A stretch of DNA of 64,000 nucleotides from Planctomycetota bacterium (GTDB lineage: Bacteria; Planctomycetota; UBA1135; UBA2386): NCBI GenBank assembly GCA_046290465.1, contig JBKAGP010000001.1, positions 4,288,001-4,352,000 on the forward strand, in the 5' to 3' direction. Positions 1 through 64,000 of the stretch are shown one piece after another. A program made the position numbers and the translations under genes. The notes below the pieces were generated by a model that ran no database searches, was not told the DNA's origin, and saw nothing but the letters and a program-made list of their open reading frames with translations. How positions within the stretch are numbered: position 1 is the first letter of the stretch; every line of letters starts with the position of its first letter.

Positions 1-189
1 GTGCAGATCGGCGAGATGGTGCGCCCGCCGGCGATCCGCGGCAACAAGCCGCCGGAACCGACCATCGTGAAGGTCGAGCCACTGGTGATCGACCTGACCG
101 ACGCCCAGGTCGAGGCCCTCGACTCCACCGGCCAGATCACCCTCCTGGTCCCCGAGTGGCGCTGCGTCTACCGCCTCGACCACCGCTAA
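1..189 (+). CDS. 3' end of a hypothetical protein (runs in from the window edge)
   Basis: Open frame from base 1 to TAA at 187-189 with host-like GC-rich codon use; no recognisable motif. Confidence 0.55.
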   Translation: MQIGEMVRPPAIRGNKPPEPTIVKVEPLVIDLTDAQVEALDSTGQITLLVPEWRCVYRLDHR

Positions 190-205
190 GTAGCCGTACG
201 GCTAC

Positions 206-1033
206 TCAGAAGGTCCAGTTGACGCCGAGGGAGAACCAGATGGGGTCGTCGTTGGGGGTGCCGACGTCGTTGAACCAGCGGTCGAGCGTGCTGTTCATCA
301 TCGACGAGCCGTGCACGCCGCCGGTGATCACGGTGCGCGCGTCGTACTGCCACTGCACCTCGATCTTGCCGCGCAGGTCGCCGAGGCCGCTCTCGTCGAG
401 GTCGTAGAGCCAGTTGGACTGCGCCGACGTCACGTAGCCGAGCGAACCGTCGGCGACGATGCCCCACTCGTCGTTGATCGGGAACGTCTCGGTGATGCCG
501 ACGCGGTAGTAGGCGGCGCGCACCTCGTCGAAGTCGTAGTGCCACGAGAAGTACGGCGTGGTCTCGAGCACGTTCGCGCTGACCCGCACGAAGAACTCGT
601 TGGTGCCGCCGCGTTCTTCGCCGGGGCCGCCCTGGCCGTCGGTCGAGAACTCGAGGCCGTTGGGCAGGTTGTAGTTGAAGACCCCCGCGGTCACCGTGAA
701 CGTCTCGTTGAGGCGCGACGTGTAGCTGCCGACGAAGTCGATCTCGGAGAACCGGCCGCCGTGCCCACGCGGAAACCACGCGTCGCCGTTGTCGTCGTTG
801 AGGTCCATGTTGCCGCGCGCGACGAGCGTGATCGAGTCGTCGGTGACCGTCGGCAGGCTCACGGCTAGACGGGGTTGGAACACGCCGTTCTCGGACTGGA
901 TCATGCCGCGGTGCACGAACTTGCTGGCGAACGTGCCGCCGATCGACACGCCGGGGCGTGCGTCCTCGGGCACGATGCAGCCGGTGGCGGTGAAGCTGAT
1001 GACACAGAGCAGTCCGACAACACGGCGATTCAT
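206..1033 (-). CDS. TorF-like putative outer-membrane beta-barrel porin
   Basis: SKFVHRG..Q..NGVFQP and EIDF..SY motifs; alternating beta strands; C-terminal GVNWTF; lipobox-like TATGC. Confidence 0.7.
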   Translation of the reverse strand: MNRRVVGLLCVISFTATGCIVPEDARPGVSIGGTFASKFVHRGMIQSENGVFQPRLAVSLPTVTDDSITLVARGNMDLNDDNGDAWFPRGHGGRFSEIDFVGSYTSRLNETFTVTAGVFNYNLPNGLEFSTDGQGGPGEERGGTNEFFVRVSANVLETTPYFSWHYDFDEVRAAYYRVGITETFPINDEWGIVADGSLGYVTSAQSNWLYDLDESGLGDLRGKIEVQWQYDARTVITGGVHGSSMMNSTLDRWFNDVGTPNDDPIWFSLGVNWTF

Positions 1034-1148
1034 GCGTACTCCTGTAGCTGACGAGGCGCGGGTTCCGATGGCGGGGGAGTGTCGTGGCGGCCCGCCGGCA
1101 TTTCAACGCTGCTGGACCGGCCACCACGCCCTCCGACCCCGCATCTCG

Positions 1149-1913
1149 GTGCCGATCCGCGCCCCGCTGCTCGCCTTGTTGGTCGTGACGATGCTGTCCG
1201 GCTGCGTGCCGGTCGGCTTCACCGGGCAGGTCGGCTACGCGCGCATGAAGGTCGGCGGCGACCTCGCGCTCGACAACGGCGGCGGCTCGTCGCCGGCGAT
1301 CGAACAGGGCGTCGACTCGGCGTTCGGGCTCGGCGACAGCCAGGGCTCCCCGTACTTCCGCGGCCAGCTCGACCTCGGCGGACCGGTGTTCTCCGGTTCG
1401 ATCTTCTGGCTGCGCGACGAAGGCCAGGGCCAGCTGCAGGACGCGTTCGGCGGCCTGCCGGCCGGGACCGCGGTGGCGGGGCGCCTCGACCTGGGCGTCG
1501 CCAAGTTGAGCGCCGTCTACGACCTCGACCTCGGGCCGTTGAAGGTCTCGCCCGGCGTGCTGTTCGACGTGTTCGCGCTCGACTTCTCGGCGCGCGAACT
1601 GACCCTCGGCAGCCGCGAGGAGATCGACGACGTGGTGTTCGTGCCGATGCCGTTCGTGCGCGCCGAGGCCGGGCTCGGTCCGGTCACGGCGGTCGGCGAG
1701 GTCGGCTACCTCGAGGTCTCGAGCCTCGGGGACAACGAGGGACGTTTCCTCGACTTCGAGGCGATGCTCGAGATCCACCCGCTGCCGCTCGGTCACGTTT
1801 TCGTCGGCTATCGATACCTTGGAATCGATGGCAGCGGCGATACCGGCGACGAAGCGTTCGCCACGGACCTGCAGATCCAGGGTTGGGTGGTCGGCGGTGG
1901 GATACGCTTCTAG
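1149..1913 (+). CDS. Putative outer-membrane beta-barrel protein (lipobox-bearing)
   Basis: Chosen GTG start; signal ...VVTMLSG-C; VPMPF motif, VGYRY and terminal GGGIRF; paralog of the next gene. Confidence 0.65.
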   Translation: MPIRAPLLALLVVTMLSGCVPVGFTGQVGYARMKVGGDLALDNGGGSSPAIEQGVDSAFGLGDSQGSPYFRGQLDLGGPVFSGSIFWLRDEGQGQLQDAFGGLPAGTAVAGRLDLGVAKLSAVYDLDLGPLKVSPGVLFDVFALDFSARELTLGSREEIDDVVFVPMPFVRAEAGLGPVTAVGEVGYLEVSSLGDNEGRFLDFEAMLEIHPLPLGHVFVGYRYLGIDGSGDTGDEAFATDLQIQGWVVGGGIRF

Positions 1914-1961
1914 CCGTTGTGCGACTGGCGAATCCACGCCGGTCCAGCCATGCTGCCCACC

Positions 1962-2714
1962 ATGAAGTTGCGGAACGTTCTGCTCCTCGCCCTGCCCCTC
2001 GCCTTCGCCGCCTGCGCCGGCCAGACCTACAAGGTCCAGGTCGGCCCGACGTTCGCGCGCGCCCGCGGCGAGATCGCGCTCGCCAACAGCTCGGGCTTCC
2101 TGCCGCCGGCCAACAGCATCGACGGCAACCTCGGCCTCGGCGAGTCGGAGGCCTCGCCATACATCCAGGCGCAGACCGACATCGGCCGCCACCGCGTCCG
2201 CATCAACGGCTTCTACATCGACACCGAGGGCACCGCGGTGCTCAACAACGCCTACGGCAACATCGTCGCGGGCACGCAGGTGCGCACGTCGATGGACTTC
2301 TTCGCGATCGTCTCCAACTACAGCTACGAGCTGCTGCGCAAGGAGCACTACCGCCTCGGCGTCGGTGGCCAACTTGGCTACTACTCGCTCGACGTCGCGG
2401 CGCGCTCGACCGGCGGACGCGAGGAGATCGTGACCGACGTGCTCGTGCCGATGCCCTACGTCGAGGCCGAGGCGTTTTACGGCGACTTCACGTTCGGTGC
2501 GGCGGCCGGGATCATGGCCGCCGACCTCGGCGACGCGAACGGCCGCTACTGGGACCTCGAGGTCTACACCAACTGGCAGGTCGACGACGCCTGGGACGTG
2601 CGCGGCGGCTATCGCTACCTGCTGCTCGACGGCTACGGCCGCGCGTCGTCCCGCGACTTCGACGCCGACGTCGACGTGCAGGGTCTCTACATCAGCGCCG
2701 GCGTGCGCTTCTGA
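1962..2714 (+). CDS. Putative outer-membrane beta-barrel protein (lipobox-bearing), tandem paralog
   Basis: MKLRNVLLLALPLAFAA-C; VPMPY, GGYRY and terminal SAGVRF. Confidence 0.7.
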   Translation: MKLRNVLLLALPLAFAACAGQTYKVQVGPTFARARGEIALANSSGFLPPANSIDGNLGLGESEASPYIQAQTDIGRHRVRINGFYIDTEGTAVLNNAYGNIVAGTQVRTSMDFFAIVSNYSYELLRKEHYRLGVGGQLGYYSLDVAARSTGGREEIVTDVLVPMPYVEAEAFYGDFTFGAAAGIMAADLGDANGRYWDLEVYTNWQVDDAWDVRGGYRYLLLDGYGRASSRDFDADVDVQGLYISAGVRF

Positions 2715-4002
2715 TCGCCCGCTCTGCGGCGTCGAACAGCCGCTGCTCCCAGTCGCGCGCCGACCGCTTCGGTCCGAACGCCGCGACGTCCTCGATGCGC
2801 AGCCGCACCGAGACGTCCGGCACCACGCCTTCGTCCTGGAAGCCGACGCCGGTGCGGTCGACCAGCCGGGTCTCGCTGTATTCGAGCACCCCACCCTCGG
2901 GACCGTAGACGCGCTCGATGCCCGCCTCCGCGCCGGCCGTGCGCTCACCGATGACGATCGCGCCGCAGTCGCGCTGGAGGATGCGGGCGGCGTGTTCGGC
3001 CATGCTGGCGGTCATCGAGCTGGTCAGGATCACCAGCGGCTTGTCGTAGCGCTTGCCGCGCGGCGCGAACTGCACCAGCAGGAACAGCTCGACCGAGAAC
3101 GGCCAGATCGTCGTGACCTGTTCCTGCGCGGTCACGAACACCAGGTCGGTCGCCTCGGGCAGGAAGCGGCCGACGATCTGCCGGCCGACCTCGAGGTTGC
3201 CGCCGTAGTTGCGCCGCAGATCCAGCACCAGGCCGTCCTTCTCCATGGCCTGGTCGATCCACGCATCGACCGCGCCGAGCGCTTCGCCGAGCAGGACCTG
3301 GTTCATCGTGTGCAGCCGCAGCACGCCGTAGTCGCGATCGCCGTCGTATTCGGCCAGCTGCTGCTGCGGCCGCGCCAGGTGCGCGAGCCAAGAGCCGCGC
3401 GCGACCACGCCGGCCTCGGGCCGCGCGACGACGTGCCGCGTGACGACCTCGTCGTTCCAGCGCAGCTGCAGTTCCACCGGGGACCCGGGTGGCCCGATCA
3501 TCAGGTTGCCGAGCAGCGACGAGACGATCTTGGAGCCGTTGACGCGCCACAGCTGCGGAAAGCGCGCGTGGTGCGGCAGGTCCTCGGGCGGCTCCGGCGC
3601 CTCGCCGCCCGGCCAGCCGACGACGTAGACCCTGCCCTCGACGACCATCAGGTCGAAGCCCGGCCGGTCGAGCAGCGACGTCGGCTGCACGCCGTCCTCT
3701 ACCCAACCGTCCTCGGGCGGCGTGTAGGAGATGTGCGGGTCGTTCAGCTCACTGAACATGCCGCTGAGCAGGTGGAAGAACTCGTGCGGCCGCTGCGCGA
3801 ACGGCACCGCCGCCCGGTACTGCCGCCGCACCTCCTTCCAGTCGAGCAGGTCCTTGCCGAAGAACGGATAGTTGTCGGCCAGCTGCTCCCAATAGAAGTC
3901 GAACGCGGCCACCCGCTCGGAGTCGGCACTGGTCAGCGGATCGAAGCCGGCGCAGGCCCCGAGGAACAGCGCTGCCAGACAAGCGGAGCGTCGGATCACC
4001 AC
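2692..4002 (-). CDS. S41 family (C-terminal processing/tricorn-like) peptidase lipoprotein
   Basis: LNDPH, DLRRNYGG, TASMAE and IGERTAG motifs, PDZ-like middle region, lipobox FLGAC; GTG start chosen (3999 also possible). Confidence 0.85.
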   Translation of the reverse strand: MVIRRSACLAALFLGACAGFDPLTSADSERVAAFDFYWEQLADNYPFFGKDLLDWKEVRRQYRAAVPFAQRPHEFFHLLSGMFSELNDPHISYTPPEDGWVEDGVQPTSLLDRPGFDLMVVEGRVYVVGWPGGEAPEPPEDLPHHARFPQLWRVNGSKIVSSLLGNLMIGPPGSPVELQLRWNDEVVTRHVVARPEAGVVARGSWLAHLARPQQQLAEYDGDRDYGVLRLHTMNQVLLGEALGAVDAWIDQAMEKDGLVLDLRRNYGGNLEVGRQIVGRFLPEATDLVFVTAQEQVTTIWPFSVELFLLVQFAPRGKRYDKPLVILTSSMTASMAEHAARILQRDCGAIVIGERTAGAEAGIERVYGPEGGVLEYSETRLVDRTGVGFQDEGVVPDVSVRLRIEDVAAFGPKRSARDWEQRLFDAAERAIRSARRR

Positions 4003-4056
4003 CTCACGCTCCCAAGACCCCCCGCCACCGTCAACCCGCACCCACCCCCCCAAACC

Positions 4057-4105
4057 GAACCCGGTTCCGTATGCGCCCCCAAGCGCCGCATACTGAACCG
4101 GGTTC
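4057..4105. repeat. 19-bp inverted repeat (1 mismatch) with 11-nt spacer
   Basis: GAACCCGGTTCCGTATGCG (4057-4075) / CGCATACTGAACCGGGTTC (4087-4105). Confidence 0.85.
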
Positions 4106-4278
4106 AAGTTGCGCCATTTCACCGACTGGGCGCAGCAGGGGCGCAGCGTCGGACTCGGTGTTGGGGCGTCAGCGTCGAGGAGCCGGCGTAAAGGCGCCGA
4201 CAAGGCATCGGCGTCAGGCCCGGCACCAGCACCGCCCCCGCACCAGCACCGCCCCGTGCTGCCCCCTGCCCGCTACCG

Positions 4279-5250
4279 CTAGCGCTGGAACGCCAGGTGG
4301 CCGAGGTGGGCGCGGCCCGCCTCCGACGTCGCGAAGTCGAAGAACTCGAGCGCGACCCGGTCCGGCATGCCCGACGTGACCAGCTGCAGCGGCACGCCGT
4401 AGGGGTAGGTGCCGTAACCGAACGCGGCGGCGCACGGCGGCGTCCAGTTGATGTCGACCAGCTTCTGGCCCGGCTCGCGCGGGCCGTCCGTCAGCCTCAC
4501 CAGCCCGATCGCGCCGCGGTGCTGCAGGATCTGGTCGGCGACGTGCCGTTCGCTCGCCACGCGCACGCAGGTCGAGGCGAACTTGTCGCCCGGGATCAGC
4601 ACCTTCGCCGCCCGATCGAGCAGGCTCCGGTCGGTCGGCACGACCGCGACGATCGGGTTGGCCTCGAAGCCGAGCTGCTGCCAGTCGTTGACCTGGCCGG
4701 TGAAGATCTGCCGGATCTGGTCCGGCGTCAGCGAACGCACCGGCGACGTCGGCGACACCGTCAGGGCGAACAGCTCGACCCCGATCTGCGTCTGCCGCAG
4801 GCCGGCGTGGATCTCGCGCTGCGACAGCGTGCCGCCGATCAGCCCGAAGTCGGCGCGCCCGATCATCAGCAGCTCGACGGCCTCGCGATCGGTGCAGTCG
4901 ACGTGCCGCACCTTGCGGCCTTCCAGGGTCTGCTGGTAGGCGCCCTCGAACGCGTCGTCAAACGACTCCTGCGCGTTGCGCCCGACCACGACCACCATCG
5001 ACTCGGACTCGGGCACCAGCGCGCGCTGGGCCGAACCGGTCTCGACCATCGGCGCTGCCGCCGGCTCCAGGCCGAAGATGTGCCCGGTCGCCGGCCGGAT
5101 CGTCGCGTATTGCGGCCGGATCACCGGCGGCGGGTCCGTCAGCGCCAGGGCGCGCGGATCCGGGTCCGGCATGTCGCAGGCGCCCGCGGTCAGGGCGATG
5201 CCAGCCAGGGCCAATCCACGCCGAACGTCAGCTGTTGAGTTTCTGTGCAA
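4279..5250 (-). CDS. PstS-like/PBP-superfamily substrate-binding lipoprotein
   Basis: SPVRSLTPDQIRQIFTGQVNDWQQLG, GAIG and YGTYPY motifs; lipobox TAGAC; TTG start chosen 5 nt after GGAGGT. Confidence 0.75.
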   Translation of the reverse strand: MHRNSTADVRRGLALAGIALTAGACDMPDPDPRALALTDPPPVIRPQYATIRPATGHIFGLEPAAAPMVETGSAQRALVPESESMVVVVGRNAQESFDDAFEGAYQQTLEGRKVRHVDCTDREAVELLMIGRADFGLIGGTLSQREIHAGLRQTQIGVELFALTVSPTSPVRSLTPDQIRQIFTGQVNDWQQLGFEANPIVAVVPTDRSLLDRAAKVLIPGDKFASTCVRVASERHVADQILQHRGAIGLVRLTDGPREPGQKLVDINWTPPCAAAFGYGTYPYGVPLQLVTSGMPDRVALEFFDFATSEAGRAHLGHLAFQR

Positions 5251-5432
5251 ATCCCACCTCCCGGTGCCGGGGTATCGGGCGGAACGCGGGGCAGGTGTTG
5301 CAAGACGCGACGGTCGGGCCTTCGTAAGCCCATTGGGAAGGGTCGATTGCGCGTGAGACAATCGAGTCGCGGCGCTCAAGAGCGGCTGGCACGAGCGGCG
5401 CCTGTCGACCCAGATCCCCTCCTGCGATCGAC

Positions 5433-5465
5433 TTGGTCAAATTGGCACGATTGATCGTGGCCAAT
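5433..5465. promoter_or_regulatory. Candidate PdxR (MocR-type) operator
   Basis: TTGGTC and TTGGCA direct repeats plus inverted GCCAAT; ATTGGCACGAT-TG-ATCGT(G)GCCAAT near-palindrome just upstream of pdxR. Confidence 0.5.
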
Positions 5466-5487
5466 CCTCGGCTACACCTTCCGTCCC

Positions 5488-6984
5488 GTGCCGAGCCTGC
5501 TTCCCGAACTCCATCCCGCCAGCGCGACCGCGATGTCGGAACAGATCGCCCGCTTCTACGAGCGCGCGATCGAGGACGGTCGTGTGCTCGTCGGCGACCG
5601 CCTGCCGCCGATCCGCGAGGTCGCGTCGACCTGCCAGGTCACCCGCGCCACCGTGCAGGAGGCCTACCGGCGGCTCGCCGATCGCGGCCTCGTCGAAGGA
5701 ACGGTCGGTCGCGGCACCGTCGTGCTCGCGACTCCGACGAACAGCGATGCGCCCGCGGCGGGTCCCGGCCGCCTGCTGAGCCCGTATGCCGAGGCCGCGC
5801 TGCGGCGGACGCGCATCATGGCCGGCGCGCCGGCCCTGCCCGCAGCGCAGACCCTGGTCGCCAACTTCGCCGAGCTGCAGCCCGACGAGGCCCAGTTCCC
5901 GATCGCGGCCTGGCGCGAGGCGATGGACGCCGTGCTCGAACAGCACGGCCGCGAACTGCTCGGCTACGGCCACTCGACGTTCGGTCTCGAGCAGCTGCGC
6001 GAACTGCTCGTGCGCCGTTCGCACGACAGCGACCCGGAGTTGACCAGCGACCAGCTGCTGGTGACCGCCGGCGCCCAGCAGGCGCTCGACCTCGTGCTGC
6101 GCACGGTCTGCACCGCCGGCGACACCGTCGTCGTCACGCAACCGTCCTACCACCACATGCACGGCCTGCTGCGCGCGCACGGCCTGCAGGTCGTGCAGGT
6201 GCCGTTCGGGCCCGACGGGCTCGACCGCGCGCAGCTGCAGCGGGTGCTGTCGCGGCCGTCGGTGCGGCTGTGCTACCTGATGCCGACGTTCCACAACCCG
6301 ACCGGCCGCACGCTCGACCTCGCGCAGCGTCGCGCGCTGATCGACGCGATCGGCGAGACCGACATCGTGCTGGTCGAGGACGAGTACCAGCACTCGCTGC
6401 GCTGCCGCGGCGACGCGCTGCCGACGCTGCGTTCGATGGACGCGCGCGGCCGCACGTTGACGGTGTCGACCGTCTCCAAGGACCTGTTCCCCGCGCTGCG
6501 CATCGGCTGGGTCGCCGGCGACCAGCAGCTGCTCGAGCCGATGGCTGCGGTGAAGCGCTTCATGGACCTCGAGACCAGCCCCTTGCTGCAGGCAGCGCTG
6601 GTCGAGTTCATGCAGCGCGGCAGCTTCGACCGGCACCTCGCCCAGCAGCGCAGCGAACTGTGCCGTCGCCACGAGGCGCTGCAGCGCGCCTGCGCGCAGC
6701 ATCTGCCCGAGGGCTGCCGCGTGACCGATCCCGACGGCGGCTTCGTCGCGTGGCTGGAGCTGCCCAACCCCGGTCACGGCGAACAGCTCGCCGAGCTCGC
6801 GGTCGAGCGCGGCGTGCGCGTAGTGCCGGGTCGCGCGTTCGACCTCGACGGTGCGCCGTCGCGCGGCGTTCGCCTGTCGCTGACGCGCGCCGACGTCGAC
6901 CAGATCCACCAGGGCGTGCGCGTGCTCGGCGAATGCGCGCGCGAACTGATGCAGCTGCAGGCCACGGCGCAGCCGTTCCTGTAA
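5488..6984 (+). CDS. pdxR: MocR/GabR-family regulator (GntR HTH + PLP aminotransferase domain), probable PdxR
   Basis: [53 protein letters not shown]; adjacent to pdxST. Confidence 0.85.
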
Positions 6985-7012
6985 CTCCCGCTCACACCAC
7001 TCTCACAACGTC

Positions 7013-7930
7013 ATGACCGATAAGCACCCGATTCCCCACGTCCCCGGCTTCACGCAAGAAGAACTCGTCAGCAAGATCGGCTTCTGCGAGCAGCTCAAGG
7101 GCGGCGTCATCATGGACGTCGTCAACCCCGAGCAGGCGCAGATCGCCGAAGAGGCCGGCGCCTGCGCCGTGATGGCGCTCGAGCGCGTCCCGGCGGACAT
7201 CCGCAAGGACGGCGGCGTCGCGCGCGCCAGCGACCCGGACATGATCGCGGGCATCCAGAAGGCGGTCAGCATCCCGGTGATGGCCAAGGTGCGCATCGGC
7301 CACTTCGTCGAGGCGCAGATGCTCGAGTCGATGGAGGTCGACTGCATCGACGAGTCCGAGGTGCTGACCCCCGCGGACGAGGAGTTCCACGTCGCCAAGC
7401 GGCCGTTCAAGACGCCGTTCGTCTGCGGTTGCCGCGACCTCGGCGAAGCCCTGCGCCGCATCCACGAAGGCGCCGCGATGATCCGCACCAAGGGCGAGGC
7501 CGGCACCGGCAACGTCGTCGAGGCGGTGCGCCACATGCGCACGCTGATGAGCGGCATCCGCTCGCTGCGTGGCCTCGACGCGATGCAGATGGACAAGAAG
7601 GCCGCGGAGCTGCGCGTTCCGGTCGAGCTGGTCCAGTGGGTCGCCGAGAACCAGCGCCTGCCGGTCCCGAACTTCTCGGCCGGCGGCGTCGCCACGCCCG
7701 CCGATGCGTCGCTGATGATGCAGCTCGGCGCCGAAGCCGTGTTCGTCGGCTCGGGCATCTTCAAGTCGGGCGACCCGGTCAAGCGCGGCAAGGCGATCGT
7801 GCGCGCGGTGACGCACTACCAGGATCCGAGCGTGCTGGTCGAGGTCTCCAAGGGCCTCGGCGAGCCGATGGTCGGCATCAACATCGACACGCTGTCCGAA
7901 GACCAGCTGCTCGCCAGGCGTGGCATCTGA
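7013..7930 (+). CDS. pdxS: Pyridoxal 5'-phosphate synthase lyase subunit
   Basis: [51 protein letters not shown]. Confidence 0.98.
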
Positions 7931-8546
7931 TCTCGACAGCCCGGTCGCGCCGCTCGTCGGCGTGCTGGCCCTGCAGGGGGACTTCGCCGACCACCAGGCG
8001 TCGCTCCAGGCCTGTGGCCTGCGCACGCGCCAGGTGCGCACGCCGGCCCAGCTGCACGGCGTCGACGCGCTGGTGCTGCCCGGCGGCGAGAGCACGACGA
8101 TGCTCAAGCTGCTCGACGTCGAAGGCCTGTGGACCCCGCTCGGCGCGGCGCTGCGCAGCGGCCTGCCGGTGATGGCGACCTGCGCGGGCCTGATCCTGCT
8201 GTCGCAGCACGTCGAGAACCCGCAGCAGCGCAGCTACGGCCTGCTGCCGCTGACCGTCGTGCGCAACGGCTACGGCCGGCAGTACCACTCTGGCACGTTT
8301 GCGCTGACGCGGGAGAGCGACGAGCTGCCCGAGCGCCTCGAAGGAACGTTCATCCGCGCGCCGCGCGTGACCGCGGTGCACGGCGACTGCGAAGTGTTGG
8401 CGCGCCGCGACGGCGATCCGGTGCTGGTGCGCCGCGGGCCGATCCTGGCCGCGTGCTTCCACCCGGAGCTGAGCAGCCGCCACCCGGTGACGCGCCTGTT
8501 CGCCGACATGGTGTGCGGCCACGTCCGCGCCGCCGCCGAAGCGTGA
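7920..8546 (+). CDS. pdxT: Pyridoxal 5'-phosphate synthase glutaminase subunit
   Basis: [40 protein letters not shown]. Confidence 0.96.
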
Positions 8547-8953
8547 GCACCGACGTGGTCTACGCCGTCGAGCCGGAGCTCGCGGTCGCGGAGTTCGCCG
8601 ACGTGTTGTGCCGATCGACGCTCGGCGAGCGGCGCCCGGTCGACGACGAACCGCGCCTCGCCGGCATGCTCGCCCAGGCCGATGTGATCGTCACCGCGCG
8701 CGACGCGGCCGGGCGGCTGGTCGGCGTGTCGCGCGCGATCACCGACTTCCACTACTGCACCTATCTGTCCGATCTGGCCGTCGACGCTGCGTGGCAGCGC
8801 CAGGGCATCGGGCGCGAGCTGATGGCGCGCACCCATGCCGCCGCCGGCGAACGGACCACGCTGATCCTGCTCGCCGCCCCGCAGGCGCAGGCCTACTACC
8901 CACACGTGGGCTTCGAGCCGCACGGGTCCTGCTGGATCCGGCGGGGCCGGTAG
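8543..8953 (+). CDS. GNAT family N-acetyltransferase
   Basis: YLSDLAVD..WQRQGIGRELM and YYPHVGF; GTGA overlap with the pdxT stop. Confidence 0.85.
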   Translation: MSTDVVYAVEPELAVAEFADVLCRSTLGERRPVDDEPRLAGMLAQADVIVTARDAAGRLVGVSRAITDFHYCTYLSDLAVDAAWQRQGIGRELMARTHAAAGERTTLILLAAPQAQAYYPHVGFEPHGSCWIRRGR

Positions 8954-9051
8954 CGTCGCGTCGCGGCGGACCTGGCCGTCGACCTCGACTCCTGCCGGGT
9001 GATGCGGGCTGACGCTTGGCCGGCGGCCGGCGCGCGTCTACGTTTCGCTGG

Positions 9052-10053
9052 ATGACCGCCCCCCTGCGTGTCGTCTCCTTCGGGCTCGGGCCGATCGGCC
9101 TCGCTGCCGCGTCGCTGCTGCTCGAGAAGCAGTCGCTCGAGCTGGTCGGCGCGATCGACGTGTCGCCCGACAAGGCCGGACGCGATCTGGCCGAACTGCT
9201 CGGACGCGACGAGCCGACCGGCCTCGTCGTCGAGGCCGACGCCGAGGCGGCGCTGGACCGGCTGAGGCCGGACGTCGCGGTGCACTGCACGTCGAGCTTC
9301 CTGCCGGACGTGCAGGAGCAGCTGCTCGCGTGTGCCCGGCGCGGCGTCAGCGTGGTCTCGTCGACCGAAGAGCTGTTGGTCGCCGACCACCAGCACCCGG
9401 AGCTCGCGGCGGCGCTCGACGCGGCCGCGATCGAGGGCGGCGCGTCGATCGTCGGCGCCGGCGTCAATCCGGGCTTCGTGATGGACTACCTGCCGGTGGT
9501 CGCCTCGGCGGCGACGCGGCAGGTGTCGGGCGTTCGCTGCGTGCGCGTGGTCGACGCGGCGACGCGCCGCGAGCCGCTGCAGCGCAAGGTCGGCGCGGGG
9601 CTCAGCAAGTCGGAGTTCCACCGCCTGCTCGATGCCGGTGGCTTCGGGCACATCGGCATGCGCGAGTCGGTCGCGCTGGTCGCGCGCGGCCTGGGGTTCG
9701 AGCTCGACCGCATCGAGCACACGGTCGAACCGGTGTTTGCACCGGAGGACCACAAGACGCCGTTCCTGGTCGTCAAGGAGGGCGAGGTCGCCGGCATCCG
9801 CAACCACGGCTACGGCTACGTCGGGAAGCGCGCCGTCGTGCACCTCGACCTGTCGATGTACGTCGGCGCGCCCGATCCGCACGACCTGATCGAGCTGGAG
9901 TCGGCGCCACCGGTCACGATGCGCTTCCCCGACGGCCTGCCGGGGGACGATGCGACCGCGGCGATCCTGGTGAATCACCTCGCCGGCGCCGACGCCGCGC
10001 CCGACGGTCTGCGCACCGTGCTCGAAGTTCCGGTGCCTCGCGTCGCACGTTGA
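9052..10053 (+). CDS. NAD(P)-dependent oxidoreductase, DapB-like/2,4-diaminopentanoate dehydrogenase family
   Basis: GLGPIG Rossmann motif, SSTEEL, GAGVNPGFVMD, LQRKVGAG, GD.ATAA. Confidence 0.8.
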   Translation: MTAPLRVVSFGLGPIGLAAASLLLEKQSLELVGAIDVSPDKAGRDLAELLGRDEPTGLVVEADAEAALDRLRPDVAVHCTSSFLPDVQEQLLACARRGVSVVSSTEELLVADHQHPELAAALDAAAIEGGASIVGAGVNPGFVMDYLPVVASAATRQVSGVRCVRVVDAATRREPLQRKVGAGLSKSEFHRLLDAGGFGHIGMRESVALVARGLGFELDRIEHTVEPVFAPEDHKTPFLVVKEGEVAGIRNHGYGYVGKRAVVHLDLSMYVGAPDPHDLIELESAPPVTMRFPDGLPGDDATAAILVNHLAGADAAPDGLRTVLEVPVPRVAR

Positions 10054-10081
10054 GGGTCCGGGCGCGTATGATGCGCGCGTT

Positions 10082-11299
10082 GTGAACGCCATCCTCCGCA
10101 GGCCCTCGATCGCTGTCGCCTCCTGCGTCGTCCTCGTGCTCGGCGTGTTCGCCTGGCGGGGCGACCTCGGCCTCGGCGGCAAGCCGGGGAGCGCGCGCGC
10201 CAGTCGTTCGGCCGCCCGCGACGAAGGCCCCGTCGTCGTCCGTCGCCACGCCGACACCCGTCTGCCGCGCGCCGAACGCCGCGGTCGCGTGTTCGACAGC
10301 ATGGGCTTCCTGCTGGTCGGCGCCGAGGTCGTGCCCGCCGACGGCAACTCGCAGAAGACCGACGCCGACGGCGCGTTCTCGATCGATCTCGTCGAGCAGC
10401 GGACCAGCGACCTGCTGGTGCGAGCGGATGGTCGCCGCGCCGAATGGCTGCGCACCTCCGCGGTCGGCCCCGACCCGCTGATCGTGCGGCTCGAGCCGTC
10501 GGCGCCGTGGGACGCGACGCCGCAGGCGCCGCTCGCCGCGCCGCGGCTGCGGGGCGAAGGACAGGTCGTCGGCCCGGACGGCGAACCGCTGCAGAATGCG
10601 TTCGTCAACGTGCTCGGCACCCACTGCTGGGGCCGCACCGACGACATCGGCCGATTCGAGCTGCCGCTGCCGTCCCGCACCGCGACGTTCGTCGTGCACG
10701 CGCCGTCGGCCGAGGACAACGCCGGCGGCCTCGCGGTGCGCACCGAGCCGTTCGTCGCGCCGCGTGCGCGCGGCATCGTGCCGCTGCCGCGCATGGTCGC
10801 GGAGCCGGCCGGATCGATCCGCGGCACCGTGCGCGACCCGCGCGGTGCTCCGGTGGCCGGCCTGCCGGTCGAGGTGCGCGGCGCCGATGGCGTGCGCCGC
10901 GTCGCGACCGGGCCGGGCGGCGTGTTCGTGCTCGGCGGGCTGCTGCCGGCGGAGTACGAGGTCGAGCCGTTTGCCTACCGCGGCGCCGTCGGTGCCGCCT
11001 GCAAGGTCCGCGTCGACCGCAAGGTCGTGCCGTGTGACGTGCAGCTGCAGGGTGTCGAGGAGGCGCGCCTGCGCGTCATCGACGACCGCGGCATGGTCGC
11101 AGCCGGCGTCTGGGTCGCCTCGAGCATCAACGGCGTGCGGCGCGGCGTCGGCCAGGCCGATGTCGGCGGCCGCGTCAGCCTGCCGGTCGCGCCGGCGACC
11201 GAGTTCGAGGTGCGCACCGCCGACAGCTACACGGCGTGCACGGTGCAGCGCTTCGATGCCAGTGCCGAGCCGGCGACGCTGGTGATCAGCCAACCATAG
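10082..11299 (+). CDS. Membrane-anchored carboxypeptidase-regulatory-like (Cna-B-type) repeat protein
   Basis: N-terminal TM; repeated G.V....G.P..GA.V and TD..G.F strands. Confidence 0.7.
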   Translation: MNAILRRPSIAVASCVVLVLGVFAWRGDLGLGGKPGSARASRSAARDEGPVVVRRHADTRLPRAERRGRVFDSMGFLLVGAEVVPADGNSQKTDADGAFSIDLVEQRTSDLLVRADGRRAEWLRTSAVGPDPLIVRLEPSAPWDATPQAPLAAPRLRGEGQVVGPDGEPLQNAFVNVLGTHCWGRTDDIGRFELPLPSRTATFVVHAPSAEDNAGGLAVRTEPFVAPRARGIVPLPRMVAEPAGSIRGTVRDPRGAPVAGLPVEVRGADGVRRVATGPGGVFVLGGLLPAEYEVEPFAYRGAVGAACKVRVDRKVVPCDVQLQGVEEARLRVIDDRGMVAAGVWVASSINGVRRGVGQADVGGRVSLPVAPATEFEVRTADSYTACTVQRFDASAEPATLVISQP

Positions 11300-11349
11300 A
11301 GTGAACGGGTCGCTTGCCTGGAGGTCTGCGGGACCAACAGGCAAGGTGA

Positions 11350-12417
11350 TCAGTTGGTCAGCATGACGCCGGCGTTGCTCAGCGTGAATCCGACCGGGGT
11401 CGCGGCCAGCGCCGCACCCTGGCAGACGACCAGGAAGCCCGGCGCGTTCGGCGGCACGGCAAACGTGTCGCTCGCCTGGCCGGTGGCGTTGGTCGTCCAC
11501 AGGTTGCCGGGCACGATGGCGTTGGCCGGCAGGTAGACGTTGCACGACGGCGGGAACACCGGGGTGCCGAGGCCGGCCGGGCCGTAGTCGATCGCGAGCG
11601 CGTAGAAGGTCGCGCCGATCGACGAGGCCGGCGCCAGCACGTAGTCGAGGTTGACGGTCGTGCCGCTGCTGGCCGGGCCCGTCAGGCCGAGCGCCATCGT
11701 CTGGTTGTTGACCGTGCAGCCGATGCCGTATTCGCCGACCTGGCCGGGCGTCAGGTAGGCCACGTCCAGCGTGACGCCGCCGTTGCTGCTCTCGCGCGAT
11801 TCGAAGCGCTTCGAGGTGCCCGGCCCGAGCGTCTCGTCGCTCTTGATCAGCCAGCCGAAGTTGCTGGGCGGGTTGTCGAGCCAGGTCTGCAGGTCGTCGA
11901 TCAGGCCCTGCTGGAAGCCGCTGCCGCTCAGGCCGGCGCCCTGGATCGGCATCGTGAAGCTCGGGTTGGGGTCGAAGTCGCCGCCGACGTTGGTCCAGAG
12001 CACCGACGGGTAGGAGCGGTGCAGCCAGGTCGCGTCGCCGGCCAGCGCGGTGGTGCCGCCGCCGCCGTTGCCCGGCGCGACCGAGGCGCCCTCGGTCCAG
12101 TCGGCAAGCGCGCGGTGCCAGGTCGTGTCGAGCGGCGTGGTCGTCGACGACAGCGTCGTGTTGGTCGTGATCGTCGCGCTCAGGATGCGCGAGCCGGCCG
12201 GGATCGAGCTGAGGTCGAAGTGCAGCAGCGTGCGACGGATCTTCGGTTGCCCGGTGATGCCGACGAACAGGCCGGTGCCGGCGCCGTTGGCGGTCTGGCC
12301 GGTCGGGTCCTCGTAGAGCGCTGCGTCGCGGTCTGCGGTCAGCGTGACGACCGTCTGTGCCGACAGGGAGGTGGTGACGGCCGCGAGCGCGGCCACGAGG
12401 GTGCGTTTCTTCTTCAT
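11350..12417 (-). CDS. Secreted DNRLRE-like domain protein with shared C-terminal domain
   Basis: Signal ending LSA-Q; RRTLLHFDL, W...GGDF, NFGWLIK, FESRE; ends LSNAGVMLTN. Confidence 0.75.
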   Translation of the reverse strand: MKKKRTLVAALAAVTTSLSAQTVVTLTADRDAALYEDPTGQTANGAGTGLFVGITGQPKIRRTLLHFDLSSIPAGSRILSATITTNTTLSSTTTPLDTTWHRALADWTEGASVAPGNGGGGTTALAGDATWLHRSYPSVLWTNVGGDFDPNPSFTMPIQGAGLSGSGFQQGLIDDLQTWLDNPPSNFGWLIKSDETLGPGTSKRFESRESSNGGVTLDVAYLTPGQVGEYGIGCTVNNQTMALGLTGPASSGTTVNLDYVLAPASSIGATFYALAIDYGPAGLGTPVFPPSCNVYLPANAIVPGNLWTTNATGQASDTFAVPPNAPGFLVVCQGAALAATPVGFTLSNAGVMLTN

Positions 12418-12467
12418 GTCGGCGAACGGGCGGGCCGCGGCCCGCCTCGGAGGGGCGTTGGGCTCGT

Positions 12468-13535
12468 TTAGTTGGTCAGCATCACGCCGGCGTTGCTCAG
12501 CGAGAAGCCGAGCGGCGTGCTGTCGAGCACGGCTGCCTGCACGACGATCAGGAATCCGGGGAAGCCGGCGGGCACGGTGAAGACGTCGGCGCCCGAGCCG
12601 CCCGACGTGACGAAGGCCGTCGCGCCCGGCAGGATCTGGCCGGTGAGCGGCAGGTAGACGAGGCTGTTGGGCAGCAGCGCCGAGCCGACCGGGTCGAGGT
12701 CGAGCGAGAAGAAGTTCGCGCCGACGCTCGGGGACGGGGCGTTGTTGTAGGTGATCGGCAGGGTCGCGCCGCCGCTGGCGGTGCCGGTCACGTCGAGCTG
12801 GAACGGCGAGCCGTTGACCAGCCAGCCGGTGCCGTAGGTGCCGGTGTCGCCCGGGGCCAGGTAGCTGATCGTCAGGCGCGGCGGGTTGGCGCCGAACTCG
12901 CGCGAGTAGAAGCGACGCGCGGTGGACGGCACCAGCTCGTCGGTCTTCATCAGCCAGCCGAAGTTGCTGCCCGGGTTGTCGAGCCAGTCCTGCACGTCGG
13001 CGACCATGCCGGCGTCGACGGTGGCGGTCGTCGGACCGATCGCAGCCAGGTCGAACGTGAAGCTCGGCGTCGCGACGAAGTCGCCGCCCGGCGTGGTCCA
13101 GTTGGCGTTGGGGAAGTCGGTGTGCAGCCACGTGGTCTCGCCCGCGGCCGAGGTGCCGCCGGCACCGCCGGCACCCGGCGCGACGACCGAGCCTTCGCTC
13201 CAGTCCTGCGTCACGCGGTGCAGGTCGGCCGGGATCGGCAGGAACGCGACCGACTGCGCGACGAACGCGTCGAACTGCACCGACAGGATGCGCGAGCCGG
13301 CGGGGATCTGGCCGGCGATGTCGAAGTGCATCAGCGCGCGGCGCTTGCCGAAGCCGCCGTTGAAGCCGACGACGCCGCAGAACAGCGAGTCGCCGCCACC
13401 GTTGGCCAGCGCACCCGCCGCGTCTTCGTAGAGCGTGGTGTCCTTGTCGGTGGGGATCGTGACCGTCGTCTGCGCCTGGAGAGAAGCGCCGACCGCGAGT
13501 GCGGCGAGGGAAAGCTTGGCGAGGGTGGAGTTCAT
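12468..13535 (-). CDS. Secreted DNRLRE-like domain protein with shared C-terminal domain (tandem paralog)
   Basis: Signal ending LQA-Q; RRALMHFDI, NFGWLMK, FYSRE; ends LSNAGVMLTN. Confidence 0.75.
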   Translation of the reverse strand: MNSTLAKLSLAALAVGASLQAQTTVTIPTDKDTTLYEDAAGALANGGGDSLFCGVVGFNGGFGKRRALMHFDIAGQIPAGSRILSVQFDAFVAQSVAFLPIPADLHRVTQDWSEGSVVAPGAGGAGGTSAAGETTWLHTDFPNANWTTPGGDFVATPSFTFDLAAIGPTTATVDAGMVADVQDWLDNPGSNFGWLMKTDELVPSTARRFYSREFGANPPRLTISYLAPGDTGTYGTGWLVNGSPFQLDVTGTASGGATLPITYNNAPSPSVGANFFSLDLDPVGSALLPNSLVYLPLTGQILPGATAFVTSGGSGADVFTVPAGFPGFLIVVQAAVLDSTPLGFSLSNAGVMLTN

Positions 13536-13646
13536 ATGCAGTTGCTTCGCAGCTGGTGGAGTTGCGAGGCGGAGAAGGATAGCGGATCGCGGCCGCGCCG
13601 ACCGGGCGCGCGCGATCTTCATCCCGAGGTTGGAAACGGGTGGGGG

Positions 13647-15320
13647 TTACTTCTTCTTGCCGACGATGAACACGTCACCGTTGCCGATGTCCGCAAGTGC
13701 CGACAGCAGCGCTTCGTTGGCTTCGCCGAGGCCGACGCAGTGGACCCGGATACGGCGGAAAGCGTTCATCCGCTTTACGTCGCGCAGTAGCCAGCAGTCG
13801 AGCTGGCTCGCGCGCGCGCGGCCGCCGGACACGGTCGGCACGACCGCGTAGGGGCCGTGGTAGTTGAGTCGCGGCGTGCGGTTGGTCTCGACGCCGGCCT
13901 CGAGGTCCTTCATCACGCGACCTTCGCCGTAGTCGACGTCGTTGACGTCGAACCCGTCCCAGTTGGGGATGCCGTCGGACAGCAGGAAGATCGTGTCACA
14001 GCCCTCGGTGAGCGCCTTCGCACCGACATAGGTCGGCTCGTCGTCGAGGCCCTTCTTGTTGAGCGCGTAGGCGACGCTGAGGCCGAAGTGCAGGCTGGTC
14101 TCGCCGCGCAGGCGATCGCGACCGTCCTTGAACTCGGCCTGGATCGCGTCGAGCTCGGCCATGGCCTTCTTGATGTTGCCCTTGGACGCCTTGACCATGC
14201 CCCGGGTCGACTCGAGCGTGCCGGCGTCGGTGCCGAACCAGACGATCGAGAAGTACTTGTCCTTGCCCAGGCGCGACAGCGAGATGCGCAGCTGCTCGCG
14301 CGCCAGGTCCCAGCGGGTGCGGATCTGGTGCCACGGCAGGTCGCTCTCGTCGAGCACCATGCTCTTCTTCTTCTTGGCCTGCTTCGGGCCGGTGATCGGG
14401 CCCTTGGGGCGCGCGCTCGGCGCGATCTCCCGCAGCATCGAGTCCGACATGTCGAGCACGTAGCAGAACCGTTCGCCCTCGGTCTCGATGCCGAAGAAGC
14501 GCGGCTTGGCCGACGTGCCGTAGTCCTTCGGCTTCTTGACGTCGCCGCGGTCGAGCAGCTCCAGCCACGGCTCGGGGTCGGTGAACTTGGCCGGGCCGTT
14601 GAGGATCTCCTGCAGGTGGCGCGCCATCTGCACCTTGGCCAGCTCGGACAGCTTGACCCGCTTGTCGAGCAGCCCGATGTAGGCGCGCAGCGCCTCGCGG
14701 TAGTCGTCGTCGTTGACGCGGCCCTTGTTGTGCCAGAGCGCGCCCGTCATCGCGCCGACCAGCAACATGCGGTCGCCGTCCTTGCGCGGGAAGTCGATGC
14801 AGTTGCTGACGATCGCGCGCTTGAGTTCGCCGCGGCTCGACTTGCCGAGCGCGGTGATCGCGGCGGCGCGCTGGTGCACCTTCTTGGCGGTCTGCGCGAT
14901 CTCGATCGCCTTGGCGTCGCCCGTCTCGTCGATCTCGTTGCGCAGCGTGTGGACCCAAAGCCACGTGTCGATCGGCTTGCCGTGCTTCTTGCGCATCTCC
15001 TCGAACCTCGGGAACCACTGCTCGTCCTTGAAGTGCCGACCCAGCAGGTGCGCGATCGTGTAGCGGGTGTGCTCGGGGTAGCTCTTGGCGCTGGCGTAGT
15101 CCTTCTCGAGCTGGGTGAGCGCGGCCGCGTCGCGCGTCTCGGCGAGCTTCTCGCGCCCTTCGAGCTGGTAGAAGAACGACAGTCGGTCGATGCACTCCTG
15201 GTAGCGGGCCAGCGCTTCGGCATAGCCGGGGGTGTCCTGGGCGGACACGGGCGCGGCCACGGCGAGCGCGACCAGCAGGGCGAACGACGGCACGGAAGGC
15301 TTGCGGGGACGGAGCATCAT
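13647..15320 (-). CDS. Secreted helical-repeat + VWA domain protein
   Basis: Signal VSA-Q; PRFFGI, VLDMSDSM (MIDAS DxSxS), TIFLLSDG, VHCVGLG. Confidence 0.8.
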   Translation of the reverse strand: MMLRPRKPSVPSFALLVALAVAAPVSAQDTPGYAEALARYQECIDRLSFFYQLEGREKLAETRDAAALTQLEKDYASAKSYPEHTRYTIAHLLGRHFKDEQWFPRFEEMRKKHGKPIDTWLWVHTLRNEIDETGDAKAIEIAQTAKKVHQRAAAITALGKSSRGELKRAIVSNCIDFPRKDGDRMLLVGAMTGALWHNKGRVNDDDYREALRAYIGLLDKRVKLSELAKVQMARHLQEILNGPAKFTDPEPWLELLDRGDVKKPKDYGTSAKPRFFGIETEGERFCYVLDMSDSMLREIAPSARPKGPITGPKQAKKKKSMVLDESDLPWHQIRTRWDLAREQLRISLSRLGKDKYFSIVWFGTDAGTLESTRGMVKASKGNIKKAMAELDAIQAEFKDGRDRLRGETSLHFGLSVAYALNKKGLDDEPTYVGAKALTEGCDTIFLLSDGIPNWDGFDVNDVDYGEGRVMKDLEAGVETNRTPRLNYHGPYAVVPTVSGGRARASQLDCWLLRDVKRMNAFRRIRVHCVGLGEANEALLSALADIGNGDVFIVGKKK

Positions 15321-15404
15321 GGCCGGAGGGTGGGGCGACGACGGGCAGACGGTCGCCAGGGTACGGAGGTCCGACGCCGATGAATAGTCCGGTTCGGCGC
15401 CGGG

Positions 15405-16493
15405 TTACCTATCGGGTTTCCGGTGCCGGAATCGTGCGGCGTAGCGCAGGATCGGCCGTTCGACGAGCCAGTAGGACGCGGTCGCGACGGCGAAGGTCAG
15501 CGCGATCGCGAGGGCCACGGTCGCCGGCCCGGCCGCGGGCAGCAGCAGCGCGTGGTAGATCGGCAGGTGGTACAGGTAGAGCCCGTAGCTGATCCTCCCG
15601 ATGGCGCGCAGCGGCGCGAGCGACAGCGCGCGGTCCGGCGACAACCACAGCTGCCGCGGCGCGATGCACCACATCAGCACGCCGGTGCACAGGATCGCCG
15701 AGTGCGCGCGCACGAACGCCGGTGCGAGCTGCACTGGCCACCAGGTGACGCCGAGCCAGAACACCGGCAGCAGCAGGAACCAGATGTGCGGGTGCAGCAG
15801 CAGGCCGATCGCGGTGGTCGCGACGCCACGGTTGCGCATGCGCGTCGGCGGTGCGGTCAGGCGCGGCTCCGCGTAGGCGACCAGCGAACCTGCCGCCAGG
15901 GTCAGGAAGCGGAACGGCGACAGGCGGTTGACCGCCAGTTCGGCGGTCTTGGCGTCGCAGGTGTAGCCGACCACGACGGCGCCGATCACCGCGGCGGGGA
16001 TCAGCAGCCAGGTGAGCACGCGCGGGCCGAGCCTGGGTGGTCCCCACGCGACGACGAGCGGCCACAGCAGGTAGAAGTGCTCTTCGACGCACAGCGACCA
16101 GGTGTGGCCGAGCGGGTTGGGCGTGCTCGGCCTGGCGAACACGTCGGCGAAGTTGCCGAGGTAGGCGGCGCACCACGCGATCTCGCCGGCCGGCCGCTGG
16201 AACGCCATCACCGCGAGCAGCAGGTAGTAGATCGGGAAGATGCGCAGCAGGCGGCGCAGCAGGAACCAGCGCACCGGCTGGCCGGCCTGCCGTTCGGCGA
16301 TCAGGATGCGCGTGATCAAGAAGCCGCTCAGCGCGAAGAACAGGTCGACGCCGAAGTCGCCCGGCCGGATCCAGAAGCGCGCTTCGGCGAGCCAGAGCGG
16401 GTAGCCGGGAGTCGTCAGCGGCACGTGCACCCACAGCACCAGCAGCACGGCGATCGCGCGCAGTCCGTCGAGGCTGGGGATGTGGCGGGGCAT
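15405..16493 (-). CDS. Acyltransferase family 3 (OafA-like)
   Basis: LDGLRAIA, GVDLFFALSGFLIT, RR..RIFP.YY, WSLCVEEHFY, GRISYGLYLYH. Confidence 0.92.
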   Translation of the reverse strand: MPRHIPSLDGLRAIAVLLVLWVHVPLTTPGYPLWLAEARFWIRPGDFGVDLFFALSGFLITRILIAERQAGQPVRWFLLRRLLRIFPIYYLLLAVMAFQRPAGEIAWCAAYLGNFADVFARPSTPNPLGHTWSLCVEEHFYLLWPLVVAWGPPRLGPRVLTWLLIPAAVIGAVVVGYTCDAKTAELAVNRLSPFRFLTLAAGSLVAYAEPRLTAPPTRMRNRGVATTAIGLLLHPHIWFLLLPVFWLGVTWWPVQLAPAFVRAHSAILCTGVLMWCIAPRQLWLSPDRALSLAPLRAIGRISYGLYLYHLPIYHALLLPAAGPATVALAIALTFAVATASYWLVERPILRYAARFRHRKPDR

Positions 16494-16549
16494 CTGCCGA
16501 GAACCCTAGCTCCGTTCGCGTGCGATGGCGACGCGGATACGCTGCCCGC

Positions 16550-17092
16550 GTGGGCAAGACCTATCCGGAGATCACCGACGAACTCTCGGCGTGGATGCGT
16601 TCGCAGCACGTCTTCTTCGTTGCCACTGCGCCGTCGGGCGACGGTGGCCACGTCAACTGCTCGCCCAAGGGCAGCGACTCGTTCCGGGTGCTCGGCCCGA
16701 CCACCGTGGCCTACGTCGACCAGACCGGCAGCGGCGTCGAGACCATCGCGCACCTGCGCCAGAACGGCCGCATCGTGGTGATGTTCTGTGCGTTCGAGGG
16801 CGGCCCCAAGATCGTGCGCGTGCACGGCCGCGGCGAGGTCGTGCGTCCCGGCGACGACGGCTTCGCCCAACTGCTCTCACGATTCGACATGCGCGAGCTC
16901 GGCGTGCGCTCGATCATCAAGGTCGAGGCCACCCGCATCAGCGACTCCTGCGGCTACGGCGTCCCGGTCATGACCTTCGACCACGAGCGCGACACGATGG
17001 CGAAGTGGGCCGACAAGAAGGGCCCCGAAGGCGTCGCGCAGTACTGGCGCGACAAGAACGCCTCGAGCCTCGACGGGCTCCCGGGCCTCTAG
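16550..17092 (+). CDS. Pyridoxamine 5'-phosphate oxidase-family FMN-binding protein
   Basis: FFVATAP, NCSPKG, TGSGVETIAHL, MFCAFEG, SCGYGVP. Confidence 0.88.
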   Translation: MGKTYPEITDELSAWMRSQHVFFVATAPSGDGGHVNCSPKGSDSFRVLGPTTVAYVDQTGSGVETIAHLRQNGRIVVMFCAFEGGPKIVRVHGRGEVVRPGDDGFAQLLSRFDMRELGVRSIIKVEATRISDSCGYGVPVMTFDHERDTMAKWADKKGPEGVAQYWRDKNASSLDGLPGL

Positions 17093-17142
17093 GCCCGCTT
17101 GCCGTAAGTTGCCGTACGGTACGCGGTTCATCCTCCAACTTT

Positions 17143-17232
17143 CGCGACGAACCCGACCGCGACGAACTGGGCCGCGACGAACTGGACCGCGACGAACCCG
17201 ACCGCGACGAACTGGGCCGCGACGAACATCGC
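17143..17232. repeat. Six tandem 15-bp units CGCGACGAAC-N5
   Basis: Variable 5-mers CCGAC, TGGGC, TGGAC, CCGAC, TGGGC, ATCGC; lies between convergent genes. Confidence 0.92.
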
Positions 17233-17269
17233 CGCGCGGTGGCCAGCCACCCCGCGCGACCCCCTCACC

Positions 17270-18289
17270 TCACCGCCCCTTCACCTCGACCACCCAGTTC
17301 CCCGCCGCATCGTCCTCGACGAACGAGAACGTCACCGGCAGGAACCTCTCGATGATCTCGGCATTGGTGCGCGTGTGCAGGCTCGGTTCGACCGTGCGGA
17401 ACGCGCCGGCGCCGGCCATCGCCATCGGGATCAGCAGCTGGTCGGCGAGGTGTTCGCCGACCGGCACCCGCGCCGCGAGCAGCGAACGGGTCGCCCTGGC
17501 CGCGCGCTCTGCGACGTGCTCGGCGAGCACGCCACGTTCGCCCAGCTGCGCGACGACCTCGTCGACGACGCCGAGTTGCACGTGGCACAGGATCACGTTG
17601 CCGGGACCGGCCGCATCCACGTCGACGATGTCGACCTGCTCGGGACGCAGCTCGAGCCGCTTGCGCAGCACGCTGCACTCGCGGTTGCCGACGCGCGGGT
17701 GCAGGTTGCTGAGCAGGATCTGCGCGGTGACCTCGCCGGGCTCCGGCGCGTCGAGCAGTTCGATCGGCGTCCACGCGGCGGGCGCGGTGCGCGCGCGCAC
17801 TTCGCCCCCGCCGGCCGGGAAGAACCCGTGCCGATCGAGCTGCAGCTCGAGCGACGCGCCCATGCGATGCACGACCGGCGCGAACGTCTTCTTCAGGAAG
17901 TCGAACGGCGGGGCCATCGGGTTGTGCGTGCCGCCGGACAGCCGCACGGTCGAAGGACCGTCCGCCGCCCACAGCGCCGGCAGGATCGTCTGCAGCACCA
18001 GGTTGGTGCTGCCGGCGGTCCCGATCGCGAACTCGTAGTCGCCCGCGTTGCAGGTCTGCGGCGCGAACGTGATCGCCAGCGAGCCGAGCTCGGCGCCCTC
18101 CACGCGCGCGCTGCCGACCCGGGCCGCGGCGAGCACCCCGGTGAGGTGCTGCCGCTGCAGGCCGGGCTTCTTGCGGTTGCCGCGGATGGCGTCGATCGCG
18201 AAGGGCGTGCCGGTGACGAGGGACAGACCCAGCGCCGTGCGCAGGACCTGTCCGCCGCCTTCTCCATGCTTGCCGTCGATACGGATCAT
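17270..18289 (-). CDS. rtcA: RNA 3'-terminal phosphate cyclase
   Basis: GEGGGQVLRTAL, PGLQRQHL, GGTHNPMAPP, GFFPAGGG, HLADQL. Confidence 0.97.
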   Translation of the reverse strand: MIRIDGKHGEGGGQVLRTALGLSLVTGTPFAIDAIRGNRKKPGLQRQHLTGVLAAARVGSARVEGAELGSLAITFAPQTCNAGDYEFAIGTAGSTNLVLQTILPALWAADGPSTVRLSGGTHNPMAPPFDFLKKTFAPVVHRMGASLELQLDRHGFFPAGGGEVRARTAPAAWTPIELLDAPEPGEVTAQILLSNLHPRVGNRECSVLRKRLELRPEQVDIVDVDAAGPGNVILCHVQLGVVDEVVAQLGERGVLAEHVAERAARATRSLLAARVPVGEHLADQLLIPMAMAGAGAFRTVEPSLHTRTNAEIIERFLPVTFSFVEDDAAGNWVVEVKGR

Positions 18290-18293
18290 GACA

Positions 18294-19514
18294 TCACCCC
18301 TTCACGCACACGACCTGCTTGAGGGTGTGCACCACGTCGACCAGATCGCTCTGAGCCGCCATCACCGCGTCGATGTCCTTGTAGGCCATGGGCGTCTCGT
18401 CCAGGACCTTGCCATCCTTGCGGCATTCGACTCCTTCCGTCGCAGCGATGTGATCGTCGACGGTGAAGCGCCGGAACGCCTCGCCGCGCGACATCACGCG
18501 CCCCGCCCCGTGGCTGCACGAGTGGAAGCTCTCTGCGTTTCCCTTGCCTCGAACGATGTAGCTCTTCGCGCCCATCGAACCCGGGATGATGCCGAGCTCG
18601 CCGTCGCCGGCGCGCACCGCACCCTTGCGGGTCACGAACACCGACGAACCGAAGTGCTCCTCCTGCCGCACGTAGTTGTGGTGGCAGTTCACGGCGACCT
18701 CGCCGTGCGTGAACTTCGGCAGGTCGTCCCGCCGCGCCATCGCCTCGAGGATGTTCGCCATCATCAGGTCGCGGTTGGTGCGCGCGTAACGCTGCGCCCA
18801 GTCCACCGCGAACACGTAGTCGTCGAAGTGCTGCGCTCCCTCCGTGAAGTACGCCAGGTCCTTGTCCGGCAGGTTGTGGATGTGCTGCTCCATGTCCTTC
18901 TTGGCCAGGCCGATGAAGTGCATGCCGATGCGGTTGCCGACACCGCGCGAACCGCTGTGCAGCATCACCCAGACGCGCTGCGCCTCGTCGAGGCAGACCT
19001 CGACGAAGTGGTTGCCGCCGCCCAGCGTGCCGAGCTGGCTCACGGTCGCGCCGCGGTCCAGCTTGGGGTGCCGTTCGATGATGCGCTCGTAGCCCGGCCG
19101 CATGCGCTTCCAGGCGTCCTCGGTGCGCGCGGGCGGGTGGAACCACGCGCCGCGATCACCCTTGCCGCCGCGGTTGGTGCGGCCGTGCGGGACCGCGCGC
19201 TCGATGTCCGAACGCAGGCCCTTGAGGTTGTCGGGCAGGTCGCTCGCCGTCATCGACGTGCGCACCGCCATCATGCCGCAGCCGATGTCGACACCGACCG
19301 CCGCCGGGATGATCGCGCCCTTGGTCGGGATCACGCTGCCGACCGTGGCGCCGATGCCCCAGTGAACGTCCGGCATCGCGGCGACGTGGCCGTGCACGAT
19401 CGGCAGGCGGGCCACGTTCTGCAGCTGACGGATCGCGTTGTCGTCCGCGTGCACTCCGCGCACCCATGCCTTGATCGGCACGCCGCCGGTCTCGAACTGT
19501 TCGAAGGTCGTCAT
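18294..19514 (-). CDS. rtcB: RtcB RNA ligase
   Basis: MPDVH.G.GA.VG, VGVDIGCG, GTLGGGNHF.E, HSGSRG, HHN, IPGSMG, SCSHGAGR. Confidence 0.97.
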   Translation of the reverse strand: MTTFEQFETGGVPIKAWVRGVHADDNAIRQLQNVARLPIVHGHVAAMPDVHWGIGATVGSVIPTKGAIIPAAVGVDIGCGMMAVRTSMTASDLPDNLKGLRSDIERAVPHGRTNRGGKGDRGAWFHPPARTEDAWKRMRPGYERIIERHPKLDRGATVSQLGTLGGGNHFVEVCLDEAQRVWVMLHSGSRGVGNRIGMHFIGLAKKDMEQHIHNLPDKDLAYFTEGAQHFDDYVFAVDWAQRYARTNRDLMMANILEAMARRDDLPKFTHGEVAVNCHHNYVRQEEHFGSSVFVTRKGAVRAGDGELGIIPGSMGAKSYIVRGKGNAESFHSCSHGAGRVMSRGEAFRRFTVDDHIAATEGVECRKDGKVLDETPMAYKDIDAVMAAQSDLVDVVHTLKQVVCVKG

Positions 19515-19709
19515 CGTTCTTGGTCCTGATGCTGTTCTGGATCGTGACCGGTGGGCCGGTGCCCACCGGGTGCGAGGTCGGGGCCCCGCGACGCGAGCCG
19601 CCCGCAGACCCTGGTGGGATCCGCGAGCGACTCTCCGACGCGGCGTGGGCCGTGCACCGAGGGCGGCCTTGGATCGGCGACTCCGGTGCGGCGTCCGTGT
19701 GCCGCGACG
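19515..19709 (-). ncRNA. Structured 5' leader (or co-transcribed small RNA) of rtcBA
   Basis: Three hairpins on the transcribed strand: 19654-19689, a 17-bp stem at 19595-19633 with four G-U pairs, and a 9-bp stem at 19548-19569. Confidence 0.45.
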
Positions 19710-19719
19710 GAACGGCTAG

Positions 19720-19735
19720 AGCGAGCGGCGTGCCA
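19720..19735 (-). promoter_or_regulatory. sigma54 -24/-12 promoter of rtcBA
   Basis: TGGCACGCCGCTCGCT with exact GG-N10-GC spacing; rtcBA is sigma54/RtcR-dependent in E. coli. Confidence 0.8.
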
Positions 19736-19775
19736 GCGGCGTCCGGAGTCTAGCAGAATCCCGGAAGCCTCTGTA

Positions 19776-19788
19776 TAGCAATGAGTTG
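19776..19788. promoter_or_regulatory. IHF-like bending site
   Basis: TAGCAATGAGTTG, one mismatch to WATCAANNNNTTR, between the enhancer and the sigma54 site. Confidence 0.45.
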
Positions 19789-19834
19789 CGTGGAGTGAGG
19801 GTCGGCCGGGCCACTCGGCCGATCGATCGTGAGT

Positions 19835-19870
19835 TATCCGTTAGGATAGCGTGATATCCTTCCGGATATC
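19835..19870. promoter_or_regulatory. Twin palindromic upstream activator sequences, probable RtcR sites
   Basis: TATCC-GTTA-GGATA (19835-19848) and GATATCC-TTCC-GGATATC (19853-19870); centres 20 bp apart. Confidence 0.7.
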
Positions 19871-19893
19871 TCCTACGCCGACTCGCGCCGCCG

Positions 19894-20973
19894 CTACTCG
19901 CCGAGATACCGCCGCTGCACCGCCTGCCACTCGTCGCTGCGCAGCACCTCGAGCATCGCCTTGTTCAGCGGCTTGCGCAGGTCGCTGCCGCGCGGCATCG
20001 CGATCGCATACTGCTCCTCCCGCAGCTGCTGCGGCAGGACCAGCAGCTCGGGCTTGTCGAGCGTCAGGTACTTGAGGATCGGCGCGTCGTAGACGACCGC
20101 GTCGACCCGCCCCTGGTCGAGTGCCGCGACCGCCTCCTGCGGCGACGCGAACGGCGAGTAGCGCAGCCGTTGCTCGTCGAGCCACTCGGCCGCCGCCGAG
20201 CCGCCGAGCGTGCCGACCCGCACGTTCGGCAGGTCCTCGGGGCCGCGCACGACCGACTGCATGCGATCGAGGGTCAGCGCCGACGCGATCGCGGCGGTGT
20301 AGCTCGAGATGATCACGATGCTCGCAAACATCCAGACCAGCGCGATCGAGCGGCCGGCCGCGGTCACCGGCGCCTTGTCGCCGTAGCCGACGGTCGTCAT
20401 CGTCACCGCCGAGAACCAGAAGCCGGCGGCCGGCCCGCTGATGCCCTTGCCGCCGAACTGCTCGGGGTTGGCGCGCCGTTCGGCGAGCCACGTCAGCACG
20501 CCGCACACCGCCAGCACCAGCGCCAGCGCGCCGAGCGCCTGCAGCAGCTCGATCGAGAACAGCCGGTCGACCAGCGCGCCGAGCATGCCGCGGTCCTGGC
20601 CGCTGGTCGCGATGCCGAGCCCCGAGGTCAAGAACGGGTGCGAGAAGTCCATGCGGTCCTCACGTTCGGGCGTGATCGTCAGCGCCGCCAGCGCCAGGTC
20701 GACCTCGCCGTTCTCGGCGGCCGTCAGCATGCCGTTCAGGTCACGCTCGACGAACGTCGCGCGGCGGCCGAGTCGCTGCGCGACCATCTGCCACAGCTCG
20801 ATGCTCATGCCGGAGTAGCCGTCGATCGACGGGCCGCTGCCGCCGTCGGACTTCATGACGAACGGCGGCGTCAGCTTGGTGGCGATGGTCAGCGGTTCGG
20901 CTTCCTGGGCGCGCGCGTTCGCGGCGAGCGAAACGAGCAGCGCCAGCAGCCCCAGCAGGACTCTCGGGATCAT
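19894..20973 (-). CDS. GluR0-like ligand-gated K+ channel (split SBP_bac_3 domain around a 2-TM pore)
   Basis: PPFV, ITPERE..DFS.P (S1); TM; FWFS.VTMTTVGYGD filter; TM SSYTAAIAS; S2 lobe ending RYLG. Confidence 0.88.
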   Translation of the reverse strand: MIPRVLLGLLALLVSLAANARAQEAEPLTIATKLTPPFVMKSDGGSGPSIDGYSGMSIELWQMVAQRLGRRATFVERDLNGMLTAAENGEVDLALAALTITPEREDRMDFSHPFLTSGLGIATSGQDRGMLGALVDRLFSIELLQALGALALVLAVCGVLTWLAERRANPEQFGGKGISGPAAGFWFSAVTMTTVGYGDKAPVTAAGRSIALVWMFASIVIISSYTAAIASALTLDRMQSVVRGPEDLPNVRVGTLGGSAAAEWLDEQRLRYSPFASPQEAVAALDQGRVDAVVYDAPILKYLTLDKPELLVLPQQLREEQYAIAMPRGSDLRKPLNKAMLEVLRSDEWQAVQRRYLGE

Positions 20974-21230
20974 GCCCCGAGGCTACCGCGACCGCGTGCG
21001 CCCGGCCCCTGGTAGCCGAGGAACGTGCGCATCGAGTTCGACACGGTGGCGCCGGAGGCGTTGGCGCCCGGGTCCAGACACAGGGCCTGCACGTCCTCGT
21101 CGAGCGTCGCGGTCACGTTGGGTACGGTCCAGGTGATGGTGGCGCTGCCGCTCGCGAGCAGCATGACGCTCGGGATCGCCATCGACGTGGATCCGGGCAT
21201 GCCGATCGGGTCGAGCGGCACGGGGTTCCC
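20970..21230 (-). pseudogene. Remnant encoding only the last half of the shared C-terminal domain
   Basis: PLDPIGMPG...VPN...VQALCLDPGANASGATVSNSMRTFLGY; no signal peptide or passenger domain; abuts the island edge. Confidence 0.6.
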
Positions 21231-22003
21231 AGCGCTCGGCGAGAAGCCGAATCGCGGCGGCGGACGACCTGGGCTTCGGTCGGGCGGCGGCTCGTTCGTT
21301 CTGTGAGTCGAACTCGACGAGGTCGCGGGCGGCGGACGACGGATCGGGGGTACGTTCTCGAATGCACCGGCGAACGGACGCCGTCCTCTTCCGCAGATTG
21401 GTCGACACGCGTCCGCCTACGTTGCCTCCGCCGAGGGCCGATTCATCGTGAGGGCCGGGCACTTCCCGACGTTCGCGAAATCGTCCGTGCCTACGGTTGT
21501 CGGCTTCTTCGAAGCCGACGGCAGGTTTCGTTCGAGGCGAAGGTCATCGCGCAGCAAACTCCGTGCATCAATGTGCCGCTACCGGTCTTGCGTTGACGGC
21601 CGACCAGGATCGGTAGCGGATGTTGTCGCGGCTACCGCACGTGAGGGGCCGCGTTCGGGTGTGACCTGCCATGTGATTCGGGTGTATCGATACACGCTCG
21701 TCGCACGTGTCGATGGTTGACATCCTGCACGGCCATCACTATGCAAGACCAGACGTCGCCCGACCTGCCGGGTTCGTGAAGTGCCTCTCGGAAGAACGAA
21801 GCGTCGCCTCGCCAGGCGGCTTCGTCCATGTTGACGACGTTCGTTGATGGAGCAGTGGGACCTGGGTCCTCTGCATGGAATCGGGAAGGTTCTATGTATC
21901 GAACACTTGGTTCGTCGTCTCTGCGTGCGCGGTTGACGCGACACGATGCCGTGGCCCGTTCGGCAGCCGCCCCTGCCGGGTTGGCTCTTGCGGAGGTCGC
22001 GCG

Positions 22004-24487
22004 GTGAGCGAACCGTCGCGCAAGTCCAGCAGGAGCCGGTCGGGCTTCTCACCGATCGCGGCGTTGGCGGCGTTGCTGATCGGAGTCGTGGCATGTGTGT
22101 GGATCCTCGGCTCCACGGGCGTGGAGGCGCCTCGCGATCGCGACGAGATCGGTCGTAACCCGAAGCCGGTCGAGTCCGTGACTCCGGTGGCCTCGCCGCA
22201 TTCCGAAGCGCAGCGCACGGAGGTGCCGGTCGCCAGTCGCGTGGCCTCGTCGGCGCTCGCCGGTGTCGTGATCTTGCCGGACGGGTTGCCGGCGTCGGGC
22301 GTGCACCTGCAGTTGTCGGCGAGCGATGGGGAGACAGCGCTGGAGGCGGCACGATCCGATGCGGGCGGCCACTTCGCCTGGAGGAACATCCCCGCAGGCA
22401 TCTACCGGATTCGGGCGGAGCTGGATGACCACGTCGCGGAACAGACGGTGGCGGCTCCCGACGAAGGTCTGCTGCTGCAGTTGCGGCGACGACTCTCGCA
22501 CGAGAGTGACGATGTCGCGCTGCGGGTGCGCGTGCTCGATGAGTACGCGAAGCCGCTTCGGGAAGCCGAGGTCGTCGTCACGGGCGACCACGGACGGTGG
22601 CGTGGCGAGACCGCGGCTGACGGCATCTGTTCGTTCCCCGGCAAGCCGTGCTGGCACGCGATGGTCGTCGCCACGACTGGCGACGGACGTTCCGGTGCAG
22701 CGGTGCAATACCCTCGACGCGAACGGCCCGATCCGATGCTCGTCGAGGTCGTGGTGTCCGGCGAAGGATACCTGGTCGGCAGCTTGCGCGCGCCTGCGGG
22801 CGTGGAGCTGCCCAACTCGCTCCAGGTCGTCGCACACCTCGGAGCGGCTGCGACCCCGTTCGGGCGCAAGCACACGGTCGAGTTCGTCGCGCCGGTGCGC
22901 TCTGGCGAGTATCGGTTCGCCAGCCTGCCCGCCGCGACCTACGCGATCGAAGTGCGGGGTCTCGAAGTCGTAGACCTGCAGCTATGCACGCTCGGTGCGG
23001 ACGGGTTGCCCGTGCAGCGGCCGACCGATGGCTGGGTGCAGCCCGTCATGGCCTACGTGCAGGCCGGCAAGACCACGCGGTGTGACCTCCAGGCCGCGCC
23101 CGCGGCGAGCGTGGCCGGGCGCGTCCTGGACGAGGGCGGGCGGGGCATTCCCGGTGCCGTTGTGGAATGTCGCCGGTTGCTCCGCAACGGGCGGGCCGTC
23201 AACGAGGGGCAGGTCGCCGGAGCCCCTGTCGAGGTCGTCGAGGAGTCGGCACCGGCACCGGCACCGCTGCCGATCTATGCGCGAACGGTTCGCACGGACT
23301 CCGAAGGTCGCTACGTGCTGTCGGGCCTGGTTCCTGGTCCCTATCGACTGAAGGCATCGATGGACGGCTTCGCCGAGGTCGTCGACTCGTCCTTCGACCT
23401 CGTCGGAGGTCGTCGTGTGGAACGCAACTTCACGTTGACGAATGCGGGCCGGGTCGAGGTGGTCGTCGGGCACCCGGTCGTGGTTGTCGTGTTCAGCGAC
23501 GATCCCAGATGGTGTCGAGCCGCACGTACCGGGTCGAATGGACAGATCGTCTTCGATGGCGTACCCGTAGGCCGCCACTTTGTCGGCGTCATCGAGACCG
23601 GCGACTTTGCCCGCGCGCAGCTGACGGTGACGGATCCGCCCGATCCGCTGGCCAGTGTGCAGGTGAGCGCTGCCGAGTCCGCGTTCGTAGACCTTCGCGA
23701 ACAGTTGCCGGTCGTGCTCGATGCAGAGATCATCGGTAGCGACGGCCCGTGGTCTGGGGCGCGCGTCGATCTGTTGGGGCGCAGGACGGTTACGGATGGC
23801 GACGGCAGATTCACGCTCCGCTTCGGTTCGCCGATCCAGTCGGAAGAGTACCTTCGGGTCACGCGCGATGGCCTGACACTCGCGCTCGCGATGCCGGCGG
23901 CCAGTCGCGAGGTGCGAAGCTGGCGGGGTCGATTCGACATCGCGACGGAGTCGACGACGATCGTCGCCCGCTCCCATGATGGCAGGCCGGTCGTGGCCGA
24001 CATCCGACTGAGCGGCGGTGTTCGCGGCGCGCTGCGAACTTCACCCGCAGACGGTGCCCTGCATCGGCAGTTGCCGAAGCGAACGATGAGGATGGCCGCC
24101 ACGTTTCCGAGCGGCGCTGTCGTGCGCCGACCCATTCGTGCGGGAGAGACTGTCGAGGTCGTGGCACCCGAGGTGACGACGCTGCGTGCGCGGGTCGTCG
24201 ACGCTTCCAACCGGCCGCAGGAGCGATTCCAGGTGCAGGTGAGGGTCTGGGGCGACCCGGGGGAGCCGCCAGTGGACTGGCAGCCCTGGTCGGAGTCGCG
24301 ACCTTCCACGAAGGGCGGCCACGGCGTGACCGACGCATCCGGATGGGTCGAGTTGCGTGCGCTTCCGGCGGGTCCCGCCATGGTCTTCCTGGCGCCGCGG
24401 CTCGGGTTCACCGGCACCGCGCCGCCTGCGCGCGTTCGGCTCGAAGCGGGGAGACCCGCCGAAGTGGTGTTGAGGCTAGATCCATGA
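22004..24487 (+). CDS. Membrane-anchored multi carboxypeptidase-regulatory-like (Cna-B-type) domain protein
   Basis: GTG start after GGAGGT; N-terminal TM; repeats such as GRVLDEGGRGIPGAVV and TDSEGRYVLSGLVPGPYRL. Confidence 0.75.
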   Translation: MSEPSRKSSRSRSGFSPIAALAALLIGVVACVWILGSTGVEAPRDRDEIGRNPKPVESVTPVASPHSEAQRTEVPVASRVASSALAGVVILPDGLPASGVHLQLSASDGETALEAARSDAGGHFAWRNIPAGIYRIRAELDDHVAEQTVAAPDEGLLLQLRRRLSHESDDVALRVRVLDEYAKPLREAEVVVTGDHGRWRGETAADGICSFPGKPCWHAMVVATTGDGRSGAAVQYPRRERPDPMLVEVVVSGEGYLVGSLRAPAGVELPNSLQVVAHLGAAATPFGRKHTVEFVAPVRSGEYRFASLPAATYAIEVRGLEVVDLQLCTLGADGLPVQRPTDGWVQPVMAYVQAGKTTRCDLQAAPAASVAGRVLDEGGRGIPGAVVECRRLLRNGRAVNEGQVAGAPVEVVEESAPAPAPLPIYARTVRTDSEGRYVLSGLVPGPYRLKASMDGFAEVVDSSFDLVGGRRVERNFTLTNAGRVEVVVGHPVVVVVFSDDPRWCRAARTGSNGQIVFDGVPVGRHFVGVIETGDFARAQLTVTDPPDPLASVQVSAAESAFVDLREQLPVVLDAEIIGSDGPWSGARVDLLGRRTVTDGDGRFTLRFGSPIQSEEYLRVTRDGLTLALAMPAASREVRSWRGRFDIATESTTIVARSHDGRPVVADIRLSGGVRGALRTSPADGALHRQLPKRTMRMAATFPSGAVVRRPIRAGETVEVVAPEVTTLRARVVDASNRPQERFQVQVRVWGDPGEPPVDWQPWSESRPSTKGGHGVTDASGWVELRALPAGPAMVFLAPRLGFTGTAPPARVRLEAGRPAEVVLRLDP

Positions 24488-26184
24488 AGGACACGAACCG
24501 TGGTTGGTTGGCCAACAGGCCCGGAACCTGGATGGCGCTGCTCGCGACCGCAATCGTCGCATGGTCGACGATTCTGGTGGCCGTGCTGATGGCGCCGTCG
24601 CCCTCGCGGGAGGATCGCGAGCGGGACGTGCTGGCGATGCACGAATTGGCGAGGCGGCTCTCGGATTCCGCGTACACCGCCGACCCAGGACTGCGGATTG
24701 AAGGGCGACTGATGACCCCCTCGCCCTCGGTTCGGGTCATCGCCGTCGAGAGCCGACTGCTGGCGTCGGTGCTCGCGAGTGCGCAGCGGGCGCCGCAGGA
24801 GAGTCTGCCGTTCCCGCTGCCGATCGCCGCAGAGACGCGAACCAGGCGCGACGGGAGCTTCCTGCTCGAGGGAGTGCAGCTGGGGCGGTATGCGACCTTC
24901 GTGTCTGCTCCGGGATACCGCCCGGTTCGTCGTGACGGCATCATCGTTCGCGACAGCATCGGAGCCCGAACCAGGCTGACGCTGCGACCGGAGTCGGGCT
25001 GTTCGGGGACCCTGCCGCAAGGCGTCCCCGATGGAGCTTCGTTCGTGCCCCTCTATGCGGGTCACTGGCCGGACCTCGCCTGGCATGATGCGAAGGCCGG
25101 GGTCGTGCGGCTGGAGCGTCGGGATCCGGACGGCTGGCCGCTGGCGCTCGCGTGGAAGCATGGAGAGCGCTTCGGCTGGTGCCGAGTCGAAGTCGACGAG
25201 GCCGGCAGTGCGACCATCCGGGAAACGCAGCTGGCCGATCTGGTCAGCAGCGCTCCGCTCGGTCCGGCTGCGATCGCGGAGTCACCCCTGGCCGCCCTTC
25301 GAGCTCATACCGACTACATGCCGGTCGATGCCAGCGATGCACCAGGTGGCCGGCAGCAACCCGGGCCATCTCGCCTGCGCGTGCGGTCGCGCGAGCCGTT
25401 TGCGCACTACGAGATCACCCTCGACAGCGGCGCGGTTTTTGCGGTGTTCGCTGACGTCTCAGGGACCGGCGAGTTCTATGGGCCGACCGGCGCTGCCCTG
25501 GTGCGTGCCGTCGTGCACGGAGGCAGGCGGACACGTCCGACCGGCGCCTTCCTCCAGCCGGGTGCAGAGGTCTCGATCTACTTGCCGTTTCGTGACGTGC
25601 TGGAGCAGCGGGTGCCAGATGTGGCGCCACGCGTCGAGTTGCCGGGGCGAAACGGGCTGTACGGCTTCTTGCGTAACCTGCAGGGTGAGCCGGTCGTCGG
25701 TGCGACGATCGCCGTGTTCGGCGGCGATCCCGATCGGTCGCGTCCGTTCTACGGAGCGACCGACGAGCACGGGTTCTATCGCATCGACAGCGTGCCGGCG
25801 GCAAGGCGCTACACGATGCGGTACGGGCGGTCGGCTGGGTTCGGCGATTCGTTGCTGCAGCATGTCGCCGAACTCACCGGGGTGGTCGACCAAGGGCCCG
25901 TGCATGAGCGCGTAGATCTGCAGCTCACGGGTACGAGATGCGAGGTAGCCGTGCCCGATGGGCAGCTCGGAGACCTGATCCTGGTGCACGCGGAAGGCCG
26001 CGAGGCGCCGATCGCTCGGGTCTACGTCAAGTCTGCAGGCGAGTCCGTCGTGCTCCGGGATCTCCCGGTCGCTTCGTACCGCCTGACTCTCGAACGTGAG
26101 GCCGTTCCGGTCGCCGAGTCCGGCTTGCAGCCGGCCGGTGACGGCAGCGGGCTCTCGTTGTCCGGTGAATGGCGTTCGAGGTGA
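24484..26184 (+). CDS. Membrane-anchored carboxypeptidase-regulatory-like domain protein
   Basis: ATGA overlap with upstream stop; N-terminal TM; TRRDGSFLLEGVQLGRY, GEPVVGATI, TDEHGFYRIDSVP. Confidence 0.72.
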   Translation: MKDTNRGWLANRPGTWMALLATAIVAWSTILVAVLMAPSPSREDRERDVLAMHELARRLSDSAYTADPGLRIEGRLMTPSPSVRVIAVESRLLASVLASAQRAPQESLPFPLPIAAETRTRRDGSFLLEGVQLGRYATFVSAPGYRPVRRDGIIVRDSIGARTRLTLRPESGCSGTLPQGVPDGASFVPLYAGHWPDLAWHDAKAGVVRLERRDPDGWPLALAWKHGERFGWCRVEVDEAGSATIRETQLADLVSSAPLGPAAIAESPLAALRAHTDYMPVDASDAPGGRQQPGPSRLRVRSREPFAHYEITLDSGAVFAVFADVSGTGEFYGPTGAALVRAVVHGGRRTRPTGAFLQPGAEVSIYLPFRDVLEQRVPDVAPRVELPGRNGLYGFLRNLQGEPVVGATIAVFGGDPDRSRPFYGATDEHGFYRIDSVPAARRYTMRYGRSAGFGDSLLQHVAELTGVVDQGPVHERVDLQLTGTRCEVAVPDGQLGDLILVHAEGREAPIARVYVKSAGESVVLRDLPVASYRLTLEREAVPVAESGLQPAGDGSGLSLSGEWRSR

Positions 26185-26234
26185 ACGTCTGCCGGTTCGT
26201 GTTCCTCTGAGGTCCAAGACCTAGGAGTCAGACA

Positions 26235-27215
26235 ATGAAGTCCCTAGCAATGCTCTCATTCGGCTCGCTAGTCGGCCTGGCGTTTACGCCTGCGTTCGAC
26301 GAAGTGGGTGTGAGTGTGCCGATCGGCGGCACCGAGAGTTCGATCCTGTGCTCGGCGCAGACCAACTACCAGATGGAGTACCTCGGCGATTCGCGCGCCG
26401 AGGAGGTGGCCGACTACGTCGGTCTCGTCGAGTTCGCGGTTTCTGCCCGGTTCCAGGATCCAGACCCGATTCCCGTTCCGGTTCCGCCGCGCAGCACGCT
26501 GCCGAGCCAGCAGACCGACCCGATCTGCAGCTCGGGTACCGGCGGGCCCAACAACCGTTGCTCGACGGATGCCAACCAGAACAAGTGCAGCGCCAACGGC
26601 AACGAAGACGACGGGTCCGGTCACAACTGCTCTGCCGGCGACATCGGCGGCAACGGCGAGTGCAGCACGAACAGCGGGGACTGGAACACCCGCTGCTCGG
26701 TCCACGGTGGTGAGGACAACCACTGCAGTGCCATCGAGCTGCCGGGCAACCCCGGTACCGCCAAGTGCTCGGCCATCGAGAAGGGATTCTGCTCGGTATT
26801 CGGCGGCGGTGGTGACCCTGGTGGCAACGGTGGCGGTGGCGCTGGCGGCAGAGACAACTCCTGCTCGGCCTTCGGTCTGGCGGGGGAAAACCCACAGAAC
26901 CCGAAGTGCTCGGCGTTCGCGAACCTGGGCTTCCCGCTCTGCTCGGTGCTGAAGCACCAGGCCAACGCGACCTGCACGGTCGTCGACTCGGACAACTACG
27001 GCCCCGGCGCGGGAACCTGCTCGACCATGAACCTGCAGGGCCAGCCGGTCGGTCCGCCGCCGAACTTCTGCAGCGTGGTCACCATCCCCGCGGGCGGTGG
27101 TCCTCCGACGGTGGACCCGCCGCAAGGCAACCCGCCGCGTTGCACGACCTCGATCCCGGAGCAGGGCGGCGAAGAGCCGGTCGAGCCGGGTCAGCCGGTC
27201 ATCAACGGCAACTGA
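26235..27215 (+). CDS. Putative exported Cys-Ser repeat protein
   Basis: AGGAG RBS; hydrophobic N-terminus; 17 Cys, all in C-[ST]-[ASTV] motifs with G/N/D/P-rich spacers. Confidence 0.8.
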   Translation: MKSLAMLSFGSLVGLAFTPAFDEVGVSVPIGGTESSILCSAQTNYQMEYLGDSRAEEVADYVGLVEFAVSARFQDPDPIPVPVPPRSTLPSQQTDPICSSGTGGPNNRCSTDANQNKCSANGNEDDGSGHNCSAGDIGGNGECSTNSGDWNTRCSVHGGEDNHCSAIELPGNPGTAKCSAIEKGFCSVFGGGGDPGGNGGGGAGGRDNSCSAFGLAGENPQNPKCSAFANLGFPLCSVLKHQANATCTVVDSDNYGPGAGTCSTMNLQGQPVGPPPNFCSVVTIPAGGGPPTVDPPQGNPPRCTTSIPEQGGEEPVEPGQPVINGN

Positions 27216-27305
27216 GCCGACCCCCTGCCCCGACCCTGCCGGTGCCCAGTGCACCGGCTCGGCCGGGGCTCCCTTGCAGCAATCGAGCAGCGGAGAGTCA
27301 ACCCA

Positions 27306-29687
27306 GTGGAACCGTACTCAAGTCCCATCGAGTCGTCGTCGGCAGGTGGCCGGACCGTGACGACCTGGCGGCACGTGATCGCCGCCCTCGGATACCTGTC
27401 CGTTTTGATCGGTGCGCGCACCGTCCCCACCGGCATCAACGATGTGCATTGCATCGTGACAGCCGCGGTCCTCGTCGCCGGCGCCGCGACGAGCGCGTGG
27501 CTCGGGCGACCGATGCTCGCCCTGATCGGTCTGCTGGCATCGTTGGGGATCATTGCGGTCGACAATCTCGCCAGCGCACTCGCGGTCGGGATGGCGTTCT
27601 GGCTGTGGTTCCGTCGCTTTTGGGCCGGGGCCCCCATGTTGGCGGCGTTCGCGACACTGCTGTGGCTGCGTGAGGTAACGCGCTGGCCAGACGTATTGCT
27701 CGGATGGATATGCAAGCCGATCGAACTGGTGCCGGCGGTCGCAGAGGCCTCCTTGAACCCGACCGCGATCGGTGCATGGCCGATCCTCGGCGCGGTCCTG
27801 CTCGCCTCGGTGCGATCCGATCAGCGGGTTCGTAGGCGATGGCCGCTGATGGCTCTGGTGGTGATGGGCGCTGGCTACGCGGTCTGGCGTGCGACGACCG
27901 TCGACCAGGTCGCGGCCGGTGAGGATGCCATCGAGATGTTCGCGCCCCTGTGGTGGTTGGCGATCGGGTTGTCGGTGCCGGTCTCGCTTTCCGCTGGAGC
28001 ACCGTCGGGCGTGACCACGGCTCACTCGCCTGTCTGGCGTCCGTTGTCCGTGGCCGCGGGTCTCGCGTTCTTGCCGCTGCTCTCGTGGCTGTTGCCGGCG
28101 TCGTCGACCGCGCCTCGTGTCGTGTTCCTCAATGAAGGGGGACTCGATTGGCACTTGCCCAGTCGGGGTGCCCGGGTAGGGGTGGAGTTCGGCATGTTCG
28201 GCGGGCTGCCCTACTACCTCGAAGAGGATGGCATGTCGGTGGCGGCGGTTTCGTTCGACGAGCTGATGGACAAGGGCCTCGACGAATGCGACGTGCTGGT
28301 CACGATCAACAACCCGAGAGTCTGGGCCGACGACGAGGTGCAGCGCGTCGACGGATTCCTCCGAAGAGGTGGTTCGCTACTCGTGCTCGGAGACCACACC
28401 GATGTGTTTGGTTGCAAGAAGGGCTTCGACTCCCTGCTCACGCCGTACGGAATCGGTTTTCGATTCGACTCCGCCTACTTCGTGCGCAACTCGTGGACGG
28501 GGGCTGCCTACGAGACCGTCAATCCGGCGTTCGCACGGGGTCAGGGGCCGTTGGTGCTCGGTCATGGCATCGGGGCATCGCTGGCGATCGACGCGGGCGT
28601 CGAGAATCTGATCGTGGCTCGATACGGCTTCAGCGACACAGGCGTCCGCGCGAACGAGATGGGCGCCTACCTCGGCAACTACCACTACCAGGTTGGCGAA
28701 TTGGCAGGAGACCTGTCGCTGGTTGCCTGGAAGGCAGTGGGCCGGGGACGCATCGTCGCATACGGCGATACCAGTGCCTTTCAAAGCGGCGGCTTGCCGC
28801 ACACGTATCGGCCGCACGTCTTGCCGTTGATGCAGTGGCTCGGAACGCGCGCGGGTATCGCGGAACAGTCGTGGTATCGCCTGCTGATCAGCATCGTCGC
28901 GATCTTGTCCGTGCTCGGAGTGCTGCGTGGGCAGAAGCTGCCGGCCTTGTTGATCGGTAGTGCGGCGCTCGGGTCGGTTCTGGCCGGAGCCCTCGCGCAT
29001 CGGATCGATCCTGCTGATGCCGTGCTCTCGGATCGGATCCTGATCGATGATTCGCTGGATCCCTGGACCGGACACTACGACGCCCAGATGAACTCGACTG
29101 GGCCGCTCTATACGAACATGTCGCGATCGGGTCTGAAGGGCATCGCGGGGGATCAGAGCGTCGATCTCGACCAGGATCCCCGCGGTGTCGTGATGATCGC
29201 GCCGACCCGGCGCATCGGCGACCATGAGGCGTTGCGGCTCCTCGAATACGTATCGAATGGAGGTTCGCTGCTGGTCGCGGCCGGGCTCGAGTCGCGCACG
29301 GCACTCCTGCCACTGTTGACATCGCTCGGCCTCGACATCGGCAGCACACCTCTCGGAACGGTACCCGGCTCCGGCGCGTCCGTCGTCGAGCAACTGGAAC
29401 CGAGGACCCGCAACGCCTGGCCGTTGTACGTCGACGCACGTGCGAGTGGCATCGTACGCGAGCTGTTCCGGTTCGGGCCTCACGTCTTGGCGTTGTCGAT
29501 GCAGATCGGATCGGGACGCCTGGTCTGGATCGGCGATGGCCAGTTCTTCAGCGGGCGCAACGTCGAGACCTCGCGTCACGTGTGGCCCGGCAATGTCCGC
29601 TTCATCGAGAACGTGTTCGCGCTCGCGTTCGGCAGTGATGCCGGCGACGTGCCCGAGCGGTTCCCTTCGCCGGAGAAGCCCCAATGA
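27306..29687 (+). CDS. Multi-pass membrane protein with two DUF4350/GldG-like (GATase-like fold) domains
   Basis: N-terminal TM bundle; GGSLLVLGDHTD, GRGRIVAYGDTS; TM pair; second domain GGSLLVAAG..GSGRLVWIGD; start uncertain. Confidence 0.65.
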   Translation: MEPYSSPIESSSAGGRTVTTWRHVIAALGYLSVLIGARTVPTGINDVHCIVTAAVLVAGAATSAWLGRPMLALIGLLASLGIIAVDNLASALAVGMAFWLWFRRFWAGAPMLAAFATLLWLREVTRWPDVLLGWICKPIELVPAVAEASLNPTAIGAWPILGAVLLASVRSDQRVRRRWPLMALVVMGAGYAVWRATTVDQVAAGEDAIEMFAPLWWLAIGLSVPVSLSAGAPSGVTTAHSPVWRPLSVAAGLAFLPLLSWLLPASSTAPRVVFLNEGGLDWHLPSRGARVGVEFGMFGGLPYYLEEDGMSVAAVSFDELMDKGLDECDVLVTINNPRVWADDEVQRVDGFLRRGGSLLVLGDHTDVFGCKKGFDSLLTPYGIGFRFDSAYFVRNSWTGAAYETVNPAFARGQGPLVLGHGIGASLAIDAGVENLIVARYGFSDTGVRANEMGAYLGNYHYQVGELAGDLSLVAWKAVGRGRIVAYGDTSAFQSGGLPHTYRPHVLPLMQWLGTRAGIAEQSWYRLLISIVAILSVLGVLRGQKLPALLIGSAALGSVLAGALAHRIDPADAVLSDRILIDDSLDPWTGHYDAQMNSTGPLYTNMSRSGLKGIAGDQSVDLDQDPRGVVMIAPTRRIGDHEALRLLEYVSNGGSLLVAAGLESRTALLPLLTSLGLDIGSTPLGTVPGSGASVVEQLEPRTRNAWPLYVDARASGIVRELFRFGPHVLALSMQIGSGRLVWIGDGQFFSGRNVETSRHVWPGNVRFIENVFALAFGSDAGDVPERFPSPEKPQ

Positions 29688-32065
29688 TCCGTTCTTCGCT
29701 GCACGTCATCGGCCTGCTCAGCGCGGTGCTGTTCGCACACGGCCTGATCGCTTGGACCTCTCCGTTTGCGGAGACGTGGACCGTACTGCTGTTGGGAGCG
29801 GCTGGCGTCGCCTTTTCCGCGTCGTCTCAGCTCGACCGTTGTCCTGGACGACGACTGACCTCCGGAGTGCGGGGTGTTGCGGTCTTCGTGGTCGCCGCGA
29901 TGGCCGCGGCGCTCGCGATCTGGACCTGCGAACAGCTCGCCCTCCGGCAGGTCGCGTTCCCGACGATCGGATCTCTCATCGGAACCCTGATGCAGCCGTT
30001 CGGCAGGTTCGGCGCCAGCGCACTCGGAGAGATCTCCAGCCAGGCGCGAGACGGGCGGTTGCTGTTCGAGGTCAGCACCGTCAAGCTCGGGGTCGGGCTG
30101 ATCGGCTACCTGGCCGCGCACGCGGCAGCCACGCTGGCCTTCGGGTCGCTGACCGTGCGCCGAACGCTGTACGGGGTGCTCGGCATGTGTGCAGTGTTGG
30201 TCGTGCATCTGGCCGTGGAGATCGCTCTCTACGGCGACATCAGCAAGGTGCTCCTGCAGCACTTCCCGAGTCATCTGACGCGCTTCAGCGACGTAGTCCG
30301 GCAGATTCCGTGGATGCTGGTTGCCGGCATCACGTTGATAGCGAGCGGATGGAGAGTGGATCCGCCGCCGGCCATCGATGTAGCAGCGGCATCGACGATC
30401 GGTCTGCGTGAACGGATCCTGTGTTCGGTGACCGTAGTGCTGGGAGCGCTGGTGGCACTCTGTGCACTCGATCTGAGGTTGCCCGATCGCGAGGGCAAGG
30501 GCGTCGTCGTCGTCGACGACCTCCACTCCGAGTACTGGGCCGCAGCCGGTCGCAGGATGAACGAGGATTGGTACGGAGACTTCTCGACCTACAACCTGTC
30601 AGCCATGTCCGAGTATCTCGGACACTACTACCCGGTACGCGTGAACCGATCACAGCGCTATCGGCCGGGCAGCCTCGACGATGCCAGTGTGCTGGTGTTG
30701 AAGACTCCGACGCTGGACTTCGAACCCGAGGAGGTCGAGACCATCCTCGCGTTCGTCCGCGGCGGTGGCGGGTTGGTGCTGATCGGCGACCACACCAACC
30801 TGATGGGTACGAGTTCTCGTCTCAACCAGTTTGCGGTGCATGCCGGAATGGCGTTCGTGTTCGATGGAGTGAGCAATGGCCACAGCGGGTCGTTCTCCTT
30901 CGCCCCACCGCCGACGACGTCGCATGCGATCCGCGGGCGCGATACAGCCGGTTCCGAGTTCTTGACCGGTTGTTCTCTGCGGTTGGCGCCAGGCGTCGAT
31001 CCGTTGCTGGTCGCGCCTCGCGAGACACGCGTACGCGGGGACTACGCGAACGGCAGCTTCTTCGGGACGCTCTACAACGACCCCCGGTCGGACATCGCAC
31101 CGGTTGCCCACGGGGCGGCCGGGACGATCGGCGACGGTACGGTCTTCGCCTACTCCGACAGTACGTGTCTGTCGTCGTTCGGCATCTTCCAATACGGGCG
31201 AATCGAGGCGATGGTCAGGGCGATCGACTTCTGCGCCCGCGGCGGCAAGAGCGGCGCCAGCATGCGCTGGTTGGGGTTCGCGAGCGGATCCCTGGTATGC
31301 CTGATCGGACTGATGTTGCTGCGGCGATGGACATCGACGACCTGGCTGCTGGCGGTACTCGTATCGGTCGGTCTGTCGCCGGTGGCCGCCCGCCACCTGG
31401 TCGAGGGATTGCACGAGCGCGCCTGGCCGGATCCTCAGCCGGTCGTGGAACTGCCTCACGTCGACTACATCAGCCGCAATACCAACAGCCTGCTGCCGCC
31501 GGTCCTGGGCTCGTCCAGGGAAGAGTGGTTGCCGCGTGCCTACGACACGCTCTACGCCGCGATTCCGAGGACTGGTCGCTTCCCGAACATCGCTGGCAGC
31601 TTGTCGACCTGGACCGGGGAGCATCCCGCGATGTTCCTCGACCCTGTGACGCCGGTGGCCGAATGGGTCCAGCAGAGGACCCTCGCGACCCTGCGGCGTG
31701 GCGGTCGGATGCTCGTCGGCGTGTCTTCCGCGAGCCTCGGCTTCGACACGACTCGGTCCCTGCTCGCGGGCACCTCGCTCGGAATCGAGTACCAAAACGA
31801 GGAAGCGAACCAGGTGCGCTTCACGAAGGGGCCCGGTGACCACTACGAACTCCTGGCCGGGGGCAAGATCCAGGTCTACGAGACAGCCGTCGGTGAGGGA
31901 CGGTTGATCCTCGTCATCGGCATCGAGAATTGGGCACGGTCGGTGCTCGGTCACGCGTTCTCGATCCCGGATGCGGATGCGGCAGAACTCTACGCATCGC
32001 TGTTCCGGGTCCTGAGTCGGTTGGGTCCGGACGTCATCGATCGCAGGACCTATCTGATCGACTAG
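29684..32065 (+). CDS. Multi-pass membrane protein with DUF4350/GldG-like domains, paralog of upstream gene
   Basis: ATGA overlap; TM bundle; VDDLHSE, VLVLKTP, GGGLVLIGDHTN, GDGTVFAYSDST; TM pair; GEGRLILV. Confidence 0.65.
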   Translation: MIRSSLHVIGLLSAVLFAHGLIAWTSPFAETWTVLLLGAAGVAFSASSQLDRCPGRRLTSGVRGVAVFVVAAMAAALAIWTCEQLALRQVAFPTIGSLIGTLMQPFGRFGASALGEISSQARDGRLLFEVSTVKLGVGLIGYLAAHAAATLAFGSLTVRRTLYGVLGMCAVLVVHLAVEIALYGDISKVLLQHFPSHLTRFSDVVRQIPWMLVAGITLIASGWRVDPPPAIDVAAASTIGLRERILCSVTVVLGALVALCALDLRLPDREGKGVVVVDDLHSEYWAAAGRRMNEDWYGDFSTYNLSAMSEYLGHYYPVRVNRSQRYRPGSLDDASVLVLKTPTLDFEPEEVETILAFVRGGGGLVLIGDHTNLMGTSSRLNQFAVHAGMAFVFDGVSNGHSGSFSFAPPPTTSHAIRGRDTAGSEFLTGCSLRLAPGVDPLLVAPRETRVRGDYANGSFFGTLYNDPRSDIAPVAHGAAGTIGDGTVFAYSDSTCLSSFGIFQYGRIEAMVRAIDFCARGGKSGASMRWLGFASGSLVCLIGLMLLRRWTSTTWLLAVLVSVGLSPVAARHLVEGLHERAWPDPQPVVELPHVDYISRNTNSLLPPVLGSSREEWLPRAYDTLYAAIPRTGRFPNIAGSLSTWTGEHPAMFLDPVTPVAEWVQQRTLATLRRGGRMLVGVSSASLGFDTTRSLLAGTSLGIEYQNEEANQVRFTKGPGDHYELLAGGKIQVYETAVGEGRLILVIGIENWARSVLGHAFSIPDADAAELYASLFRVLSRLGPDVIDRRTYLID

Positions 32066-32067
32066 TG

Positions 32068-32090
32068 GGGCCGCCAGGAGTTGGCGGCCC
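32068..32090. terminator. GC-rich hairpin after the island operon
   Basis: GGGCCGCCA-GGAGT-TGGCGGCCC, starting 3 nt after the stop; no U-tract. Confidence 0.5.
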
Positions 32091-32136
32091 AGGTCGTCGG
32101 CCCGCAAGGCCGCTGGCGGCGTTGTTGCTCCTCGAC

Positions 32137-32154
32137 AGGATGTTGCAACATCCT
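32137..32154. repeat. Perfect 18-bp palindrome
   Basis: AGGATGTTGCAACATCCT. Confidence 0.85.
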
Positions 32155-32216
32155 TCGTCACCGCGCCGGGCTGCCCACTCATGGCGGACCCAGCCAACTC
32201 GCAAACGTCCGTTGAG

Positions 32217-33020
32217 TCAGTCCACCAGGTCGGGGAACATTCGACGCACGCGGGCTTCGTGTTCGCGGTCGTCGCCGGCCTTGCCGGCGAGCAGCGTCAG
32301 CAGCGAGTGCAGATCGCGGCCGGTGACCCGGTAGGTCGTCTCGGCCTTCTCCTCGAGGCGCTTGCTGAGACGCCGGTGCGCGGCCTTGGGCGTCAGCACG
32401 TAGCGCGGTTCCCTGCTCTCGGGCGCCTCGAGTTCGCGCAGCGCCGCGTCGGCGACCTCGCGCTCCTTGCCGGGCGGTGCGTCGAGCACGCGGCGGCAGA
32501 TCTGGCGCGCCTTGCTCCACGACAGCTTGTCCTGCTGGAGCAGTTCGCGCACGCGGCGGTCCATGCCGGGCACGTAGCGCAGGATGTCCTGCACCCACGA
32601 TTCGCTCTTGTCGAGGAAGGCGGCGATCCGCGCCGCCGACCAGTTGGCGTTGTTGAGAAACAGGATCGTGTCGAAGTAGTCGTGGATCCTGGCGTCGAGG
32701 CGGTCGGCGTTGAGCTTGAGGTTGAGCGCGCGGATCTCCTCGACGTCGCCGGCGACGCAGCGGATGTCGACGCGGTCGTAGTAGCCGGGGTTGTCGCCGC
32801 GGATCCGACGGATCGCTTCGAGGCGGTGGAAGCCGCCGACCAGGAAGTACTCGCGCGCGCGCCGTTCCCAGACCACCAGCGGCTCGAGCAGACCGTTCTG
32901 CAGGATGTCGTCCTGATAGTGGCGGACCTTGCTCTCGCTCAGCTCGCGGTGGTTGGGCACCAGCGGGTGCACCTGGATCTGCTCGATCGGGACGTAGTCG
33001 TAGCGCTTGGTGGTGACCAT
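32217..33020 (-). CDS. ParB/Srx N-terminal-domain protein (stand-alone)
   Basis: DILQNGLLEPLVV..YFLVGGFHRLEA motif and HTH-like IAAFLDKSESWV. Confidence 0.8.
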   Translation of the reverse strand: MVTTKRYDYVPIEQIQVHPLVPNHRELSESKVRHYQDDILQNGLLEPLVVWERRAREYFLVGGFHRLEAIRRIRGDNPGYYDRVDIRCVAGDVEEIRALNLKLNADRLDARIHDYFDTILFLNNANWSAARIAAFLDKSESWVQDILRYVPGMDRRVRELLQQDKLSWSKARQICRRVLDAPPGKEREVADAALRELEAPESREPRYVLTPKAAHRRLSKRLEEKAETTYRVTGRDLHSLLTLLAGKAGDDREHEARVRRMFPDLVD

Positions 33021-33058
33021 GGCGGGGGGGATGGCGTGCAGGCTACCATCCGGGCCGC

Positions 33059-34687
33059 GTGGAGACAGCGAAGGGCCACACCGTCATCAGCTTCCTCGGC
33101 ACGCAGCTCGACCGGGGTGGCCGCCACGACCGCTGGGACAGCTGGCGGCCGAACGTCGCGATGTGCATGCACGAGGACCTGCTGGTCGAACGGCTGGTGG
33201 TCCTGACCGAGCGCCGGTTCGGCAAGCTCTACAACGTCGTCGCGAAGGACATCGCGCTGGTGTCGCCGGGCACCCGGGTCGAGCAGCGCACGGTCTCGCT
33301 GCGCGACCCGTGGGACTTCGAGGAGGTCTTCGACGTGCTGCTGTCGGTGGCCGAGGAGCTCGAGCTCGACCCGGAGGCCGAGGACGTGCTGGTGCACATG
33401 ACGACCGGCACGCACGTCGCGCAGATCTGCCTGTTCCTGCTGACGGAGACGCGGCACTTCCCGGCGCGGTTGCTGCAGACCGGGCCGCCGTCGGCGAGGG
33501 ACGGCGGGCGAAGCAGCAAGGTCGGCAGCTGGCAGATCATCGACCTCGACCTGTCGCGATTCGACCGGCTGGCGCAGCGCTTCGCGCAGGAACACCAGCA
33601 GGGCGAGTCGCTGCTCAAGTCCGGCATCCAGACGCGCAACCGTTCGTTCAACGAACTGATCACGCAGGTCGAACGGGTGGCGCCGTTGTCGACCGCGCCG
33701 ATGCTGCTGATGGGGCCGACCGGCGCCGGCAAGTCGCAGCTCGCCAAGCAGATCTACGAGCTCAAGAAGCAGCGCCACCAGCTGCAGGGCACGTTCGTCG
33801 AGGTCAACTGCGCGACGATCCGCGGCGACGGGGCCCATTCGACGCTGTTCGGTCACAAGAAGGGTTCGTTCACCGGCGCCACCGGTGACCGTGCCGGGCT
33901 GCTGCGCGCGGCGGATGGCGGCCTGCTGTTCCTCGACGAGATCGGCGAGCTCGGCCTCGATGAGCAGGCGATGCTGTTGCGCGCGCTCGAGGACAAGCGC
34001 TTCCTGCCGCTCGGCAGCGACAAGGAGGCCGAGAGCGACTTCCAGTTGATCGCCGGGACCAACCGCGACCTCGGCCGCGCGGTGCACGAAGGAACGTTCC
34101 GCGAGGACCTGCTGGCGCGCATCAACCTGTGGACCTATCGGCTGCCGGGGCTGCGCGACCGCATCGAGGACCTCGAGCCCAACGTCGACTACGAGCTCGA
34201 GCGCTACTCCGCGCGCGTCGGCCGGCGCGTGCACTTCGCGGCCGAGGCGCGTCGTCGCTACCTCGAGTTCGCGACGTCGGCGGGCGGCCATTGGTGCGGC
34301 AACTTCCGCGACCTCAACGCGAGCATGACGCGGCTGTGCACGCTCGCACACGGCGGCCGCATCACCGACGAGGAGGTGCGCGGCGAGATCGCGCGGCTCG
34401 AGGCCGACTGGCAGCGCGGCGGCGACGAAGCGGCGGGTCGTGGGCAGGCCGACGACGCGCTGTTGGCCGAACTGCTCGGCGAGCAGGGGCTCTCAGAGCT
34501 CGATCGCTTCGACCGCGTGCAGCTGGCCGAGGTGGTGCGGGTCTGTCGGCGCCATCGCACGATGTCGGCGGCGGGGCGTGAGCTGTTCGCGGCGTCGCGG
34601 GCGCGCAAGGCCTCGAGCAACGACACCGACCGGCTGCGCAAGTACCTGGCGCGGTTCGGCCTCGAGTTCTCGTCGATGCACGGGTGA
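33059..34687 (+). CDS. rtcR: RNA repair transcriptional activator RtcR (CARF-like + sigma54 AAA+ + HTH)
   Basis: FLGTQLD..RW..WRP, DPWDFEEV, TTGTHVAQIC, GPTGAGKS, GSFTGA, FLDEIGEL, NDTDRLRKYLARFGL. Confidence 0.95.
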   Translation: METAKGHTVISFLGTQLDRGGRHDRWDSWRPNVAMCMHEDLLVERLVVLTERRFGKLYNVVAKDIALVSPGTRVEQRTVSLRDPWDFEEVFDVLLSVAEELELDPEAEDVLVHMTTGTHVAQICLFLLTETRHFPARLLQTGPPSARDGGRSSKVGSWQIIDLDLSRFDRLAQRFAQEHQQGESLLKSGIQTRNRSFNELITQVERVAPLSTAPMLLMGPTGAGKSQLAKQIYELKKQRHQLQGTFVEVNCATIRGDGAHSTLFGHKKGSFTGATGDRAGLLRAADGGLLFLDEIGELGLDEQAMLLRALEDKRFLPLGSDKEAESDFQLIAGTNRDLGRAVHEGTFREDLLARINLWTYRLPGLRDRIEDLEPNVDYELERYSARVGRRVHFAAEARRRYLEFATSAGGHWCGNFRDLNASMTRLCTLAHGGRITDEEVRGEIARLEADWQRGGDEAAGRGQADDALLAELLGEQGLSELDRFDRVQLAEVVRVCRRHRTMSAAGRELFAASRARKASSNDTDRLRKYLARFGLEFSSMHG

Positions 34688-34742
34688 AGCCGGTCGGCAA
34701 CGCTGCCTTGTGCGCGGCAGTGGCGTGGCCGACGATGCCGGC

Positions 34743-35035
34743 ATGGCGCCCGAGCTGAGCGGTGGCATCGACCACGTGCACGTCTACGTCGCCGACCGCG
34801 ACGCGGCCGCGTCCTGGTATGCACGCGTGCTCGGCTTTGGCGTGGTCGAGAAGTACCGTTCGTGGGCCGACGACCCCGACGGCCCGCTGACGATCGAGGA
34901 TCCGCGCGGGCGCGTCCACCTGGCGCTGTTCGCGTCGGGCGAGCCGGGGCACGACGTGGTTTCGACGATCCGGACGGCAACGGGCTGGAGATCACGACCT
35001 ACGAAGTCGGACCGGTGCGGGCGCGACTGGGGTAG
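34743..35035 (+). pseudogene. VOC/glyoxalase-family gene with internal deletion/frameshift
   Basis: IDHVHVYVADRDAAASWYARVLG in one frame; FDDPDGNGLEITTYE from 34961 in another frame ending TAG 35033-35035. Confidence 0.75.
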
Positions 35036-35127
35036 GGCCAGGGACTTTTGCTAGCCGTTGCACAGGGATCGAACGTGCTACGTTCTGCGCCTCGCGGCAG
35101 GTCGCCGCGCATCGAACGGACGTCCAG

Positions 35128-37005
35128 ATGAAGATCGCCCCGCATCGGATCGCGCCCTGGTTGGCGCTGATGTTCGCCCTGCTGACCTCGCTCGCTGCCC
35201 CGGCTGCGGCGCAGCAGCATCAGGAGTTGCAGAACGCCAGGCTCGAGGACGGCGAGGCCGGCAACAAGCCGCCCGGTTGGCTGTTCAACGCGCAGGGCGG
35301 GGCCGAGTGCTCGATCGACGCCGAGGCGCCGTTCGAGGGCAAGCAATCGGCCCGGATCGACGCGAGCGCGCTGCAGGGGCGTGGCATGTCGAACATCATG
35401 CAGACGCTCGACGCGACGCCGTGGCGCGGCAAGCGGGTGCGATACCGGGCGGCGGTCAAGACCGCGGAGCTCGGTGCGGGCATCGGCGCGCAGCTGTGGT
35501 TTCGCGTCGATCGACCCAAGGACGAGGGCGGCAACCGGCAGCTGGGCGCGTTCGACAACATGGGCAATCGCCCGATCACCGACGCGGAGTGGAAGCACTA
35601 CGACATCGTGCTCGACGTCGAGGAGGACGCCGAACGGATCGTGCTCGGCATGTTCTTGCTCGGCAAGGGCAAGGCGTGGATCGACGACGTGTCGATGGAG
35701 GTCGTGGACGAGTCGGTGAAGGTGACGGGCGGCGGCAACTCCTCGTCGAGTTCGTCCAGCCGTTCGCGCGGTGGCTACCAGATGCCGGCGATCGTGCGCG
35801 AGGCCCTCGGCAAGGCACAGGACGCGCCGCAGCAGTCGTTCTGGACCTGGTGGTTGCTGCTGCCGGTGTTCGCGATCGCGCTGTTCGTCGTCGGCATGTG
35901 GCCGATGCGGCAGAAGGTCGTGCCGCAGGAGCCGCCGGTCGAGGTCGCGTTCCAGGGCATGGGCTGGCTGCGCTACTTCGCGCTGCGGTTCACGGTGTGC
36001 TACTGGCTGCTCTATTGCCTGCCGGGGCCGTTCACGAGCGTCATCCGCGCGATCGGCCAGCTCTGCAACGAGCTCGCGTCGGTCGAGTGGATGTCGTGGC
36101 TGGGCGACGGGTCCACCAAGATCTTCGAGATCAGCGGCAAGCTCGACGAGGGGCACCGCGCGTTCGAGTCGTGGATGGCGCACCGGAGCGCGGACTGGTT
36201 CTTCGGCATCGAGGGCCAGCTGGTGCCGCCGAACGGCAGCGGTGACACGACGATGGGTTACCTGACGCTGCTCAACTACTTCGTGCTGGCGCTGTTGCTC
36301 GCGACGACCTGGACGGTGCTGCTGCGTCGCATCCCGAGCCGGAACGCGTCGGTCGACCTGCTGCGAACCTACCTGCGCTACGTGCTGGCGCTCGCCATGC
36401 TCGGCTACGGCCTCGCCAAGGTGAACATGGCCGGCAACCAGTTTCCGGAGGTCAACGAGTACCGGCTCAACAACACGTGGGGGGAGACTTCGCCGATGGG
36501 GCTGGTCTGGGGGTTCATGGGCGCGTCGCGGCCGTACACGATCTTTGCGGGGATGGGCGAAGTGGTCGCTGCGGCGCTGCTGATCTGGCGGCATACGGCG
36601 CTGCTCGGCGCGATCGTGGCCGTCGCCGTGATGACCAACGTCGTGATGCTGAACTACTGCTACGACGTTCCGGTCAAGATCTACTCGACGCACCTGACGT
36701 TGATGGGCCTGCTGATCCTGGTGCCGGACGCGCGTCGTCTGCTGAGCCTGCTGATGTTCCAGCGCAACCCGACCGACCAGGGCACGCCGAACGTCTGGGC
36801 GGCCACCAACGTCGGTTGGCTGCGTTGGGTGCCGAAGACGATCGTCGTCGGCCTGTGCTTCCTCTACCCGATGGGTCAGCGGGCGTGGGACCTTGCGACC
36901 TACAAGCCGCCGACGGCGGAAGGCGAAGCCAAGGACGAGGGCAAGAGCCACCTGCTGGTCGATCGCGGCTACCGCTGGATCAACGAGGTTCCGTTCAATC
37001 GCTAG
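35128..37005 (+). CDS. Exported carbohydrate-binding-like domain fused to a DoxX-like multi-pass membrane protein
   Basis: Signal AAA-Q; GKRVRY..LWFRVD..FDNM..RPI..W..Y; then GSGDTT, SPMGLVW.FMG, NYCYDVPVK, WINEVPFNR. Confidence 0.65.
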   Translation: MKIAPHRIAPWLALMFALLTSLAAPAAAQQHQELQNARLEDGEAGNKPPGWLFNAQGGAECSIDAEAPFEGKQSARIDASALQGRGMSNIMQTLDATPWRGKRVRYRAAVKTAELGAGIGAQLWFRVDRPKDEGGNRQLGAFDNMGNRPITDAEWKHYDIVLDVEEDAERIVLGMFLLGKGKAWIDDVSMEVVDESVKVTGGGNSSSSSSSRSRGGYQMPAIVREALGKAQDAPQQSFWTWWLLLPVFAIALFVVGMWPMRQKVVPQEPPVEVAFQGMGWLRYFALRFTVCYWLLYCLPGPFTSVIRAIGQLCNELASVEWMSWLGDGSTKIFEISGKLDEGHRAFESWMAHRSADWFFGIEGQLVPPNGSGDTTMGYLTLLNYFVLALLLATTWTVLLRRIPSRNASVDLLRTYLRYVLALAMLGYGLAKVNMAGNQFPEVNEYRLNNTWGETSPMGLVWGFMGASRPYTIFAGMGEVVAAALLIWRHTALLGAIVAVAVMTNVVMLNYCYDVPVKIYSTHLTLMGLLILVPDARRLLSLLMFQRNPTDQGTPNVWAATNVGWLRWVPKTIVVGLCFLYPMGQRAWDLATYKPPTAEGEAKDEGKSHLLVDRGYRWINEVPFNR

Positions 37006-37167
37006 TGGGCAAAGCCCCGTCCGCACGCGTACACGCCGCTTCCGCGATCACGGTCGGCAGCGCGTCCACTGCATGGACGCGCTCCTAGTGGGCAAAGCCC
37101 AGTCCGCACGCGTACGCGCCGCTTCCGCGATCACGGTCGGCAGCGCGTCCACTACATGGACGCGCTC
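37002..37167. repeat. Two tandem 83-bp REP-like units, each with a 10-bp-stem hairpin
   Basis: Copies start at 37002 and 37085 and differ at 3 positions; AGCGCGTCCA-CT(G/A)CA-TGGACGCGCT. Confidence 0.9.
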
Positions 37168-37222
37168 CTTGCGCCGGCCCAGCCGTGACCGCGGTTGGCA
37201 GGGTCTGCTCCCCGGAACCAGA

Positions 37223-38431
37223 CTATCGGGCCGGTTGGTGGAAGCCGAAGCGCCACGGGTGGGCGTCCATCGGGAAGTCGTTGAGGTCGAGTTGGCGCAG
37301 CGCGTCGAAGCGGGGCTGCATCTCCTCGAGGGAGTCGCCGCCGAGCTTCTCGGTGAGGGCGTCGGCGAGCACGATCGCGACCATCGCTTCGCAGATCGGC
37401 ACGGCGCGCGGGACCTGGCAGAAGTCGCTGCGCTCGTAGTTGGTCGCCGACGGTTCGCCGGTGGCGAGGTCGACCGACTGCAGCGACGCGATCGTCGTCG
37501 CGATCGGCTTGAAGGCCGTGCGCGTGATGATCGGCGAACCGTTGGTGATGCCGCCCTCGATGCCGCCGGCGCGATTGGTGTCGCGCACCAGCGCGTCGCC
37601 GTCGCGGCGCAGTTCGTCCTGGGCCTTGGTGCCGGGCCGGCGGCAGTTGGCGAAGCCGCCGCCGAACTCGACGCCCTTGGCCGCGTGCACGCTCATCAGG
37701 GCGCCGCCGAGCCGCGCGTCGATGCGCCGGTCGTAGTGCACGTGGCTGCCCAGGCCCACCGGCACGCCGGTCGCAAAGGTCTCGACGACCCCGCCGAGCG
37801 TGTCCTTGTCGGCGATGGTCTGCTGGATCGCCGCGTGCATCGCCGCGAACGACGTCTGGTCCGGGCAGCGCACGTCGTTGGCCTCGGCCACGGCGAAGCG
37901 GGCGCGCAGCCGGGCCGGGTCGTTGAGCGGCTCCTCGTCGGCGCACGACACGTCGCCGATGCCGGTGACGTAGCCGCCGACCTCGACGCCGAACTCGAGC
38001 AGCAGCGCCTTGCAGGTCGCGCCGACGGCGACGCGCATCGCGGTCTCGCGCGCCGAGGCCCGCTCGAGGGAGAGTCGCAGTTCGCGGTAGCCGTACTTGG
38101 CCGCGCCGGTCAGGTCGGCGTGGCCCGGGCGCGGCACCGTCATCGGCTTGATGTCCTTGTCGTGCCAGTTCTTGAAGTCGGCGTTGTCGATCACGAACGC
38201 GATCGGGCCGCCGGTCGTGCGGCCGGCCATCACGCCGGCCGTGATCTGCGCGTGGTCGGTCTCGATCTTCATGCGACCGCCGGAGCCGGAGCCCTTCTGT
38301 CGCCGCGCGAGTTCGCGCGCGATCGTCGCCTCGTCGAGCGGGACGCCGGCCGGCATGCCCTCGAGGATGCCGGTCAGCGAGGGGCCGTGGGATTCACCGG
38401 CCGTCAGGAAACGCAGTCTGCTCGTGAACAT
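37223..38431 (-). CDS. aroC: Chorismate synthase
   Basis: LRFLTAGESHG, PRPGHAD, ERASARET, AGGIEGG, ERSD. Confidence 0.97.
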   Translation of the reverse strand: MFTSRLRFLTAGESHGPSLTGILEGMPAGVPLDEATIARELARRQKGSGSGGRMKIETDHAQITAGVMAGRTTGGPIAFVIDNADFKNWHDKDIKPMTVPRPGHADLTGAAKYGYRELRLSLERASARETAMRVAVGATCKALLLEFGVEVGGYVTGIGDVSCADEEPLNDPARLRARFAVAEANDVRCPDQTSFAAMHAAIQQTIADKDTLGGVVETFATGVPVGLGSHVHYDRRIDARLGGALMSVHAAKGVEFGGGFANCRRPGTKAQDELRRDGDALVRDTNRAGGIEGGITNGSPIITRTAFKPIATTIASLQSVDLATGEPSATNYERSDFCQVPRAVPICEAMVAIVLADALTEKLGGDSLEEMQPRFDALRQLDLNDFPMDAHPWRFGFHQPAR

Positions 38432-38541
38432 CGCCGGCCGGACTCTACCGGAGCCGACCGGCGTGCCATACTGGCGCGCCATACTCTGGTCCACCCTTCT
38501 CTGGCCGACCTCGTTGCCGCGGTTCGTGCGCCGCTCGGGGT

Positions 38542-40257
38542 TCACGGCTGACGGCGCAGCGCTTCGGCCAGCTGCCGGTCCGCAGCGAGGGTGGCGTCGA
38601 CGGTGCGATGGGCGATCGAACGGTACAGCGGAGCGCGCCTCGCCAGCACCGGTTCGACCTCGGCGTCGATCGGCGCACCGGTGAGCGACGGCCGGCCGCT
38701 GCCGCGCACCCGCTGCTGCAGCAGCTCCAGCGGCGCCTCGACGTAGACGACGCACGCGCGCGTGCGCAGCAGGTCGCGGGTCGCTTCCGACTCGATCGCG
38801 CCTCCGCCGGTCGCCACCACGCAGCCGGCCTGGAGCGCGTCTGCGACCAGGCCCTGCTCGACCTCGCGGAACGCCGGCCAGCCGTGCGCGGCCACGAACG
38901 CGGCGAGGTCGCCGTGGGCGGCGACGAACCGTTGGTCGGTGTCGACGAAGCGGCTGCCGAGGTGCTGCGCCAGCGCGCGGCCGAGCGTGGTCTTGCCGGC
39001 GCCGCGCATGCCGACCAGCGCGACCGGCCGGTGCTGGGCGTGCACCGCGTCGAGATCGTCCCAGAACGTCGGGTAGCTCTTGGCGACGCAGCCGGGGTCG
39101 TCGATCGAGACCCCCGGCACCAGGGATCCGAGCAGCGCAAACGCCATCGCGACGCGGTGGTCGGCCTCGGGATCGATGGTCGCGCCGTGCAGCGCGCGGC
39201 CGCCGCGGATGGTCAGCCCGTCCGCATGCTCGTCGAGGTCGGCGCCGCAGCGGCGCAGCTCGCGCGCCATCACCGCGACGCGATCGCACTCCTTGACGCG
39301 AACATTGTGGGCGCCGACCAGGCGCGTGGTGCCGTCGCGCAGCGCGGCGACGACGGCCAGGTTGAGGAACTGGTCCGGCAGCGGTTCGACGTCGATCGTG
39401 CGTTCGCCGGGGCCGCGCAGCGCGTCGAGCACGGCGCCGAGCGCCTCGTCGGCCTGGCCCGAACCCTGCACCAGGTTGTCGCTGCGCACGCGAGAGCCAT
39501 CGAGGTGGCCGAGGCAGCTCCACGCCCCCATGCCGCTCCAGTCGCCGCCGACCTGCACCTCCGCGGGCACGTCGCCGTAGCCGCGCGCGACGCGGGCGTG
39601 CGTCGCCGTCAGCGTGGCGTCGATCCCGAACCGCTGCAGCAGCGACACGGTCAGCTGCGCGTAGCTGCGCGACGCGAGCGAACCTTCGAACGATGCGCGC
39701 AGGCCGGCCGGTAGCGCGGCGCCGACCATCAGCAGCGACGACACGAACTGGCTCGACACGCTGCCGTCGATCGACACGTCGCCACCGTCCGGCAGGCCGC
39801 CGCGCACGCGCACCGGCGGGCAGCCGTCGCGCGCGTCGACGTCGACGCCGAGCCGCCGCCAGGCGTCGACCAGCGGCTGGATCGGACGCTTCTGCATGTG
39901 GGCGTCGCCGGTCACGATCCACTCGCCCGGCGTCACCGCGGCGACCGAGACCAGGAAGCGCACGGCGGTGCCGGCATTGCCGCAGAACAGTTCGCCACGC
40001 GTCGGCGCGTCCGCGGCGCGCGGGCCGACCTGCACCGTGCCGCGGCCCTCGTCGACGAACCGCGCTTCGTAGCCGAGCGTGCCGAGGCCGCGCACCAGGT
40101 GCCGCACGTCGTCGGTCGGCGAGGCGCCGTGCACGACCACCCGCCGCTGCGACAGCGCGGCGATCACCAGCAGGCGGTTGGCCTCGCTCTTGCTGCCGGG
40201 CACCGACAGCGCGGCGTCGCTCGGAAATGCCAGCGGTCGCACCGCTCGCGCGCTCAT
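38542..40257 (-). CDS. aroA: Fused EPSP synthase / shikimate kinase
   Basis: PGSKSEANR, GNAGT, SSQF, KECDR, DHRVAM, KSYP; then GMRGAGKTT, DTD, GW..FR..E, GGG, RP. Confidence 0.93.
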   Translation of the reverse strand: MSARAVRPLAFPSDAALSVPGSKSEANRLLVIAALSQRRVVVHGASPTDDVRHLVRGLGTLGYEARFVDEGRGTVQVGPRAADAPTRGELFCGNAGTAVRFLVSVAAVTPGEWIVTGDAHMQKRPIQPLVDAWRRLGVDVDARDGCPPVRVRGGLPDGGDVSIDGSVSSQFVSSLLMVGAALPAGLRASFEGSLASRSYAQLTVSLLQRFGIDATLTATHARVARGYGDVPAEVQVGGDWSGMGAWSCLGHLDGSRVRSDNLVQGSGQADEALGAVLDALRGPGERTIDVEPLPDQFLNLAVVAALRDGTTRLVGAHNVRVKECDRVAVMARELRRCGADLDEHADGLTIRGGRALHGATIDPEADHRVAMAFALLGSLVPGVSIDDPGCVAKSYPTFWDDLDAVHAQHRPVALVGMRGAGKTTLGRALAQHLGSRFVDTDQRFVAAHGDLAAFVAAHGWPAFREVEQGLVADALQAGCVVATGGGAIESEATRDLLRTRACVVYVEAPLELLQQRVRGSGRPSLTGAPIDAEVEPVLARRAPLYRSIAHRTVDATLAADRQLAEALRRQP

Positions 40258-40321
40258 GCCGGCGCCCTCACGGCGGCTCGGTCACGGCAGCAGCTCGCGG
40301 CAGGGCACCTCCGGCAGGCTC

Positions 40322-41365
40322 TCACTGCAGGGCCTTGTGCAGCGAGTCCGCGGTCAGGTCGACGATCTCGCCGTCGCCGAGCCGGCGCGGCACGTACATC
40401 GGAACGTCCCCCCGCACCGCCTTCTTGTCGTGGCGCGCCAGCTCCCACAGCTGGTCCGGCACCCGATACTCGGCCGGCACCTCCGGCGACACCCCGACCG
40501 CGCGCAGCAGCGCTTCGATGCGCGCGGTGATCCGCGCGTCGACGTCGGCGGCGAGGCATTCGGCGATCATGCCCATCGCGACCGCGTGGCCGTGCCGGAG
40601 TGAACCCTGCGCGAGGCTCTCGATGGCATGGCCGATGGTGTGCCCGGCGTTGAGCGCGCGGCGGCGGTCGCCCTCGCGTTCGTCGGCCAGCACGACCGCC
40701 ATCTTCATGTCGACGGCCATCGCGATCGTGCGTTCGGTCGCCTCGTCCTCGCGGCGCAGCAGCGCCGGCGCGAGCTGCTCGAGCTCCGCGAAGCGATCCG
40801 CGTCCAGCACGGCCGCCTTCTTGATCACCTCGACGATGCCCTCGCGGAACATCTCGTCGGGCAGCGAGCGCAGCCAGTCGAGGTCCATCACGATCGCGTC
40901 GGGCTGGCGGATTGTGCCCAGGCGGTTCTTGAGGCCGCTGTGGTCGACGCCGTTCTTGCCGCCGAGCGACGCGTCGCACATCGCCAGCGTCGTCGTCGGA
41001 CACGAAACGAACGGCACCCCGCGCAGGTAGATCGACGCGACGAAGCCGGCGAGGTCGGTGATCGTGCCGCCGCCGATCGCGACCATCACGGTCGCGCGGG
41101 TCGCCCCGGCGTCGTGCATGCGGTCGGCCAGCGCGCCGACGACTTCGAGCCGCTTCGCCGCCTCGCCTTCGTCGACGGCCAGCACCGCGGACGCGTCGAG
41201 CGCAGCGCCGACGCGTTGCGCGGTCTCGGCCAGCGCCGAGTCGTGCACGACGACGACTCCGTGCGGGCGCAGCCGGGCGACGACTTCGGGCAGGTGGCGT
41301 TCGGCGCCGACCTGCAGCAGCACGCGCGACGACTGCTGCTGCGAAAAGGCAAACGTGTGGTCCAT
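40322..41365 (-). CDS. aroB: 3-dehydroquinate synthase
   Basis: GE..K, GGG..D..GF.A, PTT.LA..DAS.GGK, KN.LG, LN.GHT.GHA.E, HG.AV..G, DKK. Confidence 0.95.
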   Translation of the reverse strand: MDHTFAFSQQQSSRVLLQVGAERHLPEVVARLRPHGVVVVHDSALAETAQRVGAALDASAVLAVDEGEAAKRLEVVGALADRMHDAGATRATVMVAIGGGTITDLAGFVASIYLRGVPFVSCPTTTLAMCDASLGGKNGVDHSGLKNRLGTIRQPDAIVMDLDWLRSLPDEMFREGIVEVIKKAAVLDADRFAELEQLAPALLRREDEATERTIAMAVDMKMAVVLADEREGDRRRALNAGHTIGHAIESLAQGSLRHGHAVAMGMIAECLAADVDARITARIEALLRAVGVSPEVPAEYRVPDQLWELARHDKKAVRGDVPMYVPRRLGDGEIVDLTADSLHKALQ

Positions 41366-41578
41366 GAGTTCGGTCGTCTCGAACCTATCCGACCGGATCA
41401 CGAAGTCATCCCCTGCGTGTCGGCGGGTCGCGTCAGGTATGCCCGGATGCGCAACCGGGGTTCGCTTCGAGTCGGATCGGGTCCCGATCAGGTGCCGCCG
41501 AATCCGCGTTGCTGTCGGCCGCGAAGCCTTGCTCCGGGCGCGCCGCCGTCCCACCTCCGACTCGCTATGATGACCGAC

Positions 41579-42811
41579 ATGATCCGCATGGCCCGCACGC
41601 TGCTCGCGCTCCTCGCGTGCACTCCGTTCGCCGACGCCCAGGGCAAGAACGTGCTCTTCTACGGCAACAGCTACACCTACTACGTGTGGGGCTACGGCGT
41701 GCCGGAGGTCGTCGAACTGCTGGCGATCGAAGCGGGCCACCCGGCGCCGACGATCGAGTCTTCGCTGACCGGTGGCGGCACGCTGCCCTGCTACGCCAGC
41801 GACCCGCAGCAGATCGCCGCGATCAGCAACCTGCTGCCCGCCGGCCAGCAGTGGGACGCGGTGGTCATGCAGGGCCACGCGCTCGGCGCGACCAACGGCG
41901 TCGGCTTCAACGTCAACGACTTCCTCGCCGGTGCGCAGGGCATCATGACCAACGTGCGCGCGCACAGCCCGACGGCCAAGGCCGTGATGTACCAGACCTG
42001 GGCCAGCGCGTGGGGGCAGATGTACTACCCCGTGCCGTGGCCGACGCCGATGGACATGCACGACGAGATCCGCGGCAACTACCGGCTGGCGGTCGACAAC
42101 CTCAACAACGCGTTCGGCGTCGGGTCCGCGGCCAACGCGGCGGCGGGCGACGCGGTCGCGCTGCTGGAGTGGGATCCGATGTGGTACGAGGCGGACCTGT
42201 TCCACCCGAGTCCGTCGATGATCCTGCTGGCGGCGATGTGCATCTACACGACGATCTACCAGGAGCCGGTCTGCGGCATCGAGCCGACGTTCGATCCGCC
42301 GGGGCCGCTGGCGGCGGCGCTGCTGGCGCAGGGCGTCGACCAGGCCGATTGGGACCTGTTGTCGGGCCTCGCCGACCGCAGCGCCGATCCGTCGCTGCGC
42401 GCCTACCCCGGGTCGGGCGACCACCTGCTGCTCGAGACGCGCGCCGGCGCCGGTGCGCCGAGCGCGTGCTACCAGAACGCGATCACGACCGGCACGTTGG
42501 TGCAGCTGCGGCTGCGTTCGATCAACGGCGTCTTCGACAGCGCGCCGGCCTGGGTGCTGCTCGACGTGTTCCCGACCGGTTCGCCGACGGGGCCAGCCGC
42601 GCTCTACCCGGAGCTGCAGAGCCCGCTCGGCGCTGCGTCGGTGTTGCTGAGCGCGCCGGACCTCAGCGCGCCGATCGCGCTGTCCCTGCCGATGCCGGTG
42701 ACGTTGCCGGGCTTCTCGCTGCGGCTGCAGGGCATCGTGCAGCAGCCGAGCACCGAGACCGGCAACACGCTGTTCACGACCACCGACGCGCACGAGCTGG
42801 TGTTCTTCTAG
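41579..42811 (+). CDS. Secreted SGNH-like domain protein with shared C-terminal domain
   Basis: Signal ADA-Q; VLFYGNSYT, WDAVVMQ, YQTWA, DLFHP; ends Q....TTTDAHELVFF; start 41567-41588 uncertain. Confidence 0.7.
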   Translation: MIRMARTLLALLACTPFADAQGKNVLFYGNSYTYYVWGYGVPEVVELLAIEAGHPAPTIESSLTGGGTLPCYASDPQQIAAISNLLPAGQQWDAVVMQGHALGATNGVGFNVNDFLAGAQGIMTNVRAHSPTAKAVMYQTWASAWGQMYYPVPWPTPMDMHDEIRGNYRLAVDNLNNAFGVGSAANAAAGDAVALLEWDPMWYEADLFHPSPSMILLAAMCIYTTIYQEPVCGIEPTFDPPGPLAAALLAQGVDQADWDLLSGLADRSADPSLRAYPGSGDHLLLETRAGAGAPSACYQNAITTGTLVQLRLRSINGVFDSAPAWVLLDVFPTGSPTGPAALYPELQSPLGAASVLLSAPDLSAPIALSLPMPVTLPGFSLRLQGIVQQPSTETGNTLFTTTDAHELVFF

Positions 42812-42847
42812 ACCACGCTGCTCGCCCACGCTGCGGCCCGCTCACCG

Positions 42848-43423
42848 ATGCGCGCGACCATCTGGCTGTTGGCGATCCTCGCCGCGTGCGCCACGCCTGC
42901 GCGCCCCGCGCAGCTGCGCCCGGACGCGTGGGCCCAGCCGGTTGCCGTCACCGGCGGTCCCGACAACTGCTACGCGGTGTCGTCGGGGCTCTACCGCAGC
43001 GCGCAGCCTTCCGACGACGAGATGCGCGCGCTGCACGCGTTCGGCGTGCGCTCGGTCGTCAACCTGCGCGACCACCACAGCGATCGCGACGACGTCGAAG
43101 GCACCGGCCTGACCCTGTTCGAGGTGCCGACCGACACGAGCGACATGGACTACGACGACCTCGTGCGCGCACTCGCGGTGCTGCGCCAGGCGCCCAAGCC
43201 GGCGGTGGTGCACTGTTGGCGCGGCTCCGATCGCACCGGAACGGTGGTCGCCGGGTGGCGCGTCGCCGTCGATGGATGGACCCCGCAGCAGGCCGCCGAC
43301 GAGATGGTTGCCGGGGGCTTCGGGCACAGCCGGTGGTTTGCGCACCTGCCCGAACTGGTCCGCAGCCTCGATCCTGCCCGGCTTCGCGCGGACGTGCAGG
43401 CGGCCTGCTCCGGCACGCCCTGA
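42848..43423 (+). CDS. Tyrosine/dual-specificity phosphatase-family lipoprotein
   Basis: Lipobox LAAC; LYRSAQP, VVNLR, HCWRGSDRTG (HCx5R). Confidence 0.88.
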   Translation: MRATIWLLAILAACATPARPAQLRPDAWAQPVAVTGGPDNCYAVSSGLYRSAQPSDDEMRALHAFGVRSVVNLRDHHSDRDDVEGTGLTLFEVPTDTSDMDYDDLVRALAVLRQAPKPAVVHCWRGSDRTGTVVAGWRVAVDGWTPQQAADEMVAGGFGHSRWFAHLPELVRSLDPARLRADVQAACSGTP

Positions 43424-43643
43424 ATGCGTCTGGGCGAAATTCCGATCCGGCGTAGTCCGAGCGCCGGGCACGACTTGTAGCAAGACCTCGTTGTTACGTC
43501 GAACCGCCCGGTGGTGAGGAACCTTCCCTCGGGTCGAGGTCGTCCACCTCGGTATCGACTCCCGGTCCCTGGGAGTCTCTTCCCCAACCATGGCCTCCTG
43601 CCTAGGGAATGGCAGCGGGCCCAAAACCCAGGAAGCCCCAACC

Positions 43644-45338
43644 ATGCGCAAGCTCCTGCCTCTCGTGGTCGCGCTCGGTGCAGCCTCTCTCGCTGCCCAG
43701 TCTCCCCTCACGACCACCTTTGCCGGCGGCAACGGCCAGGCCGGCAACATGTTCGACATCGTCGCCACCAACCCAGCCGGGGTGAACATCGACTACTTCG
43801 ATGTGAACCTCGATCCGGGTACGTGGGACATGGAGATCTACAAGCTGACGATCCCAGGTCCCTACGCCGCGTCGGTCAACACCGCCGCCGACTGGACGCT
43901 CGTCGGCTCGGCGACCGGTGTCGTCAGCGCCGCCGGCGGCGTGCCGACGCAGTGCCCGATCCCGGTCTGCGAGTACATCCCGCAGGGCGCGACGCAGTCG
44001 TTCTACGTGACCGTGACCAACGGCACGTCGATCAACTACACCAACGGCACCGCGACCGGCGCGCTGTTCGCGTCCAACAGCGACCTCGAGTTCTACGAAG
44101 GTGCGGGTCTCGCCTACGCGTTCACCGCCAACTTCAACCCGCGCGTGTGGAACGGCAACATCCACTACACGGTCGGTCCGAACCCCAACTGTGGCGCCAC
44201 CTCGTTTGCGTCGCGCTCGACCTACGGCAACGTCGGTTGCTACGAGAACCCGCGCATGGTCAGTGAGTTCTGGCCGCCCGCCAGCACGATCGACCTGACC
44301 GGCACCAGCTGGACGATCGTCTACCAGCCGGGCGCGACCGGCGGCACCTACAACATCAGCGCCGGTGGCCTGCCGTACGACCCGGTCACTCCGTCGGTCT
44401 CCGGCATCGACCTCGCCTCCGGCGTCTACACGTCGAGCTCGTCGGCGACGTGGGACGACGCGTCCGTCACCCAGACGCTCGCGTTCCCGTTCCCGTACCC
44501 GGGCGACGGCAGCCCGAGCACGACCGAGATCACGGTCAACTCCAACGGCCGCCTCTACCTCGGTAACACCGTCGACAACTCGTTCCAGGCCAACGGCGCC
44601 AACTCGCTGCAGACGCCCGACATCTTCGCCGGAACGCTCGGCCCGGGCCTGCCGGTGTGGGCGGCGTTCATGTGTGACCTCGACCCGACCGCCGGCGGCA
44701 ACATCTGGTACGAGGACCCGAGCCCGAGCGGCGGCGTGCGCATCACGTGGGACCAGGTGCCCAACTGGGACGACGGCGTCACCGGCACGACGGCCACCAA
44801 CTCGGTGCAGATCGAACTGCTGCCCGGCGGCACGATCTTCCTGTCCTACGGCGCGACGCTCGGCAACGGCGGCAGCCCGGACAACGAGGCGATCGTCGGC
44901 TTCAGCGCCGGTGGCGGCGAAGGCGAGGTGCGCCTCGACTGGTCGGCCATCACCAGCTACGACACCGGCGATGGCTTCGCCGGTCTCGCCTGCGACGCGG
45001 ACGCCAACCCGGTGCTCGGCACGACGTTCAACATCGTCGTCGACAACATCCCGACGGGCACGCTGCTCGGCGGCGTGATCTTCGGCCTCACCAAGTTCGA
45101 CCCGGGCATCCCGCTGCAGGCGGCGCTGGGCGTGCCGTGTGACCTCTACACGTCGCTCGATTCGCTGGTGACCGGCGCGCTGCCGACCGGCACCTACTCG
45201 GCGCCGTTCACGATGCCGAACAACCCGCTGCTCGCCGGGCAGATCTTCTACAGCCAGGGCTTCTGCCTCAACGCGGCGATCCCGAACCCGCTCGGCGCGA
45301 TGACGTCGAACGGCGTCGAGATGGTGATCGGTAGCTGA
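43644..45338 (+). CDS. Secreted beta-rich (nidogen-like segment) protein with shared C-terminal domain
   Basis: Signal LAA-Q; GNMFD, FPFPY..ITVNSNG, DLDP, ITWD.V; ends TSNGVEMVIGS. Confidence 0.7.
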   Translation: MRKLLPLVVALGAASLAAQSPLTTTFAGGNGQAGNMFDIVATNPAGVNIDYFDVNLDPGTWDMEIYKLTIPGPYAASVNTAADWTLVGSATGVVSAAGGVPTQCPIPVCEYIPQGATQSFYVTVTNGTSINYTNGTATGALFASNSDLEFYEGAGLAYAFTANFNPRVWNGNIHYTVGPNPNCGATSFASRSTYGNVGCYENPRMVSEFWPPASTIDLTGTSWTIVYQPGATGGTYNISAGGLPYDPVTPSVSGIDLASGVYTSSSSATWDDASVTQTLAFPFPYPGDGSPSTTEITVNSNGRLYLGNTVDNSFQANGANSLQTPDIFAGTLGPGLPVWAAFMCDLDPTAGGNIWYEDPSPSGGVRITWDQVPNWDDGVTGTTATNSVQIELLPGGTIFLSYGATLGNGGSPDNEAIVGFSAGGGEGEVRLDWSAITSYDTGDGFAGLACDADANPVLGTTFNIVVDNIPTGTLLGGVIFGLTKFDPGIPLQAALGVPCDLYTSLDSLVTGALPTGTYSAPFTMPNNPLLAGQIFYSQGFCLNAAIPNPLGAMTSNGVEMVIGS

Positions 45339-45351
45339 TCGACACCGGATC

Positions 45352-45373
45352 GGTGGGGGCCGCGGCCCCCGCC
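45352..45373 (+). terminator. GC-rich hairpin after stop codon
   Basis: GGTGGGGGC-CGCG-GCCCCCGCC; no U-tract. Confidence 0.4.
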
Positions 45374-45429
45374 AAGGGGTGGCGGCCGTCGGCGGACCGA
45401 TGGCTGCCCCTCTGCTTCTCCGGGCTAGG

Positions 45430-46104
45430 ATGTGGCGTATGGACGAGGCGCCGCACGACCCGGAGAAGCAACTTGCCGCAGACGTCGCGACCGTTCTGCG
45501 CCCTGCGGCGCTGCTGTGGATGACGCAGTGGATCGGGGCCGGCATCTGGGCGCACCTCGGCTGGCGCTTCGCCGGCTTGTCCGCTTCGGCGTTCTGGAAC
45601 GTCTGGTACGTGATCTTCGCCGTCATGGTCGGGGTGTTCGTGTTCCGCGACCCCGAGGCGCGCCGCGTGTTCGCGAAGCCGCGCAAGAGCGCGGTCGAGA
45701 TGGTGCTGCTGATCGGCGCCGTCGCCTGGCTGATCGACTACCAGTGGGTCGCCTGGCTGTATCCGGACCGCAGCTACTCGGCCTACCAGGAGTCGGCCGG
45801 CGCCTCCGAGCTGCCGATCGTGCTGTTCTGGATCGCGCTGATGCCGGCGCTGTTCGAGGAGTGGATGTTCCGCGGCCTGCTGCTGTCGCGCTTCCGGCGG
45901 GTCCTGCCGCTCAACTGGGCCATCGCCGGCCAGGCGATGCTGTTCTCGTTGATGCACTTCGACCACTACATGCTGCTGCCGCACTTCTTCTTCGGCTGCG
46001 TCGCCGGCGTGCTGCGCGTCGTCGCCGGCGGCCTGTGGCCGTGCATGCTGTGGCACTTCGCGTGGAACGCGGCGTGCGTCGCGTGGCCGAACGGCTTCCT
46101 GTAG
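45430..46104 (+). CDS. CPBP (Abi/CAAX) intramembrane glutamic endopeptidase
   Basis: EEWMFRG, FSLMH, HFAWN; multiple TMs. Confidence 0.88.
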   Translation: MWRMDEAPHDPEKQLAADVATVLRPAALLWMTQWIGAGIWAHLGWRFAGLSASAFWNVWYVIFAVMVGVFVFRDPEARRVFAKPRKSAVEMVLLIGAVAWLIDYQWVAWLYPDRSYSAYQESAGASELPIVLFWIALMPALFEEWMFRGLLLSRFRRVLPLNWAIAGQAMLFSLMHFDHYMLLPHFFFGCVAGVLRVVAGGLWPCMLWHFAWNAACVAWPNGFL

Positions 46105-46133
46105 GGCGCTACCCTTGAGAGGGCTGGCGAACC

Positions 46134-46376
46134 CTACCGCCGCGTCCACTCCCCGAACACCTTCAGCAGCGTCGGCATCACCACATAGCTCATCAGCGGC
46201 ACGACGATCGCCGTGACGATCAGCGTGATCACCGGCAGCGCGAAGTGCTCCAGGAGCGTCGGCAGCAGCATCCACAGCACCAACGTGATGGTCGGGTAGA
46301 TCCCGACCCACGTCAGCAGCACCAGCTTGTGCTGGTTGGGCGGCCGCGGCGGCTGCGTGTCGACGGGGGCGCCCAT
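46134..46376 (-). CDS. Small two-TM membrane protein
   Basis: PP..HK..LLTW.GIYP and V.LMSYVVMP...F..W, like the membrane tail of ABM-domain proteins. Confidence 0.7.
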   Translation of the reverse strand: MGAPVDTQPPRPPNQHKLVLLTWVGIYPTITLVLWMLLPTLLEHFALPVITLIVTAIVVPLMSYVVMPTLLKVFGEWTRR

Positions 46377-46398
46377 TGCGTTGGGTGGTCTGCGGCGC

Positions 46399-48423
46399 CT
46401 AGCGGTGCACGAACTCGGCCTTCACCTTCGGCCCGTTCTTCATGAAGTTGTCGACGCCGATGCGCATGTCCTCGGTGCCACACACCTCGCCGAAGCACTT
46501 CGCCTCGAACGGCACGGCTTCCGACAGCGGCAGCTTCGCGGCGCCGAGGATCGCCTTCTGCAGGATCTCGTCGACCTTCTTCGACAGGTGGCCGAGTTCG
46601 ACCGCGGGCAGGCTGTCCGGCACGTTCTCCATCGGGCCCTCGGCCATGCGCGAACGCTCGGCCTTGCCGTCGGCCATGTCGCGGCACAGCGCGACGGCGC
46701 GGTCGACCAGGTCGCCCTCGACCTCCTCGCGGATCAGGCCGAACGCGAGCGCCTTCTCCGAGCTGATCGGGCGGCACGTGCGCAGCATCATGTTGGCGTT
46801 GTCGAAGCCGACCAGGCGCGGCAAGCGGACCGTGCCGCCGGCACCCGGGATGATGCCGAGGTTGGCTTCCGGCTGGCCGGCGAGCACCTTGAGGCCCTTC
46901 TTGGCGATGCGGGTCTCGCACGCCATCGCGGTCTCGATGCCGCCGCCGAACGCGAGGCCGTTGAGCGCCGCGACGGTCGGCTTCTGCACCTTCTGGAGCG
47001 CGTCGACGCACACCTGCGAAGTGCGCGAGGTCTGCTCGCCCATCTCGACGCTGTCGATCTTGGCCAGGAAGTTGACGTCGGCGCCGCTGACGAACGCCTT
47101 CTTGCCGAAGCCGGTCAGCACGATGCCCTTGATCGATGCGTCCGCGTCGCACTCCTCGAAGCGCGTCTGCAGTTCCTTGAAGACGCCCTGGTCGAGTGCG
47201 TTGAGCACCTTCGGTCGGCGGATCGTCAGCACCGCGATGCCGTCGCGGTCCTCACGCAGCACGACCGGGATGTCGAACGGGGTGTTGTCCTTGCCGTGCT
47301 CCTCGATGCACTTCGGCACCGGGAAGCCCTCGTAGTCGGCGGCGTAGGCCTTCACCAGCTCCAGCGCCTTGGCCGTGCCGATCTCGTTCATAAAAGCGAA
47401 CGCCGGCTTCATGTCGAGGCCGACGTCGAGGCCCATGTTGAAGTCGGCGACCGAGATCAGGCCGGCGTCGACGATCTCGCCGCACAGGCCGAAGTAGGCG
47501 CCCATCAGCGCGTCGCGCACCTTGGCGGCGACGTCGTCCGCGACCTCGACCTTCTCGCCGCGCGCCGGAACGTCCCAGTTCTCCTTCTTCTCGACCTTCT
47601 CCTTCAGCGAGTCGGGCGTCTTGAAGTAGGGGCCGATCTTGGTCGTGTAGTTGTCGAGACCGACCGCGGTGATCGGGTTGCCACCCGTCAGGTTCATCGC
47701 GGTGAACGAGCCGACGCCCATCTTGAACGTCTTCTTGCAGACGACGTCGATCTCCTTGGTCGACGCGACGCCGCGCTCGGCGAGCAGCGCGCAGGCGTAG
47801 AACAGGCCTTCGAACACCGGGTCGAGCGCGTAGCCGTAGCGCGACTGCACCTCGATCGGGACCTTGCCGATGCCCTCGTAGAACGACATCAGCCACTTCG
47901 TCGTGGCGGCGTCGGTGTCCTTGCCCGGCACGACCTCGACGAGCAGGTTGCGCTCGGCGGGGAAGAAGTAGTGCACCACGCCGGTGCGGCCCTTGTGCTT
48001 GCTGTTGGCGAAGATCACCTCGGGCTCCAGGTGCGAGCTGTTGCTGCACAGGATCGCGTCGTCGGCGACCAGCCCTTCGACCATGCCGAAGATCTTGCCC
48101 TTGAGTTCCTTGTTCTCGGTCGCGGCCTCGACCACGAGGTCGGCGCCCTGGATGTCGTCGTAGTTGGTCGTCCACGCGACGCTCGAGACCATCTTGGCCT
48201 GCTGCTCTTCGCTGAACGCGCCGGTCTCGACGCCCTTCGCGACCTTCTTCTCGAGCTTCTTCCTGCCGCCGGCCAGCGCGTCCTCGCTGACGTCGACCAC
48301 GACGGTCTGCACGCCGAACGGGCTCAGGACCTTGGTGAAGTAGAGGGCGATGTCCGGGCCGATCTGGCCCGAACCGATGACGGCGACCTTGCGGATCTCG
48401 CGGCCTTGGTGGGTGAAGCTCAT
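46399..48423 (-). CDS. 3-hydroxyacyl-CoA dehydrogenase / enoyl-CoA hydratase fusion (dehydrogenase first)
   Basis: GSGQIG, VEAATE..K, SNSS, HYFFP; RPKVLNAL, AFVSGAD, AFGGG.E, PE.NLGIIPGAGGT. Confidence 0.9.
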   Translation of the reverse strand: MSFTHQGREIRKVAVIGSGQIGPDIALYFTKVLSPFGVQTVVVDVSEDALAGGRKKLEKKVAKGVETGAFSEEQQAKMVSSVAWTTNYDDIQGADLVVEAATENKELKGKIFGMVEGLVADDAILCSNSSHLEPEVIFANSKHKGRTGVVHYFFPAERNLLVEVVPGKDTDAATTKWLMSFYEGIGKVPIEVQSRYGYALDPVFEGLFYACALLAERGVASTKEIDVVCKKTFKMGVGSFTAMNLTGGNPITAVGLDNYTTKIGPYFKTPDSLKEKVEKKENWDVPARGEKVEVADDVAAKVRDALMGAYFGLCGEIVDAGLISVADFNMGLDVGLDMKPAFAFMNEIGTAKALELVKAYAADYEGFPVPKCIEEHGKDNTPFDIPVVLREDRDGIAVLTIRRPKVLNALDQGVFKELQTRFEECDADASIKGIVLTGFGKKAFVSGADVNFLAKIDSVEMGEQTSRTSQVCVDALQKVQKPTVAALNGLAFGGGIETAMACETRIAKKGLKVLAGQPEANLGIIPGAGGTVRLPRLVGFDNANMMLRTCRPISSEKALAFGLIREEVEGDLVDRAVALCRDMADGKAERSRMAEGPMENVPDSLPAVELGHLSKKVDEILQKAILGAAKLPLSEAVPFEAKCFGEVCGTEDMRIGVDNFMKNGPKVKAEFVHR

Positions 48424-48541
48424 GGGGTTCCTCGTTTCGGGGGCGAACAGGATAGCGACGCACGCGGACCGGCGGAAGGCCGCGCAGCGCCAAGGTCGCA
48501 GATCCCCGGCGAGCAGGAGCTTGCAGCCGCGGTCGGCGCGG

Positions 48542-50887
48542 TCAGAGCTGCGAGTAGTGCAGCTCGATCGCGTCCGACGTGATCCAGCCGAACGGGTTGT
48601 GCCCCGGCGTGTAGACCGCCCACTGGAACGTCAGCAGGGCGCCGTCGGGGACGCCGAGGGGGATCGGCAGGCCGACCGTCGCAAAGCCGAACGGCGACAC
48701 GACCGCCGGCATCGCGGCGAGCAGCGGCAGGCCGAGTTCGAGCACGCAGCCCGGTGCGCCGGGGATGATCGACGACTGCGACACCGGGCTGATCATCAGC
48801 GCCGCGAGCGCGCCGGGCGGCGCCAGGGCGACGCTGAGCTGGTAGTCGTCGTTGCCGGCGTAGGCCGGGCCGTTGCTGGTCGCGATCGTCGGGGTCGTGC
48901 CGTTGGGGCCCGCGCACGGCAGGCCGGTGCGGATCTCGTTTGGGGCGACCGGCTCGAACCGTCGCGCGTGGATCTCGCTGGGGCCGGACGCGGGGCCGGT
49001 GTCGTCGGTCCACACGATCAACGTGCCGTCGGTCCCGTAGCCGAGTCCCGGGCCGAAGTAGCCGCGCGACGACACCTGCGGCCGGCCGGTGACCGGGCGC
49101 GCCGTCGGTTCGACCGGGCGGTCGTCGGTCGGCACGCTGCCGTCGGCCAGCACGCGGGCGGCGCGCACCACCGCGTTGGCCGCGGTGCTGCTGGCGGCCT
49201 CGTAGTAGGCGACGGTCCACTCGCTGACGCCGGCGCCGATCGACGGGGCGAACGCGTGCTGCGACGACGCCCGCACGGCGAACGGCGAGCCGATCGGCCC
49301 GTTCTCGTCGAACCGGTGCGCCTGGATCGTGCCGTTCTCCTGCCAGACGATGCAGTGGCCGCTGTTGTTGTAGAACTGCGATTCGTTGAGCACCGCGATG
49401 TCGGGCGTGCCCTCGTCGCCGAACTGGCTGCTGCCGCCCGGCACGCCGGCCACCGGATCGAGCAACGACAGCGTCGGCACCCCCGCGAACGAACCGGTGA
49501 TGCGCACCTCGAACGCGGCGCTCAGCACGTCGGCCTGCTGCAGGATGCCGCCGCCCGATGCCTCCCAGACCGCGCGCGTGCGCAGCTCGAACAGGTAGCT
49601 CGGCCACAGCTGCGAGTAGGGCTGCGCCGAACCCGGCAGGCGCACGTCGCGCACGTAGCCGCCGGACACGCTGTGCAGGTCCCAGGTCGTGCTCAGCGAC
49701 GGGGTCAACAGGTTGGCCGGGTTGATCCACGCGCGGGCCTGGATCTTGCGCGGCGCGCTGGCGCCGACCGGTTGGTAGTCCCAGGCGACGATCGCGATCT
49801 GGGCCGACGCGCCGGTGATGCTCGGGCGGCGGGTGTAGGCACCGATCGGCGGGGTCGCGATCGTGATCGTGTAGTCGAGCGATCCGGTCAACGGGTCGAT
49901 CGCGGCGCCGCGGATGCTGCCGACGGTGTCCCAGACGACGAGGAAGCGACCGCTGCAGAACGCGACGGCCGGGTTGCTGGCGTTGCGCAGGTTGGTCACG
50001 TTGAACACGTTGGTGCGCGGCGTGCCGTCACGTTCGTAGATGCGCGCGCGGATGTCCTGGATGCCCTGCGCCAGCGGCCTTTGCCAGGCGACCAGGAAGC
50101 CGCCGTTGAGGGTGTCGTGGGCGACGGCGGGCGAGTTGTCGTCGTAGAACGGATTGCCGATCGAGACCGTCGGCCCGACCGCTGGGTCGATGACCAGCGG
50201 CATCTCGGCGGCGTCGACGAACGCGGCGGCGACGCGCAGTTCGATGCGGCCCCTGCCGTCGTACGACGTCGCGACCTCGACCTGTCGGCCGCCGCCGTCG
50301 AAGGCGATCGCGCTGCCGTAGTGCAGCACCGGGGCGCCGTCGCGAGCGAACACCAGCGGCCCGTGGCGCGGCGCACACGCGGGTGCCTGCAGGTCGCCGT
50401 CGACGTCGATGCCGAGCACCAGGTCGCCCTCGCCGGCCGGCCGCGCGGCGAACACGAACGACTGCTCGAAGCCGGTGCCGGTCGCCTGGTAGCGCTCGGT
50501 GACCTGCGCGTGCTCGAACGACGCGACGTCGACCAGCCCGGTCGGATTGCGTCGAGCCGTGGGGTGGCGGGTGCCGGTCGCGCGACGCCACTCGGCGAGG
50601 CGCAGGCGCAGCAGGCCGCGGGCGTCGCCGTCACCGTCGAGCACGCGGATGGCGGCGCCGCGGGAGTCGAAGCGCGCCTCGTGGATCGTGCCGGTGGCGG
50701 TCAGCGCGCCGTCGGCGGTCGCGGTCAGGCGTTGCTGCGGTGTCGCCGCGCGGAGCGGCGCGACCACGCGTTCTACGGGGTGTTCTACTGGGCGTTCTAC
50801 GGGCGCGGCCTGGGCGGGGGCGAGCGCCGCCGTCAGGCCGACGATCGCGGCTGCGCGCAGCGCGAACGAAAGGCTGGAGTGTTGCAT
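48542..50887 (-). CDS. Large secreted protein (GFEQSF..IDP N-domain, propeller-like repeats, shared C-terminal domain)
   Basis: Signal APA-Q; FLVAW/FLVVW repeats; ends WITSDAIELHYSQL; paralog of 57040-59367. Confidence 0.7.
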   Translation of the reverse strand: MQHSSLSFALRAAAIVGLTAALAPAQAAPVERPVEHPVERVVAPLRAATPQQRLTATADGALTATGTIHEARFDSRGAAIRVLDGDGDARGLLRLRLAEWRRATGTRHPTARRNPTGLVDVASFEHAQVTERYQATGTGFEQSFVFAARPAGEGDLVLGIDVDGDLQAPACAPRHGPLVFARDGAPVLHYGSAIAFDGGGRQVEVATSYDGRGRIELRVAAAFVDAAEMPLVIDPAVGPTVSIGNPFYDDNSPAVAHDTLNGGFLVAWQRPLAQGIQDIRARIYERDGTPRTNVFNVTNLRNASNPAVAFCSGRFLVVWDTVGSIRGAAIDPLTGSLDYTITIATPPIGAYTRRPSITGASAQIAIVAWDYQPVGASAPRKIQARAWINPANLLTPSLSTTWDLHSVSGGYVRDVRLPGSAQPYSQLWPSYLFELRTRAVWEASGGGILQQADVLSAAFEVRITGSFAGVPTLSLLDPVAGVPGGSSQFGDEGTPDIAVLNESQFYNNSGHCIVWQENGTIQAHRFDENGPIGSPFAVRASSQHAFAPSIGAGVSEWTVAYYEAASSTAANAVVRAARVLADGSVPTDDRPVEPTARPVTGRPQVSSRGYFGPGLGYGTDGTLIVWTDDTGPASGPSEIHARRFEPVAPNEIRTGLPCAGPNGTTPTIATSNGPAYAGNDDYQLSVALAPPGALAALMISPVSQSSIIPGAPGCVLELGLPLLAAMPAVVSPFGFATVGLPIPLGVPDGALLTFQWAVYTPGHNPFGWITSDAIELHYSQL

Positions 50888-51069
50888 GCCACGGGTAGCG
50901 GCAGCGCTCGCCCGTGCCGCACCCGAATCCGCGGGATGCCGTTCCTTTCTCGACCCGTCGGGCCACGGGACCTCGGAGGGGCCTTACCGGGCGGGCAGTG
51001 CAGGTCCTATACAGGTGGCATGATTCTCATCGCAGGAGCCCCGGCGCGGGCCGAGACGGAGGAGTGCTG

Positions 51070-51951
51070 ATGGAGGACGTTCGCGAGATCACGCCGACGG
51101 TGCACGACCTCGGCGACTTCAAGGTTCGCCGGGTGTTGCCGAGTCGACCGCGCACGATGGTCGGGCCGTTCTTGTTCGTCGACGAATTCGGTCCCGCGCA
51201 GATGGCGACCGGCAAGGGCATGGACGTCCGGCCGCATCCGCACATCCACCTGGCCACGGTCACCTACCTGTTCGAGGGGGCGATCCACCACCGCGACAGC
51301 CTCGGCTCCAGCGCGGTGATCCGGCCGGGCGCGGTCAACCTGATGACGGCCGGTCGCGGCATCGTGCACAGCGAACGCTCGCCACAGGAAGAACGCGACC
51401 GCGGCGTGCGGCTCTACGGCATGCAGACCTGGCTGGCGCTGCCGGACGGCGGCGAGGACGTGGACCCGCGGTTCGATCACGTCGCGGCCGAGCAGCTGCC
51501 GGTGGTCGAGTCCGAAGGCGCCTCGGCCCGCGTGCTGATGGGCACGCTGTGGGGCGCGACCGCGGCGACGCCGCAGCACAGCCCGACGATCTACGCCGAC
51601 GTGGTGCTGCGCGGTGGCAAGGTCCCGGTCGACGCCGACGCCGACGAACGCGCGGTGCTGGCGACCGAGGGCGACGTGACGCTCGACGGCGCGCGGCTGG
51701 AGCCGTTCACGCTCTACGTGCTCGCGCCGGGCCACGCCGCGACGCTCGCCGGCACCGGTCGCGCGATGCTGCTGGGCGGCGAGGCGTTCGCGACGAGGCG
51801 CCACGTCTGGTGGAACTTCGTGTCGTCGAGCCGCGAGCGCATCGACCAGGCGAAGCGGGACTGGCAGGAGCATCGCTTTCCGCTCGTGCCGGGCGACGAG
51901 CACGAGCGCATCCCGATCCCGGACGTGCCCAAGACGCGCAGCCACGACTGA
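51070..51951 (+). CDS. Pirin family protein
   Basis: VGPF.F.D, PHPH..L.TVTYLF.G..H.DSLG, MTAG.GI.HSE, Q.W.ALP, WNFVSS. Confidence 0.95.
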   Translation: MEDVREITPTVHDLGDFKVRRVLPSRPRTMVGPFLFVDEFGPAQMATGKGMDVRPHPHIHLATVTYLFEGAIHHRDSLGSSAVIRPGAVNLMTAGRGIVHSERSPQEERDRGVRLYGMQTWLALPDGGEDVDPRFDHVAAEQLPVVESEGASARVLMGTLWGATAATPQHSPTIYADVVLRGGKVPVDADADERAVLATEGDVTLDGARLEPFTLYVLAPGHAATLAGTGRAMLLGGEAFATRRHVWWNFVSSSRERIDQAKRDWQEHRFPLVPGDEHERIPIPDVPKTRSHD

Positions 51952-52008
51952 CGACGGTCGCCGGCTACGGCTTCTCGATCGTGCCCCGGTAGTCGATCGC
52001 GACCACGC

Positions 52009-52527
52009 TTAGAAGCAGCGCGCCAGCCCGACGCCGATCAGCGGCCCGACGAACCACGCGCCGTTCGCCTGCGGGAGCGGCTGGCTGACCGACGGGAGCT
52101 GCGCCAGCACGATCGCAGAACCGCTGCCGATCGGCTTCGGCAGCAGCCGCAGTTCGAAGCCATCGGTCACGACCTGGCCGGTCAGCAGGTAGTCGCCGGG
52201 TGGCAGGTCGACCTCGATCCTGCCGTCGAAGCTGTGGGCCCATCCGTGGGAGCGGTTGCGCAGCGTCAGGTGCAGTTCGTGCACGCCCGGTTCGAGCAGG
52301 TAGCGGCGCGCGTCGTCGCTGCCGTCGACCGACCAGATGCGGGTGGCCGCCGCGCCGCGCCGACGGCGGCCGCCGTTGACGCCGCCGTCCTCCTCGATGA
52401 TCGCCAGGATGTGCTCCGGCATCTCGGGCGGCGCCAGGTCCAGCGTCGCGGCGCACGACGTCAGGGACAGCAGGGTCAGGGAAGCCGCCAGCAGGCAGGC
52501 GGCAGCAGCGGGTGTGCGTTGCGTCAT
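52009..52527 (-). CDS. Hypothetical lipoprotein
   Basis: Lipobox LTSC; beta-rich SVDG..YLLEPGVHEL; hydrophobic C-terminus. Confidence 0.6.
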   Translation of the reverse strand: MTQRTPAAAACLLAASLTLLSLTSCAATLDLAPPEMPEHILAIIEEDGGVNGGRRRRGAAATRIWSVDGSDDARRYLLEPGVHELHLTLRNRSHGWAHSFDGRIEVDLPPGDYLLTGQVVTDGFELRLLPKPIGSGSAIVLAQLPSVSQPLPQANGAWFVGPLIGVGLARCF

Positions 52528-52640
52528 GTCGGCACGTCGCGGCGGCGACGGCCGCGCCAAGCGCGACCGTGGTCGGGGTGTTGCGCAGGGAGACGCGAAC
52601 CGGGTTGCAACAGGTCGGTGCGCACTGCTCCACTGGCCCC

Positions 52641-53288
52641 ATGTCCGAGCAACCGCCGGTGCGACTGGAGTCCCTCGAAGGCGAAGGCGACGGCCGCCGC
52701 TACTCGCCGTCGGCCGGCCGCAACCGGGAGGCGCTGGTCGACGCCCTGGTCGCCGAACTGCCCGAACGCGGCAGGTGCCTCGAGGTCGCGGCAGGAACGG
52801 GGGAGCACGCGGTGCTGGCGGCGACCCGGTTGCCGGGTTGGACCTGGCTGCCGACCGATCGGGATCCCGAGGCGCTGGCCTCGATCCGCGCCTGGGTCGC
52901 CCACGCTGCGCTGCCCAACCTGCGCGAGCCGGCGGCGCTGGACCTCGCCGATGCGTGGCCGTGTGCACCGGCGTCGCTCGACGCGGTGTTCGCCAGCAAC
53001 GTGATGCACATCGCGCCGATCGCGACCACCGAGGCGCTGTTCCGCGGTGCGGCGACCCACCTCGGACCCGGCGGCGTGCTGCTGGTCTACGGCGCGGTGT
53101 TCCTGCCCGACGAGCCGCGGCCCGCGGGCAACGTCTCGTTCGACCGCGAACTGCGCGAGCAAGACCCGGCCTACGGAGTGCGCACGCTGGCCGAGATCTC
53201 GCAGCTTGCGCATTCCAACGGCCTGTCGGCACCGTCGGTGCGGCGGATGCCGGCCAACAACGTGATGCTGCGGTTCGAGCTCGCCTGA
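52641..53288 (+). CDS. DUF938-family SAM-dependent methyltransferase
   Basis: SA.RN, LEVAAGTGEHA, W.PTD, N..HI, YG, N..FD..L, MPANN. Confidence 0.88.
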   Translation: MSEQPPVRLESLEGEGDGRRYSPSAGRNREALVDALVAELPERGRCLEVAAGTGEHAVLAATRLPGWTWLPTDRDPEALASIRAWVAHAALPNLREPAALDLADAWPCAPASLDAVFASNVMHIAPIATTEALFRGAATHLGPGGVLLVYGAVFLPDEPRPAGNVSFDRELREQDPAYGVRTLAEISQLAHSNGLSAPSVRRMPANNVMLRFELA

Positions 53289-53362
53289 CCCGGGCGTCGC
53301 AGTTTCGTCGCTTCTGGCCTGCCGCCTCTGCGCGGCCGCGCCCGATCGGCCACAATGCGCCG

Positions 53363-54868
53363 ATGAGCTCCCTCCGACTCGTTCCTGCCGTGTTGCTGTG
53401 CAGCGCGTTCGCGTTGCCGGCGCAGCAGCCGGCCGAAGCGTCGACCGACGCCTGGATGAACTGCTTCGCCGTGGTCGCGGGCAAGGACTGCACCGTCGAC
53501 GGCAGCGTCCTGGTCGCGCACAACGAGGACAGCGGCGTCGACTCCGCCGTGCACCACTGGAAGGTCCCCGCATACCGCCACTCGGAGGGTTCCGTGCGAA
53601 CGCTGCTCGAGGGTGGCACGGTGCCGTACGATGCCGAGACGCCGGCGTACATCTGGTGCCAGATGCCGGGGCTGAAGTACTCGGACACCTACTTCAACGA
53701 GCACGGCGTCGCGGTCGTGACCAACGCGTGCAAGTCGCGCGAGGACCGGCCCGAGCTGACCGACGGCGGCATCACGCTGCTGCTGCGCCGGATCGTCGGC
53801 GTGCGCGCGACGTCGGCGCGGCACGGCGTCGAGATCGCGACCGGGCTGCTGGCGCGGTTCGGCTACGGCGACAGCGGTCGCTGCATGACGATCGCCGACG
53901 GCAAGGAGGCGTGGATCCTCGACATGGTGCACGGCAAGCACTGGGCGGCGGCGCGCGTCCCGGACGATCGGGTCGCGGTGGTGGCCAACCACTTCTCGAT
54001 CCACCACGTCGATCCGGACGACACCGACAACTTCGTGCTGAGTCCGCGGCTGATCGAGTACGCGACCGAACGCGGCTGGTACGACGCCGAGCGCGACGGC
54101 CCGTTCGACTTCGCGACCGTCTACGGCGGCGACGGCGCGCGCCGCCACCGCAGCAACGTGCGCCGCGCCTGGCGCGCCAACAACCTGATCGGCGCCGAGC
54201 AGGTCGCCGAGGCCTGGCTGCAGCCGACATTCGTCGCGCCCAAGCGCAAGGTCGGTCTGCGCGACCTGATGGGCGTGCTGCGGGACCACTACGAGGGCAC
54301 GGAGTACGACAAGTCGCTCGGCTACCACCTGAGCACGCCCAACAAGAACGGCGCCACGATCTGCGCCGGCGGCACGTCGTTCTCGACGGTGTTCCAGCTG
54401 CGCACAGACCTGCCGCCCGCGATCGGCGCGGTGATGTGGATCGCGATGGGGCGGCCCGACGCCAGCGTCTACGTGCCGTGGTACGCGGGCATCGATCAGG
54501 TGCCCGACGGCTATTCGACCGGCACCTGGCTGGAGGCCGAGATGCGCCACATGGATCCGGGGTTCCAGAAGCTCGGTTCGCCGGCACGCTTCGCCGCGGT
54601 CAACGACTACCAGCGCCGCCTCGACCGCGTCTACGGCAGCCACTTCCACGAGATGGACGACGCGCGCGACGCGCTCGAGGCGAAGTGGATCGCGGCGCAG
54701 CCGGCGTTCGAGGCCAGGATGGCGCGGCTGCATGCGAAGGATCCGGCCGGGGCGAAGCGGGCGCTGACCCGCCACTGTGCGGAGCTGCAGAGCGAGGCTG
54801 CCGAGCAGGTGGCCGACTGGGCGGCCAGGCTGCAGCAGGCGACGGCGGCCTCGGCGCGCGGCCGGTAG
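53363..54868 (+). CDS. Secreted C69-family dipeptidase (Ntn hydrolase)
   Basis: Signal LPA-Q; C..V.G..T.DGS...AHNED, NEHGV, LRDHYEGT. Confidence 0.85.
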   Translation: MSSLRLVPAVLLCSAFALPAQQPAEASTDAWMNCFAVVAGKDCTVDGSVLVAHNEDSGVDSAVHHWKVPAYRHSEGSVRTLLEGGTVPYDAETPAYIWCQMPGLKYSDTYFNEHGVAVVTNACKSREDRPELTDGGITLLLRRIVGVRATSARHGVEIATGLLARFGYGDSGRCMTIADGKEAWILDMVHGKHWAAARVPDDRVAVVANHFSIHHVDPDDTDNFVLSPRLIEYATERGWYDAERDGPFDFATVYGGDGARRHRSNVRRAWRANNLIGAEQVAEAWLQPTFVAPKRKVGLRDLMGVLRDHYEGTEYDKSLGYHLSTPNKNGATICAGGTSFSTVFQLRTDLPPAIGAVMWIAMGRPDASVYVPWYAGIDQVPDGYSTGTWLEAEMRHMDPGFQKLGSPARFAAVNDYQRRLDRVYGSHFHEMDDARDALEAKWIAAQPAFEARMARLHAKDPAGAKRALTRHCAELQSEAAEQVADWAARLQQATAASARGR

Positions 54869-55204
54869 GCGTCGCCGATCGCGGTCCGGTGCGCGATGGC
54901 GCGCACCACCGCCACCTCGCTGCCGTGATGCCGACGCCCGCTGCTCGGCGGCGGCACGAGCACCACCGTGCGCGACGACGCCGTTGGCACGGGGAGTTGC
55001 GTAGGAGCTCGAGTGCGCACGGGCCGAGCCGCGAACGCGCACGTGCCCGCCGGCGAACGTGCGAGTGATCAGGGCCATTTCCAGCACCGTGGCCGCATGT
55101 GCCCGCTGCCCCGGAAATGTGTCCATCGAACGGTCCCCGCCCAAATGCGTCTCACGGGGCACGTATCAGCGCCCGCTCGCAATCCACGAACCCCAGGTGC
55201 TGCG

Positions 55205-57031
55205 ATGGAGACGTTCGAGAACAGAGTTGGTGCGACCGGTGCGGTCGCCTCGTCGATCCGGTCGAGTTCGTTCGGTTGCGCGCTGTGCGCGATCGCGGTC
55301 GCGCAGGCGCCGCAGCCGTTCGCGCCGCCACAGCTGAGCCCGTACGACTCGGTGTCGCCCGACATCGCGGCGCTCGACGCCAATCGCGACGGGCAGGTCG
55401 ACGTGTTGTCGCCGGGGCTGTTCTTCGGCTCGCTGCTGGTGAGCATCGACGAGCACGGCCGCACGCTGGCGAGCAGCCCGGTCACCGCCGGCTTCGTCGC
55501 CAACCCGCGCCACACGGTGTCGCCGGCGCCGATCGCGGTGCACGGCGGCGACCTCGACGGCGACGGCCGCGAGGACCTGATCTTCGTCACCTCCGAGGGT
55601 TCCGTGCACGTGCAGCGCAACCTCGGGGCGCGGCGGCTGGCTGCGATCGACTTCGCGCCGCCGCAGACGATCTCCTACGTCGGCGGTCTGCTGCCCAACT
55701 CGCCGCCGTTCTCGCGCATCACCGTCGCGACGATCGTCGTCGACGACTTCGACGGCAACGGCGAGGCCGACATCGCGGTCGGCTTCGGCGTGCACGACGG
55801 CTGGAACGCGGTCGCGCGGCCGGGCCTGGTCGCGTGCTACCTCGCCGACGGTGCCGGAGCCTACGTGTCGCGCGTGCTGCCGCTCACCGGCAGCGTCTGT
55901 GACCTCGAGTGGGCCGACCTCGACGGCGACGGCCAGCGTGACCACTTCGTCGTCGTGGCGGAGGACGGCGGCAACGGCGCCTACTTCCACCACCTGCACC
56001 ACCTGTGCGTGCAGAACGGCGCGCTGGTGCCGGTCGGGGCCGCGGTCGCGCTCGGAACGGCTCGTCCGGTCGCGTTGGAGGTCGGTGACGTCGACCTCGA
56101 CGGCATGCCGGACTACGTGCTGGCGATGCTGCAGACGGTCGCCGGCCAGGTCGACGCATCGGTCGTCATGTATCCCGGGGACGGAGCCGGCAATCCGAAC
56201 GTCGCGATGAGCAGCACGCTGCCGTTGCCGCCGGCCGCCGGCATCGGTTCGTTCGTGCCGTCGCTGCAGGTCGACGACTTCAACGGCGACGGGGTGCTCG
56301 ACATCGCGACGCTGCGGGGCACGTTGACGACCTACCCGTCGACGTCGACGCCGAGCGAGGTCGGCGAGGCCGAGCTGATCGTGCACATGGGGCCGACGCC
56401 GTTCCTGGCATCGCCGCAGACGGTGCCACTGGCGACCAAGGTCTACTTCGGCGACACCACGACAACGCTGTCGGCGGTGCGCCCGGTGTGGACCGAGCCC
56501 GACATGCTGTGCACGTTCGACCTGGGCAGTGACGGCAACGCCGACCTGATGATCGCCGGGGCGCGCACGCTGGCGCAGCCCAACTCGGTCACGCGCGTCA
56601 CGCTGCGCAACGGTTCGCCGCCGCGGCTCGGGCTGCCGGCACGCGTCAAGGTCGGCGAGCCGTCGGGCGGCGATCCCACGCGGCCGGCGCGCATCGGCTT
56701 CGACGGGGTGCCGCGCCTGGGCAACGCGGGCTTTCGGTGCACGATCCAGAACGTGCGCGCCAACTGCCTGTGCGGCCTGATGTGGGGGCCGCTCGCGCAG
56801 CAGAACGTCGCCAGCGTCTACGGCTTCGACCTGCACGTCCTGCCGCAGCACCTCGGCCAGCCGCTGATCGCCACCGGGGCGCCGGGCGCGGGCTTCGCGT
56901 CCTACCAGCTGCCGATCCCCAACGCCGCGGCGCTGGTCGGCGACGCCGGCTGCTTCCAGTTCAACTACTACGACCCGGCGATCGACGCCTTCGGCGCGAG
57001 CCAGGGCACGGGTCTTTGGATCGGCAACTGA
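55205..57031 (+). CDS. Secreted FG-GAP/VCBS-repeat protein with shared C-terminal domain
   Basis: Repeated D(L/F)DGDG..D motifs; AVA-Q; ends FQ..YYDP...ASQGTGLWIGN. Confidence 0.8.
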   Translation: METFENRVGATGAVASSIRSSSFGCALCAIAVAQAPQPFAPPQLSPYDSVSPDIAALDANRDGQVDVLSPGLFFGSLLVSIDEHGRTLASSPVTAGFVANPRHTVSPAPIAVHGGDLDGDGREDLIFVTSEGSVHVQRNLGARRLAAIDFAPPQTISYVGGLLPNSPPFSRITVATIVVDDFDGNGEADIAVGFGVHDGWNAVARPGLVACYLADGAGAYVSRVLPLTGSVCDLEWADLDGDGQRDHFVVVAEDGGNGAYFHHLHHLCVQNGALVPVGAAVALGTARPVALEVGDVDLDGMPDYVLAMLQTVAGQVDASVVMYPGDGAGNPNVAMSSTLPLPPAAGIGSFVPSLQVDDFNGDGVLDIATLRGTLTTYPSTSTPSEVGEAELIVHMGPTPFLASPQTVPLATKVYFGDTTTTLSAVRPVWTEPDMLCTFDLGSDGNADLMIAGARTLAQPNSVTRVTLRNGSPPRLGLPARVKVGEPSGGDPTRPARIGFDGVPRLGNAGFRCTIQNVRANCLCGLMWGPLAQQNVASVYGFDLHVLPQHLGQPLIATGAPGAGFASYQLPIPNAAALVGDAGCFQFNYYDPAIDAFGASQGTGLWIGN

Positions 57032-57039
57032 GCGGCGCT

Positions 57040-59367
57040 TCAGAAGTGCGACCAGCTGATGTCGAGGTCGTCCGAGACGATCCAGCCGAACGCGTTCCAA
57101 CCGGGCGTCCAGACGGCCCACTGGAACGCCAGCTGCGCACTGCCCGGTAGCGAGATCGGCATCGGCACGAACGCGACGGCGTCACCGGCGGGGTCGACGA
57201 CGACCGGCAGGATGTCGAGCACCGGAGCGCCCGCGTAGAGGAAGCAGCCGGGTGCTCCCGGGATCGCGGTCGTCGTCAGTTGTTCGCTGATCACCAGCGC
57301 GGCGATCGTCGTCGGCGGCGAGTCGGTCAGGGTGAAGCGGAAGTCGGTGTTGCCGGCGATCGGATCGCCGCCGGCCGTGCCGATCGCCGGTAGCTCGCCG
57401 AGCGGTCCGGGGCACGCCGTGCCGAACGGCGAACTCGACGCGACCACCGGTTCGAAGCGGCGCAGTCGGACCTTGTTGAGCCCCGAGCCGGTGCCGGTGG
57501 CGCCACGCCAGGCGAACATCGCGGTGTTGCGCCGCGCGCCGCCGTTGGCCACCGGCAGCGGTTGCGAGGCGGCGCGCAGGCGGTCCTGGAACGGCCCGTT
57601 GAGCACGTCGATCGCGCGATCGTCGATCGCCTTGGTGCCGTCGAGCAGCACCCGCGCCGCACGCACGTTGCGCGCGAACTCGTTGGGCGGCGTCGCCTCG
57701 AAGTAGGCGACCGAGAACTCGGCGGCGCCGGCGGCCACCGCCGGCTCGGTCTCGTGGTCGCTGCCGGAGCGCACGTCGATGACGCTGCCGACGGGGCCGT
57801 TGAGGTCGTAGCGATGGGCCTGCACGTCGTCCTGGTCGTTCCACGCGACCAGGTAGGTGGCGTCGTTGCCGTAGGCGTAGAACGCATGGGTGTGCACCGC
57901 GATGGCCGGCTGGCTCTCGTCGTCGCCGATCGAGCTCGCGCCGATCACCAGCTGCGGACCGTTGAGCAGCTGGAACTGATCCTGTCGGCGCGCGCGGAAC
58001 AGCGACGTGCGCACGTCGAAGTCCCCCGGCAAAGGGCTCGGGTAGAACCGTTCCCAGACGGCGCGGCTGACGTCCCAGAAGACGTTGGCGCCGGTGCCCT
58101 GCTGCATCAGCAGGTTCTGGGCGAGGCGCACGTTGCGCACGAATCCGGTGGTCGCCGTGTCGAGCACGTGTTCGCTGTCGCAGACCAGCTGTGCCTGCGA
58201 GTTGATGGCGTGCACGTGCGCAGTCAGGATCTGGTTGGGGTCGTTCGCCCCCGCGGCGGTCCGGTCCCAGGCGACCTGCACGCCGGCGAAGTAGGCGGTG
58301 CGGCCGGAGACCGCGGGTCGCCGATCGCGAGCGCCGGGACCGGGCTGGCCGATGTCGATCGCCGCCAGCAGCGGCGCGCCGTCGCTGGCCCGGAAGTGCG
58401 CCAGCTGCACGCGGTCGCCGCGTTCGTAGGCCACGACGAAGCCCGCCGGCCCCCACATCGAAGTCGGCGCGATCGACGGCTGGCGGCTCTGGCCGTTGCC
58501 GGTCAACGCGACCATGGTGCCGACGGCAGCGCCGTCGCGGTCGTAGAGCTGGCCGCGCAGGTCGGTCGAGCCCGACGTCCACGTCCTGGTCCAGACGACC
58601 AGGTAGTGCTCGGTCGACTCCTCGAACGCGACGTCGGGCTGCGAGTCGTTGTAGTAGGGGCCACCGGGGCTCAGCACCGGCCCGACCGCGGGATCGACGA
58701 CCACCGGGTAGCTCGCCGCATCGAGGAACGCGCCGGGCACGATCAGCTCGATGCGGCCGTGACCGTCGTAGCGCGTCGCGACCTCGACCGGATCGCCGCC
58801 GCGCTCGAACACGATCGCCTCGCCGTAGCGGACGGCGTCGCCGGCGGGCGAACGAAACTCGATCGCCTGGTGCTCTGCGGTGGTCCTCGCTGCGACGTGG
58901 TCGCCGGTGACCGCCACCCCGAGCACCAGGTCGCCGTGGCCGGCGGGCCGCTGGCGCAGCACGAACGACTGCTCGAAGCCGGACGCGCATAGCGTGTAGC
59001 GCTCGACCAGATCCCCGTGATCGTAGACCACCGTCGCGGCGCCCTGCCGTCGGCCGGCCGCGTGCGGATCGACGTCGAGCGCGACCGAACGAGCGGCGTC
59101 GTGCAGCCGCAGCGTCAGCGGGGCGTGCGAGCGCGGGTCGGCGGCGCCGGTCCAGATGCCCGCGCCGGCGGCGTCGAAGCGAGCCCGGTAGCAGGCACCG
59201 TCTGCCTGCAGCGAGCCGTCCGCGGCCCGGAACAGGCCGGCGCCGTGCCGGCGCGCGGCGAGGTCTGCGGCGAGACCTTCTCGTTGTGCTGCGACGGAGG
59301 TCAGGCCGGAGAACAGCGCGGTCGCCAGGGCGGCCACGCGAACGAACGTGCGGGGAGAGCGGGTCAT
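57040..59367 (-). CDS. Large secreted protein, paralog of 48542-50887
   Basis: Signal VAA-Q; GFEQSF..RPAG.GDLVL..YPVVVDPAVGP; ends WIVSDDLDISWSHF. Confidence 0.7.
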   Translation of the reverse strand: MTRSPRTFVRVAALATALFSGLTSVAAQREGLAADLAARRHGAGLFRAADGSLQADGACYRARFDAAGAGIWTGAADPRSHAPLTLRLHDAARSVALDVDPHAAGRRQGAATVVYDHGDLVERYTLCASGFEQSFVLRQRPAGHGDLVLGVAVTGDHVAARTTAEHQAIEFRSPAGDAVRYGEAIVFERGGDPVEVATRYDGHGRIELIVPGAFLDAASYPVVVDPAVGPVLSPGGPYYNDSQPDVAFEESTEHYLVVWTRTWTSGSTDLRGQLYDRDGAAVGTMVALTGNGQSRQPSIAPTSMWGPAGFVVAYERGDRVQLAHFRASDGAPLLAAIDIGQPGPGARDRRPAVSGRTAYFAGVQVAWDRTAAGANDPNQILTAHVHAINSQAQLVCDSEHVLDTATTGFVRNVRLAQNLLMQQGTGANVFWDVSRAVWERFYPSPLPGDFDVRTSLFRARRQDQFQLLNGPQLVIGASSIGDDESQPAIAVHTHAFYAYGNDATYLVAWNDQDDVQAHRYDLNGPVGSVIDVRSGSDHETEPAVAAGAAEFSVAYFEATPPNEFARNVRAARVLLDGTKAIDDRAIDVLNGPFQDRLRAASQPLPVANGGARRNTAMFAWRGATGTGSGLNKVRLRRFEPVVASSSPFGTACPGPLGELPAIGTAGGDPIAGNTDFRFTLTDSPPTTIAALVISEQLTTTAIPGAPGCFLYAGAPVLDILPVVVDPAGDAVAFVPMPISLPGSAQLAFQWAVWTPGWNAFGWIVSDDLDISWSHF

Positions 59368-59541
59368 GGCACCTTGTGGAGGTGCCGTGGAAGTGACGGC
59401 TCGACGGCCGTGTCGCGCCCAAAATGCAGAATCGTCCGCTGGGATCCCGGGGCTGCCCGTTGCGGCGGGGTGGGTGGCCCGGTCGGGCGGCCCTACAATC
59501 GGCCGTTCCCGTTCCTCCCACCCCCCCCCCGAAGGACCGCC

Positions 59542-60714
59542 ATGTTCCGCCACTGCCTCACGCTCCTGCTGGCTTCGACCGCGACCGCCCAGTTCGTCTA
59601 CGACTTCAACGGCCTCAACGGCTCCGACCCGCAGCCGTTCACCGCGCTCGACGGGCAGGACAACTGGACGACGCAGACGTTCAATGCGCCCAACGGCTGC
59701 GGTGTCACGGCGACGTTGTCGCACGACGGCACGCCGTCGCTGCGCTTCCAGGAGGTCGGGCCGGGCTACGGCTGCGACGCGTCGCGCATCAACGACGCGG
59801 CCTGGCTGTTCGCGCCGTTCGCGGGCGTCGAGCGCAGCGCGATGTTCCAGTGCGACATGCAGGTCGGCTACTGGGGTGGTTCGTTCGGCCTCGGCCACGA
59901 CACCAACGGCGACGGCGTGATCCGCGGCAGCCAGCAGGGCGAACGCGGCGTGCGCTTCCAGCTCGGCACGCAGGGCAACCAGCAGCTGCGGCTCTACCGC
60001 GGCGACCAGACGTTCGTGCAGGCGACGCTGGCGACGGCTGGCGGCATCGGCGGCGGCGATTGGGTGCGGGTGCGCGTGGTCATGGACCTCGGCGCCAACT
60101 CCGGGGCCGGCGCCGGCACGGTGCTGGTGCAGAACCTGTCGCAGGGCGCGACCACGTTCTCGGCGGTGCCGGGCCTGATCGACGTCGGCCTGGCGCTCGA
60201 CCAGGCCGCGACGGACGCGAGCAACCCGCTGCTGTGGGATGCCCTGTGGCTGCACTTCGAAGGCGCCACCTACGGGCTCGACAACATCGAGGTCGGTTGG
60301 GCCGGCTTCGCCGTGCCGTTCGGAACGGGTTGCGCCGGCGCATCGGGGCCGGTCGAGCTGGTCGCCAACGGCTCGTTCGGTCTCGGCACCACGGTCGACT
60401 TCGTATCCGACAACCACGCCGCCAACGCCGTCGGCCTGGGCATCTTCGGCATCGACGACAGCATCTGGCAGGGCGTGCCGCTGCCGCTGTCGGTCGACCC
60501 GGTGTTCGGCACCAGCGGCTGCACGCTCTACACCGATCCGGCGGTCACCGTGCTGGCGCAGGCTTCAGCGAGCGCGCCGGCGACGATGAGCACGCCCTTC
60601 GCGATCCCGCAGGGCTTGCTGACGGGCTTCGAGTTCTTCGTGCAGCACGCGTGCCTCGAGCCGGTGCAGGGCGGCTGGTCGTTCTCCAACGCGCTGCGGG
60701 TGCGGTTTCCGTAG
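59542..60714 (+). CDS. Secreted lectin-like beta-sandwich protein with shared C-terminal domain
   Basis: Signal ATA-Q; LDGQDNW...LDNIEV; FGTGC..GC.LY..Q..SNALRVRFP. Confidence 0.7.
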   Translation: MFRHCLTLLLASTATAQFVYDFNGLNGSDPQPFTALDGQDNWTTQTFNAPNGCGVTATLSHDGTPSLRFQEVGPGYGCDASRINDAAWLFAPFAGVERSAMFQCDMQVGYWGGSFGLGHDTNGDGVIRGSQQGERGVRFQLGTQGNQQLRLYRGDQTFVQATLATAGGIGGGDWVRVRVVMDLGANSGAGAGTVLVQNLSQGATTFSAVPGLIDVGLALDQAATDASNPLLWDALWLHFEGATYGLDNIEVGWAGFAVPFGTGCAGASGPVELVANGSFGLGTTVDFVSDNHAANAVGLGIFGIDDSIWQGVPLPLSVDPVFGTSGCTLYTDPAVTVLAQASASAPATMSTPFAIPQGLLTGFEFFVQHACLEPVQGGWSFSNALRVRFP

Positions 60715-60777
60715 GCGATCGATAGACGGATGCTCGAGCTGGGATTGCTGCGCGCGTTCTTGGCATGCCTGTGCTGA

Positions 60778-60855
60778 CCGTTGCCGGAAGGCGGCCAAGG
60801 GGTCCGCAGGATCCAGAGCGCGCGCAGCGCCATCATCGAACATGAGCGTCCTCAT
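60778..60855 (-). pseudogene. Possible N-terminal remnant of a kynureninase gene
   Basis: ARALDPADPLAAFRQR resembles the KynU N-terminal A..LD..DPL..FR motif; nothing downstream matches. Confidence 0.4.
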
Positions 60856-60956
60856 CGCGGCTCGAACGGCAGGTGGACGGGTCTCGAGTGGGGCGTTGGC
60901 AGTGCAGGTCGAAGGGTGGCGCGGCGGGTTGGGTTCGTCGGCCGAGAACTGATGGA

Positions 60957-61358
60957 ATGGACAGGGCAAACGGCACCCCCGATGCATGGAGTCGGCCGCT
61001 GCTGGTTGCGTGGGTCAGCTGGCTCTTGGGTCCTGCGGGTTTCGTGTTCTGCGCGATGCTCAATGACGGGAGGCCTGACTGCTTCCTTGCGTCCGTCGCC
61101 GCCGCTGGGCACGGAGCTGCACTGATTCTCACTGTTGCGATGGCGGGATCGGCTCGGTTTCGACGCCTACCCGAGTTCTGGTGCATGCTGACGTACTGGG
61201 TGCCGCTTGCCTTCATGTTCCTGGCCATGGCGATCGACTCGTTTCAGCTAGGCCGTGGGAGCCTGCACACGGTCATGAGTTGGGCGGCGTTGGTTCCGCT
61301 TGCGGCGTTGGTCCGGCTGGCTCGCCTCGTTTGGCATGCGGCCCAGCGGGCTGACTAG
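60957..61358 (+). CDS. Cassette-borne membrane protein
   Basis: About four hydrophobic segments; stop overlaps the left end of an attC-like site. Confidence 0.6.
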   Translation: MDRANGTPDAWSRPLLVAWVSWLLGPAGFVFCAMLNDGRPDCFLASVAAAGHGAALILTVAMAGSARFRRLPEFWCMLTYWVPLAFMFLAMAIDSFQLGRGSLHTVMSWAALVPLAALVRLARLVWHAAQRAD

Positions 61359-61418
61359 TACTGGATGATGCAGCAGACGAGGCTTCGCCTCGCAGCTGAT
61401 CGCTCACAGTCGTTATCC
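61355..61418 (+). repeat. attC-like site (64 bp)
   Basis: CTAGTAC-N5-GATGCAGCAGAC-GAGGCTTCGCCTC-GCAGCTGATC-N10-GTTATCC. Confidence 0.7.
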
Positions 61419-61434
61419 TGGCCCGCGCTCCGTC

Positions 61435-61731
61435 ATGTCGCTCCCGGACTACTTCCAGAAGCCTGAGTTTGCAGGTCACCTCAAGGTGCTCGAGGTACTC
61501 CGTCGGTGGGATCCGATCGGAGTGATCTGCGAGAGCAATCAGGACGAGTATGATTCCTACTCGACGAGGTTCGTGACGATGCTAGACCAAGGGGTGACCA
61601 CCGATGACCTTCTTCGGGCGATGCGTGCTCTGGTCACCGACCACATGGGCATGCCATCCTTCGACGAGGTGCACTCCAGGTCCTGCGCGGCGGAGCTTGT
61701 CGATTTCTGGCGTTCGTGGAAGCATCGCTAA
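61435..61731 (+). CDS. Cassette-borne small protein (DUF1871-like WDPIG..DEYD motif)
   Basis: WDPIGV...QDEYDSY. Confidence 0.7.
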   Translation: MSLPDYFQKPEFAGHLKVLEVLRRWDPIGVICESNQDEYDSYSTRFVTMLDQGVTTDDLLRAMRALVTDHMGMPSFDEVHSRSCAAELVDFWRSWKHR

Positions 61732-61789
61732 TGAGTCGCTGCAGCGGACGACGCTCCGCGCCGCAGCTGATCAACGACAGACGTTGGGA
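61726..61789 (+). repeat. attC-like site (64 bp)
   Basis: CGCTAAT-N5-GCTGCAGCGGAC-GACGCTCCGCGCC-GCAGCTGATC-N10-GTTGGGA; colinear with 61355-61418. Confidence 0.75.
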
Positions 61790-61795
61790 GGGTGC

Positions 61796-62068
61796 GTGAG
61801 CAATCAGGGCATTCGATCGGCGTTTGGGCCAGGCGGCTGGATTGGTCAGGCGCTTCTCGGTGCCGGGCTTGCTGGGATGCTGATCGTCGGGGTGATGTGG
61901 CTCGAACCGGGGCCGGTCGAGCGGTTGATGATCGGCGGCCTGACCATCGCTGTCGGGGCCGCGCTCCTCTTGGCCGTCTGGGAAACGAGGTGGCGCATCG
62001 TTGCGGGATGCGCAACCCTGCTCTTCGGATTGGGGGCAATCTACAGCCTCTACTGCGTGGGATGGTAG
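61796..62068 (+). CDS. Cassette-borne small membrane protein
   Basis: GTG start just after the attC core; three hydrophobic segments. Confidence 0.55.
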   Translation: MSNQGIRSAFGPGGWIGQALLGAGLAGMLIVGVMWLEPGPVERLMIGGLTIAVGAALLLAVWETRWRIVAGCATLLFGLGAIYSLYCVGW

Positions 62069-62154
62069 GATGCCGTCGAACGCGTCGCATGACTTGGCGG
62101 CGGCGGCTCTGCGACCGATGACGGCCGGCATTCTGCAGTCAGATTGGGCGTCCA

Positions 62155-62337
62155 ATGGGTTTCCGCGAGCATCTCACACTCAAGTGCCACACCTGCAAGT
62201 CTCGGCGAGCACTCGGAGGCAGCAAGAAGATGGGCGACAGCAGCGTCGCCGAGCGCAGTGGGTGGGTGCATACGAAGACCAAAGAGGGCGCATATGTCTG
62301 GCTTTGTCCTCCATGTGCGAGAAAGTCACGCAAGTAG
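62155..62337 (+). CDS. 60-aa putative zinc-binding protein
   Basis: CHTC...GW...CPPC. Confidence 0.55.
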   Translation: MGFREHLTLKCHTCKSRRALGGSKKMGDSSVAERSGWVHTKTKEGAYVWLCPPCARKSRK

Positions 62338-62524
62338 TCGCGGCTCGTCAGCAGTTGGCGTCGTGGTCTTCTGCCGAATGCGCGCGATGCCGCTGATGCG
62401 CGGCGCATGAATCGCGGGCGTGGCGGCACGCAGCACGCCACGTGTAGGATGGCCGTGAAGTCGTCGCAGGAGTTGACGCTGCTACGCGCGGCAGGTGGGC
62501 GGCCCGAGTCGGGCGGCAGAAGCC

Positions 62525-63145
62525 ATGATTACGGGCATCGAGGATTACTTCACGAGTGGGTGTGGCCGCTGTGAGCGTTTCGCGACTCCAGACTGCGCTA
62601 CCCGTCAATGGAGCGGTGGCCTCGCGGCACTTCGCAAGATCTGTCTCGATGCCGGACTCGAGGAGGTCGTGAAGTGGGGCCATCCTTGCTACATGCATGC
62701 CGGGCGCAACGTCGCGATCCTGGGCGCCCTTCGTGGGGACTATCGCATCAGCTTCTTCCATGCCGCCTTGATGAAGGACCCCAACGGCGTTCTGGAGAAG
62801 CCGGGCCCGAACACTCGGCACGCTGACATGATCCGGTTCACGAGCAACTCGCGAGTCGCGAAGCTGAAGGCGGTCATCGCGTCCTATCTGAAGGAGGCGA
62901 TGGGTTATGCCGAGGCGGGGATCAAACCACCGAAGGTGCAGCACGATCTCGAGTTGCCCGAAGAACTCGTGGATGCGCTACGTGCGGATCCCGAACTGTC
63001 CGAGGCGTTCCTTGGCTTGACGCCTGGTCGCCAGCGGAGCTACGTGATCAACCTGAACTCGGCGAAGAAGTCCGCGACGCGAGTTGCCCGCATCGACCGG
63101 TTCCGTGCCAGGATTCTGGCGGGGAAGGGTGCAACGGAGCGATGA
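62525..63145 (+). CDS. YdeI/OmpD-associated family protein
   Basis: GCGRC, EE.VKWG.PCY, FF..AL.KD..G.L, LPEEL, LTPGRQRSY, AK..TR..R. Confidence 0.88.
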   Translation: MITGIEDYFTSGCGRCERFATPDCATRQWSGGLAALRKICLDAGLEEVVKWGHPCYMHAGRNVAILGALRGDYRISFFHAALMKDPNGVLEKPGPNTRHADMIRFTSNSRVAKLKAVIASYLKEAMGYAEAGIKPPKVQHDLELPEELVDALRADPELSEAFLGLTPGRQRSYVINLNSAKKSATRVARIDRFRARILAGKGATER

Positions 63146-63157
63146 GTTGCATCTCTC

Positions 63158-63224
63158 ACCTGGCAAGCGCGTGCACGGGACGGGCTGCTGCGCGGCACGC
63201 CGTGGAACCGAAGACACGTTGTGC
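63158..63224 (+). repeat. Degenerate attC-like site
   Basis: ACCTGGC-AAGCG-CGTGCACGGGAC..inner hairpin..GAACCG..CAC-GTTGTGC. Confidence 0.55.
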
Positions 63225-63226
63225 GG

Positions 63227-63523
63227 ATGAGTCGCCGTAGCAGGGATCCTGGAGATCCGTTCGAGCTGGAACTCGAGCGTGTGTTCGGCTGGGGCGAACT
63301 GGCCTTCGCATGCGCCCTCGGACTGTTTGCGCTCGTTGCCAGCCTGGCGGAGGTGACTCGCGCGACTTGGCCCGCGCTGTTGTGGGAGTTGGCGACACTG
63401 CTCGGCGCCGCGATGGTCTTCGCATGCTGGCTCGAGCCGTCGATTCGTCCGAGGCTGCTTCGCTTCTTCTGGGTGTGGTTGGCGATCAGTCTGTCGGTGG
63501 CGACGACCCGGCTCGTGGGTTAG
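63227..63523 (+). CDS. Cassette-borne small membrane protein
   Basis: Three hydrophobic segments; starts just after a GTT core. Confidence 0.55.
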   Translation: MSRRSRDPGDPFELELERVFGWGELAFACALGLFALVASLAEVTRATWPALLWELATLLGAAMVFACWLEPSIRPRLLRFFWVWLAISLSVATTRLVG

Positions 63524-63579
63524 CCAGGCAAGGCAGCTGGCGCGACGGTGCGGCAGCGGATGAAGAAGACGCGTCGGGT
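63518..63579 (+). repeat. Highly degenerate attC-like site
   Basis: GGTTAGC-N5-AAGGCAGCTGGC...GCAGCGGATG-N10-GTCGGGT; same layout as the 64-bp sites. Confidence 0.4.
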
Positions 63580-63592
63580 AGACAGGAACCAC

Positions 63593-63865
63593 ATGTCCAA
63601 GCCAGTCATCGCCGCTCTCAGCTGCTCGCTCGCGCTCCTCGCGGGCTGCGCATCCTACGAAGAGTCGTCGTCAAAGGGTGAGGAGCCAGTGTTGACCTAC
63701 GCAGGCGATGGTTACGGCGGTCGCGTCCACCTTCGCCTGGTGCGAGGCGAGGTGATAGGTGGCGAGGTCGAGACGCTGCATCGCGACTGCACGGGCGCCC
63801 CTCTCGTGTTCCCGATCCGCGTGCTGGATCAGCTGGCTAGCATGCTGCCCGACCAAAGACGTTAG
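63593..63865 (+). CDS. Cassette-borne lipoprotein, possibly truncated
   Basis: Lipobox LAGC; stop lies inside an attC core-like AGAC-GTTAGCC (63861-63867). Confidence 0.55.
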   Translation: MSKPVIAALSCSLALLAGCASYEESSSKGEEPVLTYAGDGYGGRVHLRLVRGEVIGGEVETLHRDCTGAPLVFPIRVLDQLASMLPDQRR

Positions 63866-63875
63866 CCGGATCGAA

Positions 63876-64000
63876 ATGGCCTCGACACATGCAGATGGCA
63901 CGCCGTGCAAGGAAGCGACCAGGTCCGTGCCGGATGGCTACGCACCTTGCTGCGACTTGTTCGATGGGCACACGAGTGCGTGTGACTTCGACGTGCGTTA
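63876..64000 (+). CDS. 5' part of a Cys-containing cassette ORF (runs off the window)
   Basis: ATG shortly after GTTAGCC; MASTHADGTPCKEA..PCCDLF..ACDFDVR open to the edge. Confidence 0.45.
   Translation, partial: MASTHADGTPCKEATRSVPDGYAPCCDLFDGHTSACDFDVR

Follow-up and report, generated by a model that had tools for sequence, protein, structure and literature searches.

The window, the whole stretch of 64,000 nucleotides analysed, contains five genes of interest, designated A to E, on the + strand (Table 1). As stated in the initial annotation, they are co-oriented, ATGA overlaps link A with B and D with E, and C is preceded by a strong ribosome-binding site of its own. The hairpin said to terminate the series is found after E as a stem of 9 bp, but it lacks a U tract and is absent from the calls of a terminator scan; it is a possible terminator facing the convergent parB-like gene. 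The hairpin between C and D is the stronger of the two (z -2.7 vs. -1.8) and may set the ratio between the messages for the presumed precursor C and the candidate enzymes D and E.

Table 1. Genes, sequence signals and the surrounding block, in window coordinates
Feature	Position	Strand	Description
A	22004-24487	+	Frame open from 21875, GGAGG precedes GTG 22004; product a multi-CarboxypepD_reg (Cna-B-like) protein, N-terminally anchored, generic and possibly accessory (PF13620, 1e-37)
B	24484-26184	+	Anchored CarboxypepD_reg protein (PF13620, 5e-14)
RBS of C, AGGAG	26223..26227	+	7 nt before C
C	26235-27215	+	Precursor, presumably exported, with a signal-like N-terminus, a leader up to ~residue 90, the core and a short follower
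Core of C	26526..27146	+	16 C-[ST] units, spaced 8-24 residues, residues 98-304
RNA hairpin between C and D	27227..27269	+	z -2.72; 2/200 shuffles as good
D	27357-29687	+	Frame open from 27249; DUF4350; helical membrane domain at the N-terminus, then GIFT domain 1, a membrane hairpin and GIFT domain 2
E	29684-32065	+	DUF4350; paralogue of D with the same layout (from profile matches to D)
Hairpin 3' of E	32068..32090	+	9-bp GC-rich stem, no U tract, z -1.84
Block between rtcB and rtcR	19515..33058		Contains the cassette; largely missing at the same site in relatives

Genomic setting and the genes A and B

The five genes, and with them the cassette formed by C, D and E, are part of a 13.5-kb insertion that separates rtcB from rtcR. 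In the five relatives with both of these genes on one contig, the gap between them measures 0.6-2.6 kb, versus 13.5 kb here, and the window DNA between rtcB and rtcR has no match in the gaps of the same five relatives. The GC3 of the five genes is 0.78-0.84 vs. 0.93-0.96 in six flanking genes, and corresponds to the 12th-20th percentile of the genome (3,006 long ORFs). The difference in codon use from the flanks, previously noticed by eye, was thus borne out by the GC3 check, and a tetranucleotide check of the proposed island gave distances at the 83rd-94th percentile across 21-33 kb. The block is foreign-looking. D was not found in any of 14 genomes of the same genus but turned up in five of 60 relatives; in a phylum sample of 401 genomes, 26 had it, the own genome among them. 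A search among plasmids gave no match. The region recurs in contigs of other sequencing runs, which attests to its presence and is silent on expression.

A and B match CarboxypepD_reg, and in each a single hydrophobic helix is present at the N-terminus, in agreement with their earlier description as transmembrane-anchored proteins of the Cna-B/carboxypeptidase-regulatory-like kind. The A-type domain family has 148 matches in the own genome, and A is a generic gene, one of many such. A profile for B, built from four locus proteins, scores B itself at 83 bits and has matches in nine of 11 loci of the CS type, four of them training loci; its best match in a locus of another repeat type reaches 39 bits. 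By these scores, the orthologues of B form a family confined to the loosely spaced CS subfamily, for which B could, speculatively, be a chaperone or scaffold. Most cassette loci are without A- and B-like genes. The five genes had been proposed as a single system; with A generic, B confined to one subfamily and both missing from most loci, this unit does not hold as a general one.

The cassette and its cysteine-rich repeat proteins

Relatives of D number 1,713 at 50% clustering (E-value up to 0.001) and 540 at E-values up to 1e-30; the weak ones may be other GIFT proteins. A single-protein scan of genome contigs gave two loci only, both weak and unrelated-looking. In all, 107 loci were examined, 96 of them non-redundant, and 49 of the latter had at least 4 kb of upstream sequence. 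Of the 78 loci with 1.5 kb or more of downstream sequence, 77 have an E-type gene after D (redundant loci counted). Among the 49 loci with sufficient upstream sequence, 32 contain an ORF with at least eight Cys residues and a Ser or Thr at a fixed offset, 38 hold either such a repeat ORF or an ORF with an SPL[YF] leader, and 11 hold neither. Applied to the 6.6-Mb own genome, the same repeat filter returned C and 10 shadow-frame matches. An association of GDHT-motif homologues with Cys-repeat ORFs had been named in advance as the point on which the initial annotation could fall, and the association proved to be recurrent. As judged from these neighbourhoods, the conserved core is three genes, C, D and E. 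By Atlas clusters and by eye, the cassette is found in bacteria and in archaea of the Thermoplasmatota type. Judged by the Atlas clusters closest to D, the host of the window is probably a planctomycete.

From the neighbouring ORFs, 179 were picked, and 94 of these plus two others were scanned for families. The 96 gave no match to radical SAM, YcaO, LanC or glycosyltransferase families, and no such family was recurrent in all-against-all clustering. A gene for a TlpA-like redoxin or a CcmH-like protein directly follows E in seven loci. ABC ATPase-like ORFs are present in six of the 107 loci, the case shown lying 4 kb from E on the opposite strand, and a Ser/Thr kinase-like gene is located 4 kb upstream in locus L024. 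The SPL[YF] leader occurs in 31 neighbours, from bacterial as well as archaeal-type loci; two neighbours with an SPLY leader are TPR proteins with only four Cys residues.

In C, each of the 17 Cys residues directly precedes Ser or Thr, as in the C[ST] repeats of the earlier description, and 16 of them, together with the Ser/Thr, are retained in all four homologues (53-59% identity). No Pfam or NCBIfam match was found for C, and an Atlas search yielded no usable match. Its hydrophobic N-terminus was seen by eye and is below the hydropathy cut-off. The C family has its own conserved N-terminal part; a candidate SPL[YF] leader in C (ESSIL...EYLG, by eye) found no support from the profile, on which C and its homologues did not score above 300 shuffles.

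The repeat types comprise loose CS (this window), CS 7-mers, S-x-C 5-mers, T-x-C-P 7-mers, TC and C[ST] 6-mers, whilst in archaeal-type loci the tails are either short Thr/Cys ones or hydrophobic ones containing 2-4 Cys. The precursors contain 8-62 Cys residues; many of them share a signal-like N-terminus and the SPL[YF] leader, and four have a hydrophobic anchor plus basic residues at the C-terminus (a fifth one listed is a core artefact). In six non-redundant loci, the array is the C-terminal segment, after DPxG, of a large YD/RHS-type protein, with RHS families confirmed for L037. These cargo arrays match free precursors and have the same WNP-S-x-S-x-x-S-G-C start. A quick tree of the first GIFT domain of D groups by repeat type (eight changes vs. 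a shuffled mean of 37), a grouping to be read as clustering and not as co-evolution, since kin share labels.

The high density of Cys and the His, Asp and Cys invariants of D and E discussed below, which could bind metal, might suggest that the repeats bind metal via Cys thiolates with Ser/Thr as second ligands, and that D/E load or export the metal. However, spacings of 4-24 residues and the C-terminal RHS cargo site are hard to square with a single metal site, and no metal-transport family is recurrent among the neighbours. We consider this explanation highly improbable.

Fifty-one precursors were curated, and the ends of the arrays were analysed in 41 of them (at least eight Cys, at least 80% with Ser/Thr at one offset), the 10 that were dropped being mostly short archaeal ones. 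In these 41 precursors, 955 of the 984 internal Cys residues have a Ser or Thr at one family-specific offset (+1, -1 or -2), although this figure of 97% is partly circular because precursors were picked for Ser/Thr near Cys. At least five unrelated spacings obey the rule. Ala and Val occupy the rule position in 3 and 0 of 982 cases, respectively, vs. 13% and 8% elsewhere in the cores. The first Cys keeps the rule in 34 of the 41 precursors and the last one in only three. Furthermore, of 22 periodic arrays, 14 have a spare Ser/Thr at a distance of precisely one period ahead of the first Cys, and 21 have it within one residue of that position, against a background of 14% (three more arrays were dropped for an earlier Cys). 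Neither the contrast between first and last Cys nor the spare upstream Ser/Thr was part of the precursor selection; P values overstate these effects because precursors and loci are related. Thus, the arrays open with a hydroxyl without Cys and close with a Cys without hydroxyl, and Cys and Ser/Thr are in a one-to-one register, matching only if Ser/Thr(k) is paired with Cys(k+1). From Ser/Thr to a downstream Cys is the usual direction of lanthionine. A covalent link of this kind, (methyl)lanthionine being the simplest candidate, would account jointly for the need for a hydroxyl, the register and the parity.

The arrays could also be cysteine-laddered beta-solenoids, for which D/E would be a folding or disulfide-shuffling machine, with Cys430 of E forming mixed disulfides and Ser/Thr having a structural role in an inner H-bond ladder or on an outer binding face. 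In disulfide beta-solenoids of the beetle antifreeze type, Cys residues are paired and their counts even. In the C family, all five members have 16 Cys residues as counted, the last one still with Thr, an arrangement that would suit eight disulfides equally well, and the structure model of C, which is of low confidence (pLDDT 32), has short strands at the C-[ST] units. The periplasm is the established site of disulfide formation, and the Cys of E is well conserved (see below). The redoxin and CcmH-like neighbours would suit keeping thiols free but fit disulfide isomerisation too. Over the whole set, however, Cys parity is random, with even counts in 28 of 51 proteins and 20 of 36 loci, and, except for two RHS-type arrays, the spacings show no two-unit rhythm on average (mean lag-2 autocorrelation 0.06 in 17 arrays). 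The near-absence of Ala and Val in place of Ser/Thr and the lack of a conserved CxxC in both D and E also speak against such a machine, and the asymmetry of the array ends would need a separate explanation. On balance, we regard it as unlikely.

Fold, topology and conserved residues of D and E

D and E are 24% identical over 384 aa, have GG.L...GDHT in common and are related in their first GIFT domain (GIFT1) with a profile-profile probability of 100. They had been described as polytopic membrane paralogues sharing this motif. Whereas the kinship and the motif stand, the proteins are not simply polytopic but consist mostly of soluble GIFT domains on a membrane anchor. PF14258 (DUF4350) scores D at 48.1 bits and E at 26.6 bits, the cut-off being 30.4, and neither has an NCBIfam match. 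The model of D (pLDDT 86, pTM 0.91) shows ~10 helices at the N-terminus followed by two alpha/beta domains, at 252-500 and 556-765, with a hairpin of two helices between them. The best folds, a comparison that concerns mainly the soluble part and barely the membrane part, are the GIFT domain of IFT52 (Z 20.4, rmsd 2.7 over 206), OST48 (17.7) and site-1 protease (17.1), followed by GATase-like folds; homoserine O-acetyltransferase is a weaker match (Z 10.3). By profile and by fold, the proteins belong to GIFT/DUF4350, with its class I glutamine amidotransferase-like fold.

With residues numbered from 27354, D347, H348, D372, D428, E449, D472 and T473 are invariant in all 123 D sequences. The conserved columns of E, in 58 sequences, are Y303 (58), K340 (57), H370 (58), D394 (56), C430 (55), D492 (57) and T494 (58). 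Conservation is concentrated in GIFT1, invariant polar residues being absent from GIFT2, and most of the invariant polar residues follow core beta strands of GIFT1. The GDHT of D lies between strand 341-345 and helix 351-365, and a GDTS comes after the last core strand. In enzymes of the GATase fold, the active site is located after the core strands, and the conserved GIFT1 residues of D/E are candidate catalytic residues. The elbow Cys and His-x-Glu of class I glutamine amidotransferases were not found in D, the equivalence of the sites being our reading of the strand and helix positions.

Lys and Arg residues average 4.1 (D) and 3.3 (E) in the loop preceding the entry helix of GIFT1, and 1.6 (D) and 2.6 (E) in the hairpin loop, which has few acids, vs. 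1.0-1.8 on the GIFT sides. By the positive-inside rule, these counts place both GIFT domains of D and E on the outside, with a small margin at the hairpin of D. The membrane domain of E contains an exosortase-like G-loop-strand segment, with EKLG in place of exosortase ACSG. An exosortase origin was considered for this domain but found no support: hhalign against 12 exosortases gave 5.7% for E (37 columns) and 0.5% for D, and a Lys stands at the Cys-like place. Pfam and NCBIfam gave no match of D or E to exosortase (PF09721), and the catalytic Cys is absent.

The fold common to D and OST48, a component of oligosaccharyltransferase, and its weak likeness to homoserine O-acetyltransferase are features that D/E would have as a two-subunit transferase, putting a sugar, lipid, phosphoglycerol or acyl group from a membrane donor on Ser/Thr (or Cys) without any cross-link. 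The large N-terminal membrane domain, the acidic invariant set of D and the strict need for a hydroxyl at the rule position are in line with this as well. Such a decoration would nevertheless leave the one-to-one match with Cys and the register shift unexplained, no glycosyltransferase family is recurrent nearby, and the exosortase likeness of the membrane domain is unsupported. It is, in our view, improbable.

Proposed chemistry and relation to known systems

D and E are candidate enzymes because they are the only constant partners. The previous reading, that the two membrane proteins act extracytoplasmically on the Cys-Ser protein, is supported by the recurrent Cys-repeat neighbours and by the predicted outward position of the GIFT domains. 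The chemistry that we favour, tentatively and with slightly less than even confidence, is that the D/E pair chains Ser/Thr-to-next-Cys (methyl)lanthionine thioethers outside the cytoplasm. C would be exported, with its N-terminus holding it at the membrane's outer face, and D and E would form a membrane-bound enzyme pair with active sites in their first GIFT domains, which would strip water from each Ser/Thr and then add the thiol of the next Cys. In C, this would produce 15 rings of 8-24 residues plus one Ser91-Cys98 ring, ~16 in all, the invariant Ser91 upstream of the core being the candidate first ring partner; in other subfamilies, interlocked 8- or 10-residue rings would result. The product would be a protease- and redox-proof polypeptide, either exported or on the surface. 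More speculatively, the acidic D could be a metal-dependent subunit that activates the hydroxyl, and E, with its Lys, His, Cys and Tyr, the eliminating or ring-closing subunit. Activation might proceed by direct metal-assisted dehydration, or by group transfer from a membrane donor followed by elimination, and a membrane-borne donor might, again speculatively, supply the energy instead of ATP.

Several observations weaken the thioether reading. Known lanthionine synthetases need ATP or glutamyl-tRNA and work in the cytoplasm, whereas D and E are predicted to act outside it. To our knowledge, the GIFT domains of IFT52, OST48 and S1P, the closest folds, are regarded as non-catalytic. The even number of 16 Cys in the C family, with Thr after the last one, also counts against it, as do the undetectable SPL[YF] leader in C, the 11 of 49 loci without a repeat or SPL[YF] ORF and the SPLY leaders of the 4-Cys TPR proteins.

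Lanthipeptides of classes I-V are made by LanB/LanC, LanM, LanKC, LanL and LanK/LanY. Like their precursors, those of the cassette have a putative leader and a Cys/Ser/Thr core with predicted thioethers from Ser/Thr to a downstream Cys, and the gene order is similar, i.e., a precursor gene, a hairpin and then the enzyme genes. RiPP logic had been dismissed in the initial annotation, but the precursor anatomy, with leader, Cys/Ser/Thr core and register shift, points back to a RiPP, with a new kind of enzyme. In contrast to lanthipeptide systems, the cassette has no LanC, kinase, LanB or LanM domain, and its enzymes are predicted to be extracytoplasmic and of GIFT fold; its precursors have signal-like N-termini and as many as 62 Cys, and some of them are large proteins, form the cargo of RHS proteins or carry an anchor at the C-terminus. 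LanC (PF05147) has no match in the single-contig own genome or in three of five cassette-bearing genomes, and has matches in the other two. In G033, a LanC-like gene lies 14-16 kb from the pair; it was set aside because it belongs to a kinase-cyclase cluster of its own, which has another, small precursor. Searches for LanB and LanM gave no match in the five genomes, nor did they in the controls. YcaO, for which the controls matched, is absent from the own genome and present in one of the five.

The same register would arise if Cys and Ser/Thr were linked in another way, by a cytoplasmic radical SAM enzyme encoded elsewhere (an alpha/beta-carbon bond of the sacti- or ranthipeptide type) or in azoline rings, with D/E exporting, anchoring or trimming the product. 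The closest known relative in this respect is CefA (NF038108), a RiPP with Cys at every fifth residue and a radical SAM partner. One subfamily of the cassette likewise has Cys at every fifth residue, and two of 18 precursors, both of the SxC type, score on CefA, at 26.9 and 19.1 bits, both below the cut-off of 30. Unlike CefA, however, the cassette has no radical SAM gene among the 96 scanned neighbours, where YcaO and LanC are missing too and none of the three is a recurrent family, and C of this window is irregularly spaced and has no CefA match. The own genome is without YcaO, and Sec-type N-termini would sit badly with prior cyclisation. A link made in trans is, in our estimate, improbable.

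The fold of both soluble domains relates D/E to the GIFT/DUF4350/GldG family (IFT52, OST48/WBP1, site-1 protease, GldG, arCOG01314). In PMC5898192, archaeal DUF4350 proteins are described as membrane-anchored, extracellular, GldG-like and possibly heteromeric. Those DUF4350 proteins have one C-terminal helix, whereas D/E have two GIFT domains on a multi-helix membrane domain. Also unlike the GIFT/GldG family, D/E are always a paralogue pair with an invariant polar set and no ABC ATPase in the cassette; among the five genes, there is no ABC ATPase plus permease of the GldAFG type. The cassette has in common with RHS/YD-repeat polymorphic proteins that the array occupies the C-terminal cargo site in the RHS-type loci, none of them in this window, but the cargo is a Cys/Ser array and not a known toxin domain.

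The literature, mostly openly accessible and at the level of listings and abstracts, contained no description of the three-gene system. Pfam, NCBIfam and Atlas offer domain names only for the cassette, and none of 19 listed cluster members was named. The cassette appears to be an undescribed system, a real feature whose mechanism we infer from sequence. New here are the range of repeat types, the RHS and archaeal-type forms, the invariant residues peculiar to each subunit, the B subfamily and a register shift from which a chemistry can be proposed.

With slightly more reserve than for the chemistry itself, we consider it possible that the cassette represents an ATP-free, extracytoplasmic class of lanthionine synthetases, a GIFT-fold membrane heterodimer of planctomycetes, other bacteria and Thermoplasmatota-type archaea that would install up to ~60 rings on exported, surface-anchored and RHS-cargo proteins. 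If so, a catalytic function would be assigned for the first time to the GIFT domain known from IFT52 and OST48, and lanthionine would be installed after export, by a fold and from an energy source unlike those of any known class. Cell envelopes would thereby gain a post-translational chemistry, a large number of exported Cys-rich proteins that lack annotation would be accounted for, and an enzyme would become available for making multiply cyclised, reduction-proof proteins in the periplasm. Under the rival explanations as well, the three genes would form a widespread system that has no name so far and whose GIFT domain is enzyme-like.

Proteins encoded beside the pair in other genomes

Among the loci examined in other genomes that hold a D-type gene, six contain an RHS/YD-type protein whose C-terminal segment, following the DPxG motif, consists of 30-39 Cys/Ser units (see the table). 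The RHS-type proteins of L106 and L107 are possible targets of the pair, with few rings, i.e., the proposed Ser/Thr-Cys thioether links, in each. SPLF-leader genes follow E in the archaeal-type loci L077, L079, L081, L091, L094, L100, and L103, with one to three paralogues of 215-230 aa per locus, and the tails of these proteins read P-x-G-L-S-T-S...G-C, then a hydrophobic stretch, and then T-x-x-T-C-L-N...C. The SPLY-leader TPR proteins of L108 and L109 contain four Cys, and the repeat is absent. A TlpA-like redoxin and/or a CcmH-like small protein is encoded immediately 3' of E in L037, L044, L045, L056, L060, L061, and L071.

The array of L020 is spread across two frames and is fused to a beta-propeller-like C-terminal region; in its first unit, the Thr is retained and the Cys position is occupied by Arg. 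In G033, a cassette-bearing genome, the kinase-LanC-like gene is separate from the pair, 14-16 kb away.

Coordinates of features in the window and in loci of other genomes
Locus	Position	Strand	Feature	Location or basis
Window	17270-19514		rtcA-rtcB	left of inserted block
Window	19894-20973	-	prokaryotic glutamate-receptor-like protein (solute-binding protein family 3, ion-channel segment)	domain match
Window	20970-21221	-	83-codon remnant	close to island's left edge
Window	32217-33020	-	ParB-like N-terminal + HTH protein	weak domain matches
Window	33059-34687		rtcR, divergent from rtcA-rtcB	right of inserted block
Window	35128-37005		carbohydrate-binding-like N-terminal domain fused to DoxX-like membrane domain	right of rtcR; read by eye
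L020	7639-10360	-	very long array of T-x-C-P 7-mers	
L036	3398-8296		RHS/YD-type protein with Cys/Ser array	directly 5' of pair
L037	2353-6819		same	directly 5' of pair
L044	4321-8730		same	directly 5' of pair
L045	3717-8813		same	directly 5' of pair
L056	4697-8689		same	directly 5' of pair
L105	3240-11102		same	directly 5' of pair
L106	8387-14668		RHS-type protein, few C-terminal Cys	upstream of pair
L107	5345-11281		same	upstream of pair
L108	8107-9129		SPLY-leader TPR protein	directly 5' of D
L109	8111-9034		same	directly 5' of D
L159	9507-12798		kinase-LanC-like gene + small Cys/Thr-rich precursor	genome G033

The inserted block and the rtc genes

Besides the cassette, the inserted block holds the glutamate-receptor-like gene. 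The remnant is probably a truncated gene; it shares 40-43% identity with the C-terminal domains of two proteins encoded elsewhere in the same genome. The ParB-like/HTH gene, convergent with E, is present in one copy in the window's genome and was not found in the rtcB-rtcR gaps of five relatives. The flanking genes, which by their sequences we take to be rtcA, rtcB, and rtcR, are differently spaced, with 13.5 kb between rtcB and rtcR in the window vs. 0.6-2.6 kb in the five relatives. Because this distance now parts rtcA-rtcB from rtcR, control of the RNA-repair operon may be changed in the window's genome.
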